NCBI GenBank assembly: GCA_036517195.1
Contig: DATDXU010000005.1
Span: 4,975-68,974, forward strand
Length of the DNA stretch: 64,000 nucleotides
Source: Minisyncoccota bacterium
GTDB taxonomy: Bacteria > Patescibacteriota > Minisyncoccia > Phycocordibacterales > UBA2100
Direction of reading: 5' to 3'
The translations under genes were made by a program, and so were the position numbers. Below are positions 1 to 64,000 of this stretch, in pieces (position 1 is the stretch's first letter; every line of letters begins with the position of its first letter). The notes below the pieces were generated by a model. It was not told where the DNA came from. It made no database searches and was given only the letters and a program-made list of their open reading frames with translations.

Positions 1-203
1 AAGAGCGCGGCATGTCTCTCGGCGCATCTACGAAAATTGAGTGGGGAAGTCAAATTCGTTCCTACGTTCTGCATCCGTACACATTAGTGAAAGACCATCG
101 CACGGAGCATGAGAGGCGCGACGCGGACAGAGTTCTTGAGGGAGATATTCAATCGTTTATTGATGCAGAAAAAAATTTGGATAGCTATGGGGGCGAGGTA
201 TAA
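1..203 (+). CDS. prfB: Peptide chain release factor 2, C-terminal fragment; the gene starts upstream of the window
   Basis: The C-terminal motif [20 protein letters not shown] is typical of RF2 and differs from RF1. The ORF runs into the window edge. Confidence 0.65.
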
Positions 204-261
204 TGGTCAGGTGTTTCTTGGTTTTCTGAAAGCTGATAGCTAGAAGCCGAAACCTATTTTT

Positions 262-942
262 ATGATTTATTACGACAAAGTAACAAAAGCATACAATGGT
301 GGCACGCCTGCGGTGTCCGATGTCACGCTCAGTGTTGACCCAGGTGAATTTGTGTCCATCGTTGGTCACTCCGGGGCAGGAAAAACAACTCTCTTAAAGC
401 TTTTATTTGCGGAGATAAAGCCGACGACGGGGTCTGTGTATTTTGGTTCGCAAGAAGTGCACCTGATGTCTCAAGCAGAACTTTTGAATTTGCGACGCAA
501 TATCGGTACTGTGTTTCAGGATTTTCGCCTTTTGCCGACCAAAAACGTATTCGAAAACATCGCGTTTGCGATGGAGGTGGCGGGGCATTCTGACGAAGAT
601 ATTCAGGCGGATGTGCCGCACGTGCTTGAATTGGTGGGGTTGTCTGAAAAGATTTGGAATTTTCCGCGCGAACTCTCCGGCGGGGAACAGCAGAGAATAG
701 CGATCGCGCGCGCAATCGTGAATCAACCAGACGTGCTTATTGCGGATGAGCCGACGGGGAACCTTGACCCCATAAACACGCACGATGTTGTTGAAATTTT
801 GAAGAAAATTAACGACCTTGGTACGACCGTGCTTTTAACGACGCACAACAAGTCGGTCATTGAATCTGTCGGCAGACGCGTGGTCACGATGGATCAGGGT
901 CGGATTGTGAGAGACGATAAGAGCGGAAAATATACTCTCTGA
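262..942 (+). CDS. ftsE: Cell division ATP-binding protein FtsE (ABC ATPase)
   Basis: Has a Walker A motif (GHSGAGKTT), the ABC signature LSGGEQQR and a Walker B motif (LIADEP). It is followed directly by ftsX. Confidence 0.85.
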   Translation: MIYYDKVTKAYNGGTPAVSDVTLSVDPGEFVSIVGHSGAGKTTLLKLLFAEIKPTTGSVYFGSQEVHLMSQAELLNLRRNIGTVFQDFRLLPTKNVFENIAFAMEVAGHSDEDIQADVPHVLELVGLSEKIWNFPRELSGGEQQRIAIARAIVNQPDVLIADEPTGNLDPINTHDVVEILKKINDLGTTVLLTTHNKSVIESVGRRVVTMDQGRIVRDDKSGKYTL

Positions 943-1006
943 AATTGGAAAGATGTTGCATGCTATGATTAAAAAGCTAGAAGCTAAAAACTAGCACCTA
1001 CAAGCT

Positions 1007-1933
1007 ATGAACACATGGGTAAATGTAAAAAGGGTGGCTCGCTATGGGCTTATAGGATTCATTAGAAATGGTTTTGTGTCGCTTGCCGCAATTGTGATTA
1101 TGGCTATCACGCTTTTTGTGGTGGCGGGACTTTTGATGGCTGGTTCTGCTCTTGAAAGCACGCTCGTGTATCTCACAGAAAAGGTTGATGTGAATGTGTA
1201 TTTTGTGACGAATGCCGAAGAACAACACATACTTGAGATGAAACGTTCCTTAGAGAGTTTGCCTGAAGTCGCGTCAGTGACGTACACCAATCGGGAACAA
1301 GCGATTGCAGAGTTTCGTGAACGTCACAAAAATGACCAGTTGATATTACAAGGGCTGGATGAACTTGAAAATAACCCTCTCGGCGCGTCACTTTCTGTTC
1401 GCGCGAAGGAGACTTCTCAATATGAATCCATTGCAAAATTTTTAGAAAACACACAGGAGTCGGGGGGCGCGGGCACTCTTATCGAAAAAGTTAATTTTCA
1501 TCAAAATAAAACAGCGATTGACAGGCTGTCTGGCGTTATTGGCGCCTCGCGCCAGATCGGCATTGTTTCCGCAAGCGTTTTCATTATCGCGACTATTTTG
1601 ATTGCTTTCAATACCGTACGACTTGCCATTTATACCGCGCGTGAAGAGATCGGTGTTATGAATATTGTGGGTGCATCGCGTTGGTATGTGCGCGGTCCGT
1701 TTGTTATCGCGGGGGTTCTCTATGGAGTTATTTCTGCACTCATTGTTTTAGTGATTTTATATCCGTTGACATACTCTCTTAGCGGTCCATCTGCCGACTT
1801 TTTTCCTGCATTTGATGTATTCGAACACTTTACCAACTCGTTTCCGTTTTATTTTCTCGTACTCGTAGGGTTTGGCGTGTGTCTGGGCGCCATCTCCAGC
1901 ATCCTTGCGATTCGGAGATATTTGAGCACGTAA
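1007..1933 (+). CDS. ftsX: Cell division permease FtsX
   Basis: Sits immediately after ftsE and shows FtsX topology, with an N-terminal TM helix, a periplasmic loop and three C-terminal TM helices. Confidence 0.8.
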   Translation: MNTWVNVKRVARYGLIGFIRNGFVSLAAIVIMAITLFVVAGLLMAGSALESTLVYLTEKVDVNVYFVTNAEEQHILEMKRSLESLPEVASVTYTNREQAIAEFRERHKNDQLILQGLDELENNPLGASLSVRAKETSQYESIAKFLENTQESGGAGTLIEKVNFHQNKTAIDRLSGVIGASRQIGIVSASVFIIATILIAFNTVRLAIYTAREEIGVMNIVGASRWYVRGPFVIAGVLYGVISALIVLVILYPLTYSLSGPSADFFPAFDVFEHFTNSFPFYFLVLVGFGVCLGAISSILAIRRYLST

Positions 1934-1937
1934 CGCC

Positions 1938-3596
1938 ATGTCTACAAGCAAAGCAATGCGGGGACATAAGTATATTTTTGTTGTTGGGGGTGTTATGTCG
2001 GGGGTCGGGAAGGGGGTCGCGACCGCAACGATAGGGAAGTTACTCTCTGCTCGAGGGCTTTCTGTTAATCTCGTTAAAATTGACCCTTACCTCAATGTGG
2101 ACGCGGGAACGATGAACCCGACAGAGCACGGTGAGGTGTTCGTGCTTGATTCCGGACTTGAGTGCGACCAGGACATGGGCAACTACGAGCGTTTTTTGAA
2201 CCGTGATTTGGGACCGGAAGATTATATGACGAGCGGTATGGTGTACCGCACGGTGATTGAGCGCGAGCGCGCGCTGGGCTACGGCGGGAAATTTGTAGAA
2301 ACGATTCCGCATGTGCGCGATGAAATTGTGCGTCGCCTAGAGCACGCTGCACGCAAGAGCGGGTCTGATGTTTCGGTTGTTGAAATTGGGGGTACTATTG
2401 GGGATTTTCAAAATGCGCTCTATATTGATGCGGCACGCGTCATGCGCTTACAGAGTCCGTCGGATGTTCTTGTTGTTATGGTTTCGTACCTTCCCGTGCC
2501 CGGAACAATCGGGGAAATGAAAACAAAGCCGACACAGAATGCTGTACGTCAGCTTAATTCCTACGGCGTTCAGCCGGATATTATTGTTGCCAGAAGCGCG
2601 GTCGCGCTTGACCAGAGACGGAAAGAAAAACTTGCTGTGTGGTGTAACGTTGACGCGGAGCACATTATTTCTGCGCCCGATGTCGCATCCATTTACGATG
2701 TGCCGATTAACTTTGAACACGATCATCTTTCCGATATTGTATTGAAAGCGCTTGGAAAGAAGGGACGCGCGGATTCTGATTTGTCGGAATGGAAAAAATT
2801 TGTGAATCAGACTCATGGGAAAGGGGGTGGGGTGAAAATCGGTATTGTGGGGAAATATTTTGATACGGGGGATTTTGTTCTTTCCGACGCATACATTTCC
2901 GTGATTGAGGCGCTCAAATTTTCCGCGTATGCCGAAGGGTTAAAACCAGAGATACAGTGGCTAAACGCAAAGGAGTATGAGAAAAATCCTCCGAGCGTAA
3001 AAGAGTTGAAAGGGTATGACGGAATCGTGGTTCCTGGAGGATTTGGAGAAACGGGGGTGGAGGGGAAAATAAACGCAATCAAGTTTGTGCGTGAAAACAA
3101 AATTCCATACCTCGGTCTTTGTTACGGTCTCCAACTTGCGATTGTGGAGTACGCGCGAAGTGTTGCTGGATTGAAGGGGGCGCACACGACGGAAATAAAT
3201 TCTAAAACACCGCACCCCGTAATTGCTGTTTTGCCGGAGCAGGTGGAAAAATTAGCACGCCGTGAATATGGAGCAACAATGCGCCTTGGGGCGTATCCGT
3301 GCGTGTTGAAAGGGGGGACTATTGCTGGAGAGGCGTATGGGAAAAAACTTGTGTCCGAGCGTCACAGACATCGCTTTGAAGTGAATCCCGACTACATTGA
3401 ACAGCTCGAGAAAGCGGGAATGATATTTTCAGGGTCTTCTCCAGACAGACATCTTATGGAAATTGCGGAGCTTCCGAAGAGTGCGCATCCGTTTTTCCTC
3501 GGCACGCAATTTCATCCGGAATTCCGCGCGCGCCCCCTCTCTCCGCATCCACTATTCACCGCGTTCATCAAAGCCGCACACAAGAAGATCGCATAG
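1938..3596 (+). CDS. pyrG: CTP synthase
   Basis: The N-terminus KYIFVVGGVMSGVGKGV matches CTP synthase. A glutamine amidotransferase class-I domain (GLCYGLQ) is present. It lies 4 bp after ftsX. Confidence 0.9.
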   Translation: MSTSKAMRGHKYIFVVGGVMSGVGKGVATATIGKLLSARGLSVNLVKIDPYLNVDAGTMNPTEHGEVFVLDSGLECDQDMGNYERFLNRDLGPEDYMTSGMVYRTVIERERALGYGGKFVETIPHVRDEIVRRLEHAARKSGSDVSVVEIGGTIGDFQNALYIDAARVMRLQSPSDVLVVMVSYLPVPGTIGEMKTKPTQNAVRQLNSYGVQPDIIVARSAVALDQRRKEKLAVWCNVDAEHIISAPDVASIYDVPINFEHDHLSDIVLKALGKKGRADSDLSEWKKFVNQTHGKGGGVKIGIVGKYFDTGDFVLSDAYISVIEALKFSAYAEGLKPEIQWLNAKEYEKNPPSVKELKGYDGIVVPGGFGETGVEGKINAIKFVRENKIPYLGLCYGLQLAIVEYARSVAGLKGAHTTEINSKTPHPVIAVLPEQVEKLARREYGATMRLGAYPCVLKGGTIAGEAYGKKLVSERHRHRFEVNPDYIEQLEKAGMIFSGSSPDRHLMEIAELPKSAHPFFLGTQFHPEFRARPLSPHPLFTAFIKAAHKKIA

Positions 3597-3727
3597 TGTA
3601 AATAAAAAAACGCCCAGGTTGAATGTGCCTTGCGAACAGTTGACAGTGTGTATTGAATATGCTACAAGATGTTTTGCGTCCTTTGACATAGACATAACAA
3701 AATTTCCGTCATTGTGCTGGAGGCCCC

Positions 3728-4819
3728 ATGGAAGCCCAGTATCTTTTGTTAGTACTCCTATTGTTTCCCGTGCTATGGCCTTTCGTTGCAAAACGAATCT
3801 GGCACCAAGATATCTCGTGGACAGAGATGGGACTTAACATAGGTCTTGTTGGACTTCTCGTGGTCGCTATTTTCTATGCTGGTCATTATGCGCAAACAGC
3901 GGATACAGAAATATGGAATGGCGCGGTGACTGGGAAGGAGAAGGAGTGGACCTCTTGCGAGCACAGCTACAGCTGTAATTGCAGAGAATCGTGTTCTGGG
4001 TCTGGCAAAGATAGGTCGTGTAGCGAAGTATGCGACACGTGCTATGAACACAGCAACGATTGGAATTGGAAAGTGCGGACCACCATAGGCAACTTCAACA
4101 TATCCCGCATTGACTCTAGGGGTAGTAAAGAGCCACCTCGTTGGTCTAAAGTTGCTTCCGGTCAGCCGGTGGCGTTTGAAAAACCGTACGTGAATTATAT
4201 AAAGGCAGTGCCGGAGTCACTATTTCACTTCAACAGCAGTTTAAAAGAACAGCATGAAAAACTGCTCGTCCGGTATCCGCGAGTATTTGATTACCATTAC
4301 GCGAATCGGGTAATTCCGGTTGGCGTTACGCTTCCGGACATTGAAGCGTGGAACTATGAGCTCGCGCTCATGCTCCGAGAACTTGGCCCGAAGAAGCAAG
4401 CGAACATCGTTTTGATTGTGGTGAAAACGCCCGATCAGGGATACGCTCACGCCATCGAGGCGCACTGGCTTGGTGGCAAGAAGAACGATGTGGTCGTGGT
4501 GCTCGGTGTTCCCGAGTATCCGAATATCGGATGGGCATACATCATGAGCTGGACCGATAGTCAGATATTCAAAGTCCAACTGCGTGATGCACTGCTCGCG
4601 CTTGGCACTGTGGAAAAAGATGCGGTGTTGCGGACAATTCATCAGCACGTTGCAACAACATTTGTACGCAAACCCATGGCGGACTTTGCGTATTTAAAGG
4701 ATGAAATACGTCCTCCTACCTGGGTCATTGTGTTTGCGGCCATGTTCGGAATTTTGGGCAGCATAGGACTCAGCTTTCTGTTCCGCCAAAAAGATGTGAA
4801 CTTAACCCTTGGAAAATGA
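3728..4819 (+). CDS. Hypothetical membrane protein with a cysteine-rich region (about 10 Cys in 45 aa)
   Basis: Two N-terminal TM helices, the CEHSYSCNCRESCSGSGKDRSCSEVCDTCYEH cluster and a C-terminal TM helix. I recognised no known family. Confidence 0.4.
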   Translation: MEAQYLLLVLLLFPVLWPFVAKRIWHQDISWTEMGLNIGLVGLLVVAIFYAGHYAQTADTEIWNGAVTGKEKEWTSCEHSYSCNCRESCSGSGKDRSCSEVCDTCYEHSNDWNWKVRTTIGNFNISRIDSRGSKEPPRWSKVASGQPVAFEKPYVNYIKAVPESLFHFNSSLKEQHEKLLVRYPRVFDYHYANRVIPVGVTLPDIEAWNYELALMLRELGPKKQANIVLIVVKTPDQGYAHAIEAHWLGGKKNDVVVVLGVPEYPNIGWAYIMSWTDSQIFKVQLRDALLALGTVEKDAVLRTIHQHVATTFVRKPMADFAYLKDEIRPPTWVIVFAAMFGILGSIGLSFLFRQKDVNLTLGK

Positions 4820-4832
4820 AAGGAACGAAACA

Positions 4833-5429
4833 ATGAGCGCGGGTAAAGTAACAGCCATTCTTGTTGCTGGAGTCTTCGCCCTTGGAGCCCTGGCATGTGC
4901 CATAGGCTTTATTGGTGCCTGGAATCTTGGCAACAGGCTAGAACAGGGAGTCCATGCGTCCTGGGAAAACAACAAACAAATCCTAGGGCAGTATGGGCAA
5001 AAAATCCAAGAAATGGCGCAGGTGCCGGAAATACAGCGGGACGACTTGATCGCCGTTTTCACCAAAGCGAACGAGTCGCGGTATGGGAAAACGGGGTCAG
5101 CCGCGGTGGTGCAGTGGATCCAAGAACAAAATCCGAACTTGGACCCCTCTACGTACAAGGGAATTCAGCAGGCGATCGAGGCCGGTCGAAATGAATTTCA
5201 GGCGGCGCAACAGACAATAACCGACAAAAAGCGCGCCTATAGAACGGAACTCGGCTCGCTTTGGGGCGGGTTCTGGCTAAAGATGGCTGGATACCCAACT
5301 ATCAAGATTGGGTATCCGATCGGCACAGAGGATGCATATCCGGTTATCTCGACCTCGAGAGCCGATGATGCATTCAAGAAGGGTCGGGAGGATGCCCCCC
5401 TGAAGTTGCGCCCGCAAGAACCAAAGTAA
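4833..5429 (+). CDS. Hypothetical membrane-anchored protein, weakly LemA-like
   Basis: An N-terminal TM helix followed by a helical domain. The sequence AWN...SW loosely resembles the LemA paralog at 31490. Its start overlaps the stop of the upstream ORF. Confidence 0.35.
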   Translation: MSAGKVTAILVAGVFALGALACAIGFIGAWNLGNRLEQGVHASWENNKQILGQYGQKIQEMAQVPEIQRDDLIAVFTKANESRYGKTGSAAVVQWIQEQNPNLDPSTYKGIQQAIEAGRNEFQAAQQTITDKKRAYRTELGSLWGGFWLKMAGYPTIKIGYPIGTEDAYPVISTSRADDAFKKGREDAPLKLRPQEPK

Positions 5430-5446
5430 GCAACACATCGAATGTG

Positions 5447-5484
5447 GCGCCGCGGGCAACACCCCGCGGCGTTTTTATTTTTTG
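5447..5484 (+). terminator. Rho-independent terminator
   Basis: GC stem GCCGCGGG / CCCGCGGC followed by TTTTTATTTTTTG. Confidence 0.55.
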
Positions 5485-5544
5485 TCCTCGCAGGGAGTGA
5501 TGTTTTAGTGTATCCACGCACCAAAGGATCACCGCGTTATATAA

Positions 5545-5579
5545 GGCGGTATTAGATCCTTGGTGCGGGATTCCGCACC
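5545..5579. repeat. Copy A of a palindromic repeat family with core GGTGCGGGATTYCGCACC
   Basis: Related copies lie at 30800-30833 and 60629-60662. The internal inverted repeat is GGTGCGG/CCGCACC. Confidence 0.5.
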
Positions 5580-5653
5580 GCGAGCAAGCTTTTGGGCTTT
5601 GTTACAAACGTTTGGTATCATGAGCTTGCTCGCGGTGCTTCATTTTAATTCTT

Positions 5654-5704
5654 TGCGGGATCATCTAGTGGTAGGACTTCTCCCTCTGGAGGAGAGTATC
5701 TTGG
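5654..5704 (+). pseudogene. Truncated tRNA-Gln-like fragment (5' 51 nt, D-arm and anticodon arm only)
   Basis: Matches the first 51 nt of the intact tRNA-Gln at 5774 with 2 mismatches, then diverges. It has no T-arm and no acceptor 3' strand. Confidence 0.5.
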
Positions 5705-5773
5705 CCCGCCCCGTTAGATATTTTTGTAGAATACGCGGTTGATACTACAATACACACAGCTTGTTTCCATCGC

Positions 5774-5844
5774 TGCGGGATCGTCTAACGGTAGGACTTC
5801 TCCCTCTGGAGGAGAGTATCTTGGTTCGAGTCCAAGTCCCGCAG
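5774..5844 (+). tRNA. tRNA-Gln (anticodon CTG)
   Basis: Hand-folded cloverleaf with acceptor TGCGGGA/TCCCGCA, anticodon loop CTCTGGA and T-arm CTTGG-TTCGAGT-CCAAG. Confidence 0.75.
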
Positions 5845-5900
5845 CGATGGGCGTAAGCATGCAGATGCCAGTAGTATATGTATATCTAACGGGGTGAAAA

Positions 5901-5915
5901 TCCAAGTCCCGCAGC
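5901..5915 (+). repeat. 15-nt duplicate of the tRNA-Gln 3' end (TCCAAGTCCCGCAGC)
   Basis: Identical to 5831-5845. It abuts the left direct repeat of the islet. Confidence 0.6.
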
Positions 5916-5950
5916 CAGGTTTGAGATAGGTTCGGACTCCGAGGAGCATT
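5912..5950. repeat. Left direct repeat of the islet (CAGCCAGGTTTGAGATAGGTTCGGACTCCGAGGAGCATT)
   Basis: Repeated at 7574-7610 with a single 1-nt indel. Confidence 0.75.
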
Positions 5951-5957
5951 AAAAACT

Positions 5958-6341
5958 ATGAATAATCAAAACAAAGAACCTTGGCAAATAACAGCAGCTC
6001 GGTTTTGCGTAGAGAGAAAAGAGTTTACCTTAAGGGGGTTGGAGACTTTTTTGAAGGAAGAACCGTACAACATTCCTCACGAACACGTAAGAAATTTTTT
6101 CATAGAAAATATTCAAAATCCTCCAGGGCGACAATTCAACAGAGATTTTCGAAAGAGTGCCGAAGGAGAAGGTGGATTGTGGACTGCTCCTTCTGACCTT
6201 GTATCCATGGTGACAGATTATGATGAATTGAGAGAGGCAAGAGAGAGTAGTAGAAAGGCAATGTATATTGCAATCGGGTCTTTGATCGTTGCTACACTAG
6301 TTGGCATTGCTCAAATCATTGTACAGATTTATTACAAATAA
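5958..6341 (+). CDS. Hypothetical protein with a C-terminal TM anchor
   Basis: 127-aa ORF in the islet. The C-terminal hydrophobic helix is IAIGSLIVATLVGIAQIIV. Confidence 0.4.
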   Translation: MNNQNKEPWQITAARFCVERKEFTLRGLETFLKEEPYNIPHEHVRNFFIENIQNPPGRQFNRDFRKSAEGEGGLWTAPSDLVSMVTDYDELREARESSRKAMYIAIGSLIVATLVGIAQIIVQIYYK

Positions 6342-6345
6342 CTTT

Positions 6346-6783
6346 ATGAAGATAATTACTAAAAAGGAATCTGGCAATTCAGGAGAGCAAGAGATTGTAG
6401 ACCTTATCCCATGTCCGAATTGCGGGAAGAAATTGATGAAACTTCCATCAAACTATCCTTTATATGATGTCCAGTGCACTGGGTGTTCATTCCGTGCTCA
6501 AGTTAAAACAAATCAAAGTAAACCAAAATCAGTAGTTTTTGGAGCCGGGTGGCAAATTATGAACAAGGTATTGAAGTCTGGTTATATGACACCACCTCTT
6601 TTTCTAAACTTTAAATGGACAGAGAAAGATGATCAAAAACAAGAAGTCAGATTTTACCCCTTCGTGCCAAAGAAAAATCTCTCTAACTATCGTTTGTCTG
6701 CAACAGCACGTCGTGCAAATTATGAAATGTTTACCTATACGGGAATGGATAAGCTTCCGTATTTTCTAGTATATAAAAAATGA
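6346..6783 (+). CDS. Hypothetical zinc-ribbon protein
   Basis: CPNCGKK...x16...CTGCSF is a pair of CxxC motifs. It overlaps the next ORF by 4 bp (ATGA). Confidence 0.4.
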   Translation: MKIITKKESGNSGEQEIVDLIPCPNCGKKLMKLPSNYPLYDVQCTGCSFRAQVKTNQSKPKSVVFGAGWQIMNKVLKSGYMTPPLFLNFKWTEKDDQKQEVRFYPFVPKKNLSNYRLSATARRANYEMFTYTGMDKLPYFLVYKK

Positions 6784-7478
6784 ACAAGATTCAGGATGAC
6801 ATATTAAGTTATCGTGAGATGTGTGACGCAGAAAATATACAGACACTCCAGCGCGGTATGAATTTTCGAATGAAACCAACATACTCTGTTATTTTGATGT
6901 CTCAAAGATCAAACGCACCGTATCAAGATAGAATTCACGAAGACGGCATAACGATTGAATATGAGGGTCACGATGTTTCTAAAAGAGCTCACGACCATAA
7001 TCCAAAGGCCGAGGATCAGCCAGACAAGTTACCGAGTGGTCGATTAACTCAAAATGGATATTTCATAAAAGCCGCTAAAGACTATAAGGAAAGAGGAACT
7101 GCCCCAGAGTTGGTAAAAGTATATGAAAAGGTATTTCCCGGCGTGTGGTCTCTAAAGGGATTTTTTGATCTAATAGATTACAAAATATTTAATGATGGAA
7201 AACGTAATACGTTTCGTTATATTTTAAGACTTTCTGATCATGGAGAGACGGACACGAGGGTACCGACAAACATCGAACATACTCGCCTAATACCTTCAGA
7301 TGTAAAAAGAGAAGTTTGGAAACGGGATCAGGGTAAATGTGTAATCTGTGGAAATTCTAAGAATTTACACTTCGACCATGATTTACCATTTTCTAGGGGT
7401 GGAACCAGTTTATCAGCAAAGAATGTACGCCTGCTTTGTGTGACTCATAATCTTCAGAAATCAGATAAAATTGAATAG
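6780..7478 (+). CDS. Predicted modification-dependent (type IV-like) restriction endonuclease with an N-terminal SRA/YDG-like domain and a C-terminal HNH nuclease
   Basis: The C-terminus CVICGNSKNLHFDHDLPFSRGG...NVRLLCVTHN is an HNH His-Me finger. The N-terminal block YSVILMS...YQDRIHEDGITIEYEGHD plus VKVYEKVFPGVWSLKGFFDLIDYKI resembles the SRA motifs [26 protein letters not shown] and RYDGIYKVV. This comparison was made from memory, with no search. Confidence 0.55.
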   Translation: MNKIQDDILSYREMCDAENIQTLQRGMNFRMKPTYSVILMSQRSNAPYQDRIHEDGITIEYEGHDVSKRAHDHNPKAEDQPDKLPSGRLTQNGYFIKAAKDYKERGTAPELVKVYEKVFPGVWSLKGFFDLIDYKIFNDGKRNTFRYILRLSDHGETDTRVPTNIEHTRLIPSDVKREVWKRDQGKCVICGNSKNLHFDHDLPFSRGGTSLSAKNVRLLCVTHNLQKSDKIE

Positions 7479-7573
7479 TTGCTCGTTCCTGAAGAGCATC
7501 AAAATAGTAAACTTAAAAGCGTCAGAAAAGCTTTATGGGGTCTCACTTTGAAAAATACGAGACCGAAGGGGTC

Positions 7574-7610
7574 AGCCAGTTTGAGATAGGTTCGGACTCC
7601 GAGGAGCATT
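7574..7610. repeat. Right direct repeat of the islet
   Basis: CAGCCAG-TTTGAGATAGGTTCGGACTCCGAGGAGCATT matches 5912-5950. Confidence 0.75.
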
Positions 7611-7618
7611 GTATCTAT

Positions 7619-8212
7619 ATGCTAAAAATTAGTTTGAGCAAGTATCAACTGAACGAATGTTTAAATTCGTTTTGTTGGACTTTTAAGATTGGCGATAACA
7701 TTCTTTATAATTTAGATCTCATATTCCAACTTGTGGACGACCACAATAAGCTAGCGGGGCGCAAATATGCTAAGCCCATATCAATACTCTGTGTCTCAGT
7801 TATAGAGGGAGCACTTGTTGATTTTTTAGAACGTTTAGATTCTGCAACGCGACATTTCCCGAGTAAACTAGACTCGAAAAAAAAGGACATAAAGAAAGAA
7901 TTAGAGGGAAAAAAGAATGATTTTGAGATAATCTACAAAGGGAAGGTTTATAAGTATAAACGACTAAAAAATTTCGGGTACAAAGAATTGATAAAGTTTT
8001 ACGAGGATTTTAAGATTCTAGGTTCAAGGTCTGCCGATTATCAGATACTGCAAGAGCTGGGTCGTTTCCGCAATCGGGTCCATATTCAAAATTACTTTAG
8101 AAACTTTGAACAAAATGAGTCCTGTACATTCTCTGAAAACAGAAGCCAGAGAGCTATTGATTACATGGAAAGTGTATTTAAATACCTTAGTAAAAACTAT
8201 CCGCGCCCATAA
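7619..8212 (+). CDS. Hypothetical protein from AT-rich DNA, possibly HEPN/Abi-like
   Basis: K/E-rich protein of about 197 aa in low-GC DNA just outside the right direct repeat. ELGRFRNRVHIQ resembles the Rx4-6H motif of HEPN/Abi_2 proteins, but this is weak. Confidence 0.35.
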   Translation: MLKISLSKYQLNECLNSFCWTFKIGDNILYNLDLIFQLVDDHNKLAGRKYAKPISILCVSVIEGALVDFLERLDSATRHFPSKLDSKKKDIKKELEGKKNDFEIIYKGKVYKYKRLKNFGYKELIKFYEDFKILGSRSADYQILQELGRFRNRVHIQNYFRNFEQNESCTFSENRSQRAIDYMESVFKYLSKNYPRP

Positions 8213-8348
8213 TTCATTTTCATTGTTGTCTCAGCTTCGGCCCACTCAGCTGTTCCGAGAAGGGTCGAAATGGTAGAATAAAAGTAATCAAAAAAGTCTT
8301 ATAGAGCTTGATGGGTAAATTTACAAGATCGAGAGGGCCAGCAAAAAT

Positions 8349-8597
8349 ATGATAAAAAAGCTCGCCATTGGTACAGTACATAAACTGCCGGAGGATTTAC
8401 AAAAAGCACTCACATCTTCCGCTAAGGTGCAAAAACTATGGGAAGACATCACGCCGCTCGCGCGCAATGAGTGGATATGCTGGGTCATCTCCGGGAAACG
8501 TGCGGAGACGAGGGGAATTCGAGTTGAGAAGGCGCTCTCGAAACTTAAAGATGGAATGCGCAGGCCGTGTTGCTGGGCTGGTTGTCCTCACCGTTGA
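8349..8597 (+). CDS. YdeI/OmpD-associated family small protein (DUF-type)
   Basis: The 82-aa sequence LPEDLQKAL...AKVQKLWEDITPLARNEWICWVISGKRAETRGIRVEKALSKLKDG has the pattern of that family. Confidence 0.45.
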   Translation: MIKKLAIGTVHKLPEDLQKALTSSAKVQKLWEDITPLARNEWICWVISGKRAETRGIRVEKALSKLKDGMRRPCCWAGCPHR

Positions 8598-8820
8598 TGA
8601 ACGAAGGTAAGGAAATACTGAGCCGAGCGCGGCGAAGTGTTGAAAACATCCGAAGCGTTTTATGATTTCGAGAATACTGAGCACGATAGTGAGAATGTGC
8701 CAATAGAAATTTTTAATATTTCCGATGTTTTGTAATTTCTAAAACCCAAAACGCAACGAGCGTTGCAAAAAATCTTAAAAAATCCTTGCGTCTTTGTAAT
8801 GACTTGGTACACTATTTTAA

Positions 8821-10254
8821 ATGGCGAACAAACAAAATGGTGTGCATGCAAAATGCGAAGGCAAGTTAGTGATGATTGGTTTCGGCTCAATCGGGCAGGG
8901 AGTGCTTCCGCTCATACTTCGTCACATAGGTATTGATAAAAAAGACATCACAATCATTAGCGCCGACGGTAAGGGAAAATCAGTTGCAGAAAAAGAAGGC
9001 GTTGAACTTAAACTTTCTCCCCTCAACCCTCAAAATTTTAGAAAAGTACTCGACGAATATCTGGGGCCAGGCCCGGGTGGGTTCGTACTCAACCTTTCCG
9101 TTGACGTTTCATCGGTCAATCTCATTCAATACTGTCAAGAGCGCAAGGCCCTCTATTTAGACACCTGTATTGAGCCGTGGACTGGTGGATATGTAGACCC
9201 AACCCTCACATTTTCCCAGCGCTCCAATTACGGATTGCGCGAAACGGCCCTCGCGCTTCGGGAGAAATATATTGGTGGCTCCACTGCCGTTGTCGCTCAT
9301 GGCGCAAATCCGGGGATTGTGTCTCATTTTCTCAAGCGCGCACTTCTTCAAATTGCTAAAGACACGGAGTATGCGAAAGAGGAGCCGACGAAAAAAGCGG
9401 AGTGGGCGTCGTTGATGAAAGGTCTCGGTATAAAGAGTGTTCACATAGCGGAGTATGATTCGCAAGTTGCAAAAAATCCGAAAAAAATAGGGAGGTTTGA
9501 AAATACGTGGTCTGTCTACGGTTTTCACGCCGAAGGATTGTGCCAGCCGTCGGAATTGGGATGGGGAACGCATGAAAAAGAAATGCCGAAAGGTGCGAGC
9601 GCCCACGACTTCGGTTGTGGTGCTGGTATTTATTTAGACCGGCCAGGTGCCACGACATTGGTGCGCACGTGGACACCGAAGCACGGCAGTTTCAACGGGA
9701 GGGCGGTAACGCACAATGAATCAATTTCCATCGCTGATTTTTATACTATTCGCAGAGGAGATAAGGTTACGTATCGGCCGACGGTTCATTACGCGTATCG
9801 CCCATGTGACGCCGCAATGCTTTCTCTCGAAGAGGCGTTTGGCAACAATTTGAATCTCCAAAACGAACAACTTATTCTTTCGGATGAAATCCAAAGTGGA
9901 ATGGATGAACTCGGGGTACTTCTTATGGGGCACGCGAAAGGTGCATACTGGTACGGCTCACAGCTTACAATTGAAGAAGCAAGAAAACTCGCCCCTTATC
10001 AAAATGCCACGGGACTCCAAGTAACCGCGGGAGTCTTGGCTGGAATGGTGTGGGCGATAGAAAATCCGACTTCGGGAATTGTTGAAGCGGATGATGTTGA
10101 CTACAAACGCGCCATGGAAATCCTTGAGCCGTATATGGGAACGATGGTGGGGGAATATAGTGATTGGACTCCGCTTAAGGGGCGAAGCAGTCTCTTTCCG
10201 GAAGAAGCGGACAGGGAAGATGTGTGGCAGTTCAAAAATTTTCTTGTTGATTAG
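8821..10254 (+). CDS. hss: Homospermidine synthase
   Basis: The N-terminus MIGFGSIGQG is a Rossmann NAD-binding site, and the length and overall pattern match bacterial homospermidine synthase. Confidence 0.7.
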   Translation: MANKQNGVHAKCEGKLVMIGFGSIGQGVLPLILRHIGIDKKDITIISADGKGKSVAEKEGVELKLSPLNPQNFRKVLDEYLGPGPGGFVLNLSVDVSSVNLIQYCQERKALYLDTCIEPWTGGYVDPTLTFSQRSNYGLRETALALREKYIGGSTAVVAHGANPGIVSHFLKRALLQIAKDTEYAKEEPTKKAEWASLMKGLGIKSVHIAEYDSQVAKNPKKIGRFENTWSVYGFHAEGLCQPSELGWGTHEKEMPKGASAHDFGCGAGIYLDRPGATTLVRTWTPKHGSFNGRAVTHNESISIADFYTIRRGDKVTYRPTVHYAYRPCDAAMLSLEEAFGNNLNLQNEQLILSDEIQSGMDELGVLLMGHAKGAYWYGSQLTIEEARKLAPYQNATGLQVTAGVLAGMVWAIENPTSGIVEADDVDYKRAMEILEPYMGTMVGEYSDWTPLKGRSSLFPEEADREDVWQFKNFLVD

Positions 10255-10312
10255 AGTGGGGCGGTATGTTCCATGTCTCTGGATGAGTTTTGGAATGTGT
10301 GAACATACACCG

Positions 10313-10338
10313 TTCTAGCTTTTTGCAAAAAGCTAGAA
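10313..10338. promoter_or_regulatory. Perfect 12-2-12 palindrome TTCTAGCTTTTT-GC-AAAAAGCTAGAA (site 1), a putative ArsR-family operator upstream of the regulator gene
   Basis: Identical 26-mers occur at 10603-10628 and 58939-58964. A 12-2-12 dyad is the classic operator architecture for ArsR/SmtB regulators. Confidence 0.55.
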
Positions 10339-10355
10339 TATAATGACGTACACAT

Positions 10356-10631
10356 ATGGCGCAAGAAAAATATCGCGTGTTGGAACGGATTATAAAAGGT
10401 TTTGCGAACCATCGGCGGCTCGCAATTCTTGATTTGTTGAAAAAGAGGCCAGAGCAGACTCTCGACGATATTGTGGAGACACTCGGCATTGGGTACCAAA
10501 ACGCATCGGATCATGTGCGCAAACTTGCGATTGCGGGTCTCGTGGCAAAGCGTAGTGACGGCTTGAATGTGCGACACAAACTTACGCCACGCGCAGAAAC
10601 CATTCTAGCTTTTTGCAAAAAGCTAGAATAA
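10356..10631 (+). CDS. ArsR/SmtB-family HTH transcriptional regulator
   Basis: The 91-aa protein has an HRRLAILDLL...LDDIVETLGIGYQNASDHVRKL winged helix. Confidence 0.7.
   Translation: MAQEKYRVLERIIKGFANHRRLAILDLLKKRPEQTLDDIVETLGIGYQNASDHVRKLAIAGLVAKRSDGLNVRHKLTPRAETILAFCKKLE
10603..10628. promoter_or_regulatory. Palindrome site 2, overlapping the last codons and stop of the ArsR-like gene and upstream of a small Cys-rich ORF
   Basis: Identical 26-mer. The stop codon TAA lies at 10629-10631. Confidence 0.5.
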
Positions 10632-10750
10632 GAAACTTTGCATCTCTTTGTTCCGAGGCGTAAAGGATCATTTTTTGTAAGGATGCTTTGTTTCTCTTTC
10701 TCCAGTGATATGATTTTGAGAGGTGGAGTAATGCAAAAAAGAGGTGATCT

Positions 10751-10969
10751 GTGGGCGATACAGTTATGCGTAGAAAATGCGCGCGCAAGAAGTACGGCCG
10801 CGGACAGTGGCTATGCGAGTGCAACGGAAATATTCGGAAGGATAATCAATGCACTGGCATAGGGTGTCTGGAGTATTACGAGCGCATAGGTGGCACAGAT
10901 TCTCCCGCGTACAAGACATTGCTCGCTGCAATTGCGGAAGATGAAAGAGATGACAAGAAACAGTCCTGA
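10751..10969 (+). CDS. Small cysteine-rich protein (5 Cys in about 68 aa), possibly metal-binding
   Basis: KCARKKYGRGQWLCECNGNIRKDNQCTGIGC. It lies downstream of the ArsR-family gene and palindrome site 2 and is followed by a terminator. Confidence 0.3.
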   Translation: MGDTVMRRKCARKKYGRGQWLCECNGNIRKDNQCTGIGCLEYYERIGGTDSPAYKTLLAAIAEDERDDKKQS

Positions 10970-10978
10970 TGTGTAACA

Positions 10979-11005
10979 GCGACCCGCAGAGCGGGTCGCG
11001 TTTTG
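10979..11005 (+). terminator. Rho-independent terminator
   Basis: GCGACCCGC-AGA-GCGGGTCGC followed by GTTTTG. Confidence 0.55.
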
Positions 11006-11020
11006 TAATATAATTGAATT

Positions 11021-11710
11021 ATGGTGCCCTTTGAATACGTGTATATGGTTGGTGCGTCTATGCTCTTTATTCCGTGGGTTATTTTTTTCGTTGTAAGACC
11101 TGACGTGCGGAGAGAAATGCTTGTCATGAGTTTTTTGCTCGGTGTTTTGAGTGTTGTAACTGCGCAGTACTGGTGGACTGTGGATTGGTGGAAACCCGAA
11201 ACGATAACAGGCACGATTGTTGGCATTGAGGATTTTCTGATTGGTTTTGCGAGTGGTGGAATCATGACAGTTGCCTATGAGGTTTTGTTCAGGAAGCGTT
11301 TATACAAAAGTGTTTCTAGCGTACGAGCGCCAGGTCCGTTTACTCTACTGCTGTTACTCGCTTTTATAACCTCATGGTTATTTTGGGCAGCACACCTCAC
11401 TTCTTTTTGGGGAAGCACGCTGGCAATGGCGGCGGTTGCGAGCGTTCTTTTCTATTTTAGAAAGGACCTGTTTTTGAACGCAGTGTTAAGCGGTATTTTA
11501 ATGGCAGGCATCTCGTTACTTTTTTACTTCACAGTCATGTCCCTTTCTCCTGAGTGGATTCCAAAAACATATCAATTTGAAACATTAAGTGGAATTCTTG
11601 TACTCGGTGTTCCTGCGGAGGAGTTTGTATTTTGGTTTCTTGCGGGGCTCGTATTCGGGCCATTCTATGAATATTGGCAAGGTAAAAGAACAAGGAATAT
11701 CAGTACATAG
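11021..11710 (+). CDS. Polytopic membrane protein, possibly a lycopene-cyclase-domain family member
   Basis: Has 6-7 TM helices. The acidic motifs GIEDFLIGF and PAEEFVFWF recall the PxEE(F/L) motifs of CrtYcd-type domains. Confidence 0.35.
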   Translation: MVPFEYVYMVGASMLFIPWVIFFVVRPDVRREMLVMSFLLGVLSVVTAQYWWTVDWWKPETITGTIVGIEDFLIGFASGGIMTVAYEVLFRKRLYKSVSSVRAPGPFTLLLLLAFITSWLFWAAHLTSFWGSTLAMAAVASVLFYFRKDLFLNAVLSGILMAGISLLFYFTVMSLSPEWIPKTYQFETLSGILVLGVPAEEFVFWFLAGLVFGPFYEYWQGKRTRNIST

Positions 11711-11713
11711 CAT

Positions 11714-12145
11714 ATGAAAAAGACCATTTCAATACTGGTACTCGCGTGCGCAGTCTTCGCTCTGTGGTATTTTTTGTCTGACGCACCAGGCAATGACTCG
11801 CGGGTAGTGTATGTGAATAGTTCTGCCGATCTTATTCGTGTTGAGGGGCCCTTGCCCGACGATTCTCTTGGCAAGACATTTACAGTTGAGGGCGAAGCTC
11901 GAGGGTTCTGGTTTTTTGAAAATTCTTTTCCCGTTGAAGTTCTCGATGCAAACGGTGTTGTCATTGGACGGGGACTCGGCGCAAGTAGTGAGGAATGGAT
12001 GACGGAGAATTTCATACCGTTTACGGCTCCTGTGGAAATTGTCGGTGAATATACGGGACAGGCAACACTTGTGCTCAAAAAAGACAATCCTTCCGGTGAT
12101 CCTGATCGAGACGCGTCGGTGTCTTTTGTGGTGTCGATATATTAA
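11714..12145 (+). CDS. Hypothetical secreted protein
   Basis: N-terminal signal/TM helix MKKTISILVLACAVFALW followed by a beta-rich domain. Confidence 0.4.
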   Translation: MKKTISILVLACAVFALWYFLSDAPGNDSRVVYVNSSADLIRVEGPLPDDSLGKTFTVEGEARGFWFFENSFPVEVLDANGVVIGRGLGASSEEWMTENFIPFTAPVEIVGEYTGQATLVLKKDNPSGDPDRDASVSFVVSIY

Positions 12146-12183
12146 CCAAAACGAGGGCTACTTTTTGTTGTATACTGGACACT

Positions 12184-12504
12184 ATGACACTGGAAGATGG
12201 AATATCGAGGCAGGGGCGCGTGCGCCCTATTGAGCATGGGGAAGAGCGCATCGCATTTTCCGCACTTAGGTATAGGGGAGAAATCTTCACTGGCGCAAAT
12301 CACGGCGATGCACTCATTGATCTTGAGGAGACACACCCAGATTTTGTGGGACGGGAAGTTGATGATGGTTTTACTACTTCTAGTGGGAGGTTTGTGGACA
12401 GAGTTGAGGCGTATACAATTGCGCGCAGTCAAGGCCAGCTGAAGCAGCGGTTTATTAGCTACAAAGGGGAGGGTGATTTAGACAGCAATTACCTACTTTC
12501 CTAG
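12184..12504 (+). CDS. Hypothetical protein
   Basis: 106-aa ORF with no recognisable motif. Confidence 0.3.
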   Translation: MTLEDGISRQGRVRPIEHGEERIAFSALRYRGEIFTGANHGDALIDLEETHPDFVGREVDDGFTTSSGRFVDRVEAYTIARSQGQLKQRFISYKGEGDLDSNYLLS

Positions 12505-12539
12505 CTTATTGCGAAGTAGTGTTTTAAAATACAACATAT

Positions 12540-12998
12540 ATGCCACGAACATTAGTTGTGATAATTGGTCTTGTCTTGGTGGGAGGGGGTTTGTATATAT
12601 GGTCTTCTGGCTCTTGGGTGGGGAGCACGAAAGTAGATGATACAAAAATCGGTGGGGGTGTCGTTGTTTCTCAAGCGGCGGGGTTGTATGGCGCGTATGA
12701 AGCGTATGCGCCGGAGAAACTTATGCGCGCGAGCGCGGAGAGATCCGTCGTTTTGTTTTTTCGCGCCGACTGGTGTCCGACATGTCGAGCGCTTGACGCG
12801 GACATTCGTTCAAAACTTGAAACAATTCCACAAAACGTGAGCATTTTGTACCTCAATTACGACACAGAAACGGCTCTCAAACAGAAATATGGCGTCACCT
12901 ATCAGCACACGCTAGTGCAGGTTGATGCCGAGGGAAACCAGATTGTTAAGTGGAGCAAATCTCCAACACTTGAAGATGTGCTGCTGAACATCAAATAG
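12540..12998 (+). CDS. Membrane-anchored thioredoxin-family protein
   Basis: An N-terminal TM helix and the WCPTC active site. Confidence 0.6.
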   Translation: MPRTLVVIIGLVLVGGGLYIWSSGSWVGSTKVDDTKIGGGVVVSQAAGLYGAYEAYAPEKLMRASAERSVVLFFRADWCPTCRALDADIRSKLETIPQNVSILYLNYDTETALKQKYGVTYQHTLVQVDAEGNQIVKWSKSPTLEDVLLNIK

Positions 12999-13003
12999 GT
13001 AGC

Positions 13004-13729
13004 ATGGCGTTTCTTATCATTTCGTTCATCGCGGGTGTCTTGACGGTTCTTGCTCCCTGCATTCTTCCGCTTTTGCCTGTTGTTATCGGCTCTTCCGCCA
13101 CAGGCAGGAGCAAAACCACTCCGTATATTGTCGTCGGCTCGCTCTCTGTTTCAATAATTCTTTTCACCTATGTTCTTAAGGCATCAACGGTGTTCATTAT
13201 GGTGCCTCCATATGTGTGGACGTATCTTTCCGGAGGCATTCTCGTTGCGTTTGGACTTTTTCTTGCTTTTCCAGCCCTATGGGAGAGTATGCCGGGACTT
13301 TCGAAATTCGCCGGGGATTCAAACAAATTTGTCGGTGCTGGGTATCAGCGCAAAAGTTTTTGGGGCGACGTGTTAATTGGCGCGGGGTTGGGTCCCGTGT
13401 TCACGAGCTGTTCGCCGACATACTTTGTAATTCTTGCCTCGGTATTGCCTGCTAGCTTTGCGCTTGGCACGGCGTACTTGTTTGCTTACGTGCTTGGGCT
13501 TGGGCTCGTTCTTCTTCTCGTGGCACTTCTGGGCGAACGGTTTGCGAATCGGTTGAGTATTCTGTCTGACTCTCGCGGACTGTTGAAGCGAGGGGTCGGC
13601 GTTCTTTTCATTCTCATTGGTATTGCGATTGCGACAGGGTATGAGAAGAGGATAGAGGTTGCAATTCTGGATGCGGGCTGGTTTGATATCACAAAGGTTG
13701 AGCGTGCCTTATTAGAAAAAATTCAATAA
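13004..13729 (+). CDS. ccdA: Cytochrome c-type biogenesis / thiol-disulfide transporter CcdA (DsbD transmembrane domain)
   Basis: LTVLAPCILPLLP near the N-terminus, a second conserved Cys region (SCSPT) and 6 TM helices. Confidence 0.7.
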   Translation: MAFLIISFIAGVLTVLAPCILPLLPVVIGSSATGRSKTTPYIVVGSLSVSIILFTYVLKASTVFIMVPPYVWTYLSGGILVAFGLFLAFPALWESMPGLSKFAGDSNKFVGAGYQRKSFWGDVLIGAGLGPVFTSCSPTYFVILASVLPASFALGTAYLFAYVLGLGLVLLLVALLGERFANRLSILSDSRGLLKRGVGVLFILIGIAIATGYEKRIEVAILDAGWFDITKVERALLEKIQ

Positions 13730-13732
13730 TAT

Positions 13733-14800
13733 ATGCGCATGGAATACGCGATTGGTTTATTGGTATTGGTGGTGGCGGGTGTTGGGCTCGCGATTTTGTA
13801 CACCCCCGTGTCTCCTAAGGCATCTAAGGGTTCTCCCTCTAGTGTTGCCAAGCAACAAGGGGACCCTTACAGAGAAATAGCAAACCCTGCTGGATTTGTG
13901 AACACGGACGGCATAACGATAAAAGAGTTGGTCGGCACAAAAGTCATTATTGTTGATTTTATGACGTACAGCTGTATCAACTGCCAGCGCACATTTCCGT
14001 ATTTGAACGCGTGGTACAAAAAATACAAAGACCAGGGTCTTGAAATCGTTGGGATTCACACGCCAGAGTTTGCGTTTGAAAAAAACATAGACAATGTGCG
14101 CGATGCGATGAAACGATTTGGCATTATGCATCCGGTTGTTTTAGACAACGACTATGGGACATGGAACGCATATGGGAACAGGTACTGGCCAAATAAATAT
14201 GTAATCGATATACACGGAAATATTGTGTACAGTCATGCTGGTGAAGGTGCATACGAGGAAACAGAGATGAAAATTCAGGAACTTCTTCGTGAGCGGGCTG
14301 AAGTTCTCGGCAGCTCCGTTGCCTTCGCTGGCGAGCTTGCTTCGTCTGACATGCCGCCTTTAAAAAATTTCGCGCGCAGTCCGGAAACGTATTTCGGGGC
14401 GTGGCGCAATGAGTATTTTGCAAACGGGATGCCGGGGAGGGAGGGTGAGCAGACACATGCGCTTCCGGATACGCTTATGCGCAATGCTCTGTATTTGGAT
14501 GGCACATGGAATATTGAGGACCAGTTTGCGGAATCGGTCAGAGATTCCAGCGTATTCTATCGTTACAATGCGGGGGATGTATTTATTGTCGCTGATGCGG
14601 ACAATCCTATTTCTGTAGAAGTATTTCAAGACGGAAAGCGAATAGACGTTGCTGCGGGTGCAGATGTTAGGGACGGAATTGTCACTATGCAAGAGAGTCG
14701 ATTGTACAAGTTGATTCACAACCGAGAGCCAGGAGAACACACGCTCGAACTTCGTGTCGGAGGAAAAGGGTTGCGTTTCTATGCATTTACGTTCGGGTGA
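13733..14800 (+). CDS. TlpA/ResA-like thiol-disulfide oxidoreductase with a C-terminal extension
   Basis: An N-terminal TM helix and a redoxin fold with the CINC active site (DFMTYSCINCQRTFPYL). Confidence 0.6.
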   Translation: MRMEYAIGLLVLVVAGVGLAILYTPVSPKASKGSPSSVAKQQGDPYREIANPAGFVNTDGITIKELVGTKVIIVDFMTYSCINCQRTFPYLNAWYKKYKDQGLEIVGIHTPEFAFEKNIDNVRDAMKRFGIMHPVVLDNDYGTWNAYGNRYWPNKYVIDIHGNIVYSHAGEGAYEETEMKIQELLRERAEVLGSSVAFAGELASSDMPPLKNFARSPETYFGAWRNEYFANGMPGREGEQTHALPDTLMRNALYLDGTWNIEDQFAESVRDSSVFYRYNAGDVFIVADADNPISVEVFQDGKRIDVAAGADVRDGIVTMQESRLYKLIHNREPGEHTLELRVGGKGLRFYAFTFG

Positions 14801-14831
14801 TTTAAAGCACTCTCTGGTGTAGTATCAATAG

Positions 14832-16652
14832 ATGTGCGGCATATTTGCATATACGGGTTCAAAAGAAGCCGGAAAACTTCTCTTGAACGGTCTTTCTTCA
14901 CTCGAGTATCGTGGGTATGATTCGGCAGGAATTTTTATGCCGGAAAGCGGTTCTGTACGAGCGAAGGGCGCAGTAGCAGAACTTAAGAAAAAAATACCAA
15001 AAAATTTTCGTGGCACAAGCGGTATTGCACATTTACGTTGGGCAACACACGGGGCACCCACGGAAGGAAATGCGCATCCACACACGGATTGTCGCGGTGA
15101 GATTTGGATAGCGCACAATGGCATTGTTGAGAATTTTAAAGAACTCAAAGACAAGCTGATTCAAAACGGGCACAGCTTTACATCGGAGACGGACACGGAA
15201 GTCATTGCGCACTTGACTGAAGAATATCTTGCAAAAACACATGATTTTAAAAAGGCGCTTTTGGCGGCACTGGGACTCGTGCGCGGAACGTATGGCATTG
15301 TGGCGCAGTATAAGAAGGAGCCGGAGCGTATTATTGCGGCGCGCATGGGTTCTCCTGTTGTGTTGGGAGTCGGAACACGAGAACGTTTCATAGCATCCGA
15401 CCCATCGCCGATCATTCCTCACACAAAGAAAGTAATCTTTCTTGAAGATGGGGAGGCTGCTCTGATAACCCCACGTTCGCATTCTATCTTTAAGCTAGAC
15501 GCTACACGTGTGAAGCGTGCAACTACACGGATTGATTGGAGTGCAAAAAAAGTACAAAAGGGCGGTTTTGAGCATTTTATGTTGAAAGAAATTTTGGAAG
15601 GACCAGAGGTTTTGGAAAATACACTTCGCGGTCGACTCGTCGCGCACAAGGGAATGGCAAAATTGGGCGGGTTGGAGGCGGTTGCGAAAAAATTGAGAGC
15701 AATAGAGCGCATTATTATTGTTGCATGTGGCACCGCGTACTACGCGGGACTTGCGGGGGAGTATATGCTGGAAGAGCATGCTGGTATTCCTGTTGAAGTG
15801 GAACTGGGAAGTGAGTTTCGCTATCGCGCGCCCGTTTTGAATCAGCGCACTGCCGTTTTAGCAATTTCACAATCAGGTGAAACGGCCGACACCCTCGCCG
15901 CTATTCGCGAAGGGAAGAAACGCGGGGCACTAACGCTCGGTATCGTGAATGCGGTCGGCTCAACTATTGCGCGCGAAACAGACGCCGGTGTGTATAACCA
16001 CGCGGGGCCCGAAATGGGTGTTGCTTCTACCAAGGCGCTTGTTTCTCAACTTGCGGCGCTCGCGCTCTTCACTTTGTTTTTTGGTCGTGAGCGCGGCATG
16101 TCGTTAAAAACAGGGCGTGAGATTGCTAAGGAACTTATAGAGATTCCTAAAAAACTCGGGCACATTCTTTCCGATAGGGCGCATATTGAAAAACTCGCAA
16201 AAAAATACAAGTATGCGCGTGATTTTTTGTTCATTGGCCGCAGATACAATTACCCTGTAGCGCTCGAAGGAGCCATTAAGCTCAAAGAAATTTCATACAT
16301 ACACGCGGAAGGGTATGCGTCCGGTGAGATGAAGCATGGGCCACTCGCGATGATTGACGAAAAATTTCCCACATTTGCGCTCGCCCCGTCCGACAGTGTG
16401 TACGAAAAGAATCTTTCAAACATACACGAACTTCGGGCGCGTAAGGGGCCAGTCGTTGCACTTGCGACCGAAGGGAATAAAGACATTGCCGAAATTGCTG
16501 ACGATGTTATATATGTGCCGAAGACACTGGAAATGCTCTCACCGATTTTGAATGTCGTGCCACTGCAACTTTTTGCGTACTACTTTTCCAAACAAAAAGG
16601 ATACAATCCCGACCGTCCTCGCAATCTCGCGAAATCCGTTACCGTTGAGTAG
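14832..16652 (+). CDS. glmS: Glutamine--fructose-6-phosphate aminotransferase
   Basis: MCGIFAY N-terminal nucleophile, two SIS domains and about 606 aa. Confidence 0.9.
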   Translation: MCGIFAYTGSKEAGKLLLNGLSSLEYRGYDSAGIFMPESGSVRAKGAVAELKKKIPKNFRGTSGIAHLRWATHGAPTEGNAHPHTDCRGEIWIAHNGIVENFKELKDKLIQNGHSFTSETDTEVIAHLTEEYLAKTHDFKKALLAALGLVRGTYGIVAQYKKEPERIIAARMGSPVVLGVGTRERFIASDPSPIIPHTKKVIFLEDGEAALITPRSHSIFKLDATRVKRATTRIDWSAKKVQKGGFEHFMLKEILEGPEVLENTLRGRLVAHKGMAKLGGLEAVAKKLRAIERIIIVACGTAYYAGLAGEYMLEEHAGIPVEVELGSEFRYRAPVLNQRTAVLAISQSGETADTLAAIREGKKRGALTLGIVNAVGSTIARETDAGVYNHAGPEMGVASTKALVSQLAALALFTLFFGRERGMSLKTGREIAKELIEIPKKLGHILSDRAHIEKLAKKYKYARDFLFIGRRYNYPVALEGAIKLKEISYIHAEGYASGEMKHGPLAMIDEKFPTFALAPSDSVYEKNLSNIHELRARKGPVVALATEGNKDIAEIADDVIYVPKTLEMLSPILNVVPLQLFAYYFSKQKGYNPDRPRNLAKSVTVE

Positions 16653-16654
16653 CT

Positions 16655-17707
16655 CTAAATAGATTCAATCTTTTCCCACGATCTGTCCGTCACTCCGAAG
16701 TGTCCGTATGAGGCGGTGTTTTGGAATATGGGGCGCGTGAGTCCGAGGCGTTCAATGATTGCGCGTGGGCGGAAATCAAAATGTTTCTGCATTACATCTG
16801 AAAGATTTTTCCCGTCCTCATTATATGCTTCAAGCATGACTGGCTCGGAGCGTCCGATTGCGTAGGCGACTGCAACGAGCACTCGTTTTCCGTATTCGTT
16901 TGCCACTAAATTCTTTGCGGCAAAACGGGACATGTATGCGGCGGAACGGTCCACTTTTGTCGCATCTTTTCCAGAAAATGCTCCTCCGCCGTGAGGAAAG
17001 AGTCCACCATATGTATCAACCATAATTTTTCTTCCGGTCAGTCCGGCGTCTGCCGTGAATCCGCCGAGCACGAAGCGTCCTGTCGGATTTACCAAAATTT
17101 CAATATCATCTAACGAGCCAAGAATTGGCTCAAAAAGGTGCTTTTTTAGGGATGTTCGTATTTCTTCAAGAGAAACCTCTTCCGCATGTTGCGCGCTTGA
17201 GAGTGCAGTTGCGACACGTCCGTCTTCTATCGTTATCTGCGTTTTACCGTCAGGTTTAAGCCATGGCAAAGTACCATCTCGTCGGAGTGCTTCTAATCGT
17301 CTGGCAAGTCCGTGAGCGAGCACTGTACCCCTTGGCATGTATTCCGGTGTTTCATCGGTTGCATATCCATACATCATGCCTTGGTCGCCGGCGCCTCCAG
17401 TGTCTACCCCCATCGCAATGTCGCCCGATTGTTTTGCCACATGCACGAGTACTTTTAAATCGTTTGGGTAGCCGATTTTTTCATACACATCACGGGCGAT
17501 CGCTTCATAGTCAACCTCTGCGTTTGTGCGGAGTTCTCCTCCGATGACCAGCGTTCCGTGACTTCCAAATGTTTCAATTGCGACACGGCTCGCCGGGTCC
17601 TGTTCCAAACACGCGTCTAGAATCGCATCTGAAATTTGGTCGCACACTTTGTCTGGGTGTCCAGATGTTACGCTTTCCGTCGTGTACCTCTTAAATAAAT
17701 GAATCAT
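16655..17707 (-). CDS. metK: S-adenosylmethionine synthetase
   Basis: The N-terminus LFKRYTTESVTSGHPDKVCDQ and the GGGAFSGKD motif. Confidence 0.9.
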   Translation of the reverse strand: MIHLFKRYTTESVTSGHPDKVCDQISDAILDACLEQDPASRVAIETFGSHGTLVIGGELRTNAEVDYEAIARDVYEKIGYPNDLKVLVHVAKQSGDIAMGVDTGGAGDQGMMYGYATDETPEYMPRGTVLAHGLARRLEALRRDGTLPWLKPDGKTQITIEDGRVATALSSAQHAEEVSLEEIRTSLKKHLFEPILGSLDDIEILVNPTGRFVLGGFTADAGLTGRKIMVDTYGGLFPHGGGAFSGKDATKVDRSAAYMSRFAAKNLVANEYGKRVLVAVAYAIGRSEPVMLEAYNEDGKNLSDVMQKHFDFRPRAIIERLGLTRPIFQNTASYGHFGVTDRSWEKIESI

Positions 17708-17744
17708 GTGTGTATAGAACCGAATAATCTCCCCTCGGGGAGAT

Positions 17745-17868
17745 TATTAATAAAAATATCATTCCCTGTCGGGCTGGTTGTAGCACTTTATCCTGAGCTT
17801 ATCGAAGGACGAGCTTGAACAAGTTGCCGGTGGGTCGGAGCCAGTACTCTCACCACACTCTTGATACA
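17745..17868 (-). promoter_or_regulatory. SAM-I (S-box) riboswitch in the metK leader
   Basis: The minus strand reads UAUCAAGAGUGUGGUGAGAGUACUGGCUCCGACCCACCGGCAAC...AAAGUGCUACAACCAGCCCGACAGGGAAUUGAUAU, which matches SAM-I conserved blocks (P1 UAUCA/UGAUA, the GGNGAGGGACUGGCCCGA..CCGGCAACC block and the GNGCNANNNCCAGC block). A hairpin at 17723-17750 follows before the ATG. Confidence 0.7.
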
Positions 17869-17920
17869 GTATTCAGTTGTGTGTTCATCGTAGCAGTGTC
17901 ATTTCGAAAGTGCAAGTAAG

Positions 17921-17946
17921 GGGGGCGCTGATAACTGGCGCCCCCA
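17921..17946. terminator. GC-rich hairpin GGGGGCGC-tgataactg-GCGCCCCC between the GNAT gene and the riboswitch
   Basis: Perfect 8-9 bp GC stem. The flanking T-tract is weak on both strands. Confidence 0.35.
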
Positions 17947-17952
17947 TACTAC

Positions 17953-18516
17953 TCACTCACTTTTCGGCGGGGGGAGTGGGATTACTCCGAGGAGCATGTG
18001 CTCTTGCCTTCCATACTGCCGACGAGAACCTGACATTGTATGGAAAAACTTTCGATATATCTTGTTGACAGGATTATCTTCTGCCGTCCACACAATGATG
18101 GTCGCGTGATTGACATGTGCAGTCTCAACGGTATCAGGTTCAACACAGCAGTGTTTATTTGTGTTGCGCACCCATGTTCCGACGCTCGGAAGACTTTGTT
18201 CTACGAGAGTTGAGGCAACGCCCTGATTACGATACTGCGTGCCGACCGCAAGTTGCTCAAGTTCCACTACGGGCTTTTTTCGATTCCATCCACCCTTTAT
18301 TTCCCACACGATGTATCCAGCGACAGCCCCGTCAATTTCTGCGACGCGGATGTCGAACACTGGGTCGAGGAACCTTGCTTTCAACCACTCAAAAGCGGAT
18401 CCAATGTCAGCGTTACCGGCAAAGCATTCTTGATTTATGTATGCCAAAAAATCCAGATCTTTTATACACGCCGGTAGCACAAGGATTCTTTTTTTGTCGG
18501 TCATCGGTAACCTCAC
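17953..18516 (-). CDS. GNAT-family N-acetyltransferase (the start is probably at MTDKK, about 18504)
   Basis: The central motif QLAVGTQYRNQGVASTLV is an acetyl-CoA-binding (Q/RxxGxG/A)-like motif, inside a GNAT-like fold. Confidence 0.5.
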   Translation of the reverse strand: MRLPMTDKKRILVLPACIKDLDFLAYINQECFAGNADIGSAFEWLKARFLDPVFDIRVAEIDGAVAGYIVWEIKGGWNRKKPVVELEQLAVGTQYRNQGVASTLVEQSLPSVGTWVRNTNKHCCVEPDTVETAHVNHATIIVWTAEDNPVNKIYRKFFHTMSGSRRQYGRQEHMLLGVIPLPPPKSE

Positions 18517-18561
18517 TCTATGTGATTTCTATGATGCAGAATACATTTTTTATCTCCACAA

Positions 18562-19557
18562 TCAAGTGCGCTTGGTTGTGGGAATTCCTATTAATCGAGC
18601 TATGACGGAAGCAAGTTTTGCTGAGTTGTGACGAATGAGAGAGCGCGACAGCGGGTCACCACGTTTTATTTTTGGAATTGTTTCATTGATGAAGTCGCCG
18701 CCGATTGCGTGTTTGCCGTGAGGGAGATTTTCAAATTTCGTAAGCGCTTCTCCTTCGCGAGCATATCTTCGTATCAGTGTATTTGGTGGACGCACATTGT
18801 TGTACAGCACGGTGTCCACTGGGCTCTGTATATATTTTTCAATTTCGCGGGTGTAGTCGGTAACACTGAAGTCGTTCGTGTGATTTTTTCGAGACATTAA
18901 ATTACATATAAAGATTTTTCTTGCGCGACTGTTGCGAACACTTTCTGGAATTCCGCGCACGAGGAAATTTGGCACTAAACTTGAGTAAAAATCTCCCGGC
19001 CCTATGATAATTGCATCTGCTTTTTTGATTGCAAAGAGGGCTTTTGGGTTTGCTTCTACGGAAGGGGAAAGGGTAATGGAGCGTAACTTTTTATGTATAT
19101 TTGTATTGTGAATTGCATTTTGACCGCGCACAACTTTTCCCGTGAGACGTGCAACGAGTGTCGCTTTTTCAAGAGTTGCCGGAACAACATGTCCCTCAAT
19201 GCGCAAAATTTCTCCGGCTGCCTCTACCGCTTTGTCAAAATTTCCTGTTACTTTTTCAAGCGCAGAGAGTAGGAGGTTTCCAAAATTGTGTCCGCGCAGT
19301 TTTCCGCTCGTGAATCGGTAATTCATAAGCTGTCGCATGATGATGTCCGACGTGGATAGAGCAACGAGGCATTGCCGTACATCTCCAGGAGGCAACACCC
19401 CAAGTTCGTCGCGCAACATTCCAGTTGACCCACCATCGTCCGCCATAGCAACAATTGCAGTTAAATTACAGTCGTACTTTTTGAGTCCGGAAAGGACTGT
19501 AAATGTTCCAGTGCCTCCCCCCATAACGACGATGCTTTTTCTCTCGTGTTTCCGCAT
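18562..19557 (-). CDS. yvcK: Gluconeogenesis factor, YvcK/CofD (UPF0052) family
   Basis: IVVMGGGTGTFTVLSGLK...AIVAMADDGGSTG. Confidence 0.8.
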   Translation of the reverse strand: MRKHERKSIVVMGGGTGTFTVLSGLKKYDCNLTAIVAMADDGGSTGMLRDELGVLPPGDVRQCLVALSTSDIIMRQLMNYRFTSGKLRGHNFGNLLLSALEKVTGNFDKAVEAAGEILRIEGHVVPATLEKATLVARLTGKVVRGQNAIHNTNIHKKLRSITLSPSVEANPKALFAIKKADAIIIGPGDFYSSLVPNFLVRGIPESVRNSRARKIFICNLMSRKNHTNDFSVTDYTREIEKYIQSPVDTVLYNNVRPPNTLIRRYAREGEALTKFENLPHGKHAIGGDFINETIPKIKRGDPLSRSLIRHNSAKLASVIARLIGIPTTKRT

Positions 19558-19616
19558 ACAGGCATAGTAGCAAAAGAAGAGCCCGCCACCACGTGTGTGT
19601 GGGGCGGGACATGTTT

Positions 19617-20006
19617 TCAGACTTGTTCATCGATGTATATGGCGTACCTCCAGCCGGATATGACGCAAATACCACTGCCTGCCGGCACGCGATCTATGTG
19701 CCGAATCATGTCGCACACGAATACATTCCACGCGCCAGCACGCTCACACGCATGTCGCAATGATGCCTTGGGTGTCCTGCGTTCAGTTTCTTGTTGCAAA
19801 AGATGCAGAATATATACATGCCCGCGTAGCACATGCGGAATGTCTGCATGTTTGTACGTGCTATGTGGCGCCGACTGTTTGATTGGGCACTCGAGCGGTG
19901 CTTCTACACCCCTAAACACTCCGTGCGCTAGTTGTAACAGCGCTCGGGACGCAACGTTGTGTTCGTGAGGAAGAAGCACGTCGGTCGGCGCAGTTTCAAT
20001 AACCAT
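19617..20006 (-). CDS. Hypothetical protein with an HEH motif
   Basis: The 129-aa ORF is more protein-like than the Cys-rich ORF overlapping it on the plus strand. Confidence 0.25.
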   Translation of the reverse strand: MVIETAPTDVLLPHEHNVASRALLQLAHGVFRGVEAPLECPIKQSAPHSTYKHADIPHVLRGHVYILHLLQQETERRTPKASLRHACERAGAWNVFVCDMIRHIDRVPAGSGICVISGWRYAIYIDEQV

Positions 20007-20101
20007 GACTTTTTCCTTTATCGCAATGAAGTCTTTAGACCTTATACCACAAAAACATCGTTTGCGCTCTCACTATTGTTTCGTGCACGATTTGAAGTAC
20101 A

Positions 20102-20767
20102 GTGCTACTCATGGGGGAACGGGTGAGAAAACAGCGGGCGCAAAAATTAGTCTCATATCTGAAACGGGTATATCCGAAGCCAAAAAGTGAACTACAGTAT
20201 CACGCGCCATTTCAATTTCTTGTTGCGGTTGTTTTATCCGCACAGTGCACCGACAAAGTTGTAAATCGTACGACGGAAGCATTGTTCAAGAAATATAAAA
20301 CAACGGACGATTTTGCGCGCGCACAACCGCGGGTGCTCGAGCGTGAACTTTCTTCAATTCCGTTTTTTCGCAACAAAACGAAGGCGATTATTGCAACCGC
20401 AAAAAGTATTCGTGATGAATATGGTGGCAGGGTTCCAAAAACAGAAACGGAACTCATCTCACTTTCCGGTATTGGCTACAAAACAGCGCACGTTATTTTA
20501 GGGGAACTGTATGGCGTGTGGGAGGGCATCGCCACGGACACTCATGTAAAGCGTTTCGCGCGAAAATTTGGTTTAACCGAACACACCGACCTCAAAAAGA
20601 TTTCAAAAGATTTGGAACGATTGGTTCCAAAAAAAGATTGGAAGTATGTAAACAACGGGTTCGTATTGTATGGGCGGTATGCATGTCCTGCTCGTCTGCA
20701 CGAATGTGAGCAGCACCCTCTGACAAAACTGTGGCAACCTGCGGGGAAAAAATGGCCGAGAACCTAG
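20102..20767 (+). CDS. nth: Endonuclease III (HhH-GPD, with Fe-S cluster)
   Basis: Has an HhH motif (LPGVG-like LSGIGYKTAHVIL). The C-terminal C-x6-C-x2-C-x5-C cluster is partially visible (CPARLHECEQHP). Confidence 0.75.
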   Translation: MLLMGERVRKQRAQKLVSYLKRVYPKPKSELQYHAPFQFLVAVVLSAQCTDKVVNRTTEALFKKYKTTDDFARAQPRVLERELSSIPFFRNKTKAIIATAKSIRDEYGGRVPKTETELISLSGIGYKTAHVILGELYGVWEGIATDTHVKRFARKFGLTEHTDLKKISKDLERLVPKKDWKYVNNGFVLYGRYACPARLHECEQHPLTKLWQPAGKKWPRT

Positions 20768-20770
20768 CGG

Positions 20771-21877
20771 CTACAGGCTTGCCACGAGCCTCTGTTGTTT
20801 TTTGTGCCGCTGTAGTGCGAGCTGTATGAGGGTGTCAACAAGTTTCGCATAAGGGACTCCAGACGCTTCCCACAATTTTGGATACATGCTGATATTCGTG
20901 AATCCTGGAATCGTGTTGATTTCATTCACATATATCGCGCCTTTTTTTGTAACAAAAAAATCTACACGCCCCATACCCTCACATCCGAGCGTTTTGAATG
21001 TTTTGATTGCAAGATTTTGAATGCACTGTGTTGTCGCGCGCGAGAGTTTTGCCGGAATGTCCAGTGTCGCTCCCTCGGGGTCTATATATTTTGCCTCGTA
21101 AGAATAAAAATCGTGATGCACTACCACTTCCCCGAGGATGGAAGCTTTCGGATTTTCGTTTCCCAAGACGGCGCACTCAATTTCGCGCCCGTGAATACAC
21201 TCTTCCAGTATGATTTTCGTATCAAAACGAAACGCGTGGCGTGTCGCACGTTCAAATTCTTTTTTAGTTCGCACTTTTGAAATTCCGACTGAAGAGCCGA
21301 GGTTTGCCGGCTTCACAAACAGAGGGAGACCGAGTTTTTTAGTCGCAGACCTCCACGATACAGGGGACTCACGTGTTGCAATTAGAAATTGTGCACTCGG
21401 AATACCCGCGTCTCGCAAAAGACGCTTCATCACATCTTTGTCCATTCCGACTGCGCTTCCCAAAACTCCCGCTCCCACGAACGGCACGTCAAGTAGTCGC
21501 AAAAATCCCTGCACGGTTCCGTCTTCGCCGAACGGGCCATGAAGAACAGGGAACACCACGCCTATGTCTTTTTGCTTTGCGCCGATGTCTCCCAGCGGGG
21601 CACCTGTTTCTTTTTGTGTCACGGTGAGCGCCCGACTGATTTTCGATGCTGATGCGCCGAGCAAAATTTCAGATTGTTTTGGGGGAAGTAATTGTCCCGT
21701 TTTTGTCATTCCAACAAGAATCACCTCATATGTTCTTGGATCAAGAGAGGCGATGATATTTCGAGCAGAGATGAGAGATACCTCGTGTTCTGCCGATTTT
21801 CCGCCAAAAAGCACTGCAACGCGGAGTTTTTTCTTCATACCAATAGAGTACGAGTTGTCAGGCGCGCTCGCAACCAC
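20771..21877 (-). CDS. ddl: D-alanine--D-alanine ligase (the start is probably at MKKKLRV, about 21835)
   Basis: VLFGGKSAEHEVSLISA, an ATP-grasp fold and the C-terminal EINTIPG motif. Confidence 0.85.
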   Translation of the reverse strand: MVASAPDNSYSIGMKKKLRVAVLFGGKSAEHEVSLISARNIIASLDPRTYEVILVGMTKTGQLLPPKQSEILLGASASKISRALTVTQKETGAPLGDIGAKQKDIGVVFPVLHGPFGEDGTVQGFLRLLDVPFVGAGVLGSAVGMDKDVMKRLLRDAGIPSAQFLIATRESPVSWRSATKKLGLPLFVKPANLGSSVGISKVRTKKEFERATRHAFRFDTKIILEECIHGREIECAVLGNENPKASILGEVVVHHDFYSYEAKYIDPEGATLDIPAKLSRATTQCIQNLAIKTFKTLGCEGMGRVDFFVTKKGAIYVNEINTIPGFTNISMYPKLWEASGVPYAKLVDTLIQLALQRHKKQQRLVASL

Positions 21878-21901
21878 GTGTGTTTTATGTACTATAGAGC
21901 G

Positions 21902-22600
21902 ATGGGTCGTAGAAAAAAGAGGAGGGTTGCGGTGTTTGATGTGGACGGGACGATTTTTCGCTCCAGCTTACTTATACAAATTGTCACAGCATTGATTAAG
22001 AAGGGCATCTTTCCAAAAGACGCGGAAGCGATCTTCGAGCGCGACCAAAAGAAATGGCTTGACCGCGAGGGAGATTACACCGCATACGTAGAGGGTGCAG
22101 TACGTGCGTTCGCCAAACATATTCGCGGAGTTCATTACAGTATATTGGTGGATACGGCGGAAAAGCTCACGGAAGAGCAGTGGAAGCGCACGTATCGGTA
22201 CACGCGGGATCTTATTTATGAACTGAAGAAGAGGGATTATTTTTTACTTGCCGTATCACATTCGCCAAAAACGGTGCTCGACAAATTTTGTCCGCGCCTC
22301 GGGTTTGATAAAACGTATGGCACGCTGTATGAGATTGATACCAATGAGTGTTTTACGGGGTTGGTAACTGAAAGGCATGTTATCCAGAATAAAGCGGGCA
22401 TTCTGGAGCGCGCTGTTGAAAAAGAAAACCTGACACTCGCGGGTTCCGTGGGGGTGGGAGACACGGAGTCCGATATTTCATTTCTGCGCATGGTTTCAAA
22501 ACCCATTTGTTTTAATCCGAACGCGAAATTGTATGCGCACGCGAAGCGTGCAAAGTGGCGCGTGGTCGTGGAGCGCAAGGACGTTATTTATAAACTTTAA
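21902..22600 (+). CDS. HAD-family hydrolase (HAD-IB, phosphoserine-phosphatase-like)
   Basis: The DVDGT motif within VAVFDVDGTIFRS, and a later GDTESD motif. Confidence 0.6.
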   Translation: MGRRKKRRVAVFDVDGTIFRSSLLIQIVTALIKKGIFPKDAEAIFERDQKKWLDREGDYTAYVEGAVRAFAKHIRGVHYSILVDTAEKLTEEQWKRTYRYTRDLIYELKKRDYFLLAVSHSPKTVLDKFCPRLGFDKTYGTLYEIDTNECFTGLVTERHVIQNKAGILERAVEKENLTLAGSVGVGDTESDISFLRMVSKPICFNPNAKLYAHAKRAKWRVVVERKDVIYKL

Positions 22601-22602
22601 AC

Positions 22603-23394
22603 ATGAGGTTTCTTCGGAATGTTTTTGCGTATTACCGGGCGCATGGGCGGCACGATTTGCCGTGGAGGGCGACGAGAGACCCGTACAAGATTTTGGTTTC
22701 GGAAGTTATGCTTCAACAAACGCAAGCGGCGCGTGTTATTCCAAAATATAAAGAATTTCTGAAAGTTTTTCCGGATATTCGGATTCTTGCGCGCTCGCCT
22801 CTCTCCAGTGTTCTTACGGCATGGAGCGGGTTGGGATATAACAGACGCGCCAAATATCTGCACGATGCGGCAAAAATTGTGGTCAAGAAGTACCGTGGTC
22901 GTATTCCGCACGACGCGGCGACGTTAATCACTTTGCCGGGGGTTGGTGAATATACTGCCTCTGCAATACGCGCGTTTGCGTTCAATCAACCTGATGTTTT
23001 GATTGAAACAAATATTCGTACTGTATTTTTTCACTTGGGAGTACGTACGCGCAGAAAAATTAAGGATGAAGAATTGCGTCCGTTGGTTGAAGATGCCCTT
23101 AGGCGCTCACGCATGTCTCCGCGAGAATTTTATTCCGCGTTGATGGACTATGGCGCGTATCTAAAAGCATCTGGCGTACGATTGAACGCACGAAGTCGGC
23201 ACTACACAAAACAATCGCGATTTCAAGGTTCTTTGCGCGAAGTGCGTGGCGCAATTTTAAAAACCCTGACTGCGCGCATGTCAACTGATGCGACACGCAA
23301 GCGATACAAAAATACATTTGAAAAAGCGCTTGTGTCCCTCGTGCGAGAGGGCTTAGTGGAGCGTCGTGGGAGTATGGTGCATCTTGCGCGTTAA
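22603..23394 (+). CDS. HhH-GPD DNA glycosylase, MutY-like, lacking Fe-S cysteines
   Basis: LPWR...DPYKILVSEVMLQQTQ and the HhH motif LPGVGEYTASAI. There is no C-terminal Cys cluster. Confidence 0.55.
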   Translation: MRFLRNVFAYYRAHGRHDLPWRATRDPYKILVSEVMLQQTQAARVIPKYKEFLKVFPDIRILARSPLSSVLTAWSGLGYNRRAKYLHDAAKIVVKKYRGRIPHDAATLITLPGVGEYTASAIRAFAFNQPDVLIETNIRTVFFHLGVRTRRKIKDEELRPLVEDALRRSRMSPREFYSALMDYGAYLKASGVRLNARSRHYTKQSRFQGSLREVRGAILKTLTARMSTDATRKRYKNTFEKALVSLVREGLVERRGSMVHLAR

Positions 23395-23401
23395 TCTAGG
23401 G

Positions 23402-23450
23402 TGGTATACCCCGTGATATAGTGGCTTTGCCAATATCACAGGGTATACTT
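23402..23450. promoter_or_regulatory. Inverted repeat GGTATACCCCGTGATAT-N15-ATATCACAGGGTATAC, followed by TTTTTTG
   Basis: The 16/17 bp arms are too long-looped for a typical terminator. It sits between the MutY-like stop and the next ORF. Confidence 0.3.
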
Positions 23451-23452
23451 TT

Positions 23453-24103
23453 TTGATGGACAAAGAACGTACTCTTGAATCTTCAGTATCCACAAAATAT
23501 GTCCATCGGGAAGGCGGCGAGTGGTATATGCGACTTGATGAATCCTCACGCGGGGTCAAAATACCCAAAGATGTGGCGCGTGCCATTGTGTTCGCATTTC
23601 AATTACAAAAGCGCCGGCAATCAGAAAGCAATATGCGGACTCGCAGAATATATGCAGATATAAATTGTCATAAAACGGCACTCCATGCGATTGGGGTTAT
23701 AGACAGTGGGTACAATCCGAAGGATTCGTATAACATCAGTTTTTTTCCGAGTGAACAGTATGTGCCATATAGGTCTATTGAGAACTTAGAGGAACATTTG
23801 CGCACAGTAGGAGGGAAGGGGACATTGTTATTTGTGCAATGCAAAATGTCACCTGCCCCTTTCGCGGGGCCGTATCATTCGTTTCTCGCGGGTTTAGATG
23901 AGGGGGGGCGTTTCGTTTGCTTTGAAAAAGTTGGCGCAAATCTGTATCCATTTAGAATTACCTCACTCTCAACAATTTACAAGGAGTATAAAGAGGGTTG
24001 GTGGGCTTGGGGATCAGTTGAATCGATTCAAAATCATCCAATAACTCAAGTGATGAGGAAGCTAAAGGGTTCCCCTCCGCGAGATTTTAAATCGAAACAA
24101 TAA
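23453..24103 (+). CDS. Hypothetical protein with conserved-looking Cys and His (FVQCKMS...GPYHSF)
   Basis: 216 aa. A permuted papain-like thiol peptidase fold is only a guess. Confidence 0.3.
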   Translation: MMDKERTLESSVSTKYVHREGGEWYMRLDESSRGVKIPKDVARAIVFAFQLQKRRQSESNMRTRRIYADINCHKTALHAIGVIDSGYNPKDSYNISFFPSEQYVPYRSIENLEEHLRTVGGKGTLLFVQCKMSPAPFAGPYHSFLAGLDEGGRFVCFEKVGANLYPFRITSLSTIYKEYKEGWWAWGSVESIQNHPITQVMRKLKGSPPRDFKSKQ

Positions 24104-25991
24104 CGGGAATTACAATCGGACGTTTCATTGTTTTTTGCAATAAGAATCGGGAGACGGAGTCCGCGAGGTCTTCACGCGCGATGTCTAGGTCCGCGGCGCG
24201 CGGATTCCTGAACGACCCCTCAACACTTTTGCGGATAATGAGCCGTGTTTGGTCCATAAGTTCTTTGTTGTCTCGCAGGTACACGAACCCGCGCGATATG
24301 ATGTCTGGTGATTTGTGAAGTTTTCCACTTCGGCGTTCTACCGTTGCAACAACAACACAGAAGCCCTCTTGTCCAAGCGATTTTCTGTCGCGCATTAAAA
24401 CATCGGACAACTCTGAAACCACATGTCCCTCAACGACACGCAATTCAGATGGTGCTTTGTATGGGGTTTTCACGATTCGTTTTCCGCCGTCCTGTATTTC
24501 AATAACCATTCCATTGTCTGGTATGACGACATTTTCTTTTGGTGTTCCCAATTCTTCCGCGAGGTCGGCGTGTACACGGAGCATGTAGTGGTAGCCGTGT
24601 ACGGGGATAAAGAATTTTGAGTTGATTTGCTTATGCATCCACGCCGCCTCTTCGCGGTTTGCATGACCAGACGCATGAACGTCGGAGGCGTGGTAGGTAA
24701 TGATGTGCGCTCCCTGTCGTGATAGGTTGTCTTTCAATTTTTGTACTGGTCGTTCGTTGCCGGGAATAACTGAAGACGAGAGAACAATCGTATCTTTTGG
24801 TGTGAGGCGTATGTATTTGTGAGTTTTGTTTCCAATGCGCGCAAGGGATGCGAATTCGTCTCCCTGAGCGCCCGTTGCCAGTATCACAAGCTTTTCTGGA
24901 GGGTAATCCATCATGTGTTCAACAGCGACGACGGTGTCGTCTCTATATTTCACCAGTCCCAATTCACGGGCGATTTCTATGTTTGTGCGCATTGACCTGC
25001 CGTCAACGATTACTTTTTTTCCATATTTTTCCGCAAAGTGAACGACGCGCATTAATCGCTCTAAATGAGAAGCAAACATCGCAATAATGATGCGATCTTT
25101 TGCGTTCTGGACGATTTGTTCCAGTGTGTGGTACACATTTTGCTCGGGTATGGAAAACCCCGGTTGCCACACGTTTGTGGAATCCATAAGAAGACACAGC
25201 ACTTTTCTGTCTTTGAAGACGCTGAATTTTTCGAACTCTTCTGGAAGCGGTTTGCCGTCAATGTGGTTTAATTTTATGTCTCCCGTGAAGACGATGTCGC
25301 CCCAAGCGGTTTCTATGATGATACCCATGGACTCGGGGATGGTGTGTGTGACATCAAAGAAGCTGATTGTGTGGCTTCCGATTTGAATTGACTCTGCTTT
25401 TTCTACCTCACGAATGGTGACTGGGGATGTTCCGGCGAATTCTTCTTGGCGCCGCTGAATCATTTTTGAAGTTAGGCGGCGTGTGTAAATCGGCGGGTTC
25501 CCGATGCGGTCTAAGATATAGGGAATGCCTCCGATGTGATCAAGGTGTCCGTGTGAAATAAGAACGGCGCGTATTTTATCTCGGCGTTCTTCCAAGTATC
25601 GCGAGTTCGGCAGAATATAATCTATGCCCGGAGTCTCATCTTCTTTAAATTGGAATCCGCAGTCGAGTACGAAAATGTCGTCACCCACCTCAATTGCCGT
25701 CATGTTGCGACCAACTTCTTCAACTCCGCCAAGCGGAATAATACGCACGGTGTCATGTTTTGGCGGAGGGATTGGGCTGGCGTGGTCTCGTTTCTCACTT
25801 GATTTTTGGTGTGAAAGGTGCACTTTGCCCCGTCCTCGCGGGGGACGTTGTCCTCCGCCGAAGGAGCGTGTGTGTTTGCGTCGTGGTGCGTGCGAAGGAG
25901 CGTTGGTAGAACCCCATCTTCGCGGGTGGTTTTCTTTTACGGGCGAAGGGGCGCCTGTATTTTTTGTAGTATGTTGAATAGGTTCAATCAT
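24087..25991 (-). CDS. rnj: Ribonuclease J (metallo-beta-lactamase/beta-CASP family) with a basic N-terminal extension of about 85 aa
   Basis: The HGHLDHIG motif plus beta-CASP and C-terminal domains. The N-terminus is R/P/G/H-rich and low in complexity. Confidence 0.8.
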   Translation of the reverse strand: MIEPIQHTTKNTGAPSPVKENHPRRWGSTNAPSHAPRRKHTRSFGGGQRPPRGRGKVHLSHQKSSEKRDHASPIPPPKHDTVRIIPLGGVEEVGRNMTAIEVGDDIFVLDCGFQFKEDETPGIDYILPNSRYLEERRDKIRAVLISHGHLDHIGGIPYILDRIGNPPIYTRRLTSKMIQRRQEEFAGTSPVTIREVEKAESIQIGSHTISFFDVTHTIPESMGIIIETAWGDIVFTGDIKLNHIDGKPLPEEFEKFSVFKDRKVLCLLMDSTNVWQPGFSIPEQNVYHTLEQIVQNAKDRIIIAMFASHLERLMRVVHFAEKYGKKVIVDGRSMRTNIEIARELGLVKYRDDTVVAVEHMMDYPPEKLVILATGAQGDEFASLARIGNKTHKYIRLTPKDTIVLSSSVIPGNERPVQKLKDNLSRQGAHIITYHASDVHASGHANREEAAWMHKQINSKFFIPVHGYHYMLRVHADLAEELGTPKENVVIPDNGMVIEIQDGGKRIVKTPYKAPSELRVVEGHVVSELSDVLMRDRKSLGQEGFCVVVATVERRSGKLHKSPDIISRGFVYLRDNKELMDQTRLIIRKSVEGSFRNPRAADLDIAREDLADSVSRFLLQKTMKRPIVIPVIVSI

Positions 25992-26004
25992 GAGTGTCGT
26001 GTGT

Positions 26005-27834
26005 TTACTCTATGCGGGGCACATATGTTTCATGTACGAACATATTCCATACGCGTTCGGTGTCGACGTACCATGAGTGTGCTTCCGCGAACCTTTCTGA
26101 TGGGGTCGTGAGAGCACCTAGGGTGACACCTTTTAGCCACATCGGTGTAACGTATGTGAATTTCGGCGCATACAGGAATATGGCCGGCCGGTCTTTTTTA
26201 ATAATTTCAGCGAAAGATTTGTAGAGCGCCTCGCGTTCTTTTTTGTTGGTTGTTGCGCGCGCTTCCGCCAGCAGTGCGTCTGCTTTTGAGTTTGTGTACA
26301 GTGCCAAATTCAGACCCGGATCGTTGCGCTGGCTCGAATGCCAGAAGGAAAACAAATCGAGTGTCCTTCCTATAACTTCTCCAAACAGGAGCGCGTCGTA
26401 GGAGCGCGGACGCAACACTGCTGTGTTTAATTCGGGCAGTGTGTACACCTGTACGCGCACGTCAACCCCAATCGTTTGCCAACGCTGGGCGATATGTTCT
26501 GCCGTAGCGACCAATTCTGGCGCGTCCGAGGTTGCAAGAGTAAACGCGAGAGGTTTTTTCTTTTTGGCCCATATGCCAGTTGTCGTGTCCATGCTCCATC
26601 CACCCTTTTTTAGAAGTTCGTGAGCCTCATCTATCCATGCGGTACTGTTTTCTTCTGTCGCAGAGTTGATACTTTCTACTTTTTCCTCACCAGAGAGTAC
26701 CCCGGGCGGGATGGGGCTTTCGATAACCACCCCGCTTCCATGGAGGATGTCTCGCACGATTGATTCTTTGTCAATTGCACTTTCGAGGGCTGCGCGCACC
26801 GAGGGGTCTGCAAGAGATGGGGCGTGATTTTGATTAAAAAAGATTCCAAAAACGCGCGGTAGCGTGGTGGATATGTATGCTCGTTTTTTTTCTTGCAACG
26901 GGGGCGAGGTGCTTACAAATGTATCAATGCGACCAGTGCGAAACGCCGTTTTCAGTGCCTCCTCGTTAGAAAATATTTTTATCCATATGTGTTTAAGGTG
27001 TGGTTGTCCCAGTGCGTATTTTTTAAATGGTGTGAGAGTTATCTCTGTGATGGAGCCAGCCCGATCCGTGTTTTGATTTTTGATGGCAAAAGCACCGGAG
27101 CCTATCGGGTGTGTATTGAGGGGAGAAAAAGGAAATTCTGTTGCCGAAATATCTTGCCATGCGTGGCGGGGGAGAATGCCGAGTGTTGTATTTTCCAAAA
27201 ATGGCGCATATGGATGTGGCAGGGTGAAGATAATTGTTTTTTCGTCAGGACTTGCGACAGCTACTCCTTCCCAGTCCGCGCGTCGCGGACTTTTTATGTC
27301 TGGATGTTGTGCCATTTGAATTGTAAATACGATGTCATTTGCGCGCAGGGGCTCTCCATCGTGAAAGGTGAGATTGTCCTTGAGGGTGAATGTGTATACG
27401 GTGCCGTCTGGCGAAATTTCATACGAATGCGCTATGTCTGGCACGATAGTTCCATCTGGAAGTGCTTTTGTGAGCCCGGAAAACACTAACTCAGTGAGGT
27501 CGTTATCTGTTTGAGATACTGCGAGGATGGGATTTATAGAACGTACCGCACCCACGAGTCCTTCAGTTATGTTTCCTCCGCGGGAGGGTACAACAACAGA
27601 GGCCTCTCGACTGATTCCGACAACGAGGAGAAGAACGCTTGTGAGTAAGACAAGTGAAAGGACATATAACAGCAAACGTTCGCTCGGTCTCAACGAGACG
27701 AGCAAGCGCTCCAAAATGTGCATGTATGGTATGCGACGCCACCTGAACAGCGAGCGTACAAAAGAAGCCACGTCATGTTTTGGTGGCACGGGTTCAGGTT
27801 CCGATTCTTTCATTCTTGTTTTTTCTGGATACAT
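26005..27834 (-). CDS. ABC transporter substrate-binding protein (family 5, peptide/nickel type) with an N-terminal TM anchor
   Basis: About 609 aa with an OppA/DppA-like pattern and a hydrophobic N-terminal helix. Confidence 0.65.
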   Translation of the reverse strand: MYPEKTRMKESEPEPVPPKHDVASFVRSLFRWRRIPYMHILERLLVSLRPSERLLLYVLSLVLLTSVLLLVVGISREASVVVPSRGGNITEGLVGAVRSINPILAVSQTDNDLTELVFSGLTKALPDGTIVPDIAHSYEISPDGTVYTFTLKDNLTFHDGEPLRANDIVFTIQMAQHPDIKSPRRADWEGVAVASPDEKTIIFTLPHPYAPFLENTTLGILPRHAWQDISATEFPFSPLNTHPIGSGAFAIKNQNTDRAGSITEITLTPFKKYALGQPHLKHIWIKIFSNEEALKTAFRTGRIDTFVSTSPPLQEKKRAYISTTLPRVFGIFFNQNHAPSLADPSVRAALESAIDKESIVRDILHGSGVVIESPIPPGVLSGEEKVESINSATEENSTAWIDEAHELLKKGGWSMDTTTGIWAKKKKPLAFTLATSDAPELVATAEHIAQRWQTIGVDVRVQVYTLPELNTAVLRPRSYDALLFGEVIGRTLDLFSFWHSSQRNDPGLNLALYTNSKADALLAEARATTNKKEREALYKSFAEIIKKDRPAIFLYAPKFTYVTPMWLKGVTLGALTTPSERFAEAHSWYVDTERVWNMFVHETYVPRIE

Positions 27835-27903
27835 CGCGTGTGGGGGTGCACAACAAAGTGCATGTGTGTCTGACCCTCTACTCTAGAAGGTCGCACGGGG
27901 ATA

Positions 27904-28134
27904 TTATATGAGTAAAGTTATGAGTGCCGAGAGGGCGAAAAGAATACCAAGAATAATAGTAGCATAAAATAGTGTCTTTTCTAGGCCGCGACGCGTGTGA
28001 AATCCAGAACTAAAGTTGTCTGCCCCAAATGCGCCACCCAAAGAGGCGCCTGTTCTTTGAAGAACGACGGCCCCAATCAAAAGTACTGAGAGTATAATCT
28101 GCACATAGGGCAGAAAAGAGTTCAGGAGTTCCAT
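27904..28134 (-). CDS. secG: Preprotein translocase subunit SecG
   Basis: 76 aa with two TM helices and the glycine-rich loop GASLGGAFG. Confidence 0.65.
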   Translation of the reverse strand: MELLNSFLPYVQIILSVLLIGAVVLQRTGASLGGAFGADNFSSGFHTRRGLEKTLFYATIILGILFALSALITLLI

Positions 28135-28261
28135 ATCACTAAGTGCTCACAAGTATAGCATAGTGGGTTTTATATGCAAGCTTTGCGTTATATACCTGTT
28201 TTGTGCGGCGACAAGTATTTTTCGCACCAATGTTTTTTTTCGGTTTGTTTTGCGGGGCAAA

Positions 28262-28298
28262 AAAGTATGGCGCGCCAAGAGGCGCGCCAATTGTAGCG
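28262..28298 (-). terminator. Rho-independent terminator (minus strand)
   Basis: GGCGCGCC-tcttg-GGCGCGCC followed by ATACTTTTTTG on the minus strand. Confidence 0.55.
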
Positions 28299-28303
28299 AA
28301 GAA

Positions 28304-28582
28304 TCAGGGAGATTTGCGTAAGATTTTTCGTACTTCCCAGATGACACTCGCGTAAAGACCAACGCATATCGCGAAGAGTCCCCACACGGCCCATAGCGAT
28401 AGGTGCATGGTGGACGCGATGTGTTGTATGGCAATCACCCTCGACGTTTCAATCGAGAGTATGGTTCCTAGTATTCCCAACCCCCCCATGAGCACCGCAA
28501 TAAACGTGCCGACTGAAACGAGCTCCAATATTCTATTTCTATGCCAAGAGGATGGTTTATGGTTGTTGTTTGTAGGATTCAT
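28304..28582 (-). CDS. Hypothetical membrane protein
   Basis: 92 aa with two TM helices. Confidence 0.35.
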   Translation of the reverse strand: MNPTNNNHKPSSWHRNRILELVSVGTFIAVLMGGLGILGTILSIETSRVIAIQHIASTMHLSLWAVWGLFAICVGLYASVIWEVRKILRKSP

Positions 28583-28648
28583 TCCCCGGTCTCCCCGAAT
28601 ATGTTGCTATTTTTAGAATATCATGATATGGTCTTTCTGTCAAAACAT

Positions 28649-28677
28649 TTGACTCGAAATCGCAGTGCGTTTATAGT
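28649..28677 (+). promoter_or_regulatory. Sigma70-like promoter for groES-groEL; no CIRCE element seen
   Basis: TTGACT, a 17-bp spacer, then TATAGT, about 60 bp upstream of groES. Confidence 0.45.
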
Positions 28678-28740
28678 GTTCACGCTACGAGGTGTCGTAT
28701 TCAAGAGTAACCTTTTATTATTATTTTAAGCCAAAATAAC

Positions 28741-29052
28741 ATGGTAAAAACAACAGCAAAAGTTAATTTTCGTCCACTTGGAGATAGGGTTTTGGTTAAG
28801 CCGGAGGAAGCGAAAGACAAGAAGTCTCCGGGGGGCATTATTATTCCTGACACCGCGAAGGAAAAGCCAGAGCATGGAATTGTTGTTGCGGTGGGGATGG
28901 GTAAGCGAAGCGAGAACAACACACTTATTCCCATGTCGGTAAAGGTGGGTGATCGGGTGATGTTTTCTAAGTATGGATATGATGAAGTGAAAATCAACGA
29001 TGAAGAATATTATGTTGTGTCCGAATCAAACATTCTTGCTGTTATTAAGTAA
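28741..29052 (+). CDS. groES: Co-chaperonin GroES
   Basis: The 103-aa sequence LGDRVLVK...GGIIIPDTAKEKP is diagnostic. Confidence 0.9.
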   Translation: MVKTTAKVNFRPLGDRVLVKPEEAKDKKSPGGIIIPDTAKEKPEHGIVVAVGMGKRSENNTLIPMSVKVGDRVMFSKYGYDEVKINDEEYYVVSESNILAVIK

Positions 29053-29079
29053 TGCCCTTATCACTAACTAATTAAAATT

Positions 29080-30726
29080 ATGTCAGCAAAAAAAGTAATC
29101 TTTGACCAAGAGGCGCGCGGTGCCTTGAAGCGCGGTATTGATATTGTGGCGGGCGCCGTCAGAATCACACTTGGGCCCCGAGGAAGAAACGTCGCGCTCG
29201 ATCGCGCGTGGGGTTCTCCTGTCATTACGAATGACGGCGTTTCGATTGCAAAAGAAATCACACTTAAAGATAAGTTTGAAAACATGGGCGCCTCGATTGC
29301 AAAAGAGGTTGCCACAAAAACGAATGACAAGGTGGGGGATGGTACTACAACCGCAGTTGTATTGATGCAGGCAATTGTGCATGAGGGGCTAAAGCGCACA
29401 GCGCTTGGCGCAAACGCCATGCGCGTGCGCAAGGGCATTGAGGCGGCGGCGAAAGATGCCGTTGATGAGCTTCGAAAAATTTCCCGCGACGTGAAGGGCA
29501 AGAGTGACATACGCCAAGTTGCGACCATTGCCGCTGAATCAGAAGATTTGGGTCGTACGATTGCGGACACGGTGGAAAAAGTCGGCAAGGACGGAGTCGT
29601 GACCGTTGAGGAATCGCAGTCAATTGGCATTGAGTCCGATTTTGTGGAAGGTATGGAATTTGATAAGGGATATGTGAGTCCGTATATGGTGACTAACGCG
29701 GAACGCATGGAAGCTGAAATGAAAGATGCATCTGTTCTTATTACCGACAGAAAAATATCGATCATTAAAGACATCCTTCCGCTTCTTGAAAAAATGGCAG
29801 CTGTCGGAAAGAAAGATTTGTGCATTATTGCGGACGATGTGGATGGTGAGGCGCTCGCGACATTTGTTGTCAACAAATTACGCGGCACATTCTTTGTGCT
29901 TGCGGTGAAGGCGCCCGGGTATGGCGACCGCAAGAAAGAAATGCTCGCGGATATTGCGGCGACCGTCGGTGCTTCTGTCGTGTCCGAGGACATGGGGGTG
30001 AAGCTTGAAAAAGCCGATCTGTCCGTGTTGGGCCGCGCACAGCGTATTGTTGCCGGAAAAGATTCCACGGTCATTGTTGGCGGGAAGGGCAAGAAAGCGG
30101 ATATTGATGCGCGCATTTCACAATTGCGAAAACAAATTGAAAACACTGATTCAAAATTCGACAAAGAAAAACTTGAAGAGCGGGTCGCGAAACTTTCTGG
30201 CGGCGTTGCGGTGATTCGTGTTGGGGCGGCGACGGAAACAGAAATGAAATATCTGAAAGATAAAGTGGAGGATGCTGTGAACGCCACAAAGGCGGCGCTT
30301 GCCGAGGGTATCGTGCCTGGAGGGGGCGCGGCACTTGCCAAAGTTGCGGACAAACTTGCCAAAAGGGTAGACGAAAAAGCGCACGACGAATTTACTATCG
30401 GCTACAGGATTCTTGTGTCTGCATTGTCCGCGCCGCTTCTTCAGATTGCCCACAACGCGGGTAGGGAAGACGGGCCGGTGATTCTGCGTGACGTTGTTTC
30501 AAAAGGAAGTGGATGGGGGTTTGATGCGGCTGGCGAAGGGGTGGACGCTCATATAGTAGACATGTATGAAGCGGGTATCATTGACCCTGTGAAAGTTACC
30601 CGAAGCTGTGTTGAGCATGCGGCATCTGCGGCGGCAGTTCTGCTTACGACAGAGGCGGCAGTTGCGGAAGAGCCGGAAGAAAAAAAGCCGGCACTTCCAA
30701 TGCAGGGAGGGGAAGACATGATGTAA
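29080..30726 (+). CDS. groEL: Chaperonin GroEL
   Basis: AKKVIFDQEAR...GDGTTTA...GGGAALA, and a C-terminal GGEDMM tail. Confidence 0.95.
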   Translation: MSAKKVIFDQEARGALKRGIDIVAGAVRITLGPRGRNVALDRAWGSPVITNDGVSIAKEITLKDKFENMGASIAKEVATKTNDKVGDGTTTAVVLMQAIVHEGLKRTALGANAMRVRKGIEAAAKDAVDELRKISRDVKGKSDIRQVATIAAESEDLGRTIADTVEKVGKDGVVTVEESQSIGIESDFVEGMEFDKGYVSPYMVTNAERMEAEMKDASVLITDRKISIIKDILPLLEKMAAVGKKDLCIIADDVDGEALATFVVNKLRGTFFVLAVKAPGYGDRKKEMLADIAATVGASVVSEDMGVKLEKADLSVLGRAQRIVAGKDSTVIVGGKGKKADIDARISQLRKQIENTDSKFDKEKLEERVAKLSGGVAVIRVGAATETEMKYLKDKVEDAVNATKAALAEGIVPGGGAALAKVADKLAKRVDEKAHDEFTIGYRILVSALSAPLLQIAHNAGREDGPVILRDVVSKGSGWGFDAAGEGVDAHIVDMYEAGIIDPVKVTRSCVEHAASAAAVLLTTEAAVAEEPEEKKPALPMQGGEDMM

Positions 30727-30749
30727 ATAAGGGGTGATGAAAAATGAAG

Positions 30750-30776
30750 CACCACGGGCGAGTCCGTGGTGTTTTA
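30750..30776 (+). terminator. Rho-independent terminator after groEL
   Basis: CACCACGG-gcgagt-CCGTGGTG followed by TTTT. Confidence 0.6.
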
Positions 30777-30799
30777 GAGTTTACAGCAAAACCTAAATA

Positions 30800-30833
30800 C
30801 TTGTCCGTGGTGCGGAATCCCGCACCGAGGACC
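30800..30833. repeat. Palindromic repeat family copy B (reverse orientation of the copy at 60629)
   Basis: CTTGTCCGTGGTGCGGAATCCCGCACCGAGGACC is the reverse complement of 60629-60662 except for 1-2 nt. Confidence 0.55.
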
Positions 30834-30933
30834 AGTTCATTTGTGTGTACACTGGTGGTCCTCTGGTGCGTGGAAGAAGGCCGCCCTGTGAGATAGCGAG
30901 CTTTGTGAGCTCAATCTCATAGGACGGTTTTCG

Positions 30934-31380
30934 TTAGCATCCGCCGAACAGGAGGTCTTTCTCATGTTCCTCTGTTCCGAGTTCGTGCGTGGCGTCTTCT
31001 ATGAGTGGAATGCCAAGATTCGGATCCTCGGCGAGCCCTCCTAAAATTTGGTCATACATTGCGAGTCCGCCAGGTTCCTGAGCACGTATTTCTTTTGCGT
31101 GGAAGGCCACTTGTTCCAGCCACTCCAGTGGCGTTACAGAACCGTCGTCTCTTCCGATCCGCACACTTCGCATATCGGATTCCATGGCGTCCATGTCAGC
31201 AGGCGTCAATATGCGCTTGTCCCAGAATTGTGGCGGTACCACATCGTCCGACGGGATTACATTTGGTTCAATACCGAGATCTCGTAGACTTTCCAGTCGG
31301 CGAACAAGGTCACCTGCGCCCGGCATATTCAATTCGGCAAACTTCGCTCGAAGTGCCACCGTGTCTACAACATGAGTCAA
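30934..31380 (-). CDS. Hypothetical acidic protein
   Basis: The 148-aa ORF is more protein-like than the R/P-rich ORF overlapping it on the plus strand. Confidence 0.35.
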   Translation of the reverse strand: MTHVVDTVALRAKFAELNMPGAGDLVRRLESLRDLGIEPNVIPSDDVVPPQFWDKRILTPADMDAMESDMRSVRIGRDDGSVTPLEWLEQVAFHAKEIRAQEPGGLAMYDQILGGLAEDPNLGIPLIEDATHELGTEEHEKDLLFGGC

Positions 31381-31489
31381 TGGCGTTCTCCAGTAGTTGT
31401 TGGGTTCCTACCTCATTTATAACACGGAAATTTTCTTTTGCAAATACCGTAGACGAAACACAAGAATATGTGCTATACTCACTTTCATT

Positions 31490-32050
31490 ATGACTATTCT
31501 ATACAGTATTCTTGGGGTTTTGGTTTTTGCGTTTTTGTGGGCGGTGTGGGCGTACAACCGCTTTGTTACTTTGACGAACCGTGGAGAGGAAGCATGGTCT
31601 GATATTGATGTGCAGTTGAAACGCAGATATGACTTGATTCCGAACCTGATTGCGACCGTTAAGGGATACATGCAACACGAACAGGGGACATTTCAAAAGG
31701 TGACGGAGGCGAGAGTGAAGGCGATGGGTGCCTCGACTGTGGGTGAGCACACGCAAGCAGAAAATATGTTGACGGGTGCTCTGAAGTCACTTTTTGCGGT
31801 TGCGGAAAGTTATCCAGACCTAAAAGCAAACACAAATTTTATAGAGCTTCAGAGGGAACTGTCGGATACTGAAAACAAAATACAAGCCGCGCGCAGGTTC
31901 TATAACTCTGTTGTACAGGACTTACAAAATGCGCTGGAACAATTCCCATCCAATCTCATAGGAAACATATGTAAGTTCACATCGAGAGAATTTTTTCAAC
32001 TTGGAGAGGGTGAGGTGGCCGCAAAAGAACCAGTTGCAGTCAAGTTTTAA
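31490..32050 (+). CDS. lemA: LemA family protein
   Basis: An N-terminal TM helix followed by the conserved WNRFVTLTNRGEEAWSDIDVQLKRRYDLIPNL block. Confidence 0.7.
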   Translation: MTILYSILGVLVFAFLWAVWAYNRFVTLTNRGEEAWSDIDVQLKRRYDLIPNLIATVKGYMQHEQGTFQKVTEARVKAMGASTVGEHTQAENMLTGALKSLFAVAESYPDLKANTNFIELQRELSDTENKIQAARRFYNSVVQDLQNALEQFPSNLIGNICKFTSREFFQLGEGEVAAKEPVAVKF

Positions 32051-32972
32051 TTGTGTGGAGAAGAATAGAGACGTATTAGGAAGAGAAAACAAAAAGACGG
32101 GTATTTCTCGTCGCACACTTCTCATAGGAGTTTCTGCTGTGGCGGGAGCGACTCTCGGTGGCGTTATCGCACATAGGGCGTTTTCGCCAAAGGAAACCAA
32201 GACCGATTTTCCAAAAAAAACTCCGACGCTCAGTCCAGAGAAAATTCCTACGAGCATTGATCGGGTACATGCAGAGATAGAACATGCGCGCATCCTCCTG
32301 TCTTCAAAAGACCCACTCGATGTTCTCAAAAGCACACATCTTGTGTCTGCCCTGTATTATTCCGACAGATTCCTTGCGTCTATTTTAAAATCAAGTGATA
32401 CGCCTGATGAATCACATGAAATCGTGCGCGGCATTGTCCCCCATATCACCACAGATGTTCGGCGGCGCTATGTGGAAGCTCTTTCAAAAGAGGCGTATAG
32501 AGCATTTGGCGAGCGATCCGAAGAGAAGCGCTCGCTCCCATTTCCGAAGTTAGATTTTGGACGAGGGGACAATCATCCTGATGCAGTGGATATTTTTGCG
32601 CGAGAGGGAACTAAAATCGCCTCTGTTCGAAGGGGTGTCGTTGTTTTGGCGGAATCCGGTTGGACCGAAAAGAATCCGTATCTTGGAACTTCTCCAAGGG
32701 GTGGAAACACAGCTATCGTTTTTAATCAGGATTCCAAACAGTTTTATCGGTATGCTCATCTCGATAGGGTTTCTATACGTACCGGAGAGGTGATAGGGGC
32801 GGGGCATTCCATAGGAACCGTTGGGAGAACTGGCATCAACGCTTTTCAAAATCGTAGCGCCAGTCATGTGCATCTGGAAATTAATGCATATACTCCAGCA
32901 ACACAGGGTATGAGATCGCTCTCGTCTCATGAAGTTAAACAAGAGATTCAAAAAATTAATTCAAATTCGTAA
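32001..32972 (+). CDS. M23 family metallopeptidase (LytM-like); the start is uncertain
   Basis: The C-terminal HxxxD...HVHLEIN Zn-binding motifs (GAGHSIGTVGRTG...SHVHLE). Confidence 0.65.
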   Translation: MERVRWPQKNQLQSSFNCVEKNRDVLGRENKKTGISRRTLLIGVSAVAGATLGGVIAHRAFSPKETKTDFPKKTPTLSPEKIPTSIDRVHAEIEHARILLSSKDPLDVLKSTHLVSALYYSDRFLASILKSSDTPDESHEIVRGIVPHITTDVRRRYVEALSKEAYRAFGERSEEKRSLPFPKLDFGRGDNHPDAVDIFAREGTKIASVRRGVVVLAESGWTEKNPYLGTSPRGGNTAIVFNQDSKQFYRYAHLDRVSIRTGEVIGAGHSIGTVGRTGINAFQNRSASHVHLEINAYTPATQGMRSLSSHEVKQEIQKINSNS

Positions 32973-32977
32973 TTGTA

Positions 32978-33107
32978 TGAATCCCGTTAGAAGTCGCGGA
33001 CGCATGCGAGAGGGGGTGTATACACATAAGTTTTGTGTTATACACTAATCGAGTGGGGGTGTGGAAATTTAAGTTTTTCCGCGTCCTACTTCTAAACGGG
33101 ATGAATA
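32978..33107. repeat. MITE-like element copy E1 (about 130 bp, terminal inverted repeats TGAATCCCGTTAGAAGTCGCGGACGC / CCGCGTCCTACTTCTAAACGGGATGAAT)
   Basis: It is homologous, in inverted orientation, to the copy at 44831-44956. Its right end overlaps the htpX start codon. Confidence 0.55.
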
Positions 33108-33988
33108 TCTACAATGAACGGGGCAAGAATATTAGGAGAACATGGTTGCTCATGGTTGGATTTTTGGTGTTCATTATAGGGCTTGGATATTTTATTTCGT
33201 GGTATATGGGAGAGTCGTGGATTCTCTATATGGCCGTCATTTTTTCTTTCGGTATGAACATCACCGCGTATTGGTTTTCAGACAAAATCGCGCTTTCCGC
33301 AACGAGAGCACATGAGGCGGACGGGGTGAAGTATCTAGAGCTCCACCGCACAGTAGAAAATCTCGCAATTACCGCCGGACTTCCAAAGCCGAGGGTGTAT
33401 GTCATAGAGGACTCGGCGCCAAACGCATTCGCCGCTGGCCGTGATGCGAAGCATGCCGTTGTTGCGGTGACTACGGGACTCCTTGCGCGGCTTGAGAAAA
33501 GCGAACTTGAAGGAGTGATCGCGCACGAACTCTCGCATATCGGAAACAGGGATATTCTCGTTATGACCGTCGCCGTGGTACTTGCCGGATTCGTGGCGAT
33601 TATTGCAGACATATTTCTTCGCATGAGTTTTCATGGGGGAGGTGACAGGGAGATGAGGAATCCTGTCGTCCTCATTGCGGGGATTGTTGCAATTCTTTTG
33701 GCGCCATTTGCGGCAAAGCTGATTCAGCTTTCTATTTCACGCAAGCGAGAATTTCTTGCGGACGCGTCTGGCGCTCTTCTTACGCGGTATCCAGACGGGC
33801 TTGCGTCCGCTCTCAAGAAAATTGCTTCATACGAGGCACCCATGCGACACGCAAATCATGCAACGGCGCATCTATTCATTTCTAATCCGTTTGGCGCGCA
33901 TGAGGCGGGGCCCTTTTTTGCAAAATTATTCTCTACGCATCCACCTGTTGAAGAAAGAATTACAGCGCTCACGGGGATGCGGATGTAG
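33101..33988 (+). CDS. htpX: Zinc metalloprotease HtpX (M48)
   Basis: HELSHIGNRD is an HExxH motif. There are TM helices, and the second Zn-ligand Glu lies in REFLADASGA. Confidence 0.8.
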   Translation: MNIYNERGKNIRRTWLLMVGFLVFIIGLGYFISWYMGESWILYMAVIFSFGMNITAYWFSDKIALSATRAHEADGVKYLELHRTVENLAITAGLPKPRVYVIEDSAPNAFAAGRDAKHAVVAVTTGLLARLEKSELEGVIAHELSHIGNRDILVMTVAVVLAGFVAIIADIFLRMSFHGGGDREMRNPVVLIAGIVAILLAPFAAKLIQLSISRKREFLADASGALLTRYPDGLASALKKIASYEAPMRHANHATAHLFISNPFGAHEAGPFFAKLFSTHPPVEERITALTGMRM

Positions 33989-34016
33989 AGAAGTGCATGG
34001 TATAACAAGTCGATCT

Positions 34017-34104
34017 GGAGGGTTCGCATAGCGGTCTAGTGCGCACGCTTGGAAAGCGTGTGTGCCGAAAGGCACCGAGAGTTCGAATCTCTCACCCTCC
34101 GCCA
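34017..34104 (+). tRNA. tRNA-Ser (anticodon GGA), CCA encoded
   Basis: Type II tRNA with a long variable arm. Acceptor GGAGGGT/ACCCTCC, anticodon loop TTGGAAA and T-loop TTCGAAT. Confidence 0.85.
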
Positions 34105-34143
34105 GTGGAATAAGGCAAGAATAAGGTGTCAGGAACCTTTTCC

Positions 34144-34464
34144 CTATACGATTTTCAGTATATGAAGCAGAAAAAATCCAGCAATACTGCACACAGATAC
34201 AATAACAACGATTGCTTCGATTATGATACTTGTGGAAAGCTGTAACGCATCACGTTTCAATCGGAATGTTATGCCAACGATGGGGAATAATCCGAGTGCC
34301 AAAACACTTTTACCAAGCCAGTGGTGATAGAATGTTTCTTTGAGCCAACTTTTAAGAGCGGGAATTTCTTCTGCACTGATAATGAGTACGGCGAGCATAA
34401 TTGATGTGCTGGCTGTCGCAAGCGCGACTGAACGGACCCATGGCGCAAGTTTTTCGTACATCAT
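34144..34464 (-). CDS. Hypothetical small membrane protein (last gene of a 4-gene operon)
   Basis: Three TM helices. Its start overlaps the upstream stop as ATGA. Confidence 0.35.
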   Translation of the reverse strand: MMYEKLAPWVRSVALATASTSIMLAVLIISAEEIPALKSWLKETFYHHWLGKSVLALGLFPIVGITFRLKRDALQLSTSIIIEAIVVIVSVCSIAGFFLLHILKIV

Positions 34465-34907
34465 ATAGAGCCGGAAACAAGAATACCTGACGCTGCCACC
34501 GTTATACCGATTGTGAGTGCGATGAATGTTAAAAATGCCGTGCTTTTTCGGAGTCTGCCATCTGCGTTCGCGCGCAGGTATGTTGTAGCGAGCGCAATTG
34601 AGATGGCCACGAACGGCAGTAAAAGAAAAATGTGCTCCTTCGTCTCCATAAAAAACGTATGCGCGACAGGCGTAGCGCCCGCAAGAATGCGTGGTTTAAC
34701 CGCGGAGCCGTAATAAGTAACGTAATAGTAAGCTGAAGTGGTCCACGAGAGAAAGAACAGTGCTACGGCCGACCACGCAACGCGCGACACGAACACGTAA
34801 TTCGGAGCCTTCTTGAGAAGGTGCATAAGGACGACATTGTGCATGCCTATCGCAACAACGCCGCTCAAGACATGGATGATAAGTAGAGCGGCGAGAGTTG
34901 TTGTCAT
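34461..34907 (-). CDS. Hypothetical membrane protein
   Basis: Four TM helices. Translationally coupled on both sides. Confidence 0.35.
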   Translation of the reverse strand: MTTTLAALLIIHVLSGVVAIGMHNVVLMHLLKKAPNYVFVSRVAWSAVALFFLSWTTSAYYYVTYYGSAVKPRILAGATPVAHTFFMETKEHIFLLLPFVAISIALATTYLRANADGRLRKSTAFLTFIALTIGITVAASGILVSGSI

Positions 34908-35407
34908 ATCTTTTTTGGCGCGTGTATGCGGGCGCGGATGAATCGCAAAGAGAAGCCGACAAGTACAATAGCAATCACATAGTATACGAGTATTTCAACA
35001 TAGGTGGCACTGGTTGTACCAATGATGCCCAGAATGAGCGCGACGTACCATGATGTGAGCGACACTGCAGCTCCAATCGCAAACGGTAGTATGCGTGTCT
35101 GTAGAAGAAGTGCGTTTCCAACAAGAACCGCAACGACAGTCATTTTAGCCCAAAATGAAGGGCTGGTGAGAGTTTCCACATGTTCCGTAAGGCGGAAATA
35201 GAGCAAAAATGAAAAGCCAGAAATGACGAGGAGAAAGAGTCCCGTCCGCATGACAGTGTAGGTTATTGAGAGTACTTTTCGCTCATCATCGTTGACGATG
35301 TCGTCGCTGTTGAAGCGCGTGTAATATATTTCGGCGAATGTCGCCGCGCCGACGCCAAGGACAGTTCCAACGATATGCATGATTACTAGAAGCTCGTAGA
35401 AAGTCAT
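34904..35407 (-). CDS. Hypothetical membrane protein (the start is probably at MTFYELL)
   Basis: 4-5 TM helices. It lies directly downstream of the flavodoxin-like oxidoreductase. Confidence 0.35.
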   Translation of the reverse strand: MTFYELLVIMHIVGTVLGVGAATFAEIYYTRFNSDDIVNDDERKVLSITYTVMRTGLFLLVISGFSFLLYFRLTEHVETLTSPSFWAKMTVVAVLVGNALLLQTRILPFAIGAAVSLTSWYVALILGIIGTTSATYVEILVYYVIAIVLVGFSLRFIRARIHAPKKI

Positions 35408-35988
35408 ATGCCTTGGATTCCCAGTTCTCGTACCTGCGCTACCCACGCGTCATGTTGTGCCGTGTCTGGATGTTCGCACGGCCCCATTGTTGTTACGTGT
35501 ACTTTCATACCAGAAAATCCGAGTATGCCGCGTGATATCTCATTCGTATAGTCGCCATATTTCAATCGAGTCATGAAGGGACTGTGTGCGCCATCAACGA
35601 TAATGACGCGCGCCGTTTTTCCTTTCAACAGTTCTATGACAGCGTGAGTTTTTTTATCAAATGAAAAAGCAAAACCGGGGAGCCACATGCGATCAAACAT
35701 GCCCTTTAGAAGTGCGGGCATACTCGTCCACCAGTTAGGGTATAGAATCACCACATGGTCTGCAGAACGTATATTCTCCTGCACAGCGAGAAGGTCTGGC
35801 TCTAGGGGTTGGATTTCGTTGTATCCCTTGTGTAAGATCGGGTCGAATCGCAATTCGCTGAGGTTAAGGCGTTTGACGGTGTGAAGCGCGGCACGAGCCG
35901 CGGTTTCATATGCATCCGCAAGTTCCGCGGTGAATCCTTGGAGGTAAGAATGTCCGACCAGTATAAAAATTTTACGACTCGATGTCAC
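35404..35988 (-). CDS. Flavodoxin-like fold NAD(P)H oxidoreductase (NAD(P)H dehydrogenase (quinone)/KefG/MdaB-like family)
   Basis: IFILVGHS...DHVVILYPNWWTSMPALLKG is typical of the Flavodoxin_2 family. Confidence 0.55.
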   Translation of the reverse strand: MTSSRKIFILVGHSYLQGFTAELADAYETAARAALHTVKRLNLSELRFDPILHKGYNEIQPLEPDLLAVQENIRSADHVVILYPNWWTSMPALLKGMFDRMWLPGFAFSFDKKTHAVIELLKGKTARVIIVDGAHSPFMTRLKYGDYTNEISRGILGFSGMKVHVTTMGPCEHPDTAQHDAWVAQVRELGIQGI

Positions 35989-36062
35989 AAGAACAGTATA
36001 CTATACAATTTTGCGATTGATTTTCAAAAACATTTCCACGGAGGTGATACAATTTGTTGTCT

Positions 36063-36986
36063 ATGAAAAAAGAAACCGCCACGCATCTCACGACAAAAAA
36101 AGCACGCGCTGTTTCCGTCACTATTATTCCCATTCCATTTGGGGATGGCGTTGGGGAGACGGGGGGGGCGGTGGATACCCCGAAGTATCTTTTGAGACGC
36201 GGGTTTGCGCGCGAGTTCGCACGCGCTGGGTTTTCGGTAAAACAATGCCCAGCCATTACGACACAAAAAATGTCTCCCATGACATTGTCGGCGCGGGGGG
36301 CAGTGGCGCGCGAATTAAAGCTCGGCAGAAAGTGCGTTGCCCTTGGCGGTACGCACACCATCTCTCTTGGCACCATAGGTGGAGCGCTCGAAGTGTTTGG
36401 GGATGACCTTGGATTGATTTGGGTAGACGCACATGGGGACTTAAATACGCACGCGATTTCACTTACGAAAGATATGCGGGGAATGGTGTTTGCCTCGCTT
36501 CTTGGTTTGGACAAAAAAATTTCACATGCCCTTGTTCCGCGAAAACTCAACAAAAAGAACGCGCTTCACATCGGACTGAAGGATGCGGATGAGGCAGAAA
36601 TACAACTCATACAAAAAAACTCGCTTAGTGTGGTGACAATGGGGGATATGGTGACGCATGGAATGTCGTATGCCACTTCGCACGTCAAGCGTCTTGTCGG
36701 GCACACGAAATATCTGTGGGTAAGTATCGATGTGGACGCGATAGAAAAAAACGATGCGCCTGCGTCCGCCATGGCAAGCCATGGCGGGCTTACCTATCGG
36801 GAAATTGCGCACTTAGCAAAATACATCGGAGACTCGGGTAATGTTGTTGGCGTTGATATCGCAGAGATGACACCCAATAAAGATGTGCGAGGGAAAACAG
36901 CGGGTGTGTGCCTCGAGATCGCGTCCTCTCTTCTCGGCGCTCCGTCGAATTGGTATACGCGATACATGGATACGTACACAAAGTAG
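36063..36986 (+). CDS. Arginase-family ureohydrolase (arginase/agmatinase/formiminoglutamase)
   Basis: GGTHTIS...VDAHGDLNTH...SIDVDA are arginase-fold Mn-binding motifs. Confidence 0.65.
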   Translation: MKKETATHLTTKKARAVSVTIIPIPFGDGVGETGGAVDTPKYLLRRGFAREFARAGFSVKQCPAITTQKMSPMTLSARGAVARELKLGRKCVALGGTHTISLGTIGGALEVFGDDLGLIWVDAHGDLNTHAISLTKDMRGMVFASLLGLDKKISHALVPRKLNKKNALHIGLKDADEAEIQLIQKNSLSVVTMGDMVTHGMSYATSHVKRLVGHTKYLWVSIDVDAIEKNDAPASAMASHGGLTYREIAHLAKYIGDSGNVVGVDIAEMTPNKDVRGKTAGVCLEIASSLLGAPSNWYTRYMDTYTK

Positions 36987-37050
36987 TCGAGTGCCTGGTT
37001 TTCCCACGCGACAGGATTGCACGCCACGCTGTTACTTGTATTATTGAAGT

Positions 37051-37380
37051 ATGCGTTTCGTGGCTACACTCGTCGTTCTTTTTGCGCTTACTCCATCATT
37101 CACATGGGCAGAAATGTGTATAGAAAATGTTCCCGTATGTGGATTTAGGGAACTGTGTGTAGAAAATGTGTGCGAATTTTATCAGACATACGATAACACA
37201 TGCGACATGGAGGCGGATGGCGCAGAGCTCATGCACAGTGGCGCTTGTGAAAGTGGCGGCGGGTATGCGCTCTCAAGATTTTTATCTGATACGCGTCCGC
37301 TATTTCCGCGCGGTTTTTGGTCGTACGATTTTACCGCATTCATTACGGCGATAGCGTCTCGCCTGTTCTCATGGATATGA
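37051..37380 (+). CDS. Small secreted cysteine-rich protein
   Basis: A signal peptide (MRFVATLVVLFALTPSFTWA) and 8 Cys. Confidence 0.3.
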   Translation: MRFVATLVVLFALTPSFTWAEMCIENVPVCGFRELCVENVCEFYQTYDNTCDMEADGAELMHSGACESGGGYALSRFLSDTRPLFPRGFWSYDFTAFITAIASRLFSWI

Positions 37381-37784
37381 TTGATGTTTTTTTTGTTGTT
37401 AAAATTCTTGTCGCGAGTGTCGCGAACATGTGTATCGGATTTGCGTGGTATCACCCGCGCGTATTCGGGGCGTCCTGGATGCGAATGGCCGGAGTAACGC
37501 CGGAGATGGTGGAGCGGGGGAAGCGTCGCGTGCCGTATGCGCTTGCCGGAGGGCTTGTCGCGGGAATGGTCATGGCGTATGTGCTCAGCTATTTTGGCGG
37601 CGCGCTTGGCGTTATTACAATGGCGGATGCCGTGATGCTTAGCGTGTGGGTATGGATTGGGTTTGTAGCTCCCGTGTTACTCGGGGCTGTGCTGTGGGAA
37701 CAAAAATCGATGTATCTATATCTCATCAACGCGCTGTATTGGTTAGTGGCAATTATTGTTATGGCGTTCGTACTCTTCTTTTAA
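37377..37784 (+). CDS. Small membrane protein, DUF1761-like
   Basis: FAWYHPRVFG...W motif pattern and 3-4 TM helices. Confidence 0.35.
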   Translation: MIDVFFVVKILVASVANMCIGFAWYHPRVFGASWMRMAGVTPEMVERGKRRVPYALAGGLVAGMVMAYVLSYFGGALGVITMADAVMLSVWVWIGFVAPVLLGAVLWEQKSMYLYLINALYWLVAIIVMAFVLFF

Positions 37785-37790
37785 TTTTTC

Positions 37791-38255
37791 ATGCGTCGTT
37801 CGTGGACTAGGGTAGCGCTGATTGTAGGAATTGTGTTTCTTATTTCCTACGCGGTTGCGGGCAATTTTTCAGTATTTTTGTTCGGAGAGTGGTGGCGCAC
37901 GAAAACAACACTCACGCTTGGTGGAGAACACATTGTCGCAGAAGTACGGGATACTCCACGAGCGCGCGAGCGCGGGCTTTCTCTACGCGACAGTTTAGAA
38001 GAGGATACAGGAATGTTGTTTGTGTTTCCAAATGACGCTCGTCATTCATTTTGGATGAAGGACATGAAGTTTCCAATCGATATTGTGTGGATTTCAAAAG
38101 AGGGAAAGGTGGTTGATATTCAACATGAGGTTGCGCCGGAAACATATCCTGAATATTCATTTGCTCCGCAAGATATCGCGCGGTATGTGCTTGAACTGAG
38201 GGCGGGGTGGGCGAAGGAGCACGACGTTTCCGTTGGGGGTGTGGTGGAATTTTAA
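37791..38255 (+). CDS. DUF192 (COG1430) domain protein
   Basis: A TM/signal helix followed by the conserved MLFVFPNDARHSFWMKDMKFPIDIVWI block. Confidence 0.55.
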   Translation: MRRSWTRVALIVGIVFLISYAVAGNFSVFLFGEWWRTKTTLTLGGEHIVAEVRDTPRARERGLSLRDSLEEDTGMLFVFPNDARHSFWMKDMKFPIDIVWISKEGKVVDIQHEVAPETYPEYSFAPQDIARYVLELRAGWAKEHDVSVGGVVEF

Positions 38256-38277
38256 TGTATGTGTGGTATAATGTAAG

Positions 38278-38646
38278 TCTGCGCCGGGCAATTGATGGAT
38301 GTTGAAAAATGTCTATAGGAAAGTCCGGACATGTGTCCCGCCTTGGCGGGACAGCAGGGTAGCGGGTAACACCCGTCGTGCGCAAGCATAGGGATGCGAG
38401 CAGAAACGGTGCGAAGCGAGAGCTGAGTACCGCCCCTTGAAATCCTACATAAGTATTTCACTGGGGCGAATCCGATAGGTAACTATTGGAATGAAACGGC
38501 AAAATTCCTACCTACATGCAAGGTCGTGCTCGTCAACACCACGCGTGGTGGCGAGAGTGCCGCTTGAGGTTGTCGGTAACGACAATCCCAGATAAATGGT
38601 TGCCTCCCGCGATTGCGGGAACAGAATCCGGCTTACAGGCGCAGCG
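38278..38646 (+). ncRNA. rnpB: RNase P RNA (bacterial type A), with an upstream extended -10 (TGGTATAAT at 38263-38271)
   Basis: GGAAAGUCCGGAC, CAGGGUAGCGGGUAACACCCG and ACAGAAUCCGGCUUACAGG are conserved blocks. P1 pairs UCUGCGCC with GGCGCAG. Confidence 0.8.
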
Positions 38647-38651
38647 AAATG

Positions 38652-38797
38652 AGCGAAGCGAAAAAGCTTCGCTTTTTCGCTTCCGAATGAGCAAGTCTGA
38701 ACGAACGAAGTGAGTATAGGCGCAGTGCAGCGAGCAAAGCAAACAAGCTTTGCTCGTTTGCTTTTGAGCAAACAAACCTATGTGGTACTCCACATAG
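38652..38797. repeat. Array of four short perfect hairpins downstream of RNase P RNA, interspersed with three TAGGCGCAG(T/C)G repeats
   Basis: GAAGCGAAAAAGC/GCTTTTTCGCTTC, GAGCAAAGC/GCTTTGCTC, GTTTGC/GCAAAC and CCTATGTGG/CCACATAGG. AGGCGCAG copies the P1 3' strand. Confidence 0.4.
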
Positions 38798-38838
38798 GCG
38801 CAGTTGCTGGAGCGACCTGAAAAAGCTGGCGGTTTCGT

Positions 38839-41142
38839 TTGAAAATACACACCTGTGGTATACTTTTAAAGCATATGCAAAACTTGCACGCACTATGTTT
38901 CAAGGTTGGGAGGTGGGTATCGGTCATACTTCTTGCACTACTTCCAGTTGCAGTTATTCCTGTTGACTGGATAACCGTCACACAATCAAAGGGACTTCTG
39001 ATTGGTATCTCATTTGTTGTTTTGGTTATTGTGTGGGTGCTCGCTTCTGTCGCAGAGGGGTTTATTCGCATTCCCAAACACGCGCTACCGATTGCCGTTG
39101 CGCTTTTACCTATTGCATACGCAACATCAGCTTTTGTTTCTGGCGCTTCGTGGAATTCTTACGTCGGTAACGGCGCGAGCGTGGATACGGTTTCTTCCGT
39201 TGCTATTTTTTATGGAATATTTCTTATTGTTGCTTCTTTGTATAGTACACATTCCGTAGTTTCATTGCTTCGCGCGTTTCTTGTCGGCGGGAGTATATTG
39301 CTGTTCTTACAGGGCGCGCGACTGTTTGTATCTTCCGGATGGTTTGATTTTAATGGCGCACTGACGGGTGTTGCTACGAGTAGCGCTGGGAGTTGGCATG
39401 ATCTTGGCATAACACTGGCACTCCTCATGTTTCTTTCAATGCTTATCGCCCGGACTATAACGAAAGGACGTTCTATGTCCGTCATTTTATACGGATTGGC
39501 GTTTCTTGCAGGGGTATTGCTTATTGTCGTTAACTTGTCGGATGTGTGGTTTGGGGTAGCGGGATTATTTGCAGCGTATGCGGTGTATCTCGCGGTTTCC
39601 TATTGGAAGCAAGAGTCGTGGCGAGCTCTATGTCTTCGGACGTATGTGTATTTATGCATCGCACTCGTTGCGATTGGATTTGGTTATGCGGGGGGCTCGG
39701 TTCAAACATGGCTTCCGGAATCAGCGCGCGTTGTTCATGTCGAAGTGCGCCCGTCGTGGCAAGGGACATTCGCCGTCGGCGAGAAAGCATTGTCCGGGAA
39801 GGGATTATGGTTTGGTACTGGGCCGAACACATTTGTGCGCGAGTGGAGTTTATATAAACCAAAAGAAGTCAATATAACTAATTTTTGGGGTACTGATTTT
39901 TACGCGGGCATTGGCACCGTTCCCACATCCGTAGTAACCGTGGGATTGTTCGGCGCCCTTGCGTGGATTGTAATTATTTTTGCTCTGTGTGCTATTGCAT
40001 ATAGAGGTCGTTCTATACGAGAGGATCCGTTACTGGCGATTCTTTTCATTGGCACCCTGTTTCTTACCGTGTTTCAGATTTTGTATACGCCCGGCGTTGC
40101 GCTTTCACTGTTCACATTTTTACTGTATGCAATTCTTTTAGCGCATCACTCCCGTGACAGCTCTCCATGGCACCTCTCAATTGACGTGGTGTCTATTCGC
40201 GGTGGCATAACTCTAGCGGTGCTGTGCGTCGTTTCACTATCCGTTTTGTTTTTAAGCATCCAATCACTTCGCTTTCTTGTTTCCGACATACTTTTAAGCC
40301 GAGGTGAGCGCGCGCTCGCAAAAACCGGAGATACCGCTGTTGCCGCGTCGTACGTGCAGTGGGCAAGTGTACTATTTCCAAACAACGATAGGGCTCACCG
40401 TGCGGCCGTGGAGCTTGGTTTTATAGAATTACGCGCCTTGGCATCTCGCGGAGCAGAGACGGAAGAAAAGCAACAGCAATTACAGAATGTTCTTTCTCAA
40501 ACAATCGGGCGCGGTCTCTCTGCCGTGTCTGCGGAGAATAATAATTACCAGAATTGGCTTTTACTCGCTCGATTGTATGGGGAACTAGCTGGTTCAAAAA
40601 TTGAGGGAGCAGAAACACAGGCAAGGGAGGCGTACGCGCGTGCGCGTGCCGTGAACCCCACGAGTCCGCTCCCCATTGTCGGTCTGGCGCAACTGGAGAT
40701 TGTTCTTGGGAATATGGACGCTGCTCGAAAACTTCTCTTTGAGGCACTGTTGCTTAAGCCCAACCTCTCTGTGGCGTACTTTTTACTTTCGCGCATTGAT
40801 GCCGGAGAGGGAAATTTTGATACAGCACGTGAATCGGCTCTGGCCGTGGTTGAACTTACACCAGAAGACGCTCTCTCGTGGTATAACCTCGGGGCTGTTT
40901 TGTATGGAAACAAAGAGTGGGGGGGCGCGATTGAGGCACTCACACGAGCTCTCGCGCTACAGACCAATTATGCAGATGCCCTCTTTGTACTTGGGCTTTC
41001 CTACTTTGAGGCGGGGGAGAAGGAGAAGGCAATAACTGCTTTCACAGCACTTTCTTCGCTCGATCCGACACAAGAGGTTTCCTCGCAGGCGCTCAAGAAT
41101 ATACGGGACGGTTTCGACCCACTTCGGAAGCGCACGCGATAG
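38839..41142 (+). CDS. O-antigen ligase (Wzy_C)-family polytopic membrane protein with C-terminal TPR repeats
   Basis: About 12 TM helices in the first 450 aa. C-terminal TPR motifs include WYNLGAVLYGNKEWGGAIEAL and AYFLLS. Confidence 0.6.
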   Translation: MKIHTCGILLKHMQNLHALCFKVGRWVSVILLALLPVAVIPVDWITVTQSKGLLIGISFVVLVIVWVLASVAEGFIRIPKHALPIAVALLPIAYATSAFVSGASWNSYVGNGASVDTVSSVAIFYGIFLIVASLYSTHSVVSLLRAFLVGGSILLFLQGARLFVSSGWFDFNGALTGVATSSAGSWHDLGITLALLMFLSMLIARTITKGRSMSVILYGLAFLAGVLLIVVNLSDVWFGVAGLFAAYAVYLAVSYWKQESWRALCLRTYVYLCIALVAIGFGYAGGSVQTWLPESARVVHVEVRPSWQGTFAVGEKALSGKGLWFGTGPNTFVREWSLYKPKEVNITNFWGTDFYAGIGTVPTSVVTVGLFGALAWIVIIFALCAIAYRGRSIREDPLLAILFIGTLFLTVFQILYTPGVALSLFTFLLYAILLAHHSRDSSPWHLSIDVVSIRGGITLAVLCVVSLSVLFLSIQSLRFLVSDILLSRGERALAKTGDTAVAASYVQWASVLFPNNDRAHRAAVELGFIELRALASRGAETEEKQQQLQNVLSQTIGRGLSAVSAENNNYQNWLLLARLYGELAGSKIEGAETQAREAYARARAVNPTSPLPIVGLAQLEIVLGNMDAARKLLFEALLLKPNLSVAYFLLSRIDAGEGNFDTARESALAVVELTPEDALSWYNLGAVLYGNKEWGGAIEALTRALALQTNYADALFVLGLSYFEAGEKEKAITAFTALSSLDPTQEVSSQALKNIRDGFDPLRKRTR

Positions 41143-41149
41143 ATATCAT

Positions 41150-42826
41150 ATGATGCGTGCTTTGCGGATCTTCTCATCCGAAGTGCAAAATGTGCACAGG
41201 GCGGCATACATTCTTGCTCTTGCCGCGATCGTTTCTTCTCTCTTGGCGCTTTTGCGAGATCGTTTGTTTGCGCATACATTTGGAGCCGGAATTGAGCTTG
41301 ATATGTACTACGCCGCCTTTCGTATTCCAGATATTATTTTTGTTGCCACAACGGCGCTTGTTTCTGTGTATGTGATACTTCCGGAATTGACGCGGCGAGA
41401 AGAGCAGGCTCAACGCGCATACATTGATACCGTGTTTGTCGGTTTTTCCGTGCTGGCCGTGTGTGTTTCGATAGGCGCGGCATTTTTATCTCCATACGTA
41501 CTGACGGCGCTATTTCCACACTTTGTTCAGGGTGGATACATGGAAGAGACGATTCTGCTTACGCGGATTATTTTGTTACAACCGATTCTCCTCGGATTTT
41601 CAAACATTTTTGCCGCGGTCATTCAGCTTAAGCGGCGTTTCGCGCTCTACGCACTTTCTCCAATTGTATATAACGTCGGTATTATTGTTGGCGTTTTGGT
41701 TTTGTACCCACTATTCGGACTGTCGGGGCTTGCGTGGGGAGTAGTTCTTGGTGCATTCCTTCACGCCCTGATTCTTATGCCATCTGTATTTCAAGATGGA
41801 TTTTTCTCTTCGTACTCGTTTGTAAAGTGGCGAGAATTGTTTGAAACGGCACGCGCATCTCTTCCTCGCTCTCTTGCCCTCGCAATGAATCAATTTACCT
41901 TTTTGGGTCTTACGGTCATAGCCGGCACTCTCTCTGTCGGTTCGATTGCCTCTTTCATGTTTGCATACAATTTGTACAGTGTTCCGCTTGCAATAATCGG
42001 CGCGTCATATTCTGTTGCCACGTTTCCAACGCTTGCGTTAGCATTTTCACGCGGAGCACATGATGAATTTGTGCTTCAGATTGCAACTGCCATACGGCAT
42101 GTCTTGTTTTGGTCGCTTCCTGCCGTTGCGCTCCTTATCGTACTTCGTGCACACATTGTGCGCGCGGTTTTAGGAAGTGGCGCGTTTGATTGGACCGACA
42201 CGCGTATAACATCGGCTGTGCTCGCTCTTCTTTCTGTATCAGTAGCCGCACAGGGGATAATGCTTTTACTGGTACGCGGGTACTACGCGGCGGGGCGTAG
42301 CGTTGTGCCGCTTGTGTGCTATAGCGTGATGGCGGTTTCAACCATACTCGTATCGTACGTATTTGTATACGCGCTCGAAACTCCTCTCGTGCTTCGAATT
42401 GTAGAACACACGTTGCGTGTGTCAGACATCCCCGGGAGCTCTGTTGTAGCGCTTGCTTTCGCGTACTCACTCGTGTCTGTGTTCGGAGCGTTATTGTTAT
42501 CGATTGATTTTGACCACCGATTTTCAAGTTTGTTTTTCCATGTACGGAGAACGTTGTCTGAAGCTGCGTGCGCGGCTCTTGTCGCGGGGGCTGTAAGTTA
42601 TGGAATTCTTACGACTCTAGGGACACTCACGCAGGCAACGACATTTCTTGTGGTGTTAACACACGGGTTTACGGCAGGAATGGGGGGGATTGTGGGTGCC
42701 GGATGCGTCTATTATCTTCTTAGCACGAGAGAGTTTGCAGAAGTGGTGACAACATTTTTTGAACGTTTTACTGATCGAGGTTCTTCCCAGTCACAGGCGC
42801 GTGTTGTCGCTTCGGCGGAAGAGTGA
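41150..42826 (+). CDS. murJ: Lipid II flippase MurJ (MviN)
   Basis: 558 aa with about 14 TM helices and a MATE-like fold. The conserved N-terminal region is LRDRLFAHTFGAG...DMYYAAFRIPD. Confidence 0.75.
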   Translation: MMRALRIFSSEVQNVHRAAYILALAAIVSSLLALLRDRLFAHTFGAGIELDMYYAAFRIPDIIFVATTALVSVYVILPELTRREEQAQRAYIDTVFVGFSVLAVCVSIGAAFLSPYVLTALFPHFVQGGYMEETILLTRIILLQPILLGFSNIFAAVIQLKRRFALYALSPIVYNVGIIVGVLVLYPLFGLSGLAWGVVLGAFLHALILMPSVFQDGFFSSYSFVKWRELFETARASLPRSLALAMNQFTFLGLTVIAGTLSVGSIASFMFAYNLYSVPLAIIGASYSVATFPTLALAFSRGAHDEFVLQIATAIRHVLFWSLPAVALLIVLRAHIVRAVLGSGAFDWTDTRITSAVLALLSVSVAAQGIMLLLVRGYYAAGRSVVPLVCYSVMAVSTILVSYVFVYALETPLVLRIVEHTLRVSDIPGSSVVALAFAYSLVSVFGALLLSIDFDHRFSSLFFHVRRTLSEAACAALVAGAVSYGILTTLGTLTQATTFLVVLTHGFTAGMGGIVGAGCVYYLLSTREFAEVVTTFFERFTDRGSSQSQARVVASAEE

Positions 42827-42930
42827 TACACATTCTCGATGGGTACCATACGCACCTTCAGCACCTCAGTACCACAACGCTTCGCATTGGCTACGGGGCA
42901 GGTCATCGCACATGTGGGTAGAAATACTAT

Positions 42931-44712
42931 ATGAACATTCGTAACTTCAGTATCATTGCCCACGTAGATCATGGCAAATCGACGCTTGCTGACCGCATGT
43001 TGGAACTTACGGGGACCATTCCACCGCGTCGCATGCAAAGCCAGGTGCTTGACCATATGGAGCTTGAGCGTGAACGGGGCATTACCATCAAAATGACTCC
43101 AGTGCGTATGCGGTGGAATGTTCGGGGCGAGGCGTATACGTTGAATCTCATTGACACCCCGGGACATGTTGATTTTGCATATGAAGTGTCTCGCGCGCTC
43201 TCTGCTGTTGAGGGCGTTATTTTACTTGTGGACGCAACGCAGGGGGTTGAAGCGCAAACACTGTCTGTTCTTTCTGTCGCGCGAGATTTGAAGCGCGTCA
43301 TCATTCCCATTGTTTCAAAAATTGATGCTCCACATGCGCGCGTATCTGAAGTATCCGGCGAGCTCGCGGCTCTTCTTGGGTGCGACGAGAAAGATGTTCT
43401 TGCTGTTTCAGGCAAAACGGGTGAGGGGGTTTCCGCGCTATTAGATGCCATCGTCGCTCGAATTCCTCCGCCTACACCTCACGGGAAGGGTGTACAGGCG
43501 CTCATCTTTGATTTCGGGTATTCGGACCATCGGGGTGTCATCATATATATGCGTGTATTTAGTGGTTCGATTAAAAAAGGAGACATGCTGCGGTTTATCG
43601 CAGCTGATACGACATTTGTAGCGTCTGAGGTTGGTATTCTCGTTCCCGACGAGCAGGCGTGTATTGAACTTTTTGCGGGAGAGATTGGGTATGTTGTGAC
43701 AGGTGTCAAAAAGCCAGGCATTGCATCTGTTGGAGACACAGTTACCTCTGTGCGGAGTCCGGGAGAAGCGCTCTCCGGATACTTATTCCCATCTCCCGTC
43801 ATTTGGGCAAGTGTGTATCCAGAAAGTCAGGACGATTTACCTCTCTTAAGGCAATCATTAGAGCGTTTGCGTCTCACCGATTCATCACTTTCGTATGAAG
43901 AAGAGTCGTCGGGAGTTATGGGAAAGGGATTCCGGTGCGGATTTCTTGGGATGTTGCATCTCGAAATTATCATTGAGCGTCTACGGCGTGAATGTAATCT
44001 CGCGCTCGTTGTCACGCAACCGACCACGGTGTACGAAATAACCTATGGAGATGGCACGGTTGAAGAAATTTATACGCCGTCGCGCCTGCCGGATGACGGC
44101 TCGGTTTCCAACATACGCGAACTGTGGGCACATGTTTCGATTATCACACCGCCCGCGTATGTCGGTGGCATTTCACAATTGTTGTATGACCATGAAGCAG
44201 TGGTGGGGGACACGGAATCATTTTCGGACGGCAGATTGAATATACACGCCGAGATGCCCTTGAGAGAGCTTATGCGCGGGTTTTTTGACCGCCTGAAGAG
44301 TGTGTCATCTGGATTTGCGTCTCTATCATATGTTCTCTCCGGCATGAAGGATGCGGACGTTGTTCGTATGGATGTTCTGGTCGCAGAAGAAACTGTGCCT
44401 GCGTTTACGCGAATTGTGTCGCGCAGGCGCATACAACACGAAGCAGAATCAATGGTTGAAAAGCTTGAAAAACTCTTGCCACGCCAGATGTTCGAACTGA
44501 AGATACAGGCGAAGGCGCTCGGGCGTATTCTTGCATCGCGTCGCGTGTCTGCCATGCGGAAGGATGTGACGGGGTATCTCTACGGGGGAGATATTACGCG
44601 CAAAATGAAACTATTGGAAAAGCAAAAGCGCGGCAAGAAAAAGATGTTAGCTCGTGGCAAGGTAGATATACCTCACGAGGTGTTTCTGAAAGTGGTGCGC
44701 GGAGGGGATTAG
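42931..44712 (+). CDS. lepA: Elongation factor 4 (LepA)
   Basis: IRNFSIIAHVDHGKSTL, DTPGHVDF and a LepA-specific C-terminal domain. Confidence 0.9.
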   Translation: MNIRNFSIIAHVDHGKSTLADRMLELTGTIPPRRMQSQVLDHMELERERGITIKMTPVRMRWNVRGEAYTLNLIDTPGHVDFAYEVSRALSAVEGVILLVDATQGVEAQTLSVLSVARDLKRVIIPIVSKIDAPHARVSEVSGELAALLGCDEKDVLAVSGKTGEGVSALLDAIVARIPPPTPHGKGVQALIFDFGYSDHRGVIIYMRVFSGSIKKGDMLRFIAADTTFVASEVGILVPDEQACIELFAGEIGYVVTGVKKPGIASVGDTVTSVRSPGEALSGYLFPSPVIWASVYPESQDDLPLLRQSLERLRLTDSSLSYEEESSGVMGKGFRCGFLGMLHLEIIIERLRRECNLALVVTQPTTVYEITYGDGTVEEIYTPSRLPDDGSVSNIRELWAHVSIITPPAYVGGISQLLYDHEAVVGDTESFSDGRLNIHAEMPLRELMRGFFDRLKSVSSGFASLSYVLSGMKDADVVRMDVLVAEETVPAFTRIVSRRRIQHEAESMVEKLEKLLPRQMFELKIQAKALGRILASRRVSAMRKDVTGYLYGGDITRKMKLLEKQKRGKKKMLARGKVDIPHEVFLKVVRGGD

Positions 44713-44830
44713 GGCGACTCTCTAAATCAACCCGGGCGCGAAGAAGAGCACCATGCTGATGCTGATGAGAATTGCGAGTACCCCCCACACAATTTTCATT
44801 ATTTTTTTTGTTCGTTTTTCAAATAAGAAG

Positions 44831-44956
44831 CTCATCCCGTTTTAAGTAGGACGCGGAAACACACATCACTCCACATCCTCTCGGTTAGTGTTTGTAATTA
44901 TCGACTTGTTTCACATGTATCTGACGCATGCGTCCGCGACTTCTAACGGGACTCAT
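44831..44956. repeat. MITE-like element copy E3 (homologous to E1, opposite orientation)
   Basis: Right end CGCATGCGTCCGCGACTTCTAACGGGACTCAT is the reverse complement of the E1 left end at 30/31 nt. The left end CTCATCCCGTTTTAAGTAGGACGCGGA matches the E1 right end. The interior shares CACTAAYCGAG..GTGGA. Confidence 0.55.
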
Positions 44957-45199
44957 ACTATCGATGAGGTACACCCCGCAGTAGATGGTGGCGAATGAAT
45001 ACACTCGCGCTTGTGATGCCACACCAACCGCAGTGTACAGGAACAGTATAAGATAGTAATAATTAAATTTCCACTTCTCGCGTGTTCACATTTTGAACAA
45101 TTTCTGTACAAGAAAATCACAAACTGCTCTTGTACAATGATACACCGCCCGTGGTGAGAAGTATCGCCACCATTCACTGACGGGGTACAATTATACTGT

Positions 45200-45574
45200 A
45201 TGACATCGTTTCATGAAAGGAACAATCCCTTATATTTACTTGGGAAACGTCTCCTCCTTCTGTGCATTTTTGGAGCCATACTGCTCATGATTCCGGGAGT
45301 TTGGAAGGTGTATATGCAAGAGAGGGAATCGCGTACCCTTCGGAATGAGGCAGTGGGCGCGCTGTCTGATTTGGAGGCGCGTGAGAAACGTGTGCGGGAA
45401 CAGATTGACACCCTCAATACATCTCGCGGCCTTGAAACAGCGCTTCGTGAGCAGTTTTCGCTCGCCAAAGAGGGCGAGAATTTGATTATTGTTGTCGGCC
45501 GTCCGTCTTCTGAAATACTGTCAGAAAAAACAAAAGGACTGTTGGGGTGGTTTGGAAATTTGGTGGGGTGGTGA
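45200..45574 (+). CDS. Septum formation initiator (FtsB/DivIC)-like protein
   Basis: A TM helix, then a coiled coil (LSDLEAREKRVREQIDTL), then a ...KEGENLIIVVG tail typical of DivIC/FtsB. Confidence 0.4.
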   Translation: MTSFHERNNPLYLLGKRLLLLCIFGAILLMIPGVWKVYMQERESRTLRNEAVGALSDLEAREKRVREQIDTLNTSRGLETALREQFSLAKEGENLIIVVGRPSSEILSEKTKGLLGWFGNLVGW

Positions 45575-45596
45575 TGATGCTATGAAATGTTGAAAA

Positions 45597-45630
45597 AAGA
45601 AAAGCGGCCACTGCGGGTGGCCGCTCGAAA
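45597..45630 (-). terminator. Rho-independent terminator (minus strand)
   Basis: AGCGGCCAC-ccgc-AGTGGCCGCT followed by TTTCTTTTTT on the minus strand. Confidence 0.5.
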
Positions 45631-45646
45631 CGTGTGCGGAAAATAT

Positions 45647-46246
45647 CTACTTGAGTGCGATTTCTCCTTTGCGGAGTGCCTCTCCAAGAGCTTTCGCCAT
45701 GCCGTCCCGCACATGGATGGTATCTTGATAGATGATATCGTCCACCTTGAACTCAAGGTGCACGAGCGCTACGATCACGGTGAGTTTTATATCTTTTTCA
45801 CTGAATCTCTGTAAGGCGACCCTGCTGTTGCATGTTACGGGGGTGACAATCTCACAGGGCGAGACCTCAACGCTCACAATAAGCGAGTTGCTGATGAGCT
45901 GCATGAATTTTTCTTGCGGGTCGGTCGCCATGTCGAAGAGCCATTTCTTGAGTATCTCTCGATTTTCTGCAGAGAGATTTTTCCACTGTCTGCCTCCAGC
46001 GGTGGCGCCGAGCGCGGCGATGTGCTCGAGATAGAGATTCTCTTCGATCATTTTCGTCCAATAGGCAACACGCTTGGCTGTTGGTTGGGCATTGTCGAGC
46101 GCACCATTTGCAAGCGCCCTCACGTAGGAAGTCGCCATTTTGTCTTCTGTAGCTTTTGCTCCAATTGGAGTGAAAAACACGATCAAGAATAAGATTCCGG
46201 TCATCGCGTTCAAGAAGCCGGAACCGAGATTCGCGAGAGTGCGCAT
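45647..46246 (-). CDS. Hypothetical exported protein, possibly an MlaC/Ttg2D-like lipid-binding protein
   Basis: An N-terminal signal/TM helix. The overall helix-beta pattern resembles the Tol-Tol-Ttg2 family, but similarity is weak. Confidence 0.3.
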   Translation of the reverse strand: MRTLANLGSGFLNAMTGILFLIVFFTPIGAKATEDKMATSYVRALANGALDNAQPTAKRVAYWTKMIEENLYLEHIAALGATAGGRQWKNLSAENREILKKWLFDMATDPQEKFMQLISNSLIVSVEVSPCEIVTPVTCNSRVALQRFSEKDIKLTVIVALVHLEFKVDDIIYQDTIHVRDGMAKALGEALRKGEIALK

Positions 46247-46344
46247 GCCTTTTTCTCCTACATCCACAGGTTCAGTTCTAATCTTGATGCAGTATAAACC
46301 AAATTTTATTATTGTCAACTTTTGTGCGGGCACGGAGAATCCCT

Positions 46345-46363
46345 GCCTGCCGGCAGGCAGGGA
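46345..46363. repeat. Palindrome CCTGCCTGCCGGCAGGCAGG (copy 1), next to tRNA-Gly
   Basis: A second copy lies at 55689-55707 next to tRNA-Val. Confidence 0.5.
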
Positions 46364-46376
46364 ACTCATATTTTGA

Positions 46377-46447
46377 TGCGAGTGGGGGGAATCGAACCCC
46401 CATCTAATGCTTGGGAAGCATTCATTCTGCCACTAAACTACACTCGC
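46377..46447 (-). tRNA. tRNA-Gly (anticodon CCC)
   Basis: Minus-strand cloverleaf with acceptor GCGAGTG/CACTCGC, anticodon loop TTCCCAA and T-loop TTCGATT. Confidence 0.8.
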
Positions 46448-46493
46448 TTACATTTGGGAAGTTTACCCCGTAGGAAGTGCGAAGCAATTTCCT

Positions 46494-46528
46494 GCGGGGC
46501 ATTCATTCTGCCACTAAACTATGCCCGC
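46494..46528 (-). pseudogene. Partial copy of the tRNA-Gly 5' half (acceptor, D-arm and anticodon stem)
   Basis: GCGGGCATAGTTTAGTGGCAGAATGAATGC matches tRNA-Gly positions 1-30 with few changes and has no 3' half. Confidence 0.45.
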
Positions 46529-46589
46529 TTTTTGTTCTCGTATTGCAGTATGGTACACTATAGAAAAATTAATTGGTATATACATATAT

Positions 46590-46832
46590 ATGAATCAACA
46601 AAAAGAGGTCATTATATATTCAACTCCCACGTGTCATTTTTGCCACGCGGCGAAGGAATTTTTTAAAGAGAACTCCATTTCTTTTACTGACTACGATGTG
46701 TCAACTGATCTTGAGAAACGAAAAGAAATGATTGAGAAAAGTGGACAGATGGGAGTGCCTGTGATTTATATCGGGGGGGAACTTACCGTTGGTTTTGATG
46801 AGTCGCACATTCGCGGGCTTCTGAATCTTTGA
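46590..46832 (+). CDS. Glutaredoxin (NrdH/Grx-like)
   Basis: The CHFC active site within IYSTPTCHFCHAAKEFF, 80 aa. Confidence 0.65.
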   Translation: MNQQKEVIIYSTPTCHFCHAAKEFFKENSISFTDYDVSTDLEKRKEMIEKSGQMGVPVIYIGGELTVGFDESHIRGLLNL

Positions 46833-46857
46833 CGCTTTTGCTACAGTGAGCTCTGTA

Positions 46858-46929
46858 CCCCTCGTAGCTCAATGGATAGAGCAATCCCGTCCTAAGGGAG
46901 AGATATAGGTTCGATTCCTGTCGAGGGGA
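46858..46929 (+). tRNA. tRNA-Arg (anticodon CCT); unusual C1-G72 first pair
   Basis: Hand fold with acceptor CCCCTCG/CGAGGGG, anticodon loop GTCCTAA and T-loop TTCGATT. The anticodon stem has one A-G mismatch. Confidence 0.55.
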
Positions 46930-46991
46930 GCGAAGCGACACGAGAGCGCAACGCCTGAGCGTTGCGCGTGCAGGAATCGAACGCCGGAGCC

Positions 46992-47015
46992 CTGTCACGC
47001 AAGCTTGCGGGACAG
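46992..47015. repeat. Palindrome CTGTCACGCAAGCTTGCGGGACAG (core CCCGCAAGCTTGCGGG), copy 1
   Basis: The same core occurs at 58074-58093 next to tRNA-Glu. A further palindrome GTCCCGCTTGAGCGGGAC lies at 47036-47053. Confidence 0.45.
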
Positions 47016-47066
47016 CGAGGCGGTGCCCAACCCGAGTCCCGCTTGAGCGGGACGAGAGGTGAGGGG

Positions 47067-47084
47067 GATTCCTGTCGAGGGGAG
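47067..47084 (+). repeat. Duplicate of the tRNA-Arg 3' end (GATTCCTGTCGAGGGGA) about 140 bp downstream of the tRNA
   Basis: It matches 46913-46929, and the intervening 137 bp is GC-rich and full of palindromes. Confidence 0.45.
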
Positions 47085-47165
47085 TGAATTTGAGTTTTAC
47101 ACAGTCACCCATAGACACTGGAATGTCCGTAGTATCATTATGATATTACTAAGTAGCTACATTAT

Positions 47166-47354
47166 ATGGATAAAAAGACGTTCTTTTTGGTTTCTGCGGT
47201 TATTTTTGGGCTCGTAGCGCTTGTGCACCTTGCGCGAGTGTTTTGGGGCTGGGACGCCTCAATCGGAGGTTGGTATGTTCCGACATGGGCTTCATGGCTC
47301 GCGATTCTGGTGGGTGGCTTTATGAGTTGGCACGCATGGCAGTTTAGGGGCTAG
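47166..47354 (+). CDS. Hypothetical small membrane protein
   Basis: 62 aa with two TM helices. A terminator follows. Confidence 0.35.
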   Translation: MDKKTFFLVSAVIFGLVALVHLARVFWGWDASIGGWYVPTWASWLAILVGGFMSWHAWQFRG

Positions 47355-47373
47355 GTTTTGTTTTGTATGCAGA

Positions 47374-47404
47374 AAACGGCCGCCCTCATGGTGGCCGTTT
47401 TCAG
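47374..47404 (+). terminator. Rho-independent terminator
   Basis: AACGGCCGCC-ctcatg-GTGGCCGTT followed by TTCAGG. The stem has one mismatch. Confidence 0.45.
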
Positions 47405-47421
47405 GTGATAGTATTACCAGT

Positions 47422-47703
47422 ATGGAAGACAAGGACATTCAAGATATTTACAAAGTAGTAAGAGATAACAATCGCATGTTGCACGCCATGCGCAGGAATG
47501 CCTTCCTTGGAACCATAGTTAAATTTCTTCTGTACACCGGACTTCTAGTCGTATTGCCTTTCTGGCTCTACTCAACATACTTGGCACCCATCCTTGGAGA
47601 AGTTCTTGGCACATTGGGGCAGGTACAGGGGGTTGGCGCGAACGCACAAAATCAAATTGGCGAGTTGCAGAAACTTCTCCAGCAGTTTACCCTACCGAGG
47701 TAG
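47422..47703 (+). CDS. Hypothetical membrane protein
   Basis: 93 aa with a central TM helix. Confidence 0.35.
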   Translation: MEDKDIQDIYKVVRDNNRMLHAMRRNAFLGTIVKFLLYTGLLVVLPFWLYSTYLAPILGEVLGTLGQVQGVGANAQNQIGELQKLLQQFTLPR

Positions 47704-47708
47704 GGTAC

Positions 47709-47760
47709 AGTTGCCCAGATAGCCAAGGGGCAGGTAGATAGTTAGAGCATGCGATCGGTG
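47709..47760 (+). pseudogene. Degenerate partial copy of the tRNA-Phe 5' part
   Basis: TAGTTGCCCAGATAGC-CAAGGGGCAGGTAGATAGTTAGAGCAT against TAGTTGCCCAGATAGCTCAGGTAGTTAGAGCAT of the intact gene. Confidence 0.4.
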
Positions 47761-47768
47761 GTGTAGTT

Positions 47769-47842
47769 GCCCAGATAGCTCAGGTAGTTAGAGCATTCCC
47801 CTGAAGAGGGAAGGGTGGTCAGTGCAAGTCTGACTCTGGGCA
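47769..47842 (+). tRNA. tRNA-Phe (anticodon GAA); T-loop reads TGCAAGT, with G at position 55
   Basis: Acceptor GCCCAGA/TCTGGGC, D-arm GCTC..GAGC and anticodon loop CTGAAGA. The T-loop is non-canonical. Confidence 0.65.
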
Positions 47843-47855
47843 CAAAGCGAGGTGA

Positions 47856-47890
47856 TGTTGGGAGGTTGCACCTCCCAACATTTATTTATT
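47856..47890. terminator. Bidirectional terminator between tRNA-Phe and the peroxiredoxin gene
   Basis: GTTGGGAGGT-tgca-CCTCCCAAC followed by ATTTATTTATTTT. Confidence 0.55.
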
Positions 47891-48442
47891 TTGTTCTCGT
47901 AGATACGCAAGCATGGTGTTTGCATCGGACACCGAAAAAGGGTCTGTTCCGCAATTATCAGAGAATTCCGGTTCAATAAACATTTTTTCGATTGTTCCAT
48001 CGTTTACAAACATGCTGTAACGCCACGAACGATTCCCAAAACCAAGGTTTTCCTTTTTTACCAACATGCCCATGGCGCGCGTAAATTCAGCATTGCCGTC
48101 GGGTAACATGAATACTTTCTTCATCCCAAGATCCTCTTTCCAATGCTTCATGACGAATGCATCGTTTACAGAAAGACATATAACTTCGTCAATGCCGAGT
48201 TTTTTAAACTCATCGTACGCAGTTTCATATCCGGGAGCATGAGTTGAGGAGCAGGTGGGAGTGAATGCGCCAGGCAAGGCGAACAGGACAATTTTCTTGC
48301 CTCCAAAAATGTCTTTTGTCGTTTTATCTTCCCACCGGTACGGATTATCGCCACCGATCGATTCATCCCGAACGCGCGTTTTAAAAATAACATCCGGCAC
48401 CTTTTTATGTTCAAGTTTGTGAGCCATGTTTTTAGTATACAA
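47882..48442 (-). CDS. Peroxiredoxin (Prx5/AhpC-TSA family)
   Basis: The FTPTCS active site (GAFTPTCSSTHAPGY). Confidence 0.8.
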   Translation of the reverse strand: MYTKNMAHKLEHKKVPDVIFKTRVRDESIGGDNPYRWEDKTTKDIFGGKKIVLFALPGAFTPTCSSTHAPGYETAYDEFKKLGIDEVICLSVNDAFVMKHWKEDLGMKKVFMLPDGNAEFTRAMGMLVKKENLGFGNRSWRYSMFVNDGTIEKMFIEPEFSDNCGTDPFSVSDANTMLAYLREQNK

Positions 48443-48520
48443 AGTAAGACAGTTAGCACTTCTTGACGTGGTTGAATCAGCGTGATATATAAAGTTTGGT
48501 TAACAACGAACAAGGAGACG

Positions 48521-49012
48521 ATGGCCATGAAGAAACGGCTCATGTTGTCGGCAATGCTCATTGTCACTTTGATGGTGATGTCGTCACTTACCTCGGCACA
48601 AGAGGTGGAAGTCAAAATTGGAGAAGAGTTCAAGCTCTCCTTATTTGATGTTCTTACCGCTGGGTATACCTCAATATCACGACCGTTTCAATTTGAAGCT
48701 ACGGGTCGTAAGTATGACATGTCCTGCGATATTCATCTTGATGGTACAGTGAAAGTGGTTGGTTTCTTTGAAGATCCATCACTGCCGCGCAAACGCGCCA
48801 CCGTGGCTCTTATGCAATACATACATCCCGCCGTACGACCCACAAATCGCGAGCCCCTGCTCGGCCATGTCTTCCCGAAATGGTGCTCGGAAAACAAACA
48901 TTTCTACCCGATACACTTCTTGACTTCTCTTGAGGAGTTGGAGCGCATCAAAAAGAGGATTGCAGACGGTAAGACAGTAGACAATGAAATCAAAAAGTTG
49001 CTCACGAAGTAA
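48521..49012 (+). CDS. Hypothetical secreted protein
   Basis: A signal peptide (MAMKKRLMLSAMLIVTLMVMSSLTSAQE) and 163 aa. Confidence 0.4.
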   Translation: MAMKKRLMLSAMLIVTLMVMSSLTSAQEVEVKIGEEFKLSLFDVLTAGYTSISRPFQFEATGRKYDMSCDIHLDGTVKVVGFFEDPSLPRKRATVALMQYIHPAVRPTNREPLLGHVFPKWCSENKHFYPIHFLTSLEELERIKKRIADGKTVDNEIKKLLTK

Positions 49013-49070
49013 TTAGAGTAACAAAGGTTCATCCATGTGCGCTCCGCTAACCACGGGGCGTTTTTCTTTT

Positions 49071-49553
49071 CTACCGACTCCTGACTTTGAGTTTCGTTTG
49101 TTTTGCCTTATTTATTTTTGGAAGACGAATCATGAGAATGCCGTGTTTTTCAGATGCTTCTGCTGAATCCACATCCACTTCTTCGGGCAAGAGAATGGTG
49201 CGCGAGAATGAACCCCAGTAGAGTTCGCGTTGGAAGTAGTTTTCTTCTTCTACCTCTCGCTCGTCTTCGCGCACACCGGAGATGGTGACCATTTCGCGCG
49301 TGAGCGCGATGTCAACTGAGGTTGGCTGAATACCTGCAATAAGAGCTTTTACCACGAGCGCGTCCGGGGTTTGATAAATATCTACCGCAAGTTCTCCACC
49401 ACCGTCTTCAGGCACAGCTACATCTTGTGCCGCGATGTGTGCGTGAGAATGACGCTCTGCGCCCTTGCCCTCAAAGACAATGGGTGTTGTGTCCTCGGTC
49501 TCGTCATCAGACCCGAGTAGGCGAGTGAATAAAGATGGTTTGAGTAGCGACAT
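49071..49553 (-). CDS. Hsp20/alpha-crystallin family small heat shock protein
   Basis: Alpha-crystallin domain pattern AVDIYQT...VVKALIAGI...GILMIRLPK. Confidence 0.8.
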   Translation of the reverse strand: MSLLKPSLFTRLLGSDDETEDTTPIVFEGKGAERHSHAHIAAQDVAVPEDGGGELAVDIYQTPDALVVKALIAGIQPTSVDIALTREMVTISGVREDEREVEEENYFQRELYWGSFSRTILLPEEVDVDSAEASEKHGILMIRLPKINKAKQTKLKVRSR

Positions 49554-49580
49554 GGCGTTTATTTTTTTCGCAGTTTTGGG

Positions 49581-49710
49581 TGTATCCCGTTAGAAATAAG
49601 AAGCTTGCGCTCCTGGCCTGAGAGTTGCACCTTGCTGCTATTCGTTTCTTTTGACATATTTTTTATGTACTACCAGTCAAACTTCTGCGATTTCTAACGG
49701 GATGAATGCG
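49581..49710. repeat. MITE-like element copy E2 (divergent member, inverted repeats TATCCCGTTAGAAAT / ATTTCTAACGGGATGAATG)
   Basis: 14-16 bp terminal inverted repeats share the TCCCGTTAGAA core with E1 and E3. The interior differs. Confidence 0.45.
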
Positions 49711-50394
49711 TTTTACGTATTCAAGCACGGCGAGCAGTACAATGACCCCAATCCATACCAAAGAAAAGGTTCGCAATAGATGCTCTTCCGATACAGTAAG
49801 TATAAGGAAGTTGAAAGTACTGTGCAAAAGCGCGGCGAGGATAACTCCAATCCACGCGAAGTGTATACGTGCCCTTTCCCCCCTGTAGAATGAAAGTGCT
49901 ATGGCGACACCCACGACAGCAGAGGAAAGAACGTGGAGTAACGTGGCGCCCAAGAAGCGCAAGTTGCCCGTCATGACCGTTTCAACGAGGGTATTTCCCG
50001 CAAGTGGACTCAATAAAAAGAGCGTGTTTTCTATTGCCGCAAAACCAAGTGCCACAGTTACCATATAGATAACGGGATCAATCGGTTCATCATCTTCGCG
50101 TCTTCGCAATACAGTGAGTCGCGCTGCGAGATATTTGACAACTTCCTCGATAACAGACCACGCTGTAAAAATTATGACTGTTCCAGTCAAAAATCCCGCG
50201 GCGAATTTTTGGATCGGAATAACAACGGCAACGCTTATCATGCCCGCGAGGAATGCGAGCGCGATCAAGTATCGTGGTTCCGGATGTTCAGAATCTTCGC
50301 GGAGCCAAAACCACAACCAAGCAAGGGCAGGGAAGATGCCGCCCGCAATCGCTATCACGAAAGGAAAAATTTCAGTCATGGAGTAGTAGTCCAT
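49663..50394 (-). CDS. PrsW-family intramembrane metalloprotease (putative)
   Basis: A polytopic membrane protein with EEVVKYL (EExxK), FAAIENTLF (FxxxE) and a HVLSSAV (H) motif. Confidence 0.5.
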   Translation of the reverse strand: MDYYSMTEIFPFVIAIAGGIFPALAWLWFWLREDSEHPEPRYLIALAFLAGMISVAVVIPIQKFAAGFLTGTVIIFTAWSVIEEVVKYLAARLTVLRRREDDEPIDPVIYMVTVALGFAAIENTLFLLSPLAGNTLVETVMTGNLRFLGATLLHVLSSAVVGVAIALSFYRGERARIHFAWIGVILAALLHSTFNFLILTVSEEHLLRTFSLVWIGVIVLLAVLEYVKRIHPVRNRRSLTGST

Positions 50395-52555
50395 CTGGCG
50401 ACCATAAGAAGTTCAGAATCTTTTTTTGGTAATTTTTGCCAAATTGCTTCAGTAACGAATGGCATGAAGGGATGAAGCAGTCGGAGACATGTGATTAGTA
50501 TAGCGTACAGCGCGTGACTTCTTGATGTCGCATCTTCGCCACCGCGTGTGAATATTTTTTTCGATTCTTCTATGAGTTCATCTGCAAATCGATTCCATAT
50601 AAAATGGTATAAGGTGTCGGCAGCGAGGTCTAATCTAAAGTTTTCGATATGTGCTGTTGTGTCGCGTGTGAGTATTTCCACCTCTTCCAATATTTTTTTG
50701 TCTGCCTCTGTCGGCGGGATGTCATTTTTTAGAGTGTCTGCGCTCGTATGTTCAAGAACAAATCTAGCTATATTCCAAATTTTATTCGCAAAGTGTTTGT
50801 ATCCGCGGATTTTTTCTTCCGAGATGGTACTGTCGGTACCGGGTGCCATGCCTGCAATCAGCGACATACGTACCGCGTCCATGCCGTATTTTTCCGCCAT
50901 ATCGAGCGGGTCAATGTTATTACCGAGTGATTTTGAAATCTTGCGTCCCTCCTTGTCCCGCACGAGTCCGTGCAAATACACTTTTTTGAATGGAGTGTGC
51001 CCGAGATGAAATCCACTCATCAAAATCATGCGTGCTACCCAGAAGGGGAGAATGTCGTATCCGGTTTCAAGAATGGCGGTCGGGTGGTATGACCCCAAAT
51101 CTTTTGTTTTTTCTGGCCATCCGAGTGTTGAAAATGTCCACAGACTTGAAGAAAACCACGTGTCCAAGACGTCAGTGTCCTGTATCCACCCACCTCCTTT
51201 TGGGGCTTCAAAACCACAGTGTATTTCCTCTCCTCGGTACCACACGGGGATTCGATGGCCGAACCATATTTGTCTGGAAACGCACCAATCGCGAAGGTTT
51301 TCTATCCAGTGGAGGTATGTTTTTTCAAAATGTTCAGGAGTTATTTTTATTTCTCCGTTTTCTACGACAGCTTTCATCCACTGTTTTAGTGTCAGTGTGC
51401 CTTTCGGCGACTCAAACGGTATATTCACTCCAACGAACCACTGCTTCTTTATCTGTGGTTCAAGTATGCCACCACCCCGATAATTTGTTGCGACATTGTG
51501 TTTGTATTGTTCGTCTATTTTTGTCACGAGCCCCTTCGCCTTCAATTTTTCCACGATGCGAGCGCGTGCTTTCTTAATGTGCTCTCCCGCAAATTCTCCA
51601 GCGATGGGGAGCAAAAGTCCGCGGTCGTCAATGATGCGTTCCATTTCAAGTGTGTGTCGCTGCGCGATTTCAAAATCTATGCCAGAGTGCGCGGGTGTTA
51701 TGGTCATGACGCCGCTTCCAAACGACATATCCGCTGCCTCGTCTTTAATAACAGTCGCGACAACGGGACCGTTAATCCACTCCGCTTCAAATGTCTCTCC
51801 GTGCTTGTGTTTTTTGTATCGCTCATCGCTCGGATGCATCACCACATACTTATCGCCGAATTTTGTTTCTGGACGAACCGTGCTGATTGTAAATGGTCCG
51901 TACTGGAGGTGGTAGAGAGGGTCGGTTTGTTCTACATACTCTATCTCGTCATCGGACACCGTTGTCTGTGATTTTGGGTCCCAGTTGACGATACGCAAAC
52001 CTCGATAGATGAGTCCGGCTTCATACATGCGCACAAACGCTTCCGTGACCGCGCGCGAGCGCTTTTCATCCATTGTGTACGCGTAGCGACTCCAATCCAG
52101 TGACGCCCCCATTTTTTTGATCTGAGTTATGATAGTTGATCTATTTTCCGCAATGAATGTTTCAATGCGCTTCAAGAGGTTTTCTCTTCCGATATCGTGG
52201 CGTGTCTTTTTTTCTGCCTTATATATATCCGCCTCAACCTTCGCTTGTGTTGCAATTGCGGCAGAGTCTGTCCCCGGTATCCAGAGTGTGCGTTTGCCTT
52301 GCATGCGCGCCGCGCGGACGAGGATGTCTTCTATTGCAATCATGAGAGCGCTCCCCATGTGGAGAACCCCCGTTACATTTGGCGGCGGGAGAACTATGGA
52401 AAACGTTTCGGCATCCGGTTTCGTGATGCCTTTTTCAATGCAGACGTCTGGGTTAGCAAAGCCGCCCTTCTCCCACAGTTCCAGCATTTTTTGCTCCTGC
52501 TCTTGAGGGTTATATGGTTTGAGGAATTGCTCGGGAACGTCTCGTTGTAGCTTCA
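50376..52555 (-). CDS. valS: Valine--tRNA ligase (the start at MKLQRD is inferred; the ORF track extends to 52727)
   Basis: PPPNVTGVLHMGSA (HIGH-type) and KISKSLGN (KMSKS). Confidence 0.9.
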
Positions 52556-52600
52556 TTCGGCTTATTTTAGCAGATATGTCGTCTGTGTGCTGTGTGGGGT

Positions 52601-53776
52601 TTAGTACAAACGCAGGTTTCCTTGCGCTCCAAGCGTTTCGGGATTTGGAATATCTTTTTTTAACGCACGAAAATAGCCAGCAAGAGCAATCATAAGCGCG
52701 TTGTCGCCTGAAAACTCTGGCGGACACACAAGAAATGTACGGTGTACGGTTGACAGTTGACCATTCAATTCTTCACGAAGATGTTTGTTGGCAGACACGC
52801 CACCGCCGACAATGAGTGTTTTTGCATCACGCATTTCGAGAGCCCGCATAGTTTTTGCGACGAGGACGTCAGTAATTGCGTTCTCGCACTCAAGTGCGAT
52901 TTCACTTCGCATTTCATCCCCAAGAGGAGCGTGCGCTTCTATGAGTCTTCGGGCGGCGGTCTTGAGGCCGGAGAATGAAAAATCAAACGTATCGTCGCGG
53001 AGCATGGGACGAGGGAGCGCGACTGAGGGTGGGAGGTTTCTATTTCTAGCTATCTCAGCGAGGGTGCTTATTTCAGGTCCTCCGGGGTAGGGGAGTCCCA
53101 ACAGGCGGGCGATTTTATCAAATGCTTCTCCTGCAGCGTCGTCGCGCGTTTGTCCAAGTAATTCATACACTCCAAAGTCGCGCATCAGAAGTAATTCTGT
53201 ATGCCCCCCGGAAACTAAAAGAGCTATTGCTGGAAATTCATACGCACGCATTGTGAATGTGTCTGCGCTCCCTTTTTTCTCGACGAGGGACATGATGATG
53301 TGTCCTTCCATGTGGTTTACGGGGACGAGAGGAAGATTCCACGCCTTCCCCAGCGCGCGCGCAAAATTTATTCCGACCCACAGCGCGGGCTCTAGCCCGG
53401 GGCCGACAGTAACGGCGAGTGCGTCAATATCTGGTTTCGGGTGAGTTTTGAGAAAGGGGAGCAATTGGTCGTACAGCCCTGACTCTCGCGTGAGAAGTTT
53501 TTCCAAGTCATTTTCATGTGTCGATATGTCGGTGGGGTGCGGGGCTGCCATTTCCACTTGTTCTAAAACACTTCGCAGTAAGGGAACCACGTTTTTGCTG
53601 TGCTCTCGTCGTGCGACATTTGGAAATACACCTCCGTACGGGCGGTGGGTCTCTATCTGAGATAGGAGTGCCTGCCCCTCAACTGTGCAAGAAAAGTCGC
53701 TGCCAAATGTGCCGCGCGCTTCTATAAGACATAGGGCAGTTTCGTCGCACGATGTTTCAATGCCGAGGATACGCAT
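52601..53776 (-). CDS. tsaD: tRNA N6-adenosine threonylcarbamoyltransferase TsaD (Kae1/YgjD family)
   Basis: MRILGIETSCDETALCL and the HMEGH metal-binding motif. Confidence 0.85.
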   Translation of the reverse strand: MRILGIETSCDETALCLIEARGTFGSDFSCTVEGQALLSQIETHRPYGGVFPNVARREHSKNVVPLLRSVLEQVEMAAPHPTDISTHENDLEKLLTRESGLYDQLLPFLKTHPKPDIDALAVTVGPGLEPALWVGINFARALGKAWNLPLVPVNHMEGHIIMSLVEKKGSADTFTMRAYEFPAIALLVSGGHTELLLMRDFGVYELLGQTRDDAAGEAFDKIARLLGLPYPGGPEISTLAEIARNRNLPPSVALPRPMLRDDTFDFSFSGLKTAARRLIEAHAPLGDEMRSEIALECENAITDVLVAKTMRALEMRDAKTLIVGGGVSANKHLREELNGQLSTVHRTFLVCPPEFSGDNALMIALAGYFRALKKDIPNPETLGAQGNLRLY

Positions 53777-53872
53777 ATCGCCTTGATACTACACGCGCAC
53801 GTATTCGTTGCAAAGTTGCATGTATGTGGCAAGGTGGTGGAAGCACTATATGGGAAATAGGGAGAAGGCATA

Positions 53873-55012
53873 ATGGATGTCAAGACATTTCTTCTTCCAG
53901 ATTTGGGAGAAGGGTTACAAGAAGCGGAAATCGTATCATGGAAGGTTTCCGTGGGGGATTCGATCGTGATGGATCAATTGCTGATGGAAGTAAAAACCCA
54001 GAAAGCGATTGTTGAAATTCCTTCGCCCTATACGGGCACGGTCAAGGCACTTCATGGCAAAGTCGGGGACGTGCTGGGGGTCGGAGTTCTCTTGGTTGAA
54101 TTTGAGGTTGCGGAATCTTCTGATTGTGACGTGTCTGCTCCAGAAAAAAAGATGGAACCTGCTTATCTTCCCACGCCTGAGCTTGAACCAAAGAAGGTCG
54201 CAGAGGGAGGGAGTACACATGGGATTCTTGCGATGCCGATGGTTAGGAAGCGCGCGTGTGAGCTTGGGGTAGACCTTTCAAAGGTTGCTGGAACTGGTCC
54301 GAACGGGTCCATAACTCTTGCGGACATTGAGCCAACGACACAACTGCAGACAATGATTTTGGGGGAGACGCGCAAAGAGTACGAAGCGCCTCTTCCCGGT
54401 GTGCGAAAGTTGATGGCGCGCACAATGGAGCGCGCGCACCGTGAGGTGGTTGCGACAACTGTGTTTGACAGGGCGCAACTTCCTTACGAGAGCACGACAT
54501 CAGATATTACGTCGCGTCTCATATATGCAGTCATCGCCGGATGTCGGGCTTCGCCTTCGCTTAACGCGTGGTACAACAGCGAGCGTCAAACGGTTACACG
54601 GCACGTATCAATTGACCTTGGACTCGCGGTAGACACCAAGCACGGACTATTCGTTCCTGTTCTTGAACGAGTGGATACGCTTCTGTATTTTGAAATGCGC
54701 GAAGCGCTTGTTGGTGTAAAGAAAGCAGTGTTGGGGGGCAAGGCGCTATCAAGTGTTACTCCGACCATCACGCTTTCAAACGTGGGTGCTGTGGGCGGCG
54801 AATATGCGACGGCCATAGTTGTTCCACCTCAAGTTGCAATTGTCGTCGCGGGGCGCATCAGGGATTCCGTCTGTGTTATGGAGGGGGAAGTGCGGAGGTG
54901 TAAAATTCTTCCGCTCTCGCTCACTTTTGACCACAGGGTGGTAACGGGAGTTGAGGCGACGAGGTTTTTGGTAGCAATGATTGAGTCGCTTGAAAAGAAG
55001 GATAATTTTTAG
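53873..55012 (+). CDS. 2-oxoacid dehydrogenase E2 (dihydrolipoamide acyltransferase) with a lipoyl domain, a peripheral-subunit-binding domain and a catalytic domain
   Basis: Lipoyl domain (GDSIVMDQLLMEVKTQKAIVEIPSPYTGTV), a PSBD and a catalytic DHR motif (LSLTFDHRVVTG). Confidence 0.75.
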   Translation: MDVKTFLLPDLGEGLQEAEIVSWKVSVGDSIVMDQLLMEVKTQKAIVEIPSPYTGTVKALHGKVGDVLGVGVLLVEFEVAESSDCDVSAPEKKMEPAYLPTPELEPKKVAEGGSTHGILAMPMVRKRACELGVDLSKVAGTGPNGSITLADIEPTTQLQTMILGETRKEYEAPLPGVRKLMARTMERAHREVVATTVFDRAQLPYESTTSDITSRLIYAVIAGCRASPSLNAWYNSERQTVTRHVSIDLGLAVDTKHGLFVPVLERVDTLLYFEMREALVGVKKAVLGGKALSSVTPTITLSNVGAVGGEYATAIVVPPQVAIVVAGRIRDSVCVMEGEVRRCKILPLSLTFDHRVVTGVEATRFLVAMIESLEKKDNF

Positions 55013-55064
55013 CTCCGGTTTCATTCCCCCTGTTCGACAAACTAATGGTGGCATGCTTCACTAG

Positions 55065-55502
55065 TTGAAGTTTCTGGAGATGGAGGACTCTTTGTGGAAA
55101 TTTGGTAGCGACATAACTCGGAGTATCTCGCGAAAGGACATGTGGGCTCTCGCGGATAGGATTTGCGCACGAGCACAAGACCTATTCGAAAATCCCCTTG
55201 AGGTTAAGTTCTATGAGGATATTGAACAGACAGGGTTTCCAAAAGTTGACCCGTTCCTGTACATAGTAGAGTTCAAGAAATGTTACTTTCTTCGATGTAT
55301 TCCGTACAAAAAGAGAATCAAGACGCTATTCTCTATAAATGTTTTACTCTACGGAACCATGGATGGGAAAAGAGAGGTGCGGTGTCATGTGTTTGAACAG
55401 GTGCTGTACAGTATTGTGGAAGATGAGATGCGCGCATTCAAAGATGCGCATCATCTGACTCACATTGCTATGATGCTGGATTTTCCGCATCGTACTGACT
55501 AG
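55065..55502 (+). CDS. Hypothetical protein
   Basis: About 140 aa with no motif recognised. Confidence 0.3.
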   Translation: MKFLEMEDSLWKFGSDITRSISRKDMWALADRICARAQDLFENPLEVKFYEDIEQTGFPKVDPFLYIVEFKKCYFLRCIPYKKRIKTLFSINVLLYGTMDGKREVRCHVFEQVLYSIVEDEMRAFKDAHHLTHIAMMLDFPHRTD

Positions 55503-55510
55503 GTTTTTAT

Positions 55511-55545
55511 GGGCACATCCGAGCAGGGGATGTGCCTTTTGTTTT
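55511..55545 (+). terminator. Rho-independent terminator
   Basis: GGGCACATCC-gagcagg-GGATGTGCC followed by TTTTGTTTTG. Confidence 0.55.
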
Positions 55546-55552
55546 GTCTTTA

Positions 55553-55624
55553 TGCGCGCTGTAGGGATTGAACCTACGACCCTCGTCACGTCAAGACGAT
55601 GCTCTACCACTGAGCTAAGCGCGC
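55553..55624 (-). tRNA. tRNA-Val (anticodon GAC)
   Basis: Acceptor GCGCGCT/AGCGCGC, anticodon loop TTGACGT and T-loop TTCAATC. Confidence 0.8.
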
Positions 55625-55688
55625 ATGTGTCAATGAGGAATACTATATAGGCTACTGTGCGCTTGTAAATCGCATCATCCTGCTGGAG

Positions 55689-55707
55689 CCCTGCCTGCCG
55701 GCAGGCA
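55689..55707. repeat. Palindrome CTGCCTGCCGGCAGGCAGG (copy 2), about 65 bp upstream of tRNA-Val
   Basis: Matches 46345-46363. Confidence 0.5.
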
Positions 55708-55812
55708 GGTAAGCGCGCCATCGTACACCATTATACTTATTACTGTGAAAATGCTATAAAGCACGAGGTTCGTTGCTCGCTAGCAGGGCAATAATAGAGG
55801 AGAATACACACA

Positions 55813-57237
55813 ATGGCACACGCAACTGGAGATGCAAAAAAGCATGTTCCTGTCCACATTAAGGCGGACACGTCGCACCTCACACCGAGAGACAAGTTGG
55901 CTTTAGGGGAGCTTGTTGAGGCGGTTCGTCTCATCAATCCGATATACCTATTGCAGACTAAACAGGACTCTACGGTAACGGGAGCACTGTTCGACAAATC
56001 GAAAGGTACTAATTTTTACCCGAAGGGGATGACCCACAAGAAATTTACAACATATCTTGATCGGCATCCCGATGAACGAGACGCGCTTCTAAGTCCGTTC
56101 ACTGTGGTGGAAAAGGTGGGGAAAGTTCTTCGTGCCACTCCCTATTCGGAATATTACAAATTGTTTTTAGAGCCCATCAGTGAGATGCTCGTGCGAACGG
56201 CGGGATTCAGCGACAATGAAACGTTCAAAAAATTTCTTGTAAGCAAGGCGCGGGCGTTTCAGACGAATCAATATCGCGAGAGCGATATTGATTGGGTACG
56301 CGTTGATGGGTCTCCGCTCGAGCTTACCATCGGTCCGTATGAAAGCTATGAAGACAAACTCTTTGGCGTTAAGCGCGACGTTGAAGGTGTGCTCGGGGTC
56401 GTGCTTCCGCAGGAGACCGAAAGGACGTTGGTGTACCAAAAAGAAATTTGCAATTTCGATGCCCATCTCGGAGAGAAATATGGGTATAAGGCAAAGACGG
56501 CACTTACGCCAATGGTCGTCATGGATGAAGTTATCGCCGGCGGGCATCCGTGGTATGGCTACGTTCCCATGGCGTACAACCTTCCGAACGACCCTGATAT
56601 TCACCAGGAAGTTGGTTCAAAGAAGGTATTCATACGGAACGTGATGCGGGCAAAAGCGAATCTTCTTACGAAGCCAATCGCGGAGCGGGTGGTTTCCAAG
56701 GACACTGCCTCGTTGATTAATCCGGCGATTCTTATGAGTTTCGTCATTGGACACGAAGTCTCTCACGGGCTAAGTTTTCGGCTCAATGGTAGTGAGTTTC
56801 TTGCTCTCGGTTCACCACTTGAGGAATGTAAGGCAGATGTGTTCGGTCTTTTGTTCCTATACTACCTCATGGGCAAGAGTATAATGCTTCGGAATGTCGT
56901 TGAGCGCGCTGTAATTTCCCATTTCGTTGATGGTTTGAGACAGATTCGATTTGGGGTTGACGAAGCGCATGCAGTTGGTGTGCTCATCCAGTACAGCTGG
57001 TTTGTGAAAGAGGGGGCCATGCGTTTTGGTGGGAATGGTTTAGAGTTTAATCCGTCAGCGTTTAAGGCCACACTTGAGCGCCTTGGTGGTGAACTATATA
57101 CCTTGTCGCAAACGCGCTCTCCAGAACTTGCGCATGAATTTGTAAAAGCGTGGGGTAAGGTGCCAGACAGGATTCGTATTCTCATCGAAGCGTTAGACGG
57201 AATTCCAGTCGACATTGATCCTGTGTTTGAAGTCTAA
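55813..57237 (+). CDS. Zn-metallopeptidase, M49 (dipeptidyl-peptidase III)-like family (putative)
   Basis: HEVSHG (HExxH-like, compare DPP3 HELLGH) and EECKAD (compare DPP3 EECRAE) separated by about 50 aa. Confidence 0.45.
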   Translation: MAHATGDAKKHVPVHIKADTSHLTPRDKLALGELVEAVRLINPIYLLQTKQDSTVTGALFDKSKGTNFYPKGMTHKKFTTYLDRHPDERDALLSPFTVVEKVGKVLRATPYSEYYKLFLEPISEMLVRTAGFSDNETFKKFLVSKARAFQTNQYRESDIDWVRVDGSPLELTIGPYESYEDKLFGVKRDVEGVLGVVLPQETERTLVYQKEICNFDAHLGEKYGYKAKTALTPMVVMDEVIAGGHPWYGYVPMAYNLPNDPDIHQEVGSKKVFIRNVMRAKANLLTKPIAERVVSKDTASLINPAILMSFVIGHEVSHGLSFRLNGSEFLALGSPLEECKADVFGLLFLYYLMGKSIMLRNVVERAVISHFVDGLRQIRFGVDEAHAVGVLIQYSWFVKEGAMRFGGNGLEFNPSAFKATLERLGGELYTLSQTRSPELAHEFVKAWGKVPDRIRILIEALDGIPVDIDPVFEV

Positions 57238-57248
57238 TTGTAGACGCG

Positions 57249-57280
57249 CGGCTCCGAGATCGGAGCCGCTTTCTTTTTGG
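57249..57280 (+). terminator. Rho-independent terminator
   Basis: GCGGCTCCGA-gat-CGGAGCCGC followed by TTTCTTTTTGG. Confidence 0.6.
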
Positions 57281-57294
57281 TATACTTGTGCGGT

Positions 57295-57957
57295 ATGACT
57301 CATCATCCGATGCCGACTCTGAACGACACGGTTATGGAAATTGAGCTCGTGCTCATAAGCGTTGTTGAAGGTCTTGCTCTCGCGGTGCTTGCTGAAAATT
57401 CCTTGCCACTCTTTCACGGGGGAGAGTGGCAGTACATTCCCTACGTGCTCGGTGGACTGCTGTTCATTTTCGTATTTTGGTCTCAAGCAATTATTCATCT
57501 GCTCTCATTTATTCGTTGGCCCCTGTCGATCACACACACCCTCTTTTACTTTTTAGCGGGGTTCATACAGGTCATCGCGTTTGGTTCTTTAACAAATCCG
57601 CTCATGTGGTTTTTCTGGTGCACCGTTTTTTCGGTTATCGTGGCGGGGCTGTATATGCTTGACCTCAAACTTTTACGACAAGTGAAATTAGAACTTTTGA
57701 GTTTGCCTGGGGGTGAGGAGTTGTTTAAGGACTCGGAAAGTCGACACAGATCAGACATGTTCTCTCTTGTGCCCGTGGCGATTCTTTTCAATGGTGTATG
57801 TTTTGTTTTGTTATGGACGATGCCCGCCGTGTTTCTTGAAGGTGGGTACCATGTTGTGCTCGGTGTTCTTCAGACACTATTTTCGGCATGGGCGCTGTAT
57901 GATTCTGCTCGCAATTTCCGCACGCGCAGTGTGCTTATTTCACGGTCGCGGGAGTAA
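57295..57957 (+). CDS. Hypothetical polytopic membrane protein
   Basis: About 6 TM helices. Confidence 0.35.
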   Translation: MTHHPMPTLNDTVMEIELVLISVVEGLALAVLAENSLPLFHGGEWQYIPYVLGGLLFIFVFWSQAIIHLLSFIRWPLSITHTLFYFLAGFIQVIAFGSLTNPLMWFFWCTVFSVIVAGLYMLDLKLLRQVKLELLSLPGGEELFKDSESRHRSDMFSLVPVAILFNGVCFVLLWTMPAVFLEGGYHVVLGVLQTLFSAWALYDSARNFRTRSVLISRSRE

Positions 57958-58073
57958 GCTTTTATTTCTGGATTTGATTAAGGTCTTGTTTTGGCTTCGG
58001 ACCGAACCTTCTTTTTTGGTCACGGATAATTTAATCGCCGTCGCGATTAAATTTTCGCGACCCCGACTCGCCC

Positions 58074-58093
58074 GTCCCGCAAGCTTGCGGGAC
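58074..58093. repeat. Palindrome GTCCCGCAAGCTTGCGGGAC (copy 2), next to tRNA-Glu
   Basis: Shares the CCCGCAAGCTTGCGGG core with 46992-47015. A second inverted repeat GTCGCGA-N9-TCGCGAC lies at 58040-58066. Confidence 0.45.
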
Positions 58094-58153
58094 ATGGCTC
58101 TGTCCGTCACAAAAGAGCAAAACGCCCCGCAGGGGGCGTCTTTGCATCTTTTG

Positions 58154-58228
58154 TGACCTCGACGGGATTTGAACCCGTGTTCCCAGACTGAAAACCTGGT
58201 GTCCTAGACCAGACTAGACGACGAGGCC
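58154..58228 (-). tRNA. tRNA-Glu (anticodon TTC)
   Basis: Acceptor GGCCTCG/CGAGGTC with one G-U pair, anticodon loop TTTTCAG and T-loop TTCAAAT. Confidence 0.75.
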
Positions 58229-58339
58229 GTTTTCCTATTGCTTGAAACCAATAGGTACAGGAATAGTAAGCTTTTTTGATGAAATGCGCAAAAATGGTAC
58301 TGTTTTTATATTGTGGTATCAAAAAGTCGGAAATGGCGC

Positions 58340-58424
58340 GGAGGGGTCGCATAGTGGTCTAGTGCAGCGGTTTCGAAAACCGCCATGCCGAAAGGCATCG
58401 TGAGTTCAAATCTCACCCCCTCCG
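58340..58424 (+). tRNA. tRNA-Ser (anticodon CGA)
   Basis: Type II tRNA with acceptor GGAGGGG/CCCCTCC, anticodon loop TTCGAAA, a long variable arm and T-loop TTCAAAT. Confidence 0.85.
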
Positions 58425-58536
58425 CCCTGAATCTGGACTCGTTTTTCCAAACATTGACCAAAACAGGTTACAGTGTTACTGTTGTTTCGGAGTTATCGGT
58501 CATGTCATGTGATTGATGTTCAGTAAGGAGGGCGTG

Positions 58537-58815
58537 ATGGCATACAAACAGTTTGGGATGCGTGAGTATCCGACATTCAACGCGCTTCTCAAAGGCGAGG
58601 AGATCAACTTCGAGGGCGTCAAGCTAAAAATGGACGGTGATGGGAAGGTTAGGCAAGGGGACCTCTACGTGGCCGAACGCAACACGGGACCTAAGTTGCT
58701 GACGGCTCGCGAAATTGTCATGTCCGAATGTGGGTGTTGCATCAGCTACATCATCCCAACCTCGAGCGATTATTGCTTCGACGGCACCGAGTGCGTGAAG
58801 GTGTGCGAGGCGTGA
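58537..58815 (+). CDS. Small cysteine-rich protein (6 Cys in the C-terminal 40 aa)
   Basis: ECGCCISYIIPTSSDYCFDGTECVKVCEA. The third ArsR-type palindrome lies downstream. Confidence 0.3.
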   Translation: MAYKQFGMREYPTFNALLKGEEINFEGVKLKMDGDGKVRQGDLYVAERNTGPKLLTAREIVMSECGCCISYIIPTSSDYCFDGTECVKVCEA

Positions 58816-58938
58816 TGTGTTGTGAGTATGGGGCGTGTGCGGGAGGAATCTCGCCACGCTCCATTTTTTATGGAATGTACTTTTCTTGAAATGGCCATAC
58901 ACTATATATAGTTTTGAAAAGGTATGAAAATTACACCA

Positions 58939-58964
58939 TTCTAGCTTTTTGCAAAAAGCTAGAA
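58939..58964. promoter_or_regulatory. Palindrome site 3, identical to the 26-mer at 10313, upstream of a secreted-protein gene
   Basis: Exact match to TTCTAGCTTTTTGCAAAAAGCTAGAA. Confidence 0.5.
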
Positions 58965-58981
58965 TGTAATAGTGTGAGTGC

Positions 58982-59275
58982 ATGTCACAGCACAGGAGAA
59001 TGGGTGCAATGAGAATGACCAAAAGTGATCTAGCGATGGTTACTGTGGCAGTCGTTTTTGGCGGATTTTTTCTTTTTTCAGTTACCACGGAGGCGACGTG
59101 TTCACGGATTGTGAATGTTACGACACCCGAAACATTCGGGGTCTACGGTATTCCTTTCTCGATGAGATATGGATACGAACTTGAATTGGAAGACGGAAGG
59201 CGGATTGCGAGAGACAGCAGGTCTATAGATAGGCCGGAAGGGGAGTATTGCGAACATCGCTTCGCCATCAAGTAA
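58982..59275 (+). CDS. Hypothetical secreted protein
   Basis: A TM/signal helix (LAMVTVAVVFGGFFLFSVT) and 97 aa. Confidence 0.35.
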   Translation: MSQHRRMGAMRMTKSDLAMVTVAVVFGGFFLFSVTTEATCSRIVNVTTPETFGVYGIPFSMRYGYELELEDGRRIARDSRSIDRPEGEYCEHRFAIK

Positions 59276-59296
59276 TTACGTGGGACCAAAAGAAAA

Positions 59297-59330
59297 TCGC
59301 CCCCGCTACGCGGGGGCAATTCTTTTTGCA
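59297..59330. terminator. Bidirectional terminator
   Basis: ATCGCCCCCGC-tac-GCGGGGGCAAT followed by TCTTTTTG. Confidence 0.5.
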
Positions 59331-59339
59331 TCTTTGGGT

Positions 59340-59945
59340 TCACACTGTCCCACTTCCGATTGAGTGTGAGAGTGATGAACGAAAGAATTTTTGTCCTATC
59401 TTTCTCCTGGTCGGTTCATCAACGGATTGTCCGTAAAACAAAATCTTTTTTGGTTCGGCGTGCCTATCGCATGAAATGCTAATCATGAACGCCTCTGGGT
59501 CGTGTGGGTCTATCAGGCGCATTGTAACGGCGAGTGATTTGTTCCACTCATGTTGTGTGATTGTATCGGGCGAATAGGGTCGTTTGTAGGCAAGCACTCT
59601 CTTATCAAACTCTAAGAGACATGTGACCTTTCCGAGAGTGTACGTTACATTATTTGTGTCACACATGAACTCAAGATATGCGCCTGTTCTCGTGCCCCTG
59701 ACAATGTCAAAGAGTACTTTCGTTATACTCATGAACTCTTCGTAGGACACTTTCGTGAACCTTCTATCGCGACTGAAGCGGAAATCTCCTATCTCCAATG
59801 TAAGCTGTTCCATGACAGTTCTCCCGATTCCGTATTTCCCAATTACAATAATACAACTTTTTAACAATGTGTCAAATCGAAAACAGGGCGACCTGTTGTA
59901 CCATAATGAACAGAGAATTGTCGTATTTTTTGGAAACACGAACAT
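59340..59945 (-). CDS. Hypothetical protein
   Basis: About 200 aa. The start is uncertain. Confidence 0.3.
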   Translation of the reverse strand: MFVFPKNTTILCSLWYNRSPCFRFDTLLKSCIIVIGKYGIGRTVMEQLTLEIGDFRFSRDRRFTKVSYEEFMSITKVLFDIVRGTRTGAYLEFMCDTNNVTYTLGKVTCLLEFDKRVLAYKRPYSPDTITQHEWNKSLAVTMRLIDPHDPEAFMISISCDRHAEPKKILFYGQSVDEPTRRKIGQKFFRSSLSHSIGSGTV

Positions 59946-60540
59946 GAAATGTCTGAGCGTGCGTCAGCCGTGGGCCGACCTCATCGTGTCTGGACGGCGA
60001 GGAGTAGAAATCAGAGGTCGAAATCTTTCTTATCGCGGGCCGTTGCTCATACATGCGAGCTTGCGTGTCGATGATGAAGAATGTAGGTGGCTATCTGTAT
60101 ATCCGTCTGAAGTCGGGGCGATTCTTGGCCAAGTAACCCTTTCTAGCGTGCGTTCAATATCAAAAAGGGAATGGGAACGTTTACGTCCAATTCACCTAGG
60201 GAGTGGTCCTCGTCCATACGGCGACAAAACATTCGGTTGGTTTTTGGAAAATCCAAAACGATTTTCAAAGCCGATTCCATACAAGGGCGCCCTCAATTTG
60301 TTCAATGTCAGAGACCAATTGCTTCCGAAGCGCACATATGCGATTCTTAAGCCGAATGGTGTGATTCAAAGCACGAAGGCGGGGACATTTGCAGGACACA
60401 GACCAGGAAAAATCTTTGGCCGATTGGACTGCAAAACAGGCATGCGCATGCTAAAAGGGAATCGGGTGTTCTTTCATTCGTATGCGGATGCTGTCGCGTG
60501 CGGATACCGTCCGTGTAAGTTGTGTAAACCACAACCCTAG
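59944..60540 (+). CDS. Fusion protein with an N-terminal ASCH domain and a C-terminal Ada-type zinc-binding domain (variant)
   Basis: MKCLSVRQPWADLIVSGRRGVEIR is the ASCH RQPWA motif. The C-terminus KIFGRLDC...VFFHSYADAVACGYRPCKLCKP aligns with the E. coli Ada N-terminus GIFCRPSC...SFYANASEALAAGFRPCKRCQP, but the position of Ada Cys38 is Gly here. Confidence 0.5.
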   Translation: MKCLSVRQPWADLIVSGRRGVEIRGRNLSYRGPLLIHASLRVDDEECRWLSVYPSEVGAILGQVTLSSVRSISKREWERLRPIHLGSGPRPYGDKTFGWFLENPKRFSKPIPYKGALNLFNVRDQLLPKRTYAILKPNGVIQSTKAGTFAGHRPGKIFGRLDCKTGMRMLKGNRVFFHSYADAVACGYRPCKLCKPQP

Positions 60541-60628
60541 GAACACATGCGCTCCCCAAAAGGGGAGCGTTCTTCCACGCACCAGAGGACCAGGGGTTTA
60601 CTTACGGGGTTTACTTACGGACGAATGG

Positions 60629-60710
60629 GTCCTCGGTGCGGGATTTCGCACCACGGACAAGCTTTCGTATTTTGTCGTATGTCCAAATGGTATGAGCTTG
60701 TCCGTGGTGC
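60629..60710. repeat. Palindromic repeat family copy C plus a flanking inverted half-copy
   Basis: GGTCCTCGGTGCGGGATTTCGCACCACGGACAAGC, then 33 bp, then GCTTGTCCGTGGTGC. The tandem repeat GGGGTTTACTTAC x2 lies at 60593-60618. Confidence 0.5.
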
Positions 60711-60759
60711 TTCATTTTTACTGTGATAGAATCACACAATTATATAATCTAAAAAAGGT

Positions 60760-61218
60760 ATGAATACTACATGGATATGGTTAGGGGCTGTCGCCGTTTT
60801 AATTCTTGGTGGGGCGTGGTTTTTATTTATGGGGGATACTCCGAAATCAACGGACTTGGATGTTGCCGGAGTTTTGGGGGACACTGAAGGGGTGTCGGCA
60901 GAAGAGGTACTACCAAACACTGCGGCGGTTTCGTATGATGGTGTTTCTTTTACACCAGCAACTGTCACTATTAAAAAAGGGGGAACGGTAACATGGAATG
61001 GGACTTCCGCTATGTGGGTTGCGTCTGATGAACATCCGACACACGCGGTGTATGACGGAACAGCGCGCTCCGAACATTGTCCAAATACAACAAACGCAGC
61101 GTTTGACCAGTGCGCACGTGGCGCCTCATACAGCTTCACGTTTACTAAAGTCGGCGAATGGGATTATCACGACCATGCGAACGCGAGCGCTGGAGGTTTT
61201 GTTGTAGTGACCGAATGA
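60760..61218 (+). CDS. Cupredoxin-like domain protein, membrane-anchored (putative)
   Basis: An N-terminal TM helix. VTIKKGGTVTWNG...HPTHAVYD..HC...DYHDH is a possible Cu-site His/Cys pattern. Confidence 0.4.
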   Translation: MNTTWIWLGAVAVLILGGAWFLFMGDTPKSTDLDVAGVLGDTEGVSAEEVLPNTAAVSYDGVSFTPATVTIKKGGTVTWNGTSAMWVASDEHPTHAVYDGTARSEHCPNTTNAAFDQCARGASYSFTFTKVGEWDYHDHANASAGGFVVVTE

Positions 61219-61589
61219 GTATGCGCGACCTCGAGCGTTTCGGTGTGCCACTGTTACGCGGGGGATTGGCGTTTTCTTTTCTCTATCCGCCCATCGCCGC
61301 CCTCATTGACCCCATGTCGTGGGTAGGATACTTACCGTATTTCGTTCGTGGGATAGCGCCGGACGAGGTGCTCCTTCATGCGTTCGGCGTTGTTGAAATT
61401 GTTCTCGCGCTTTGGCTCTTGTCTGGAGTTCGTGTCTACATTCCAGCATTTCTCATGGCCATCATTCTTATCGCGATTGTCTTTTTGAATCCAGGCAATT
61501 TTGCCGTTCTGTTTCGCGACCTCTCAATTGCTGCAATGGCTCTCGCTGTTTTTGTGCGGGACTTCAAAAAGAGCCAATCGGAATCTTAG
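61215..61589 (+). CDS. DoxX-family membrane protein
   Basis: VPLLRGGLAFSFLY... and 4 TM helices typical of DoxX. It overlaps the upstream stop. Confidence 0.45.
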   Translation: MSMRDLERFGVPLLRGGLAFSFLYPPIAALIDPMSWVGYLPYFVRGIAPDEVLLHAFGVVEIVLALWLLSGVRVYIPAFLMAIILIAIVFLNPGNFAVLFRDLSIAAMALAVFVRDFKKSQSES

Positions 61590-62518
61590 TTGCTCCTTGT
61601 TTTGTGGATATGGTAGTAGATGTCTTCTAGTGCCTTAACACCGTCGCCGGACGCGATGTTATTTTGGTGGTAGAGCTCGTTGCTGGCGTCTCCCGCGCAC
61701 CATATTCCAGATTTTGATGTGCGTTGGTTTTTTGCATCTGTTACAATGCGCCCCCACTGGTCGAGTTCCACAAGATTTTTCACAAAGTCGGTATTTGGCA
61801 CCATACCAACTTCAACAAAGATACCCCCTGTTTGGATTTCTTGCGTGACGTTCGTTTTCACGTTTTTTACGACAACACTTGTTACAAACGCGTTGCCTTT
61901 TACCTCCATTGGTTCGGTATCTGTGAGCGTGCGCATGTTTTTATGTTGTAGTACTGCCTCCACGGTGGTAGCGTCTGCTTTTGTAAATTCGGACCCACGA
62001 TGAATGAGTGTTACTGATTTTGCGTAGGCAAGTAATTGGGCTGCTGTTTCAAAACCCGCATTTCCGCCACCGACCACAACAACATCTTGCCCCTCAAAGA
62101 GGGGGCCGTCGCACGAGGCGCAGTAGGTAACTCCCTTGTGTTCGAAGGTGTCTGCCCCCGGAATGTTTAGTTTTCGACGCTCGCCACCGCTTGCTATGAG
62201 CACTGTTTTTGTTTCATAGGTATCTTCTTTTGTTGCAACAGTAAATCCGCCCGTACTCTCTTTTACATTCACCACTCGTTTTCCGAGGTGGATAGTAACG
62301 AACACGCCGGCGTACGCACGCAGGTGTTTTTCTAAAGACCGGGCAAGTTCAGGGCCGCTTATTTTTGGAATCCCAATCCAGTTTTGAATTTCTGTGGAGG
62401 CAGTGCTTTGTCCGCCGACCGTTTCCGCTATGAACAAGGTTTTCAGACGTTTCCGCGCGGCATAGACGCCTGCGGAAACTCCCGCCGGTCCGCCTCCGAT
62501 GATTACTAAGTCGTACAT
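61586..62518 (-). CDS. trxB: Thioredoxin-disulfide reductase
   Basis: YDLVIIGGGPAG, the CASCDG redox-active disulfide and GGGNAG (NADPH binding). Confidence 0.85.
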   Translation of the reverse strand: MYDLVIIGGGPAGVSAGVYAARKRLKTLFIAETVGGQSTASTEIQNWIGIPKISGPELARSLEKHLRAYAGVFVTIHLGKRVVNVKESTGGFTVATKEDTYETKTVLIASGGERRKLNIPGADTFEHKGVTYCASCDGPLFEGQDVVVVGGGNAGFETAAQLLAYAKSVTLIHRGSEFTKADATTVEAVLQHKNMRTLTDTEPMEVKGNAFVTSVVVKNVKTNVTQEIQTGGIFVEVGMVPNTDFVKNLVELDQWGRIVTDAKNQRTSKSGIWCAGDASNELYHQNNIASGDGVKALEDIYYHIHKTRSN

Positions 62519-62598
62519 ACAAAGAAGTTTACAGTGTACAGTTTACAGTAAACAGCGCACTGCATAAAGCAGGCGAGATGGCGCTGTCAACTGTTTTC

Positions 62599-63786
62599 TC
62601 ACTTTCGTCTTAAAAATGAAGGGAGTCCTCCCCACACCTCATCATCCTCTTTTACGTCTGGTTTTCCGTTCACCGCACGGGAGGGTTCTTTCGGAGCCTT
62701 GTTTTTTTCCTCAAGTTTTTCTTCATACTTTTTGCCATTTTCTCGAACGCGCGCGATGTGTTCCGTCTCTTGTTCCTTTCGCGCCGCTAGACGCTGTGAT
62801 GTGGCGAAGAGGGTAGAGCGCATGCTGGTTTCTGGGAATCCCGTCGCGATAACCGTAATGCGCATCTCTCCCTTTTTCAAAGAATCGTCCGTTACTGCAC
62901 CAAATATAACTTTTGCTTCCGGGTCGATTGCTTCTGTAATGATGTTTGCCGCATCTTGTACCTCGAGCATACCGAGGTCTTCGCCACCGGCAATTGAGAA
63001 GAGAACACCTTTGGCGCCGTGAATAGATACTTCGAGCAGGGGTGAGCTGATAGCGGCTTTCGCGGCGATTTCGGCGCGCTTGTCTCCTGTTGCGACCCCT
63101 ATGCCCATGAGTGCGCTTCCTGCGTTTTGCATGACCGCGCGCACGTCCGCGAAGTCAACATTGATGATTCCGGTTGTTGTGATGAGGTCCGAAATGCCCT
63201 CAACGGCTTGTTTCAGAATGTCATCGCACATTGCGAAAGCGTTTCTGATGCCCGTTTCTCTCGAAACAATGGTAAGCAACTTGTCGTTTGGAATAATAAT
63301 GAGCGCATCTACCGCTTTGCGCAATTCGGCGAGTCCTTGTTCTGCGAGGCGCAGACGCTGTTGACCCTCAAAGCTGAATGGTTTGGTGACAACGCCCACG
63401 GTGAGTGCTCCTAAGTCGCGTGCGATTTTTGCAACAACGGGGGCCGCCCCTGTTCCTGTGCCACCGCCCATGCCACAGGTAACGAATACCATGTCGCTCC
63501 CTCGGAGCGCGTCCTGTATTTCTTCTCGAGTTTCTTCTGCCGCCTGTTTTCCGAGCTCAGGATTCATTCCCGTACCGAGCCCGCGCGTCAATGTTTTTCC
63601 GATGTGAATTTTCTTTTTTGCTTTTGATTTATGCAAATCTTGCGCGTCCGTATTGACCGCCATAAAATCCACTCCCTGCAAACTTGACGCGACCATGTGA
63701 TTGATTGCGTTTCCGCCCGAGCCACCAACGCCGACAACTCGTATGCGCGCGAACGATTCAACATCAGGTCGTATCTGTTTTGTCAT
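62599..63786 (-). CDS. ftsZ: Cell division protein FtsZ (the start at MTKQIRP is inferred; the ORF track extends to 63939)
   Basis: The GGGTGTG tubulin signature, NTD and a C-terminal tail. Confidence 0.9.
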   Translation of the reverse strand: MTKQIRPDVESFARIRVVGVGGSGGNAINHMVASSLQGVDFMAVNTDAQDLHKSKAKKKIHIGKTLTRGLGTGMNPELGKQAAEETREEIQDALRGSDMVFVTCGMGGGTGTGAAPVVAKIARDLGALTVGVVTKPFSFEGQQRLRLAEQGLAELRKAVDALIIIPNDKLLTIVSRETGIRNAFAMCDDILKQAVEGISDLITTTGIINVDFADVRAVMQNAGSALMGIGVATGDKRAEIAAKAAISSPLLEVSIHGAKGVLFSIAGGEDLGMLEVQDAANIITEAIDPEAKVIFGAVTDDSLKKGEMRITVIATGFPETSMRSTLFATSQRLAARKEQETEHIARVRENGKKYEEKLEEKNKAPKEPSRAVNGKPDVKEDDEVWGGLPSFLRRK

Positions 63787-63914
63787 AAGAATTAAGAGAG
63801 ATATAGCGAGCGTATAGCACTTTTCTGTGTGTGGCAATCTTGACTCCTCTTTAACAAAGTTGTACTGTCTTCCTAGGTATATAGTTGAAACTTCACTAAC
63901 AACAGCCGAGGAGA

Positions 63915-64000
63915 TGGCAATGGAAATCGTATTTGGCACCTTTCAGCTTTCGCTTAGCGCGTGGTTACTTGTGCTTTTCGGTTTTTGCGTGTTCTCGTGG
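63915..64000 (+). CDS. Start of a hypothetical membrane protein (truncated by the window end)
   Basis: ATG followed by the hydrophobic MAMEIVFGTFQLSLSAWLLVLFGFCVFSW, running off the window. Confidence 0.2.

Follow-up and report, generated by a model that had tools for sequence, protein, structure and literature searches.

The locus studied here raises the question of why one intact tRNA-Gln gene should stand between two partial copies of such a gene, and by what route it came to be there. A preliminary description had counted three tRNA-derived pieces, had read the two partial ones as traces of repeated recombination or integration at this tRNA, and had placed a solo MITE terminal repeat between them. 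All positions refer to the window, that is, the whole stretch of 64,000 nucleotides (64 kb) that was analyzed. tRNA genes are classic landing sites for mobile DNA. A complete tRNA gene within the T loop of its dead predecessor, which is the arrangement described below, is unusual.

Layout of the tRNA-Gln locus

The locus has a single intact tRNA-Gln(CTG) gene, located at 5774-5845 on the plus strand. It is full length, scores 56 bits, and was found by both ARAGORN and the Rfam tRNA model, in agreement with the preliminary description. The T loop of this inner tRNA-Gln(CUG) is TTCGAGT.

The outer 5’ part is a pseudogene at 5654-5704 on the plus strand. It covers tRNA positions 1-51, from the 5’ strand of the acceptor stem through the 5’ strand of the T stem, and is a direct copy of the same positions of the inner gene with 94% identity. 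The 51-nucleotide copy reported earlier is therefore real, but it has three mismatches and not two, and its supposed lack of a T-arm has to be corrected, as the 5’ strand of the T stem is present. All three mismatches are in the D arm (inner copy, GTCTAACGG; outer copy, ATCTAGTGG), and one of them, G10A, disrupts a D-stem pair.

The outer 3’ part is located at 5899-5915 on the plus strand and contains the end of the T loop, the 3’ strands of the T stem and acceptor stem, and the discriminator. The 15-nucleotide 3’ copy noted previously was recovered exactly, with 5901-5915 matching the inner 3’ end (5831-5845) at 15 of 15 nucleotides. This 15-mer has two occurrences, compared to 0.07 expected by chance. 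When aligned to TTCGAAT, the T loop of most relatives, the outer copy grows to 17 nucleotides (AATCCAAGTCCCGCAGC, 5899-5915).

Taken together, the outer pieces comprise positions 1-51 and about 56/58-72 of one tRNA, with approximately 3-6 nucleotides of the T loop missing. The missing portion is the start of the T loop, and T54-C56 is absent. The left junction reads CTTGG|CCCG, where T54-C56 has been replaced or lost and the interruption is not a clean one. Between them, the outer pieces thus make up a single old tRNA-Gln gene, of which each is one half. Immediately 5’ of the old gene (5640-5653, plus strand) is the sequence TTTTAATTCTT, in which a -10-like ATTCT adjoins the old tRNA start. 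A TATTCT or TATCCT sequence is present approximately 9 nucleotides ahead of the tRNA in uninterrupted relatives, and 5640-5653 probably served as the promoter of the old gene.

An inserted cassette of 196 bp (5705-5900, plus strand) exactly fills the interval between the outer halves and occupies the T loop of the outer gene. The locus contains (left to right) outer positions 1-51 ending in CTTGG, the sequence CCCG, the left arm of an inverted repeat, a 45-nucleotide spacer, a 7-bp flank helix, the intact inner tRNA, the matching flank, a 31-nucleotide spacer, the right arm of the repeat, TGAAAA, and the outer 3’ part. The flanks lengthen the acceptor stem of the inner tRNA to 14 bp (CCATCGC...GCGATGG, 100% complementary), so that the inner tRNA with its flanks extends over 5767-5850 on the plus strand; the lengthened stem reappears in the predicted RNA folds of the cassette and of the whole region.

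The two repeat arms are 13 bp each and lie on the plus strand at 5709-5721 (CCCCGTTAGATAT), 4 nucleotides past the outer 5’ fragment, and at 5882-5894 (ATATCTAACGGGG), 6 nucleotides before the outer 3’ junction. They are perfect reverse complements and bound a unit of 186 bp. These are the only two copies of the repeat in the window, with 0.04 expected, and none of 100 shuffles gave two. The right arm holds TCTAACGG, which is the D-loop string of tRNA-Gln. The string TCTAACGGGGG is also present in one related locus (L026), there within a decayed D arm.

The cassette contains no ORF and no endonuclease gene. Neither in it nor beside it was a nuclease, integrase, or transposase gene found, and no recombinase family matched the flanking ORFs or those of a neighboring islet (described below). 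A BLAST search of the two cassette spacers against the window and about 160 compared loci showed no similarity. Rfam, searched over the locus with permissive E-values, returned tRNA only, with no group I or group II intron and no other family. Two weak promoter-like hexamers, TTGTAG and TACAAT, separated by 16 nucleotides, were read by eye at 5724-5751 on the plus strand, 22 nucleotides upstream of the inner tRNA. They are perhaps a candidate promoter carried by the cassette. A promoter scan of the plus strand of the locus gave nothing convincing, and this pair falls under the scan threshold because its first hexamer has 3 out of 6 matches.

The perfect 13-bp inverted repeat around a 186-bp unit is what would be expected if a MITE-type transposon with 13-bp terminal inverted repeats had captured a tRNA gene and moved into the T loop. 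Like a MITE, the cassette is short, non-coding, and bounded by inverted repeats. Unlike a MITE, it has no target-site duplication at the repeat, which is flanked by CCCG and TGAAAA, and its cargo is a functional tRNA. No dispersed copy of the repeat was found in the 64 kb of the window or in the compared related loci; with only two copies in the window, there is no support for a MITE family. The right arm resembles a decayed tRNA D arm (TCTAACGG) and not a transposon end. The solo MITE terminal repeat of the preliminary description at 5882-5894 thus becomes one arm of a pair, its perfect partner being at 5709-5721, and a MITE origin is considered very unlikely.

The cassette (5705-5900) is predicted to fold as a nested structure (z = -5.5), and the whole 262-nucleotide region, taken as RNA, into a nested cloverleaf-like fold (z = -5.05). 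The latter would suit a functional outer tRNA that either contains a T-loop intron, from which the inner tRNA would be freed, or is split and joined by the 13-bp helix; introns of the T loop and split tRNAs are both known from archaea. The host, however, is bacterial (RF-1/PCRF, FtsX, and a bacterial RNase P RNA), and the Rfam search returned no intron. The outer tRNA has a D-stem mismatch, no bulge-helix-bulge motif was seen on reading the junctions, and no canonical outer T loop can be rebuilt because T54-C56 is absent. An intron or a split tRNA is hardly credible on these grounds.

Ancestry of the outer gene and variation of the locus

A metagenome collection was scanned with the 28-nucleotide anticodon arm of this tRNA-Gln, which identified 21 loci, approximately 17 of them distinct. 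Fragments of tRNA-Gln (5’ and/or 3’) are present at 8-9 of the 17 distinct loci, and the remainder are uninterrupted. Both 5’ and 3’ fragments are present in L030, L037, and the window. In the uninterrupted locus L019, tRNA-Gln is followed directly by CAGTTTGAGATAGGTTCGGAGTCCGAG. The outer 3’ part (17 nucleotides) and the motif downstream of it are colinear with L019, base for base from AATCC onward. This motif is conserved 3’ of tRNA-Gln in the clade and is located in the window at 5912-5950 on the plus strand. It consists of CAG(G)TTTGAGATAGGTTCGGACTCCGAGGAGCATT with the palindrome CGGACTCCG, and it directly follows tRNA-Gln, or the displaced 3’ fragment of tRNA-Gln, in L019, L033, L037, and L072. 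The 14-mer ATTCTTTGCGGGAT, the context of the outer 5’ fragment, is shared with the equivalent fragment junction in L018.

The colinearity with L019 and the context shared with L018 indicate that the outer gene was resident and that the inner gene came with the insert. By this comparison, the outer tRNA-Gln gene is shown to be the ancestral one. Its T loop goes back to the TTCGAAT of most relatives; the inner gene has TTCGAGT. The two differ at three D-arm positions and in the T loop and are evidently different alleles. Searches for relatives with the corresponding empty site were negative: a contig search using the 363-amino-acid neighbor protein found no relative, exact-protein look-ups gave no match, and in the nearest syntenic relatives (approximately 62-65% protein identity) the conserved gene pair is not followed by a tRNA.

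The simplest origin for a 5’ fragment 120 nucleotides upstream of a near-identical gene (94% over 51 nucleotides) would be a local tandem duplication of tRNA-Gln followed by a 3’ deletion in the first copy, with the 15-mer as an unrelated small duplication. This leaves unexplained why the 3’ fragment resumes almost exactly where the 5’ fragment stops, and why an inverted repeat lies by both junctions. Each of the 21 related loci has a single anticodon-arm match and therefore no tandem tRNA-Gln genes; intact tandem copies were found in none of them, nor were the identical functional tandem tRNAs that had been named in advance as an observation that would refute the preliminary reading. The T loops of the two copies also differ.

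The window tRNA-Gly bears on the same point. It is nested likewise on the minus strand, with an inner gene at 46377-46447, an outer 5’ part at 46499-46528, and an outer 3’ part at 46325-46340. Between the outer halves are a hairpin, the live gene, and a perfect palindrome. The acceptor strands of the outer halves, GCGGGCA and TGCCCGC, are complementary to each other and differ from those of the inner gene (GCGAGTG and CACTCGC). Having their own complementary acceptor stem, the outer halves must derive from a once functional tRNA-Gly distinct from the inner one. A whole acceptor stem that differs by compensating changes, together with the differing tRNA-Gln T loops, points to different alleles, and the outer tRNA-Gly stem is hard to reconcile with local duplication. 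For tRNA-Gln, we regard duplication as quite unlikely.

Four assemblies from different samples (L001, L014, L015, and L017) contain the entire locus with at most one base changed, the one strain SNP of L017 being inside the outer 5’ part (5654-5704). The left part is identical in three further assemblies (L010, L011, and L012). An assembly artifact is ruled out by these four full copies and three partial ones. The genes near the locus for CTP synthase, a 198-amino-acid protein, and a 225-amino-acid protein have identical sequences on several other metagenome contigs. One protein of the neighborhood shows 100% identity to a protein from a Candidatus Paceibacterota MAG; with the bacterial markers named above, the host is a CPR bacterium, of an uncultured and ultra-small kind.

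A variant form is present in another sample (L009). This contig matches the window at 100% over about 500 nucleotides of flank and through the outer 5’ fragment. It then shows 10 mismatches within about 80 nucleotides (about 12%), all inside the cassette, before diverging completely. A BLAST search of its tail, which is cut short by the end of the contig, gave no match among the compared loci. This pattern suggests that co-occurring strains vary in the cassette but not in the flanks.

Several assemblies break inside the tRNA-Gln cassette. The contigs of L010-L012 all end at one point inside the insert, corresponding to window position 5761.

Directly downstream is a 1.66-kb islet with three ORFs (5951-7571, plus strand), which encode a 127-amino-acid protein, a DpnI-like nuclease-domain protein, and a 232-amino-acid protein with a weak HNH match. 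The second protein matches Pfam DpnI at 4.9e-10 and the PADLOC model mREase_II (methyl-directed restriction enzyme) at 2.4e-7. The HNH match of the third has an E-value of about 1e-3, below the cut-off. No integrase was found in the islet. Its left direct repeat is the conserved motif at 5912-5950, and its right direct repeat, a second copy of the motif, is located at 7572-7610 on the plus strand. The repeats match over 39 nucleotides with one indel. The islet repeat described previously was recovered as an exact 32-nucleotide match between 5919-5950 and 7579-7610. The islet is a second, separate insertion at a hot spot, bounded by duplicated conserved sequence. The repeated integration first proposed for this tRNA survives in this sense, as an insertion hot spot with a nested insert and a 1.66-kb islet, but the 5’ and 3’ tRNA pieces are not independent of each other, being the halves of one gene.

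Fragments and inserts at other tRNA genes

Other tRNA genes of the window also have partial copies beside them. The tRNA-Arg has a 17-nucleotide 3’ repeat, the tRNA-Phe a 5’ fragment, and the tRNA-Val a 9-nucleotide 5’ copy. In a sample of 121 tRNAs from the compared CPR loci, which is biased toward fragment-bearing loci, exact 5’ fragments accompany 12 tRNAs and 3’ fragments accompany 35. The 5’ fragments all begin at position 1, and their ends fall in the D loop, at positions 10-18. The 3’ fragments mostly begin in the T loop, at C56/G57. Breakpoints concentrate in the D loop and the T loop.

The 5’-side inserts open with GC-rich hairpins and close with an A/T-rich stretch before the live tRNA. 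Several share a start hexamer, which is CCCGCC in the window, L024, and L026; L064 and L140 carry TCCGCC. Cassettes at equivalent positions carry a GIY-YIG ORF at tRNA-Gln in L032 and at both tRNA-Glu and tRNA-Ser in L140. The GIY-YIG domain matches of these three ORFs have Pfam E-values from 7e-15 to 3e-11. Similar small ORFs adjoin tRNA-Gln in L021 and L026. Rfam, again with permissive E-values, returned tRNAs only in the tRNA-Arg/-Gly/-Phe region of the window and in six related loci.

A direct repeat that starts in the T loop and continues to the 3’ end is the classic mark of integration at a tRNA; such repeats are abundant in CPR loci, also as tandem arrays. The tRNA-Gln locus could accordingly be read as two separate site-specific integration scars, with the integrase encoded elsewhere or since lost. 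One element, on the 3’ side, would account for 5846-5900 and for the displacement of the 3’ end to 5901-5915. The other, on the 5’ side, would have brought tRNA positions 1-51 and a promoter, leaving 5705-5773 and the displaced 5’ part at 5654-5704. A 5’ tRNA fragment parted from the intact tRNA by a recombinase-bearing element is known from archaea (PMC3293823), and the neighboring islet is likewise flanked by 39-nucleotide direct repeats. Two scars would, however, assign one arm of the inverted repeat to each, so that arms 4 and 6 nucleotides from the junctions would match by chance, with 0.04 expected. Both bodies must also have shrunk to 55-69 nucleotides with their junctions staying exact. 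No integrase was found, and relatives have 5’ fragments that stop in the D loop and do not reach the T loop. This history is held to be unlikely, and a single insertion of the whole cassette is preferred.

A structured element of approximately 125 nucleotides, here called R1, is located beside many CPR tRNAs and is supported by covariation. Its starting point was a 137-nucleotide sequence in the window (46930-47066), extending from tRNA-Arg to its 3’ repeat, which resembles the insert after tRNA-Gln in L037. A pattern derived from these two inserts was scanned against one genome per species and matched at least 120 stretches. Approximately 45 of the matches listed are true R1 members, with a gap of 22-25 nucleotides, nearly all in CPR lineages (Saccharibacteria, Paceibacterota, and Kaiser-, Taylor-, Uhr-, Komeili-, Nomura-, Woese-, and Yanofskybacteria). 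The other matches among those listed are chance matches in high-GC genomes. R1 members follow tRNAs of 14 isotypes.

An alignment of 39 R1 sequences supports a three-way junction, with 85.5% of cells paired, compared to 69% in shuffles and 37-43% with slid partners. Both sides vary in 28 of 38 pairs, and the covariation score is 0.44, compared to 0.15 when shuffled. The internal helices contain 17 G-U pairs against 4 A-C pairs, and a tandem G-A/A-G pair is frequent, which places the structure on the tRNA-sense strand. In 32 of 38 cases, the 10-16 nucleotides ahead of the R1 core are perfectly complementary to G53, the T loop, and the 3’ T-stem strand of the tRNA beside it. An exact copy of 9-21 nucleotides of the neighboring tRNA 3’ end follows R1 in 24 of 38.

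A covariance model of R1 gave 63 matches in 66 CPR loci, tandem arrays included. Two are in the window, at 46969-47093 (113 bits) and 57991-58118 (42 bits). The model has no match in 5400-6000, and the tRNA-Gln cassette was rejected as an R1 member. No Rfam family matches R1, and no description of it was found in the literature. A phage origin is unsupported, as the three viral-contig matches have gaps of 19, 29, and 43 nucleotides, outside the range of 22-25. Recent spread within a genome is also unsupported, since copies from the same genome differ throughout while compensating changes keep the structure. A TnpB/IS605-like nature of R1 (a scaffold followed by a guide taken from the flank, GTTC being the adjacent motif) was considered and dropped because the regenerated tRNA would be self-targeted, and also because the supposed guide is paired in helix P1.

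Proposed course of events and comparison with known systems

On balance, the tRNA-Gln cassette probably replaced the resident gene in a single insertion, whatever the enzyme. A 196-bp cassette would have entered the T loop of the ancestral tRNA-Gln(CUG), bringing a complete and slightly different tRNA-Gln(CUG), the 13-bp inverted repeat, and perhaps its own promoter. The cassette tRNA would then have taken over the function, leaving the outer halves as a dead, drifting pseudogene. In a wider form of this scheme, small selfish insertions would enter CPR tRNA genes at the D or T loop and persist by replacing the part that they displace, which may be a 3’ end, a 5’ end, or a whole gene, as with tRNA-Gln and tRNA-Gly here. 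Such a cassette would be kept because it costs the host nothing. The locus is best read as a selfish cassette that ensures its survival by standing in for the gene that it disrupts.

The most likely engine is a homing-type endonuclease acting in trans, which would start a repair by which the cassette is copied into the broken tRNA gene. The GIY-YIG cargo of equivalent cassettes, the presence/absence variation, and the mosaic strain variant all favor it. Against it, neither this cassette nor the DNA around it encodes an enzyme of that kind, and a simple homing model is awkward because a target contained entirely in the tRNA would be present again in the regenerated gene. The alternative engine, a site-specific recombinase supplied in trans, fits the T-loop-to-3’-end repeats and the tandem arrays.

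The frequent micro-insertions that CPR tRNA genes carry in their D and T loops, together with R1, are a more interesting lead than the tRNA-Gln locus itself. We tentatively suggest, as a possibility still short of probable, that CPR bacteria host an undescribed class of miniature tRNA-gene invaders, about 65-350 bp long and mostly protein-less. Their entry sites may be at the tRNA elbow, in the D loop near G18/G19 and in the T loop at C56/G57, and they may pay for the damage by carrying either the part of the tRNA that they displace or a complete substitute. R1 may be a subclass built on a conserved three-way-junction RNA with a 12-13-nucleotide segment complementary to the T loop and stem of the neighboring tRNA; target choice by base pairing, and not by a sequence-specific protein, would fit. 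The window tRNA-Gln cassette would be a whole-gene-replacement member. If the pattern holds, tRNA genes in reduced CPR genomes would be replaced horizontally, cassette by cassette, and tRNA fragments beside live genes would mislead tRNA counts, att-site callers, and assemblers. The loci would also form a compact system for studying how selfish elements offset their own cost. R1, being beside many CPR tRNAs, is a concrete candidate for an RNA function or targeting.

No description of tRNA-gene insertions in CPR bacteria was found in the literature; the known work on CPR insertions concerns rRNA genes (PMC11270868). The locus can be compared to several systems from other hosts. Like the integrative elements of tRNA genes (tyrosine-integrase att sites with a T-loop sublocation), it has a T-loop breakpoint, a direct repeat that runs to the tRNA 3’ end, and more than one element at one tRNA, here with a direct-repeat-flanked islet next door. 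Unlike them, it has no integrase, and the insert is 196 bp and not kilobases. The direct repeat of a 3’ segment expected of an att scar is present, but the duplication is not confined to the distal part: the 5’ part is duplicated too, a whole tRNA lies inside the old one, and an inverted repeat surrounds the insert.

In archaea, the tRNA-Thr of Caldiarchaeum has a 5’ fragment, with a mobile element lying between it and the live gene (PMC3293823). It shares with the present locus a 5’ fragment upstream of an intact copy, foreign DNA between them, and an arrangement that varies in the population. The Caldiarchaeum element differs in being 1.8 kb long, recombinase-encoding, multi-copy, archaeal, and linked to intron gain. 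In phage T4, the GIY-YIG homing endonuclease SegB drives the inheritance of a tRNA region (PMC2330249). As in the CPR cassettes, a GIY-YIG nuclease is associated with tRNA genes, but segB is a free-standing gene between tRNA genes, without nested or duplicated tRNA fragments, and belongs to a phage and not to a cell.

The remaining comparison is with the ‘mORFs’ of fungal mitochondria, endonuclease ORFs whose insertion supplies a foreign copy of a gene end, with the native end persisting unexpressed (PMC3630166). Cases are known from atp6 of Allomyces and from atp6, atp9, cox2, and nad3 of Glomus (PMC3630166). The mORFs differ from the cassette in their target, which is a mitochondrial protein gene and not a bacterial tRNA gene. 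There is no ORF in the window cassette, which replaces a gene in full and not just at one end, and the CPR cassettes are 65-350 bp long. The mORFs carry GIY-YIG or LAGLIDADG nucleases, and although no endonuclease ORF is inside the window cassette, those of L032 and L140 carry GIY-YIG. In both systems an insert enters an essential gene, a foreign copy restores the function, the native part stays nearby as a remnant, and the inserted and native copies differ in sequence. The window cassette shows the functional foreign copy beside its native remnant, and about half of the 17 related tRNA-Gln loci are interrupted, which is the presence/absence variation that characterizes insertions of the mORF type.

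A structured element beside tRNA genes

The R1 element is approximately 125 nucleotides in length, with an optional upstream hairpin, and is present in the window at positions 46930-47085 (+) and 57991-58118 (-). Copies outside the window were identified in loci L037 and L045-L159. R1 has an intact tRNA on one side and a direct copy of the last 15-21 nucleotides of the same tRNA on the other. It folds into a three-way junction with strong covariation and contains a 12-13-nucleotide stretch complementary to the T loop and T stem of the adjacent tRNA. At least 14 tRNA isotypes adjoin R1 among the matches listed, from many CPR lineages, and some loci contain tandem arrays of the element. R1 has no match in Rfam, and no description of it was found in the literature.

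In four loci (L072, L086, L092, and L117), R1 and its 3' tRNA fragment show good preservation, but the upstream tRNA is too decayed for ARAGORN to recognize. The genome of the window also carries a LAGLIDADG_3 homing-endonuclease-like ORF (L001:630-1319) next to a weak R1 match of 22 bits (L001:1714-1846); both lie approximately 5 kb before the window begins.

Surroundings of the tRNA-Gln locus and other repeats

The islet (5951-7571) is flanked by 39-nucleotide direct repeats. Their motif contains the palindrome CGGACTCCG and, in several CPR lineages, is located after tRNA-Gln. Among the islet products, one has a DpnI-like nuclease domain and another matches HNH weakly; no integrase gene was found in the islet.

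Two contigs from sample ERZ4903072 differ from the window at this locus. The first (L009:2780-2906) is a strain variant: the cassette is unlike that of the window, and the inner tRNA-like sequence stops after position 16, possibly owing to another D-loop insertion. The second (L016:1-40) has G in place of C in the first position of the anticodon (window 5806). This change lies 19 nucleotides from the contig start and is probably a tip error.

A structured element of approximately 160 nucleotides has three copies in the window (5490-5650 (+), 30740-30900 (-), and 60550-60720 (+)), each just past a gene end. It includes a terminator-like hairpin of 14-16 base pairs, with compensating changes and a T run at the end, and has no match in Rfam. 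The first copy ends 8 nucleotides upstream of the outer tRNA-Gln.

A 27-nucleotide palindrome, TTCTAGCTTTTTGCAAAAAGCTAGAA(T), has three copies within 39-nucleotide repeats (10313-10339, 10602-10628, and 58938-58964). A segment of approximately 11.9 kb, possibly a transposon or a stretch capable of inversion, is bracketed by inverted repeats of 37 nucleotides (95%) and 35 nucleotides (77%) at 32972-33091 and 44844-44961.

Nested tRNA genes and GIY-YIG ORFs

The tRNA-Gly(CCC) locus (46325-46528 (-)) shows the same nesting as tRNA-Gln. The outer 5' half (46499-46528 (-)) and outer 3' half (46325-46340 (-)) form a complementary acceptor stem of their own. Between them are a hairpin, the live gene (46377-46447 (-)), and a 22-nucleotide perfect palindrome. 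This palindrome, CCCTGCCTGCCGGCAGGCAGG, occurs twice (55689-55718 and 46341-46362), abutting a tRNA fragment each time. At the first site the fragment is a 9-nucleotide copy of the 5' end of tRNA-Val, and at the second it is the outer 3' half of tRNA-Gly. CCTGCC...GGCAGG hairpins resembling CCCTGCCTGCCGGCAGGCAGG are present within the 5' fragments of L024 and L032.

The 5' fragment upstream of tRNA-Phe (47713-47750 (+)) contains positions 1-11 and 17-28, and its D loop holds a small GGGGCAGG-type insert. The live gene (47769-47843 (+)) has an unusual T loop, TGCAAGT in place of TTCRANT.

Small GIY-YIG nuclease ORFs, all on the minus strand, were also identified at tRNAs. Those of L032 (971-1228) and L140 (1795-2127 and 2994-3356) are inside an insert, with a 5' tRNA fragment on one side and a live tRNA on the other. 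Those of L021 (8363-8665) and L026 (799-1383) immediately adjoin tRNA-Gln.

Follow-up and report, generated by a model that had tools for sequence, protein, structure and literature searches.

Background

The closest described counterparts of the locus reported here are tRNA-linked genomic and defence islands and hotspots exchanged by recombination, of which the Neisseria minimal mobile elements are an example. Like these, it is a block of foreign composition lying 3' of a tRNA gene, with cargo that varies among relatives, one of which (L009) carries a distal repeat of its tRNA 3' end. It departs from them in having neither an integrase nor a distal repeat in the window, by which we mean the whole 64-kb stretch of DNA analysed. 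In addition, the leader repeat between its cassettes is common to divergent genomes, fragments of a tRNA enclose a replacement tRNA, and relatives such as L007 and L112 encode GIY-YIG proteins. Chromosomal integron arrays (e.g. Vibrio VCR) offer a second comparison, since there too small same-strand cassettes are separated by similar repeats of ~90–130 nt. Integron arrays possess intI and attC, whereas here there is no intI and no attC-like hairpin or covariation, the repeats lie upstream of genes and contain motifs resembling Shine-Dalgarno and extended -10 sequences, and the array is anchored at a tRNA.

Few defences have been recognised in Patescibacteria, whose genomes are tiny. From the arrangement described below we propose, with a probability of roughly 0.6, that this islet of a member of the Paceibacteria (Patescibacteria/CPR) represents a short variable array, without an integrase and acquired horizontally, in which independently mobile same-strand cassettes, each with a shared leader, are located 3' of tRNA-Gln.

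Layout and composition of the islet

The ORF listing places four tightly spaced ORFs, all on the + strand, 3' of tRNA-Gln. The GC content of nucleotides 5951–8212 is 0.374, compared with 0.483 ± 0.013 in equal-sized windows elsewhere in the 64 kb (z = -8.5), and this is the lowest-GC window of the whole stretch. GC3 is 0.32–0.37 in ORF1–ORF4 and 0.48–0.52 in the next two genes. By both measures the islet is compositionally foreign, and the original prediction, made by reading the DNA alone, was accurate on the four co-directional ORFs and close in its estimate of GC (~38% against ~50%; found, 37.4% against 48.3%). It had also seen no integrase, and indeed no integrase, recombinase or transposase domain was recorded for any called gene within positions 1–17478 of the window.

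Since the window contains no distal tRNA repeat, the right boundary of the islet is set by composition only. The gene that follows (8349–8597, + strand, 82 amino acids) has an OmdA domain (PF13376) and normal GC. Its homologues sit within the equivalent arrays of loci L016, L020 and L010, and it probably forms the following cassette of this array.

The tRNA-Gln site

An intact tRNA-Gln (anticodon CTG) was located at 5774–5845 on the + strand using ARAGORN, and matches Rfam RF00005 with 56 bits. Two fragments of an older copy lie on the same strand to either side of it. The 5' fragment (5654–5704; tRNA positions 1–51) is 94% identical to 5774–5824 and stops at the 5' strand of the T-stem, while the 3' fragment is a 15-mer at 5901–5915 that is 100% identical to 5831–5845 (0.07 chance matches expected). 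Between them is a 196-bp insert (5705–5900, + strand) which holds the present tRNA and splits the older one in its T-loop; perfect 13-nt terminal inverted repeats (5709–5721 and 5882–5894; 0.07 chance matches expected) bracket the tRNA. Read from the sequence, 5654–5704 plus TTCGAG plus 5901–5915 rebuild a complete tRNA. The 15-mer represents the older copy's 3' end. It had been taken for the signature of integration of the islet; it is present as described, but together with the 5' fragment it brackets the tRNA-bearing insert and not the islet. The 5' fragment, the 13-nt inverted repeats and two larger intergenic elements did not appear in the original prediction.

The wider claim of integration at tRNA-Gln fares better in relatives than in the window itself, where the only copies of the tRNA 3' end in 64 kb are those at 5831–5845 and 5901–5915, both proximal. 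tRNA-Gln lies directly upstream of the arrays in the window and in L007, L009, L010, L016 and L112. L009 contains exact 18-nt and 26-nt copies of the 3' end of its own tRNA-Gln, the former at the proximal junction with the leader repeat and the latter 4.9 kb downstream. The 18-nt fragment (4960–4977 of L009) directly abuts the leader repeat, as does the 15-mer in the window, which overlaps the left repeat by 4 nt. Because L009 retains the 26-nt distal repeat, we regard tRNA-Gln as a recurrent insertion hotspot. L112 shares the pyrG...tRNA-Gln(CTG) synteny (pyrG 72% identical) and has different cargo, namely methyltransferase, hydrolase and NUDIX cassettes, and strain contig L026 diverges within the tRNA.

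The search for an empty site was negative: neither of two contig scans, one with the 198-amino-acid upstream flank and one with the 477-amino-acid downstream flank, gave a syntenic relative. The former search found no relative, the latter matched almost only Proteobacteria (57–62% identity, no synteny), and an exact-protein look-up of both flanks returned the same strain only.

The leader repeat and its dispersal

The direct repeat, here called C, has its left copy at 5912–5950, which contains GGAG and ends 7 nt before the ATG of ORF1, and its right copy at 7573–7611, which ends 8 nt before the ATG of ORF4. Thirty-two nucleotides match exactly (5919–5950 and 7579–7610), extending to 39 nt with one indel (5912–5950 and 7573–~7610), in agreement with the 37–39 bp and single indel originally described. 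No further copies exist in the 64 kb, where 0 would be expected by chance. A second intergenic element, A/B, was found on the + strand at 7487–7579 (nhmmer E-value=2e-22) and 8253–8344 (E-value=1e-20), the latter copy ending 4 nt before the OmdA ATG; there are no others in the 64-kb window. Copies also occur in L007, L009, L010, L016, L112, L113 and L114, giving at least 18 in 8 genomes or contigs.

All ten copies of C (window, L007, L009, L016 and L112) are on the + strand, 7–40 nt before start codons. The leader precedes start codons in five loci of other genomes, and at least six divergent genomes have it in same-strand gene arrays just 3' of tRNA-Gln. The direct repeat is not an att pair but the 3' portion of this leader, which is intergenic and dispersed; it flanks ORF1–3 because ORF4, as the following cassette, has a copy of its own. 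This overturns the reading of the repeats as boundaries of the islet, for which dispersal had been named beforehand as the contrary outcome, yet they are still tied to tRNA-Gln arrays.

Several other identities for the leader were considered and rejected. Rfam (E≤5) matched the tRNA only, and RNAalifold, run on 12 copies, predicted 5 pairs at -1.8 kcal/mol without any compensatory change or covariation, which speaks against a structured RNA. Local alignment to six tRNA-Gln genes was no better than to shuffles (p = 0.07–0.88), as opposed to what a decayed tRNA-Gln would give. Inverted ends as in an attC-like site are absent, the ends being direct (TCCGAGGAGC). With respect to a phage origin, the leader pattern had 0 matches in viral contigs, and the PHROGs matches were to generic HNH families only. 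When metagenomes were scanned for the A-part pattern, only 5 stretches were recovered, which shows that at this level of stringency the element is not an abundant one.

The two copies of C in the window are 100% identical, while those in other genomes differ by 1–5 nt, which could reflect a recent duplication or recombination event at C. One might go further and suppose that a 1.66-kb insertion (C, ORF1–3 and A/B) entered ahead of a resident C-ORF4 by recombination at C, which would then be the working site of cassette capture. The identity of the copies fits this, as does the position of C at the tRNA-proximal start of the ORF2–3 cassette in L007 and L009, and the right copy does belong to ORF4, since the same A/B/C block precedes an ORF4 homologue in L016. 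We nevertheless consider such an insertion quite unlikely: no genome with tRNA-Gln-C-ORF4 lacking ORF1–3 was found, no recombinase lies nearby, C has no conserved hairpin or covariation, and gene conversion could also give identical copies.

Predicted gene products

ORF1 (5958–6341) specifies a 127-amino-acid tail-anchored membrane protein with a C-terminal hydrophobic helix at residues ~100–125, consistent with the transmembrane anchor originally noted. It is an orphan, with no significant match in Pfam, PADLOC or NCBIfam and no homologue in any related locus fetched.

ORF2 (6346–6783, 145 amino acids) starts after a gap of 4 nt. Its product had been described as an uncharacterised zinc-ribbon protein; it is instead a DpnI-family (PF06044) nuclease domain of the PD-(D/E)XK type, consisting of the catalytic domain only. 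It matches PF06044 (E-value=3.9e-10; 40.1 bits, the cut-off being 26.7) over profile positions 31–144 of 183, and PADLOC mREase_II (1.9e-7), and it aligns with residues 36–141 of the 257 of DpnI (4esj). With the DpnI/Dam-replacing family, which are Type IIM Gm6ATC-dependent enzymes, it shares the profile, a Cys4 site of two CxxC pairs corresponding to the four Cys zinc ligands, and the aligned Asp and Lys. However, DpnI has about 254–257 amino acids, a winged helix and a catalytic Glu, whereas ORF2 ends at residue 145, without the C-terminal m6A-reading winged-helix domain, and in place of the D...E-x-K triad has D41...Q52-V-K54, with Gln where DpnI has Glu, so that its cleavage activity is putative. 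The family numbers 1565 proteins, and the D..QxK motif is invariant in the 13 members aligned. An apparently truncated ORF2 in strain contig L003 proved to be a difference of gene calling only, the DNA being identical.

ORF3 (6780–7478, 232 amino acids) overlaps ORF2 by 4 bp (ATGA), as had been noted, and encodes a predicted modification-dependent endonuclease. SAD_SRA (PF02182) matches 18 of 40 family members (best E-value=8e-8), and the family profile matches the SRA domain of SUVH5 (3q0b) over residues 21–151. An HNH domain falls below the gathering threshold on ORF3 itself (E-value=1e-3), and is matched by 31 of 40 relatives (best E-value=7.6e-12); PHROG HNH families score an E-value of 1.6e-9. 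Invariant residues are C187, C190 and C220, and the motifs D-H198 and H223-N also occur. The AF2 model (pLDDT 86) has SUVH5/6, MspJI, ScoMcrA and UHRF1 as its top Foldseek matches (E-value=1e-6). Profile and fold thus both support the SRA-HNH nuclease of the original prediction. The characterised SRA-HNH enzymes (TagI, ScoA3IV/Sco5333 and TbiR51I) likewise have an N-terminal SRA followed by a C-terminal HNH ββα-Me domain with CxxC...C zinc ligands. TagI shows no direct sequence match to ORF3, and ScoMcrA, which has an extra sulfur-binding domain, is the sole such enzyme among its fold matches. In TagI the flipped-base pocket is formed by Tyr55, Asp58 and Tyr67 (PMC6212794). In a sequence alignment, Y48, D50 and Y61 of ORF3 correspond to the GGY-N-D...Y positions (the Tyr/Asp/Tyr pocket) of SUVH5; Y61 is at least 90% conserved in the family, and Y48 and D50 occur commonly without being invariant. 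ORF3 differs from the characterised enzymes in being short and often encoded with a DpnI-like gene, in its predicted rather than characterised activity, and in its huge conserved family of more than 7960 proteins, which is Patescibacteria-wide and 75–90% identical. PADLOC gave weak REase_II matches only.

ORF4 (7619–8212) encodes a stand-alone HEPN-fold protein of 197 amino acids. The mechanical ORF listing and the gene callers start it at 7535, but all 28 homologues are ~197 amino acids long and begin at the ATG equivalent to 7619, which means that a reading frame opened at 7535 runs through the repeat. No match was found in Pfam (including its HEPN families), PADLOC, NCBIfam or PDB sequence profiles, and Foldseek gave nothing significant. 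The protein has the HEPN helical bundle, with an inserted β-hairpin at residues 99–116 and an invariant R151-N-R-x-H155. The R..H motif had been pointed out originally; here it reads R151-N-R-V-H155 (Rx3H), and R149, which would give Rx5H, is Arg in 17 of 25 members. The HEPN proteins that serve as toxins or in abortive infection (SO_3166 and other MNT-HEPN toxins, and the HEPN parts of AbiA, LsoA/RnlA and Csm6) have Rx4-6H, and ORF4 also differs from them in that no antitoxin-like neighbour is present.

Independence and probable transfer of the genes

Although limited to a handful of gene contexts among thousands of homologues, the sample shows ORF2, ORF3 and ORF4 apart from one another. ORF3 homologues (78–81% identity) occur without ORF2 in L010 and L013, and ORF2 homologues (79–86%) without ORF3 in L115/L116 and L117. 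Homologues of ORF4 (60–72%) are found without either in other variable regions (L016, L019 and L020), where the neighbours are type I R, GmrSD, Fic and EcoRI methylase genes. ORF2 (90%) and ORF3 (78–88%) are far more similar between genomes than the adjacent dnaX proteins, which are only 39–54% identical; this, like the low GC, favours horizontal transfer.

ORF2 and ORF3 form the only recurring pair, in the same order and with the same 4-bp overlap in the window, L007 and L009, though it is not obligatory. The conserved ATGA overlap and order, the unusual conservation (90% and 88%), and the absence from ORF2 of the winged helix and of the catalytic Glu, owing to which it might need a partner, would suit an obligate two-subunit modification-dependent nuclease, perhaps including ORF1, with the DpnI-like subunit adding m6A reading or cutting of the second strand. 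Such a heteromer seems unlikely to us given the homologues of each that lack the other, and because SRA-HNH enzymes of the characterised kind such as TagI act alone as homodimers (PMC6212794). Some functional coupling is possible, since the overlap is kept in three genomes and in L007 a distant member of the ORF4 family follows ORF3.

The original prediction was of one undescribed four-gene module. A single novel system moving as a unit, with the membrane protein, both nucleases and the HEPN effector acting together, would account for the co-directional, tightly spaced ORFs in one low-GC block, and for the renewed adjacency of DpnI-like, SRA-HNH and distant ORF4-family HEPN genes in L007. It is highly improbable in view of the separate occurrence of ORF2, ORF3 and ORF4, the orphan status of ORF1, the unlike family sizes (more than 7960 proteins for ORF3, 1565 for ORF2 and 29 for ORF4), and the separate leader copy of ORF4. 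Each gene also belongs to a known kind, so that "undescribed defence system" was an overstatement: rather than a new system of four genes, the islet holds three genes of known anti-phage types, each mobile separately from the others.

Proposed organisation and function

If the islet is an array of mobile cassettes, as we favour, cassette 1 would be the tight operon of ORF1, ORF2 and ORF3. The DpnI catalytic domain of ORF2 is predicted from its sequence to act on N6-methyladenine DNA. In ORF3, 5-methyl- or 5-hydroxymethyl-cytosine may be flipped into the SRA pocket while the HNH domain cuts nearby DNA, amounting to Type IV restriction. ORF4 would constitute cassette 2 and is a putative RNase of the abortive-infection or toxin type. 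The 32–39-nt direct repeat, with its GGAG, would be the start-codon-proximal part of the leader, and cassettes may enter by recombination, with tRNA-Gln and the leader repeats as anchors.

A broader reading, which we offer as speculation and think rather unlikely, is that tRNA-Gln in a clade of Paceibacteria anchors an undescribed integrase-less platform for cassette capture. Same-strand genes, for defence and other functions, would bring or acquire a leader of ~35–130 nt and be exchanged, always 3' of tRNA-Gln, between genomes whose core genes are ~40–50% identical; a GIY-YIG gene and the replacement tRNA-Gln might drive this selfishly, by breaking the site and rebuilding it.

Significance

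Patescibacteria hold widespread, conserved, predicted modification-dependent nucleases (SRA-HNH and DpnI-domain-only) together with an unannotated HEPN family, and standard defence finders barely flag them (PADLOC matches ORF3 weakly and ORF4 not at all). The locus points to tRNA-Gln as a shared exchange site, at which cassettes and a common leader move between distant lineages. If this is true, the site would offer a practical source of new accessory and defence genes of the CPR, and would provide a handle on gene flow in organisms without obvious mobile-element machinery.

Gene content of the islet

The islet lies downstream of tRNA-Gln(CTG) (5774–5845) and comprises ORF1 (5958–6341), ORF2 (6346–6783), ORF3 (6780–7478) and ORF4 (start 7619), all on the + strand and with a 4-bp overlap between ORF2 and ORF3, as the original prediction had described. 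Its low GC content was also confirmed: 0.374 at 5951–8212 versus 0.483 ± 0.013 elsewhere (z = -8.5), the minimum of the window. None of the genes called in window 1–17478 carries an annotated recombinase domain, bearing out the reported absence of an integrase. Since a class A RNase P is present, the window is bacterial; the nearest relatives of its proteins carry the names Paceibacterota or Patescibacteria.

ORF1 specifies a tail-anchored orphan protein with no significant family match and no homolog in any related locus. ORF2, previously labelled a zinc-ribbon protein, does possess four cysteines which are invariant among the family members aligned, but that label falls short: the DpnI family profile scores it above threshold, PADLOC mREase_II and DpnI (4esj) match it too, and it consists of the DpnI catalytic domain alone, with D41..Q52-x-K54 likewise invariant. 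ORF3 by itself gave only a sub-threshold HNH match. Its family is very large (>7960 proteins, the best 120 listed showing 72–90% identity; 9423 representatives of 50% clusters), and in a 40-sequence alignment 31 members matched HNH and 18 SAD_SRA. The family profile matches the SRA domain of SUVH5 across residues 21–151, and the AF2 model (pLDDT 86) matches SUVH5/6, MspJI, ScoMcrA and UHRF1. From family profile and model together, ORF3 is therefore an SRA-HNH protein, as originally proposed, and a predicted enzyme of the TagI/ScoA3IV architectural class (PMC6212794). Gene callers give ORF4 as a 225-aa product from 7535, in frame through an intergenic repeat (7535–7618). Because its homologs are all ~197 aa and the longer reading crosses the repeat, the true start is 7619.

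Repeats

The direct repeat (C) was found as described, 32 nt being exact (5919–5950 and 7579–7610) and 39 and 38 nt matching with one indel, which is not expected by chance. Upstream of its right copy lies a larger intergenic element of ~93 nt (A/B; 7487–7579), which has a second copy at 8253–8344. The remainder of the 64-kb window holds no further copy of either. Profile searches located A/B again in seven other loci (L007, L009, L010, L016, L112, L113 and L114), and the right C copy with ~90 nt upstream is conserved ahead of the ORF4 homolog in L016, which comes from another genome. A reading of the repeats as att sites is unsupported, since C, the 3' leader, is dispersed and placed before start codons across genomes: all 10 copies are on the + strand, 7–40 nt ahead of a start codon. 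The repeat element carries GGAG and TGnTAGAAT-like motifs, and we infer a putative leader or promoter role. Neither a conserved RNA structure nor an Rfam match was found for it, and derivation from tRNA-Gln was ruled out, there being no similarity.

An additional intergenic module, ACTGAGCCGAGC(G/A)CGGCGAAGTG, is shared between the window (8617–8639) and L007 (2487–2509; 22/23 identical), where it immediately precedes the leader repeat. Strain SNPs in this region of the window are few (8616, 8618 and 8624) and cluster at or beside it.

One system or separate genes

The islet was flagged as a candidate novel four-gene system. The ORF2–ORF3 pair, overlap included, recurs in L007 and L009, and in L007 ORF3 is followed by a remote member of the ORF4 family (hhalign probability 98.9%), which favours some linkage. 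Elsewhere ORF3 homologs follow a Schlafen-type helicase within a defence island in L013 and, in L010, a 236-aa gene that is unrelated; ORF2 homologs without ORF3 have a type I R-M system as neighbour (L115/L116) or precede a PIN-like gene (L117); and ORF4 homologs (60–72% identity) are found by themselves in the vicinity of type I R, GmrSD, Fic and EcoRI-methylase genes. Because these contexts differ, and ORF1 is an orphan, ORF1–ORF4 do not form one system and the four-gene proposal is unsupported.

In L117 (5001–6448), downstream of parA/parB, the PIN-like protein (E 9e-5, narrowly missing the threshold) and then a GIY-YIG gene follow the ORF2 homolog (79% identical), so that a nuclease is once more paired with an RNase-type protein.

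The tRNA-Gln site

The 15-nt sequence at 5901–5915, considered a signature of integration, is indeed an exact copy of the tRNA-Gln 3' end. It is, however, half of an older tRNA-Gln whose 51-nt 5' fragment lies at 5654–5704, and no distal copy of the 3' end exists in the 64 kb. A 196-bp insert, which carries the present, intact tRNA and has 13-nt perfect inverted ends (5709–5721/5882–5894), interrupted the older gene in its T-loop. Just upstream of the fragments is a perfect 16-nt inverted repeat (5575–5590/5623–5638), and a strong terminator-like hairpin (5446–5473; 11 pairs and a T-run) follows a 198-aa gene. GIY-YIG small nuclease genes were observed flanked by a 5' tRNA-Gln fragment and the intact tRNA-Gln, or immediately 3' of the tRNA, in L112 (1560–1925), L007 (2020–2470), which has an additional tRNA-Gln-like copy, and L016 (4414–4736). 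This arrangement suggests a unit of GIY-YIG gene and replacement tRNA inserting into tRNA-Gln genes; the insert in the window has no GIY-YIG ORF.

Searches for relatives recovered no empty site, and strain contigs end or diverge at tRNA-Gln. A 99.6%-identical contig from the same study (L026, 2800–2906) departs from the window (5745–5790) inside the tRNA-Gln gene and continues into a different tRNA-Gln-like sequence, and three others stop at 5761; the population is thus heterogeneous exactly at this site. Further downstream, a 477-aa homospermidine-synthase-like gene (8821–10254) has its best matches, among species-representative genomes, in Alphaproteobacteria and other Proteobacteria (57–62% identity), with one short Patescibacteria contig only among the relatives found. 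It was probably acquired by inter-phylum transfer and may form part of the variable region that includes the islet.

Arrays of cassettes, each a same-strand gene or operon with its own leader copy, start just 3' of tRNA-Gln wherever the flank suffices (the window, L007, L009, L010, L016 and L112). L112 shares the pyrG...tRNA-Gln(CTG) synteny of the window and carries unrelated cargo. L009 duplicates its own tRNA 3' end twice, as 18 nt immediately ahead of C and as 26 nt at 4.9 kb downstream, the classic att-type signature. The distal copy closes the L009 island, and a truncated Y1 (IS200-like/RAYT) transposase ORF (9487–9725) stops ~20 nt short of it.

In four array genomes the dnaX proteins encoded next to the arrays are only 39–54% identical, whereas between the same genomes ORF2 shows 90% and ORF3 78–88% identity, so the cassettes are transferred horizontally. 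The most far-reaching interpretation, a cassette-capture platform anchored on tRNA-Gln, seems to us unlikely. We conclude that the islet is made up of foreign, independently mobile defence-type cassettes, lacks an integrase and occupies a tRNA-Gln hotspot.

What the first reader, a model, noticed from the sequence alone, without database searches (positions are those of the whole stretch)
6780..7478. SRA(YDG)-like N-terminal domain fused to a C-terminal HNH nuclease (type IV, modification-dependent restriction architecture)
The C-terminal 55 aa form a canonical His-Me finger (C-x2-C...HFDHDLP...N...H). The N-terminal block YSVILMS..YQDRIHEDGITIEYEGHD plus a later VKVYEKVFPGVWSLKGFFDLIDYKI parallels the SRA blocks ([24 protein letters not shown] and RYDGIYKVV) that bind 5mC/5hmC. 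SRA-HNH fusions (the ScoMcrA/TagI type) cleave modified DNA.
Basis: inference. Interest (0 to 1): 0.65.

Follow-up and report, generated by a model that had tools for sequence, protein, structure and literature searches.

The report
SRA-HNH modified-DNA restriction nuclease
This 232-residue gene, in a small low-GC island of an uncultured Patescibacteria genome, fuses a methylcytosine-reader (SRA) domain to an HNH nuclease, so it is an ordinary but so far unlabelled member of the restriction enzymes that cut chemically modified foreign DNA.

Summary

- **SRA fold.** An AlphaFold2 model (pLDDT 74) finds only SRA domains among its top 50 PDB matches: SUVH5/6, KRYPTONITE, MspJI, ScoMcrA, AspBHI, UHRF1/2 and AbaSI.
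- **Pfam.** The query gets no SAD_SRA match. However, 26 of 41 relatives (32-74% identical) match it across almost the whole profile, at 22-29 bits in the ten scanned singly, just under the 30.7-bit cut-off.
- **Pocket.** A family profile aligns to SUVH5 so that Q24/G26 fall on the thumb residues Gln392/Gly394. Y48/D50/Y61 fall on the 5mC-pocket residues Tyr416/Asp418/Tyr428. All five are invariant in 81 species-level homologues.
- **HNH.** The motif is complete: C187, C190, C220 and H/C223 for zinc, plus D199-H200, N215 and N224.
- **Family.** It has at least 7960 sequence clusters, mostly in Patescibacteria but also in other phyla and archaea. Purifying selection is strong (omega about 0.04, synonymous sites saturated). 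It sits in changing defence contexts.
- **Local context.** The gene overlaps by 4 nt a DpnI-like nuclease gene, next to tRNA-Gln. That pairing is not general (3 of 80 loci).

Verdict: a modification-dependent SRA-HNH restriction endonuclease, a new member of a known kind. The substrate (5mC or 5hmC) is inferred, not shown.

The parts
6780..7478 (+). SRA-HNH gene, 232 aa plus stop. Its ATG overlaps the TGA of the upstream gene (ATGA).
   Evidence: ORF list; at least 7960 homologous clusters; omega about 0.04.
6780..7235 (+). SRA (SAD/YDG) domain, residues about 1-152. Proposed thumb Q24-R25-G26 at 6849-6857; proposed flipped-base pocket Y48 (6921-6923), D50 (6927-6929) and Y61 (6960-6962); YDG-equivalent G127.
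   Evidence: Foldseek top 50 all SRA; SAD_SRA in 26/41 relatives; profile alignment to SUVH5 with residue roles from PMC4740795; invariance in 81 sequences.
7236..7289 (+). Variable inter-domain linker, residues about 153-170.
   Evidence: pLDDT below 50 for residues 157-168; non-conserved columns in A1.
7290..7475 (+). HNH (beta-beta-alpha-Me) nuclease, residues about 171-232. Zinc ligands C187, C190, C220 and H223 (H in 60, C in 20 of 81 homologues). Catalytic D199-H200, with N215 and N224.
   Evidence: PHROG HNH E=1.6e-9; Pfam HNH/HNH_5; IscB and Gme HNH alignments; model strands 196-199 and 217-220 plus helix 221-230; conservation.
6346..6783 (+). Upstream, translationally coupled gene for a 145-aa DpnI-like catalytic domain. 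It has two CxxC pairs, D41...Q52-V-K54, and no winged-helix domain.
   Evidence: Pfam DpnI E=4.9e-10 and PADLOC mREase_II; DpnI 4esj E=0.0025 with alignment; 1565 homologous clusters, and D..QxK invariant in the 121 aligned (the query and the best 120 hits); DpnI active-site residues from PMC3424567.
5774..5845 (+). tRNA-Gln(CTG) at the left edge of the low-GC island.
   Evidence: ARAGORN; GC drops from about 0.50 to 0.35-0.41 over about 5850-8300.
5901..5915 (+). Exact 15-nt repeat of the tRNA-Gln 3' end, an att-like scar between the tRNA and the island genes.
   Evidence: 0.07 matches expected by chance. The same arrangement occurs in L012, L055 and L070.
5919..5950 (+). Left copy of a perfect 32-nt direct repeat. 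The right copy is at 7579-7610. The pair brackets orf127, the DpnI-like gene and the SRA-HNH gene.
   Evidence: the repeat finder family D2.
7579..7610 (+). Right copy of the 32-nt direct repeat, 8 nt upstream of the 197-aa gene's ATG.
   Evidence: homologues of the downstream gene are 197 aa and start at the ATG at 7619.
5958..6341 (+). 127-aa ORF of unknown function, the first gene of the island, with a hydrophobic C-terminus.
   Evidence: no family hits; found only on contigs identical to the window.
7619..8212 (+). 197-aa helical protein of unknown function, the last gene of the island, with an invariant F-R-N-R-x-H motif.
   Evidence: AF2 pLDDT 88; no PDB fold match.

Best explanation
The gene encodes a stand-alone, modification-dependent (Type IV-like) restriction endonuclease of the SRA-HNH architecture. 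Shown here: the N-terminal 150 residues have the SRA fold and keep every residue SRA domains use to flip and hold a modified cytosine. These are a thumb-loop Gln (Q24) that fills the gap and pairs with the orphan G, two tyrosine walls (Y48, Y61), and a carboxylate (D50) that reads the Watson-Crick edge of cytosine. Also shown: the C-terminal 60 residues are a complete zinc-stabilised HNH nuclease. Inferred: the SRA domain docks on 5-methyl- or 5-hydroxymethyl-cytosine in incoming phage or plasmid DNA. The HNH domain, tethered by a flexible linker of about 18 residues, then nicks or cuts a few base pairs away. It probably acts as a dimer and probably prefers Mn2+/Mg2+, as TagI and ScoA3IV do. 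The host would escape by not carrying that modification. In this genome the gene is co-transcribed and translationally coupled with a DpnI-like (6mA-dependent type) nuclease gene. The island next to tRNA-Gln would therefore attack both cytosine- and adenine-methylated invaders. The pairing is an accessory feature of a sub-clade and not part of the enzyme's mechanism.
For: Fold: all 50 listed PDB matches are SRA domains, including the restriction enzymes MspJI, AspBHI, ScoMcrA and AbaSI. The best viral match is a ScoMcrA-like SRA protein of HHPV3. Sequence: 26/41 relatives hit SAD_SRA across the full profile, and the family profile hits SUVH5 SRA. Pocket: Q24, G26, Y48, D50 and Y61 align to SUVH5 Gln392, Gly394, Tyr416, Asp418 and Tyr428. 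They are invariant in 81 species-level sequences and at least 83% conserved in 41 diverse relatives. TagI uses the same set: Gln35, Tyr55, Asp58 and Tyr67. HNH. The H/C alternation at position 223 is what a zinc ligand would show. Function retained: omega is about 0.04 with saturated dS, and GC3 of 0.14-0.67 tracks the host flank GC. Defence setting: the gene lies in a low-GC island at a tRNA. In other genomes its neighbours are Nhi-like DUF2075 helicases with MazG-like genes, MvaI/BcnI restriction-modification systems, Fic, an M78/DUF4411 pair and DpnI-like genes. No methyltransferase is paired with it here: no MTase motif was found in 64 kb by regex.
Against: No biochemical evidence exists for any member of this clade. 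The query itself does not reach any Pfam SRA threshold, and its relatives sit just under the gathering score. The model is of moderate confidence (pLDDT 74), and I could not inspect its coordinates, so the pocket assignment rests on a profile-to-sequence alignment of marginal E-value (0.015). One SRA-wH-HNH enzyme, HHPV4I, has an apparently inactive SRA domain and is 6mA-dependent (PMC10101028), so an SRA domain alone does not prove cytosine-modification dependence. Purifying selection is stronger than I would expect for a restriction gene (my expectation; no comparison set was analysed here). The host's own methylation state is unknown.
Confidence: 0.78

Rival explanations
1. A two-subunit enzyme. 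The DpnI-like protein lacks a winged-helix domain and has Q in place of the catalytic E. It would form an obligate complex with the SRA-HNH protein, with one partner sensing 6mA and the other 5mC or providing the cut.
For: The genes overlap by 4 nt (ATGA). The same pair, overlapping by 4 nt or separated by about 10 nt, recurs in three other species-level genomes (L007/L012, L013, L015), although synonymous sites between them are saturated. DpnI's E64 is replaced by an invariant Q52 in the DpnI-like family.
Against: Only 3 of 80 species-level SRA-HNH loci have the DpnI-like gene. The closest relative, L011 (89% identity), lacks it. All three DpnI-like genes whose contexts I examined stand without an SRA-HNH gene. 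Both families are abundant on their own (at least 7960 and 1565 clusters).
Confidence: 0.1
2. The SRA domain is a vestigial or differently specific DNA-binding module, as in HHPV4I. The enzyme would be a sequence-specific or 6mA/4mC-dependent HNH nickase and not a 5mC/5hmC-dependent one.
For: HHPV4I precedent. The query's SRA is divergent enough to miss Pfam. There is a one-residue insertion between the two pocket tyrosines relative to SUVH5. According to PMC4740795, a one-residue insertion in the equivalent loop enlarges the pocket in UHRF2.
Against: All thumb and pocket residues are invariant over saturated synonymous divergence, which is hard to explain for an unused pocket. The conserved Asp is described as the determinant for cytosine over thymine or purines (PMC6212794). 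No winged-helix or other reader domain is present in the 232 residues.
Confidence: 0.08
3. A selfish homing-type HNH endonuclease whose spread across phyla reflects its own mobility, with no defence role.
For: Relatives 64-89% identical occur in Patescibacteria, Acidobacteriota, Proteobacteria, Omnitrophota and archaea. The gene recurs next to tRNA-Gln, with att-like repeats. Phage HNH families match the C-terminus.
Against: It is not inside an intron, an intein or a conserved host gene. No full-length copy occurs in 50,697 phage or 72,556 plasmid records. Its neighbours are defence genes. Synonymous saturation with amelioration of GC3 indicates long residence under selection and not recent self-spread.
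Confidence: 0.03

Closest known systems
TagI / ScoA3IV (Sco5333) / TbiR51I: bacterial SRA-HNH Type IV restriction endonucleases (PMC6212794, PMC4333417, PMC6765204)
   Same: Same two-domain order (N-terminal SRA, C-terminal HNH). Same pocket logic: a thumb Gln, two Tyr walls and an Asp (TagI Gln35, Tyr55, Asp58, Tyr67). No cognate methyltransferase. Located in defence islands.
   Different: No detectable sequence similarity to TagI or ScoMcrA in profile searches of PDB sequences at E<=10, and TagI is not among the top 50 fold matches. The described homologues are mostly from high-GC Actinobacteria and Proteobacteria, whereas this clade is mostly from Patescibacteria and DPANN archaea. Its SRA is closer to the eukaryotic SAD_SRA profile (26/41 relatives) than to the bacterial PF18491 SRA profile (2/41).
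SUVH5 / SUVH6 / KRYPTONITE and UHRF1/2 SRA domains (eukaryotic 5mC/5hmC readers)
   Same: Best fold matches and the only SRA sequence hit in the PDB. The thumb and pocket residues coincide with SUVH5 Gln392, Gly394, Tyr416, Asp418 and Tyr428.
   Different: Those are reader modules of histone methyltransferases or ubiquitin ligases with no nuclease. The query has one extra residue between the two pocket tyrosines.
ScoMcrA (SBD-SRA-HNH) and MspJI / AspBHI (SRA-PD-(D/E)XK), AbaSI / PvuRts1I (PD-(D/E)XK-SRA)
   Same: SRA sensor fused to a nuclease. All appear among the fold matches.
   Different: ScoMcrA has an extra sulfur-binding domain. The others have a different nuclease fold or domain order.
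HHPV4I (SRA-wH-HNH, Gm6ATC-dependent, archaeal virus; PMC10101028)
   Same: SRA plus HNH. The best viral fold match is the SRA protein of the related virus HHPV3.
   Different: HHPV4I needs a winged-helix domain for 6mA recognition, and its SRA appears inactive. The query has no winged-helix domain and an intact pocket.
R.DpnI (for the upstream partner gene)
   Same: Pfam DpnI catalytic-domain match. Two CxxC zinc pairs in the same places, and the D and K of the active site conserved.
   Different: 145 aa, with no C-terminal winged-helix domain. E64 of the ExK motif is an invariant Gln.

Membership tests
SRA-HNH modification-dependent restriction endonucleases (TagI/ScoA3IV type) | N-terminal domain with the SRA (SAD/YDG) fold | tested here: met
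   Foldseek against the PDB: all 50 listed hits are SRA, E about 1e-5, TM to SUVH5 SRA 0.59-0.66. SAD_SRA matches in 26/41 relatives.
SRA-HNH modification-dependent restriction endonucleases (TagI/ScoA3IV type) | Flipped-base pocket (two aromatic walls plus a carboxylate) and a thumb residue that replaces the flipped base | tested here: met
   Profile alignment to SUVH5 maps Y48/D50/Y61 and Q24/G26 onto Tyr416/Asp418/Tyr428 and Gln392/Gly394. All are invariant in 81 sequences. The test rests on alignment, not on inspected coordinates.
SRA-HNH modification-dependent restriction endonucleases (TagI/ScoA3IV type) | C-terminal HNH/beta-beta-alpha-Me nuclease with a catalytic His and zinc-binding Cys/His | tested here: met
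   PHROG HNH E=1.6e-9. D199-H200, N215, N224, C187, C190, C220 and H/C223 are conserved in the 80 of 81 sequences that have the residue (one has a gap). The beta-beta-alpha pattern is present in the model.
SRA-HNH modification-dependent restriction endonucleases (TagI/ScoA3IV type) | Solitary nuclease without a cognate protective methyltransferase | tested here: met
   There is no MTase in the island, and a motif regex found none in the 64-kb window. In 80 loci only 5 have an MTase nearby, and there it accompanies an MvaI/BcnI REase. The regex is crude and the rest of the genome was not seen.
SRA-HNH modification-dependent restriction endonucleases (TagI/ScoA3IV type) | Cleavage dependent on 5mC/5hmC in the substrate | not testable with these tools
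   This needs enzyme assays or in vivo restriction tests.
SRA-HNH modification-dependent restriction endonucleases (TagI/ScoA3IV type) | Detectable sequence homology to the characterised members (same evolutionary family, not just the same architecture) | tested here: not met
   Neither TagI nor ScoMcrA is hit by single-sequence or profile searches of PDB sequences at E<=10. ScoMcrA is matched only by fold. I therefore file this as the same kind of enzyme but a separate clade.
Pfam SAD_SRA (PF02182) | Score at or above the gathering cut-off (30.7 bits) | tested here: not met
   The query has no hit at E<=1. Of the ten relatives scanned singly, seven match at 22-29 bits over profile positions of about 19-148 of 148. 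The best E among all 41 is 8.1e-8.
DpnI family (PF06044), for the upstream partner | PD-(D/E)XK catalytic domain with two CxxC pairs and the D...ExK motif; C-terminal winged-helix 6mA reader | tested here: inconclusive
   The Pfam score of 39.8 bits exceeds the 26.7-bit cut-off, and the CxxC pairs, D and K are conserved. However, E is replaced by an invariant Q, and the winged-helix domain is absent.

The most novel reading that the evidence does not exclude
The SRA-HNH protein and the truncated, E-to-Q DpnI-like protein encoded by the overlapping upstream gene work as one dual-sensor restriction module, possibly a heteromer in which the HNH does the cutting for both readers. More broadly, this unusually constrained clade would serve in several multi-gene systems: with a MazG-like gene and an Nhi-like DUF2075 helicase in about 30% of loci, and with the DpnI-like gene in a sub-clade. 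Its role there would be that of a shared modified-DNA sensor or effector, not only that of a solitary Type IV enzyme.
Probability: 0.12. Interest if true: 0.55.

Novelty: new member of a known kind. Interest (0 to 1): 0.3.

Why it matters
SRA-HNH enzymes are an established class, so the finding changes no concept.

It does give a function to a very large family. There are at least 7960 sequence clusters, and 472 candidate stretches encoding a relative were confirmed across a scan of 185,579 species genomes. Public annotation leaves this family as 'hypothetical' or plain 'HNH endonuclease', because its SRA domain scores just under the Pfam threshold. The family is concentrated in Patescibacteria and DPANN archaea, whose defence repertoires are poorly known.

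At 232 residues this is a compact SRA-HNH protein, and it is very strongly conserved. That could make it a convenient reagent for mapping 5mC/5hmC, if the specificity is confirmed.

Tried and rejected
**On the SRA-HNH gene**
- Direct family scans of the query (Pfam, NCBIfam, PADLOC) gave only weak HNH hits and no SRA.
- Sequence searches of the PDB with the query and with the close-homologue profile gave only HNH hits. Only the more diverse profile reached SUVH5.
- An obligate DpnI-like partnership is rejected on co-occurrence counts.
- A homing endonuclease is rejected on context, selection pattern and absence from phage and plasmid records.

**On the surroundings**
- The promoter/terminator scan of the island was no better than shuffles.
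- The motif regex for C5 and N6/N4 methyltransferases in the window found nothing.
- A structure prediction and fold search for the downstream 197-aa gene gave a confident model but no PDB match. Its HEPN-like R..H motif therefore stays unconfirmed.
- Literature searches for this clade in Patescibacteria and for a MazG + DUF2075 + nuclease system found nothing specific.
Full report
**1. The observation**

The ORF at 6780-7478 (+) exists as described: 232 codons, with an ATG that overlaps the stop of the upstream ORF as ATGA. They sit at residues 35-65, residues 112-136, and in the C-terminal C187-x2-C190...H197-F-D-H200...N215...C220-x2-H223-N224 block.

The ORF lies in a stretch of about 2.4 kb (about 5850-8300) whose GC content is 0.35-0.41, against about 0.48 for the window. 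The stretch begins right after tRNA-Gln(CTG) at 5774-5845.

The gene is real and functional.
- A search of 5.8 billion proteins returned at least 7960 clusters. The best 120 are 72-90% identical over the full length.
- Against 80 species-level homologues, synonymous sites are saturated (mean pS 0.82) while the proteins remain 64-89% identical.
- Omega is about 0.04-0.05 for the two closest pairs, where dS is best estimated.
- GC3 ranges from 0.14 to 0.67 and follows the GC of the flanks (r = 0.73). The copies have therefore resided long in their genomes under strong purifying selection.

**2. What the two domains are**

*Direct scans.* Scans of the query find only the HNH part, and weakly:
- Pfam HNH 19.5 bits against a 21.4-bit cut-off.
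- IscB-type HNH in NCBIfam and the PDB.
- PHROG HNH families, clearly significant at E=1.6e-9 for residues 175-230.
- No SRA hit at E<=1.

*Fold.* An AlphaFold2 model built on 62 homologues has pLDDT 74. Its core is a beta-barrel-like domain (residues about 7-151), followed by a disordered linker (157-168) and a beta-beta-alpha unit (196-230). Foldseek against the PDB returns only SRA domains in the 50 listed matches:
- SUVH6, KRYPTONITE and SUVH5 (E about 1e-5; TM 0.59-0.66 normalised to the 140-150-residue SUVH5 SRA chains).
- The restriction enzymes MspJI, ScoMcrA, AspBHI and AbaSI.
- UHRF1/2.

The best viral match is a 'ScoMcrA-like SRA domain' protein of Haloarcula virus HHPV3, and the remaining viral matches are HNH proteins.

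*Sequence bridge to SRA.* An exhaustive HMMER search with residues 1-165 against 1.84 billion representatives found 750 relatives: 401 at E<=1e-10 and 42 at E<=1e-30. Of 41 mostly full-length relatives (32-74% identical), 26 match Pfam SAD_SRA and 24 match HNH. Ten were scanned singly. Seven of them match SAD_SRA over profile positions of about 19-148 of 148, at 22-29 bits, just under the 30.7-bit gathering score. That explains why the whole family carries no SRA label in the precomputed annotation.

*Pocket residues.* A profile of these relatives hits the SUVH5 SRA sequence in the PDB (E=0.015). In that alignment:
- The family's LQRGMNF motif falls on Gln392-Ser393-Gly394 of SUVH5.
- APYxD falls on Tyr416-Asn-Asp418.
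- IEYEGHD falls on Tyr428.

According to PMC4740795, Gln392 is the thumb residue that replaces the flipped base and pairs with the orphan guanine. Tyr416 and Tyr428 stack on the flipped 5mC/5hmC, and Asp418 reads its Watson-Crick edge. TagI uses the equivalent Gln35, Tyr55, Asp58 and Tyr67 (PMC6212794).

The corresponding Q24, G26, Y48, D50 and Y61 are invariant in all 81 species-level sequences. They are 83-98% conserved in the 41 diverse relatives.

*HNH residues.* In the HNH part, C187, C190, D199, H200, N215, C220 and N224 are conserved in the 80 of 81 sequences that have the residue; one has a gap there. Position 223 alternates between His (60) and Cys (20), as expected of a zinc ligand.

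**3. Context here and elsewhere**

In the window the island holds four + strand genes:
- A 127-aa ORF with no relatives outside identical contigs.
- A 145-aa DpnI-like gene (6346-6783).
- The SRA-HNH gene.
- A 197-aa helical protein (true start 7619, as its homologues show).

*The DpnI-like gene.* It matches Pfam DpnI above threshold (39.8 bits), a PADLOC 'methyl-directed REase' model, and DpnI itself. It keeps both CxxC zinc pairs and the D and K of the active site. It has an invariant Gln where DpnI has E64, and it lacks the winged-helix domain.

The pair recurs in three other species-level genomes (L007/L012, L013, L015), with the same 4-nt overlap in two of them and a gap of about 10 nt in L015. 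It is nevertheless absent from 77 of 80 loci, including the closest relative, L011. The DpnI-like gene stood without an SRA-HNH neighbour in all three other contexts I examined. I therefore read the pairing as two independent modification-dependent nucleases kept together in one sub-clade.

*Other genomes.* Confirmed hits came from 472 candidate stretches in a scan of 185,579 species genomes. The best 80 loci come mostly from Patescibacteria. Others come from Acidobacteriota, Proteobacteria, Omnitrophota, Bacteroidota, Methanobacterium, Thermoplasmatota and DPANN archaea. Some of these assignments could reflect binning errors, but several are on contigs of a megabase or more.

- The commonest neighbours are a MazG-like gene and an Nhi/AbiO-like DUF2075 (SLFN-g3) helicase, some of them with a C-terminal S24 peptidase domain. 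They are present in 22-24 of 80 loci, usually in the order MazG, helicase, SRA-HNH, often with 4-nt overlaps.
- Five loci have an MvaI/BcnI REase with its N4/N6 methyltransferase.
- Others have Fic or an M78/DUF4411 pair.
- A same-strand tRNA lies within 2 kb upstream in 13 of 80 loci, and it is tRNA-Gln in 9.
- In L062, L067 and L073 the gene starts 16-25 nt after tRNA-Gln.
- In L012, L055, L070 and the window, copies of the tRNA 3' end lie between the tRNA and the gene. This marks the site as an integration hot spot.
- No full-length homologue exists in the phage or plasmid collections.

**4. Mechanism**

Shown: the gene has the SRA fold, an intact base-flipping pocket, a complete HNH motif and strong selection. 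It sits in defence-island contexts and has no partner methyltransferase.

Inferred, from TagI, ScoA3IV and the SUVH5/UHRF1 complexes:
- The SRA domain flips a 5-modified cytosine out of invading DNA.
- The tethered HNH cuts nearby.
- The enzyme probably acts as a dimer and with a Mn2+/Mg2+ cofactor.
- The host avoids self-damage by lacking the modification.

The conserved Asp argues for cytosine over thymine or purines. The one-residue insertion between the two tyrosines, relative to SUVH5, may widen the pocket towards 5hmC, as reported for UHRF2. That last point is speculation.

**5. Rivals**

- An obligate heteromer with the DpnI-like protein (about 0.10).
- A vestigial or re-purposed SRA, as in the 6mA-dependent HHPV4I (about 0.08).
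- A homing-type selfish HNH (about 0.03).

The evidence for and against each, and the result that would refute each, are in the Rival explanations section.

**6. Comparison and novelty**

The protein works like TagI/ScoA3IV and meets every structural criterion of the SRA-HNH class. It shows no detectable sequence relationship to the characterised members. Its SRA resembles the eukaryotic SAD_SRA profile more than the bacterial PF18491 profile.

It is therefore a new, very large and taxonomically distinct clade of a known kind of enzyme, not a new kind. Interest is modest. It rests on the size and 'dark' status of the family, on its unusually strong conservation, and on the recurrent operon partners, which remain to be explained.

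Noticed in passing
window 5654-5915: A 51-nt copy (94%) of the 5' part of tRNA-Gln lies at 5654-5704 and ends at the T-stem. An exact 15-nt copy of the tRNA's 3' end lies at 5901-5915. Together they flank the intact tRNA-Gln (5774-5845). A perfect 13-nt inverted repeat (5709-5721 / 5882-5894) sits just inside them. This looks like an outer tRNA-Gln split in its T-loop by a 196-nt insert that carries a replacement tRNA-Gln, or like scars of successive integrations.
   Followed up: partly
window 5919-5950 and 7579-7610: A perfect 32-nt direct repeat (GTTTGAGATAGGTTCGGACTCCGAGGAGCATT). Each copy lies about 8 nt upstream of an ATG (orf127 and the 197-aa gene). The pair brackets the 1.66-kb block orf127 + DpnI-like + SRA-HNH, which suggests a cassette insertion or a shared 5' UTR/RBS module.
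   Followed up: partly
window 7484-7578 and 8254-8347; L012 4697-4800; L021 and L022 at about 5486-5538: An intergenic element of about 95 nt occurs twice in the window: downstream of the SRA-HNH gene and upstream of the OmdA-family gene. It occurs again downstream of the SRA-HNH gene in other genomes, with a conserved core GTTCCGAGGAGCGTCAAAATGGTAGAATAAAAGTAATCA. It may be a promoter/UTR or a recombination site.
   Followed up: partly
window 6346-6783: The 145-aa DpnI-domain protein belongs to its own highly conserved family. That family has 1565 clusters; the best 120 hits are 72-93% identical, and those named by a source are from Patescibacteria-group bacteria or Nanoarchaeota. The Gln replacing DpnI's catalytic Glu64 is invariant in the 121 aligned sequences, and no winged-helix domain is present. 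Whether it is an active nuclease is open.
   Followed up: partly
L014, L018, L021, L022, L027, L031, L032, L041, L043, L047, L053, L060, L075, L086, L089 and others: A recurrent three-gene arrangement occurs in 22-24 of 80 loci: a MazG-like gene (115-135 aa), then an Nhi/AbiO-like DUF2075 (SLFN-g3) helicase (the longer, about 770-800-aa versions carry a C-terminal S24 peptidase domain), then the SRA-HNH gene. The genes often overlap by 4 nt. The arrangement spans bacterial phyla and archaea. I found no description of it as a defence system.
   Followed up: partly
window 7619-8212: The last island gene encodes 197 aa (the 225-aa ORF call is too long). Its AlphaFold2 model is confident (pLDDT 88): a helical bundle with a beta-hairpin. 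It has an invariant F-R-N-R-x-H motif reminiscent of HEPN, but no Pfam, PADLOC or PHROG hit and no PDB fold match.
   Followed up: yes
L012, L055, L062, L067, L070, L073 (tRNA-Gln upstream of the SRA-HNH gene): tRNA-Gln lies just upstream of the SRA-HNH gene in 9 of 80 species-level loci, as close as 16-25 nt. In L012, L055 and L070, repeats of the tRNA's 3' end lie between the tRNA and the gene. This indicates repeated insertions at this tRNA, with the SRA-HNH gene on the distal side.
   Followed up: partly
P0213 (429 aa) and P0268 (309 aa), relatives: The same SRA-type domain also occurs fused to a D12-class N6-adenine methyltransferase, without an HNH domain in the sequence held. It also occurs fused to a different HNH_2-type nuclease, so the sensor domain is shuffled among partners.
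   Followed up: no
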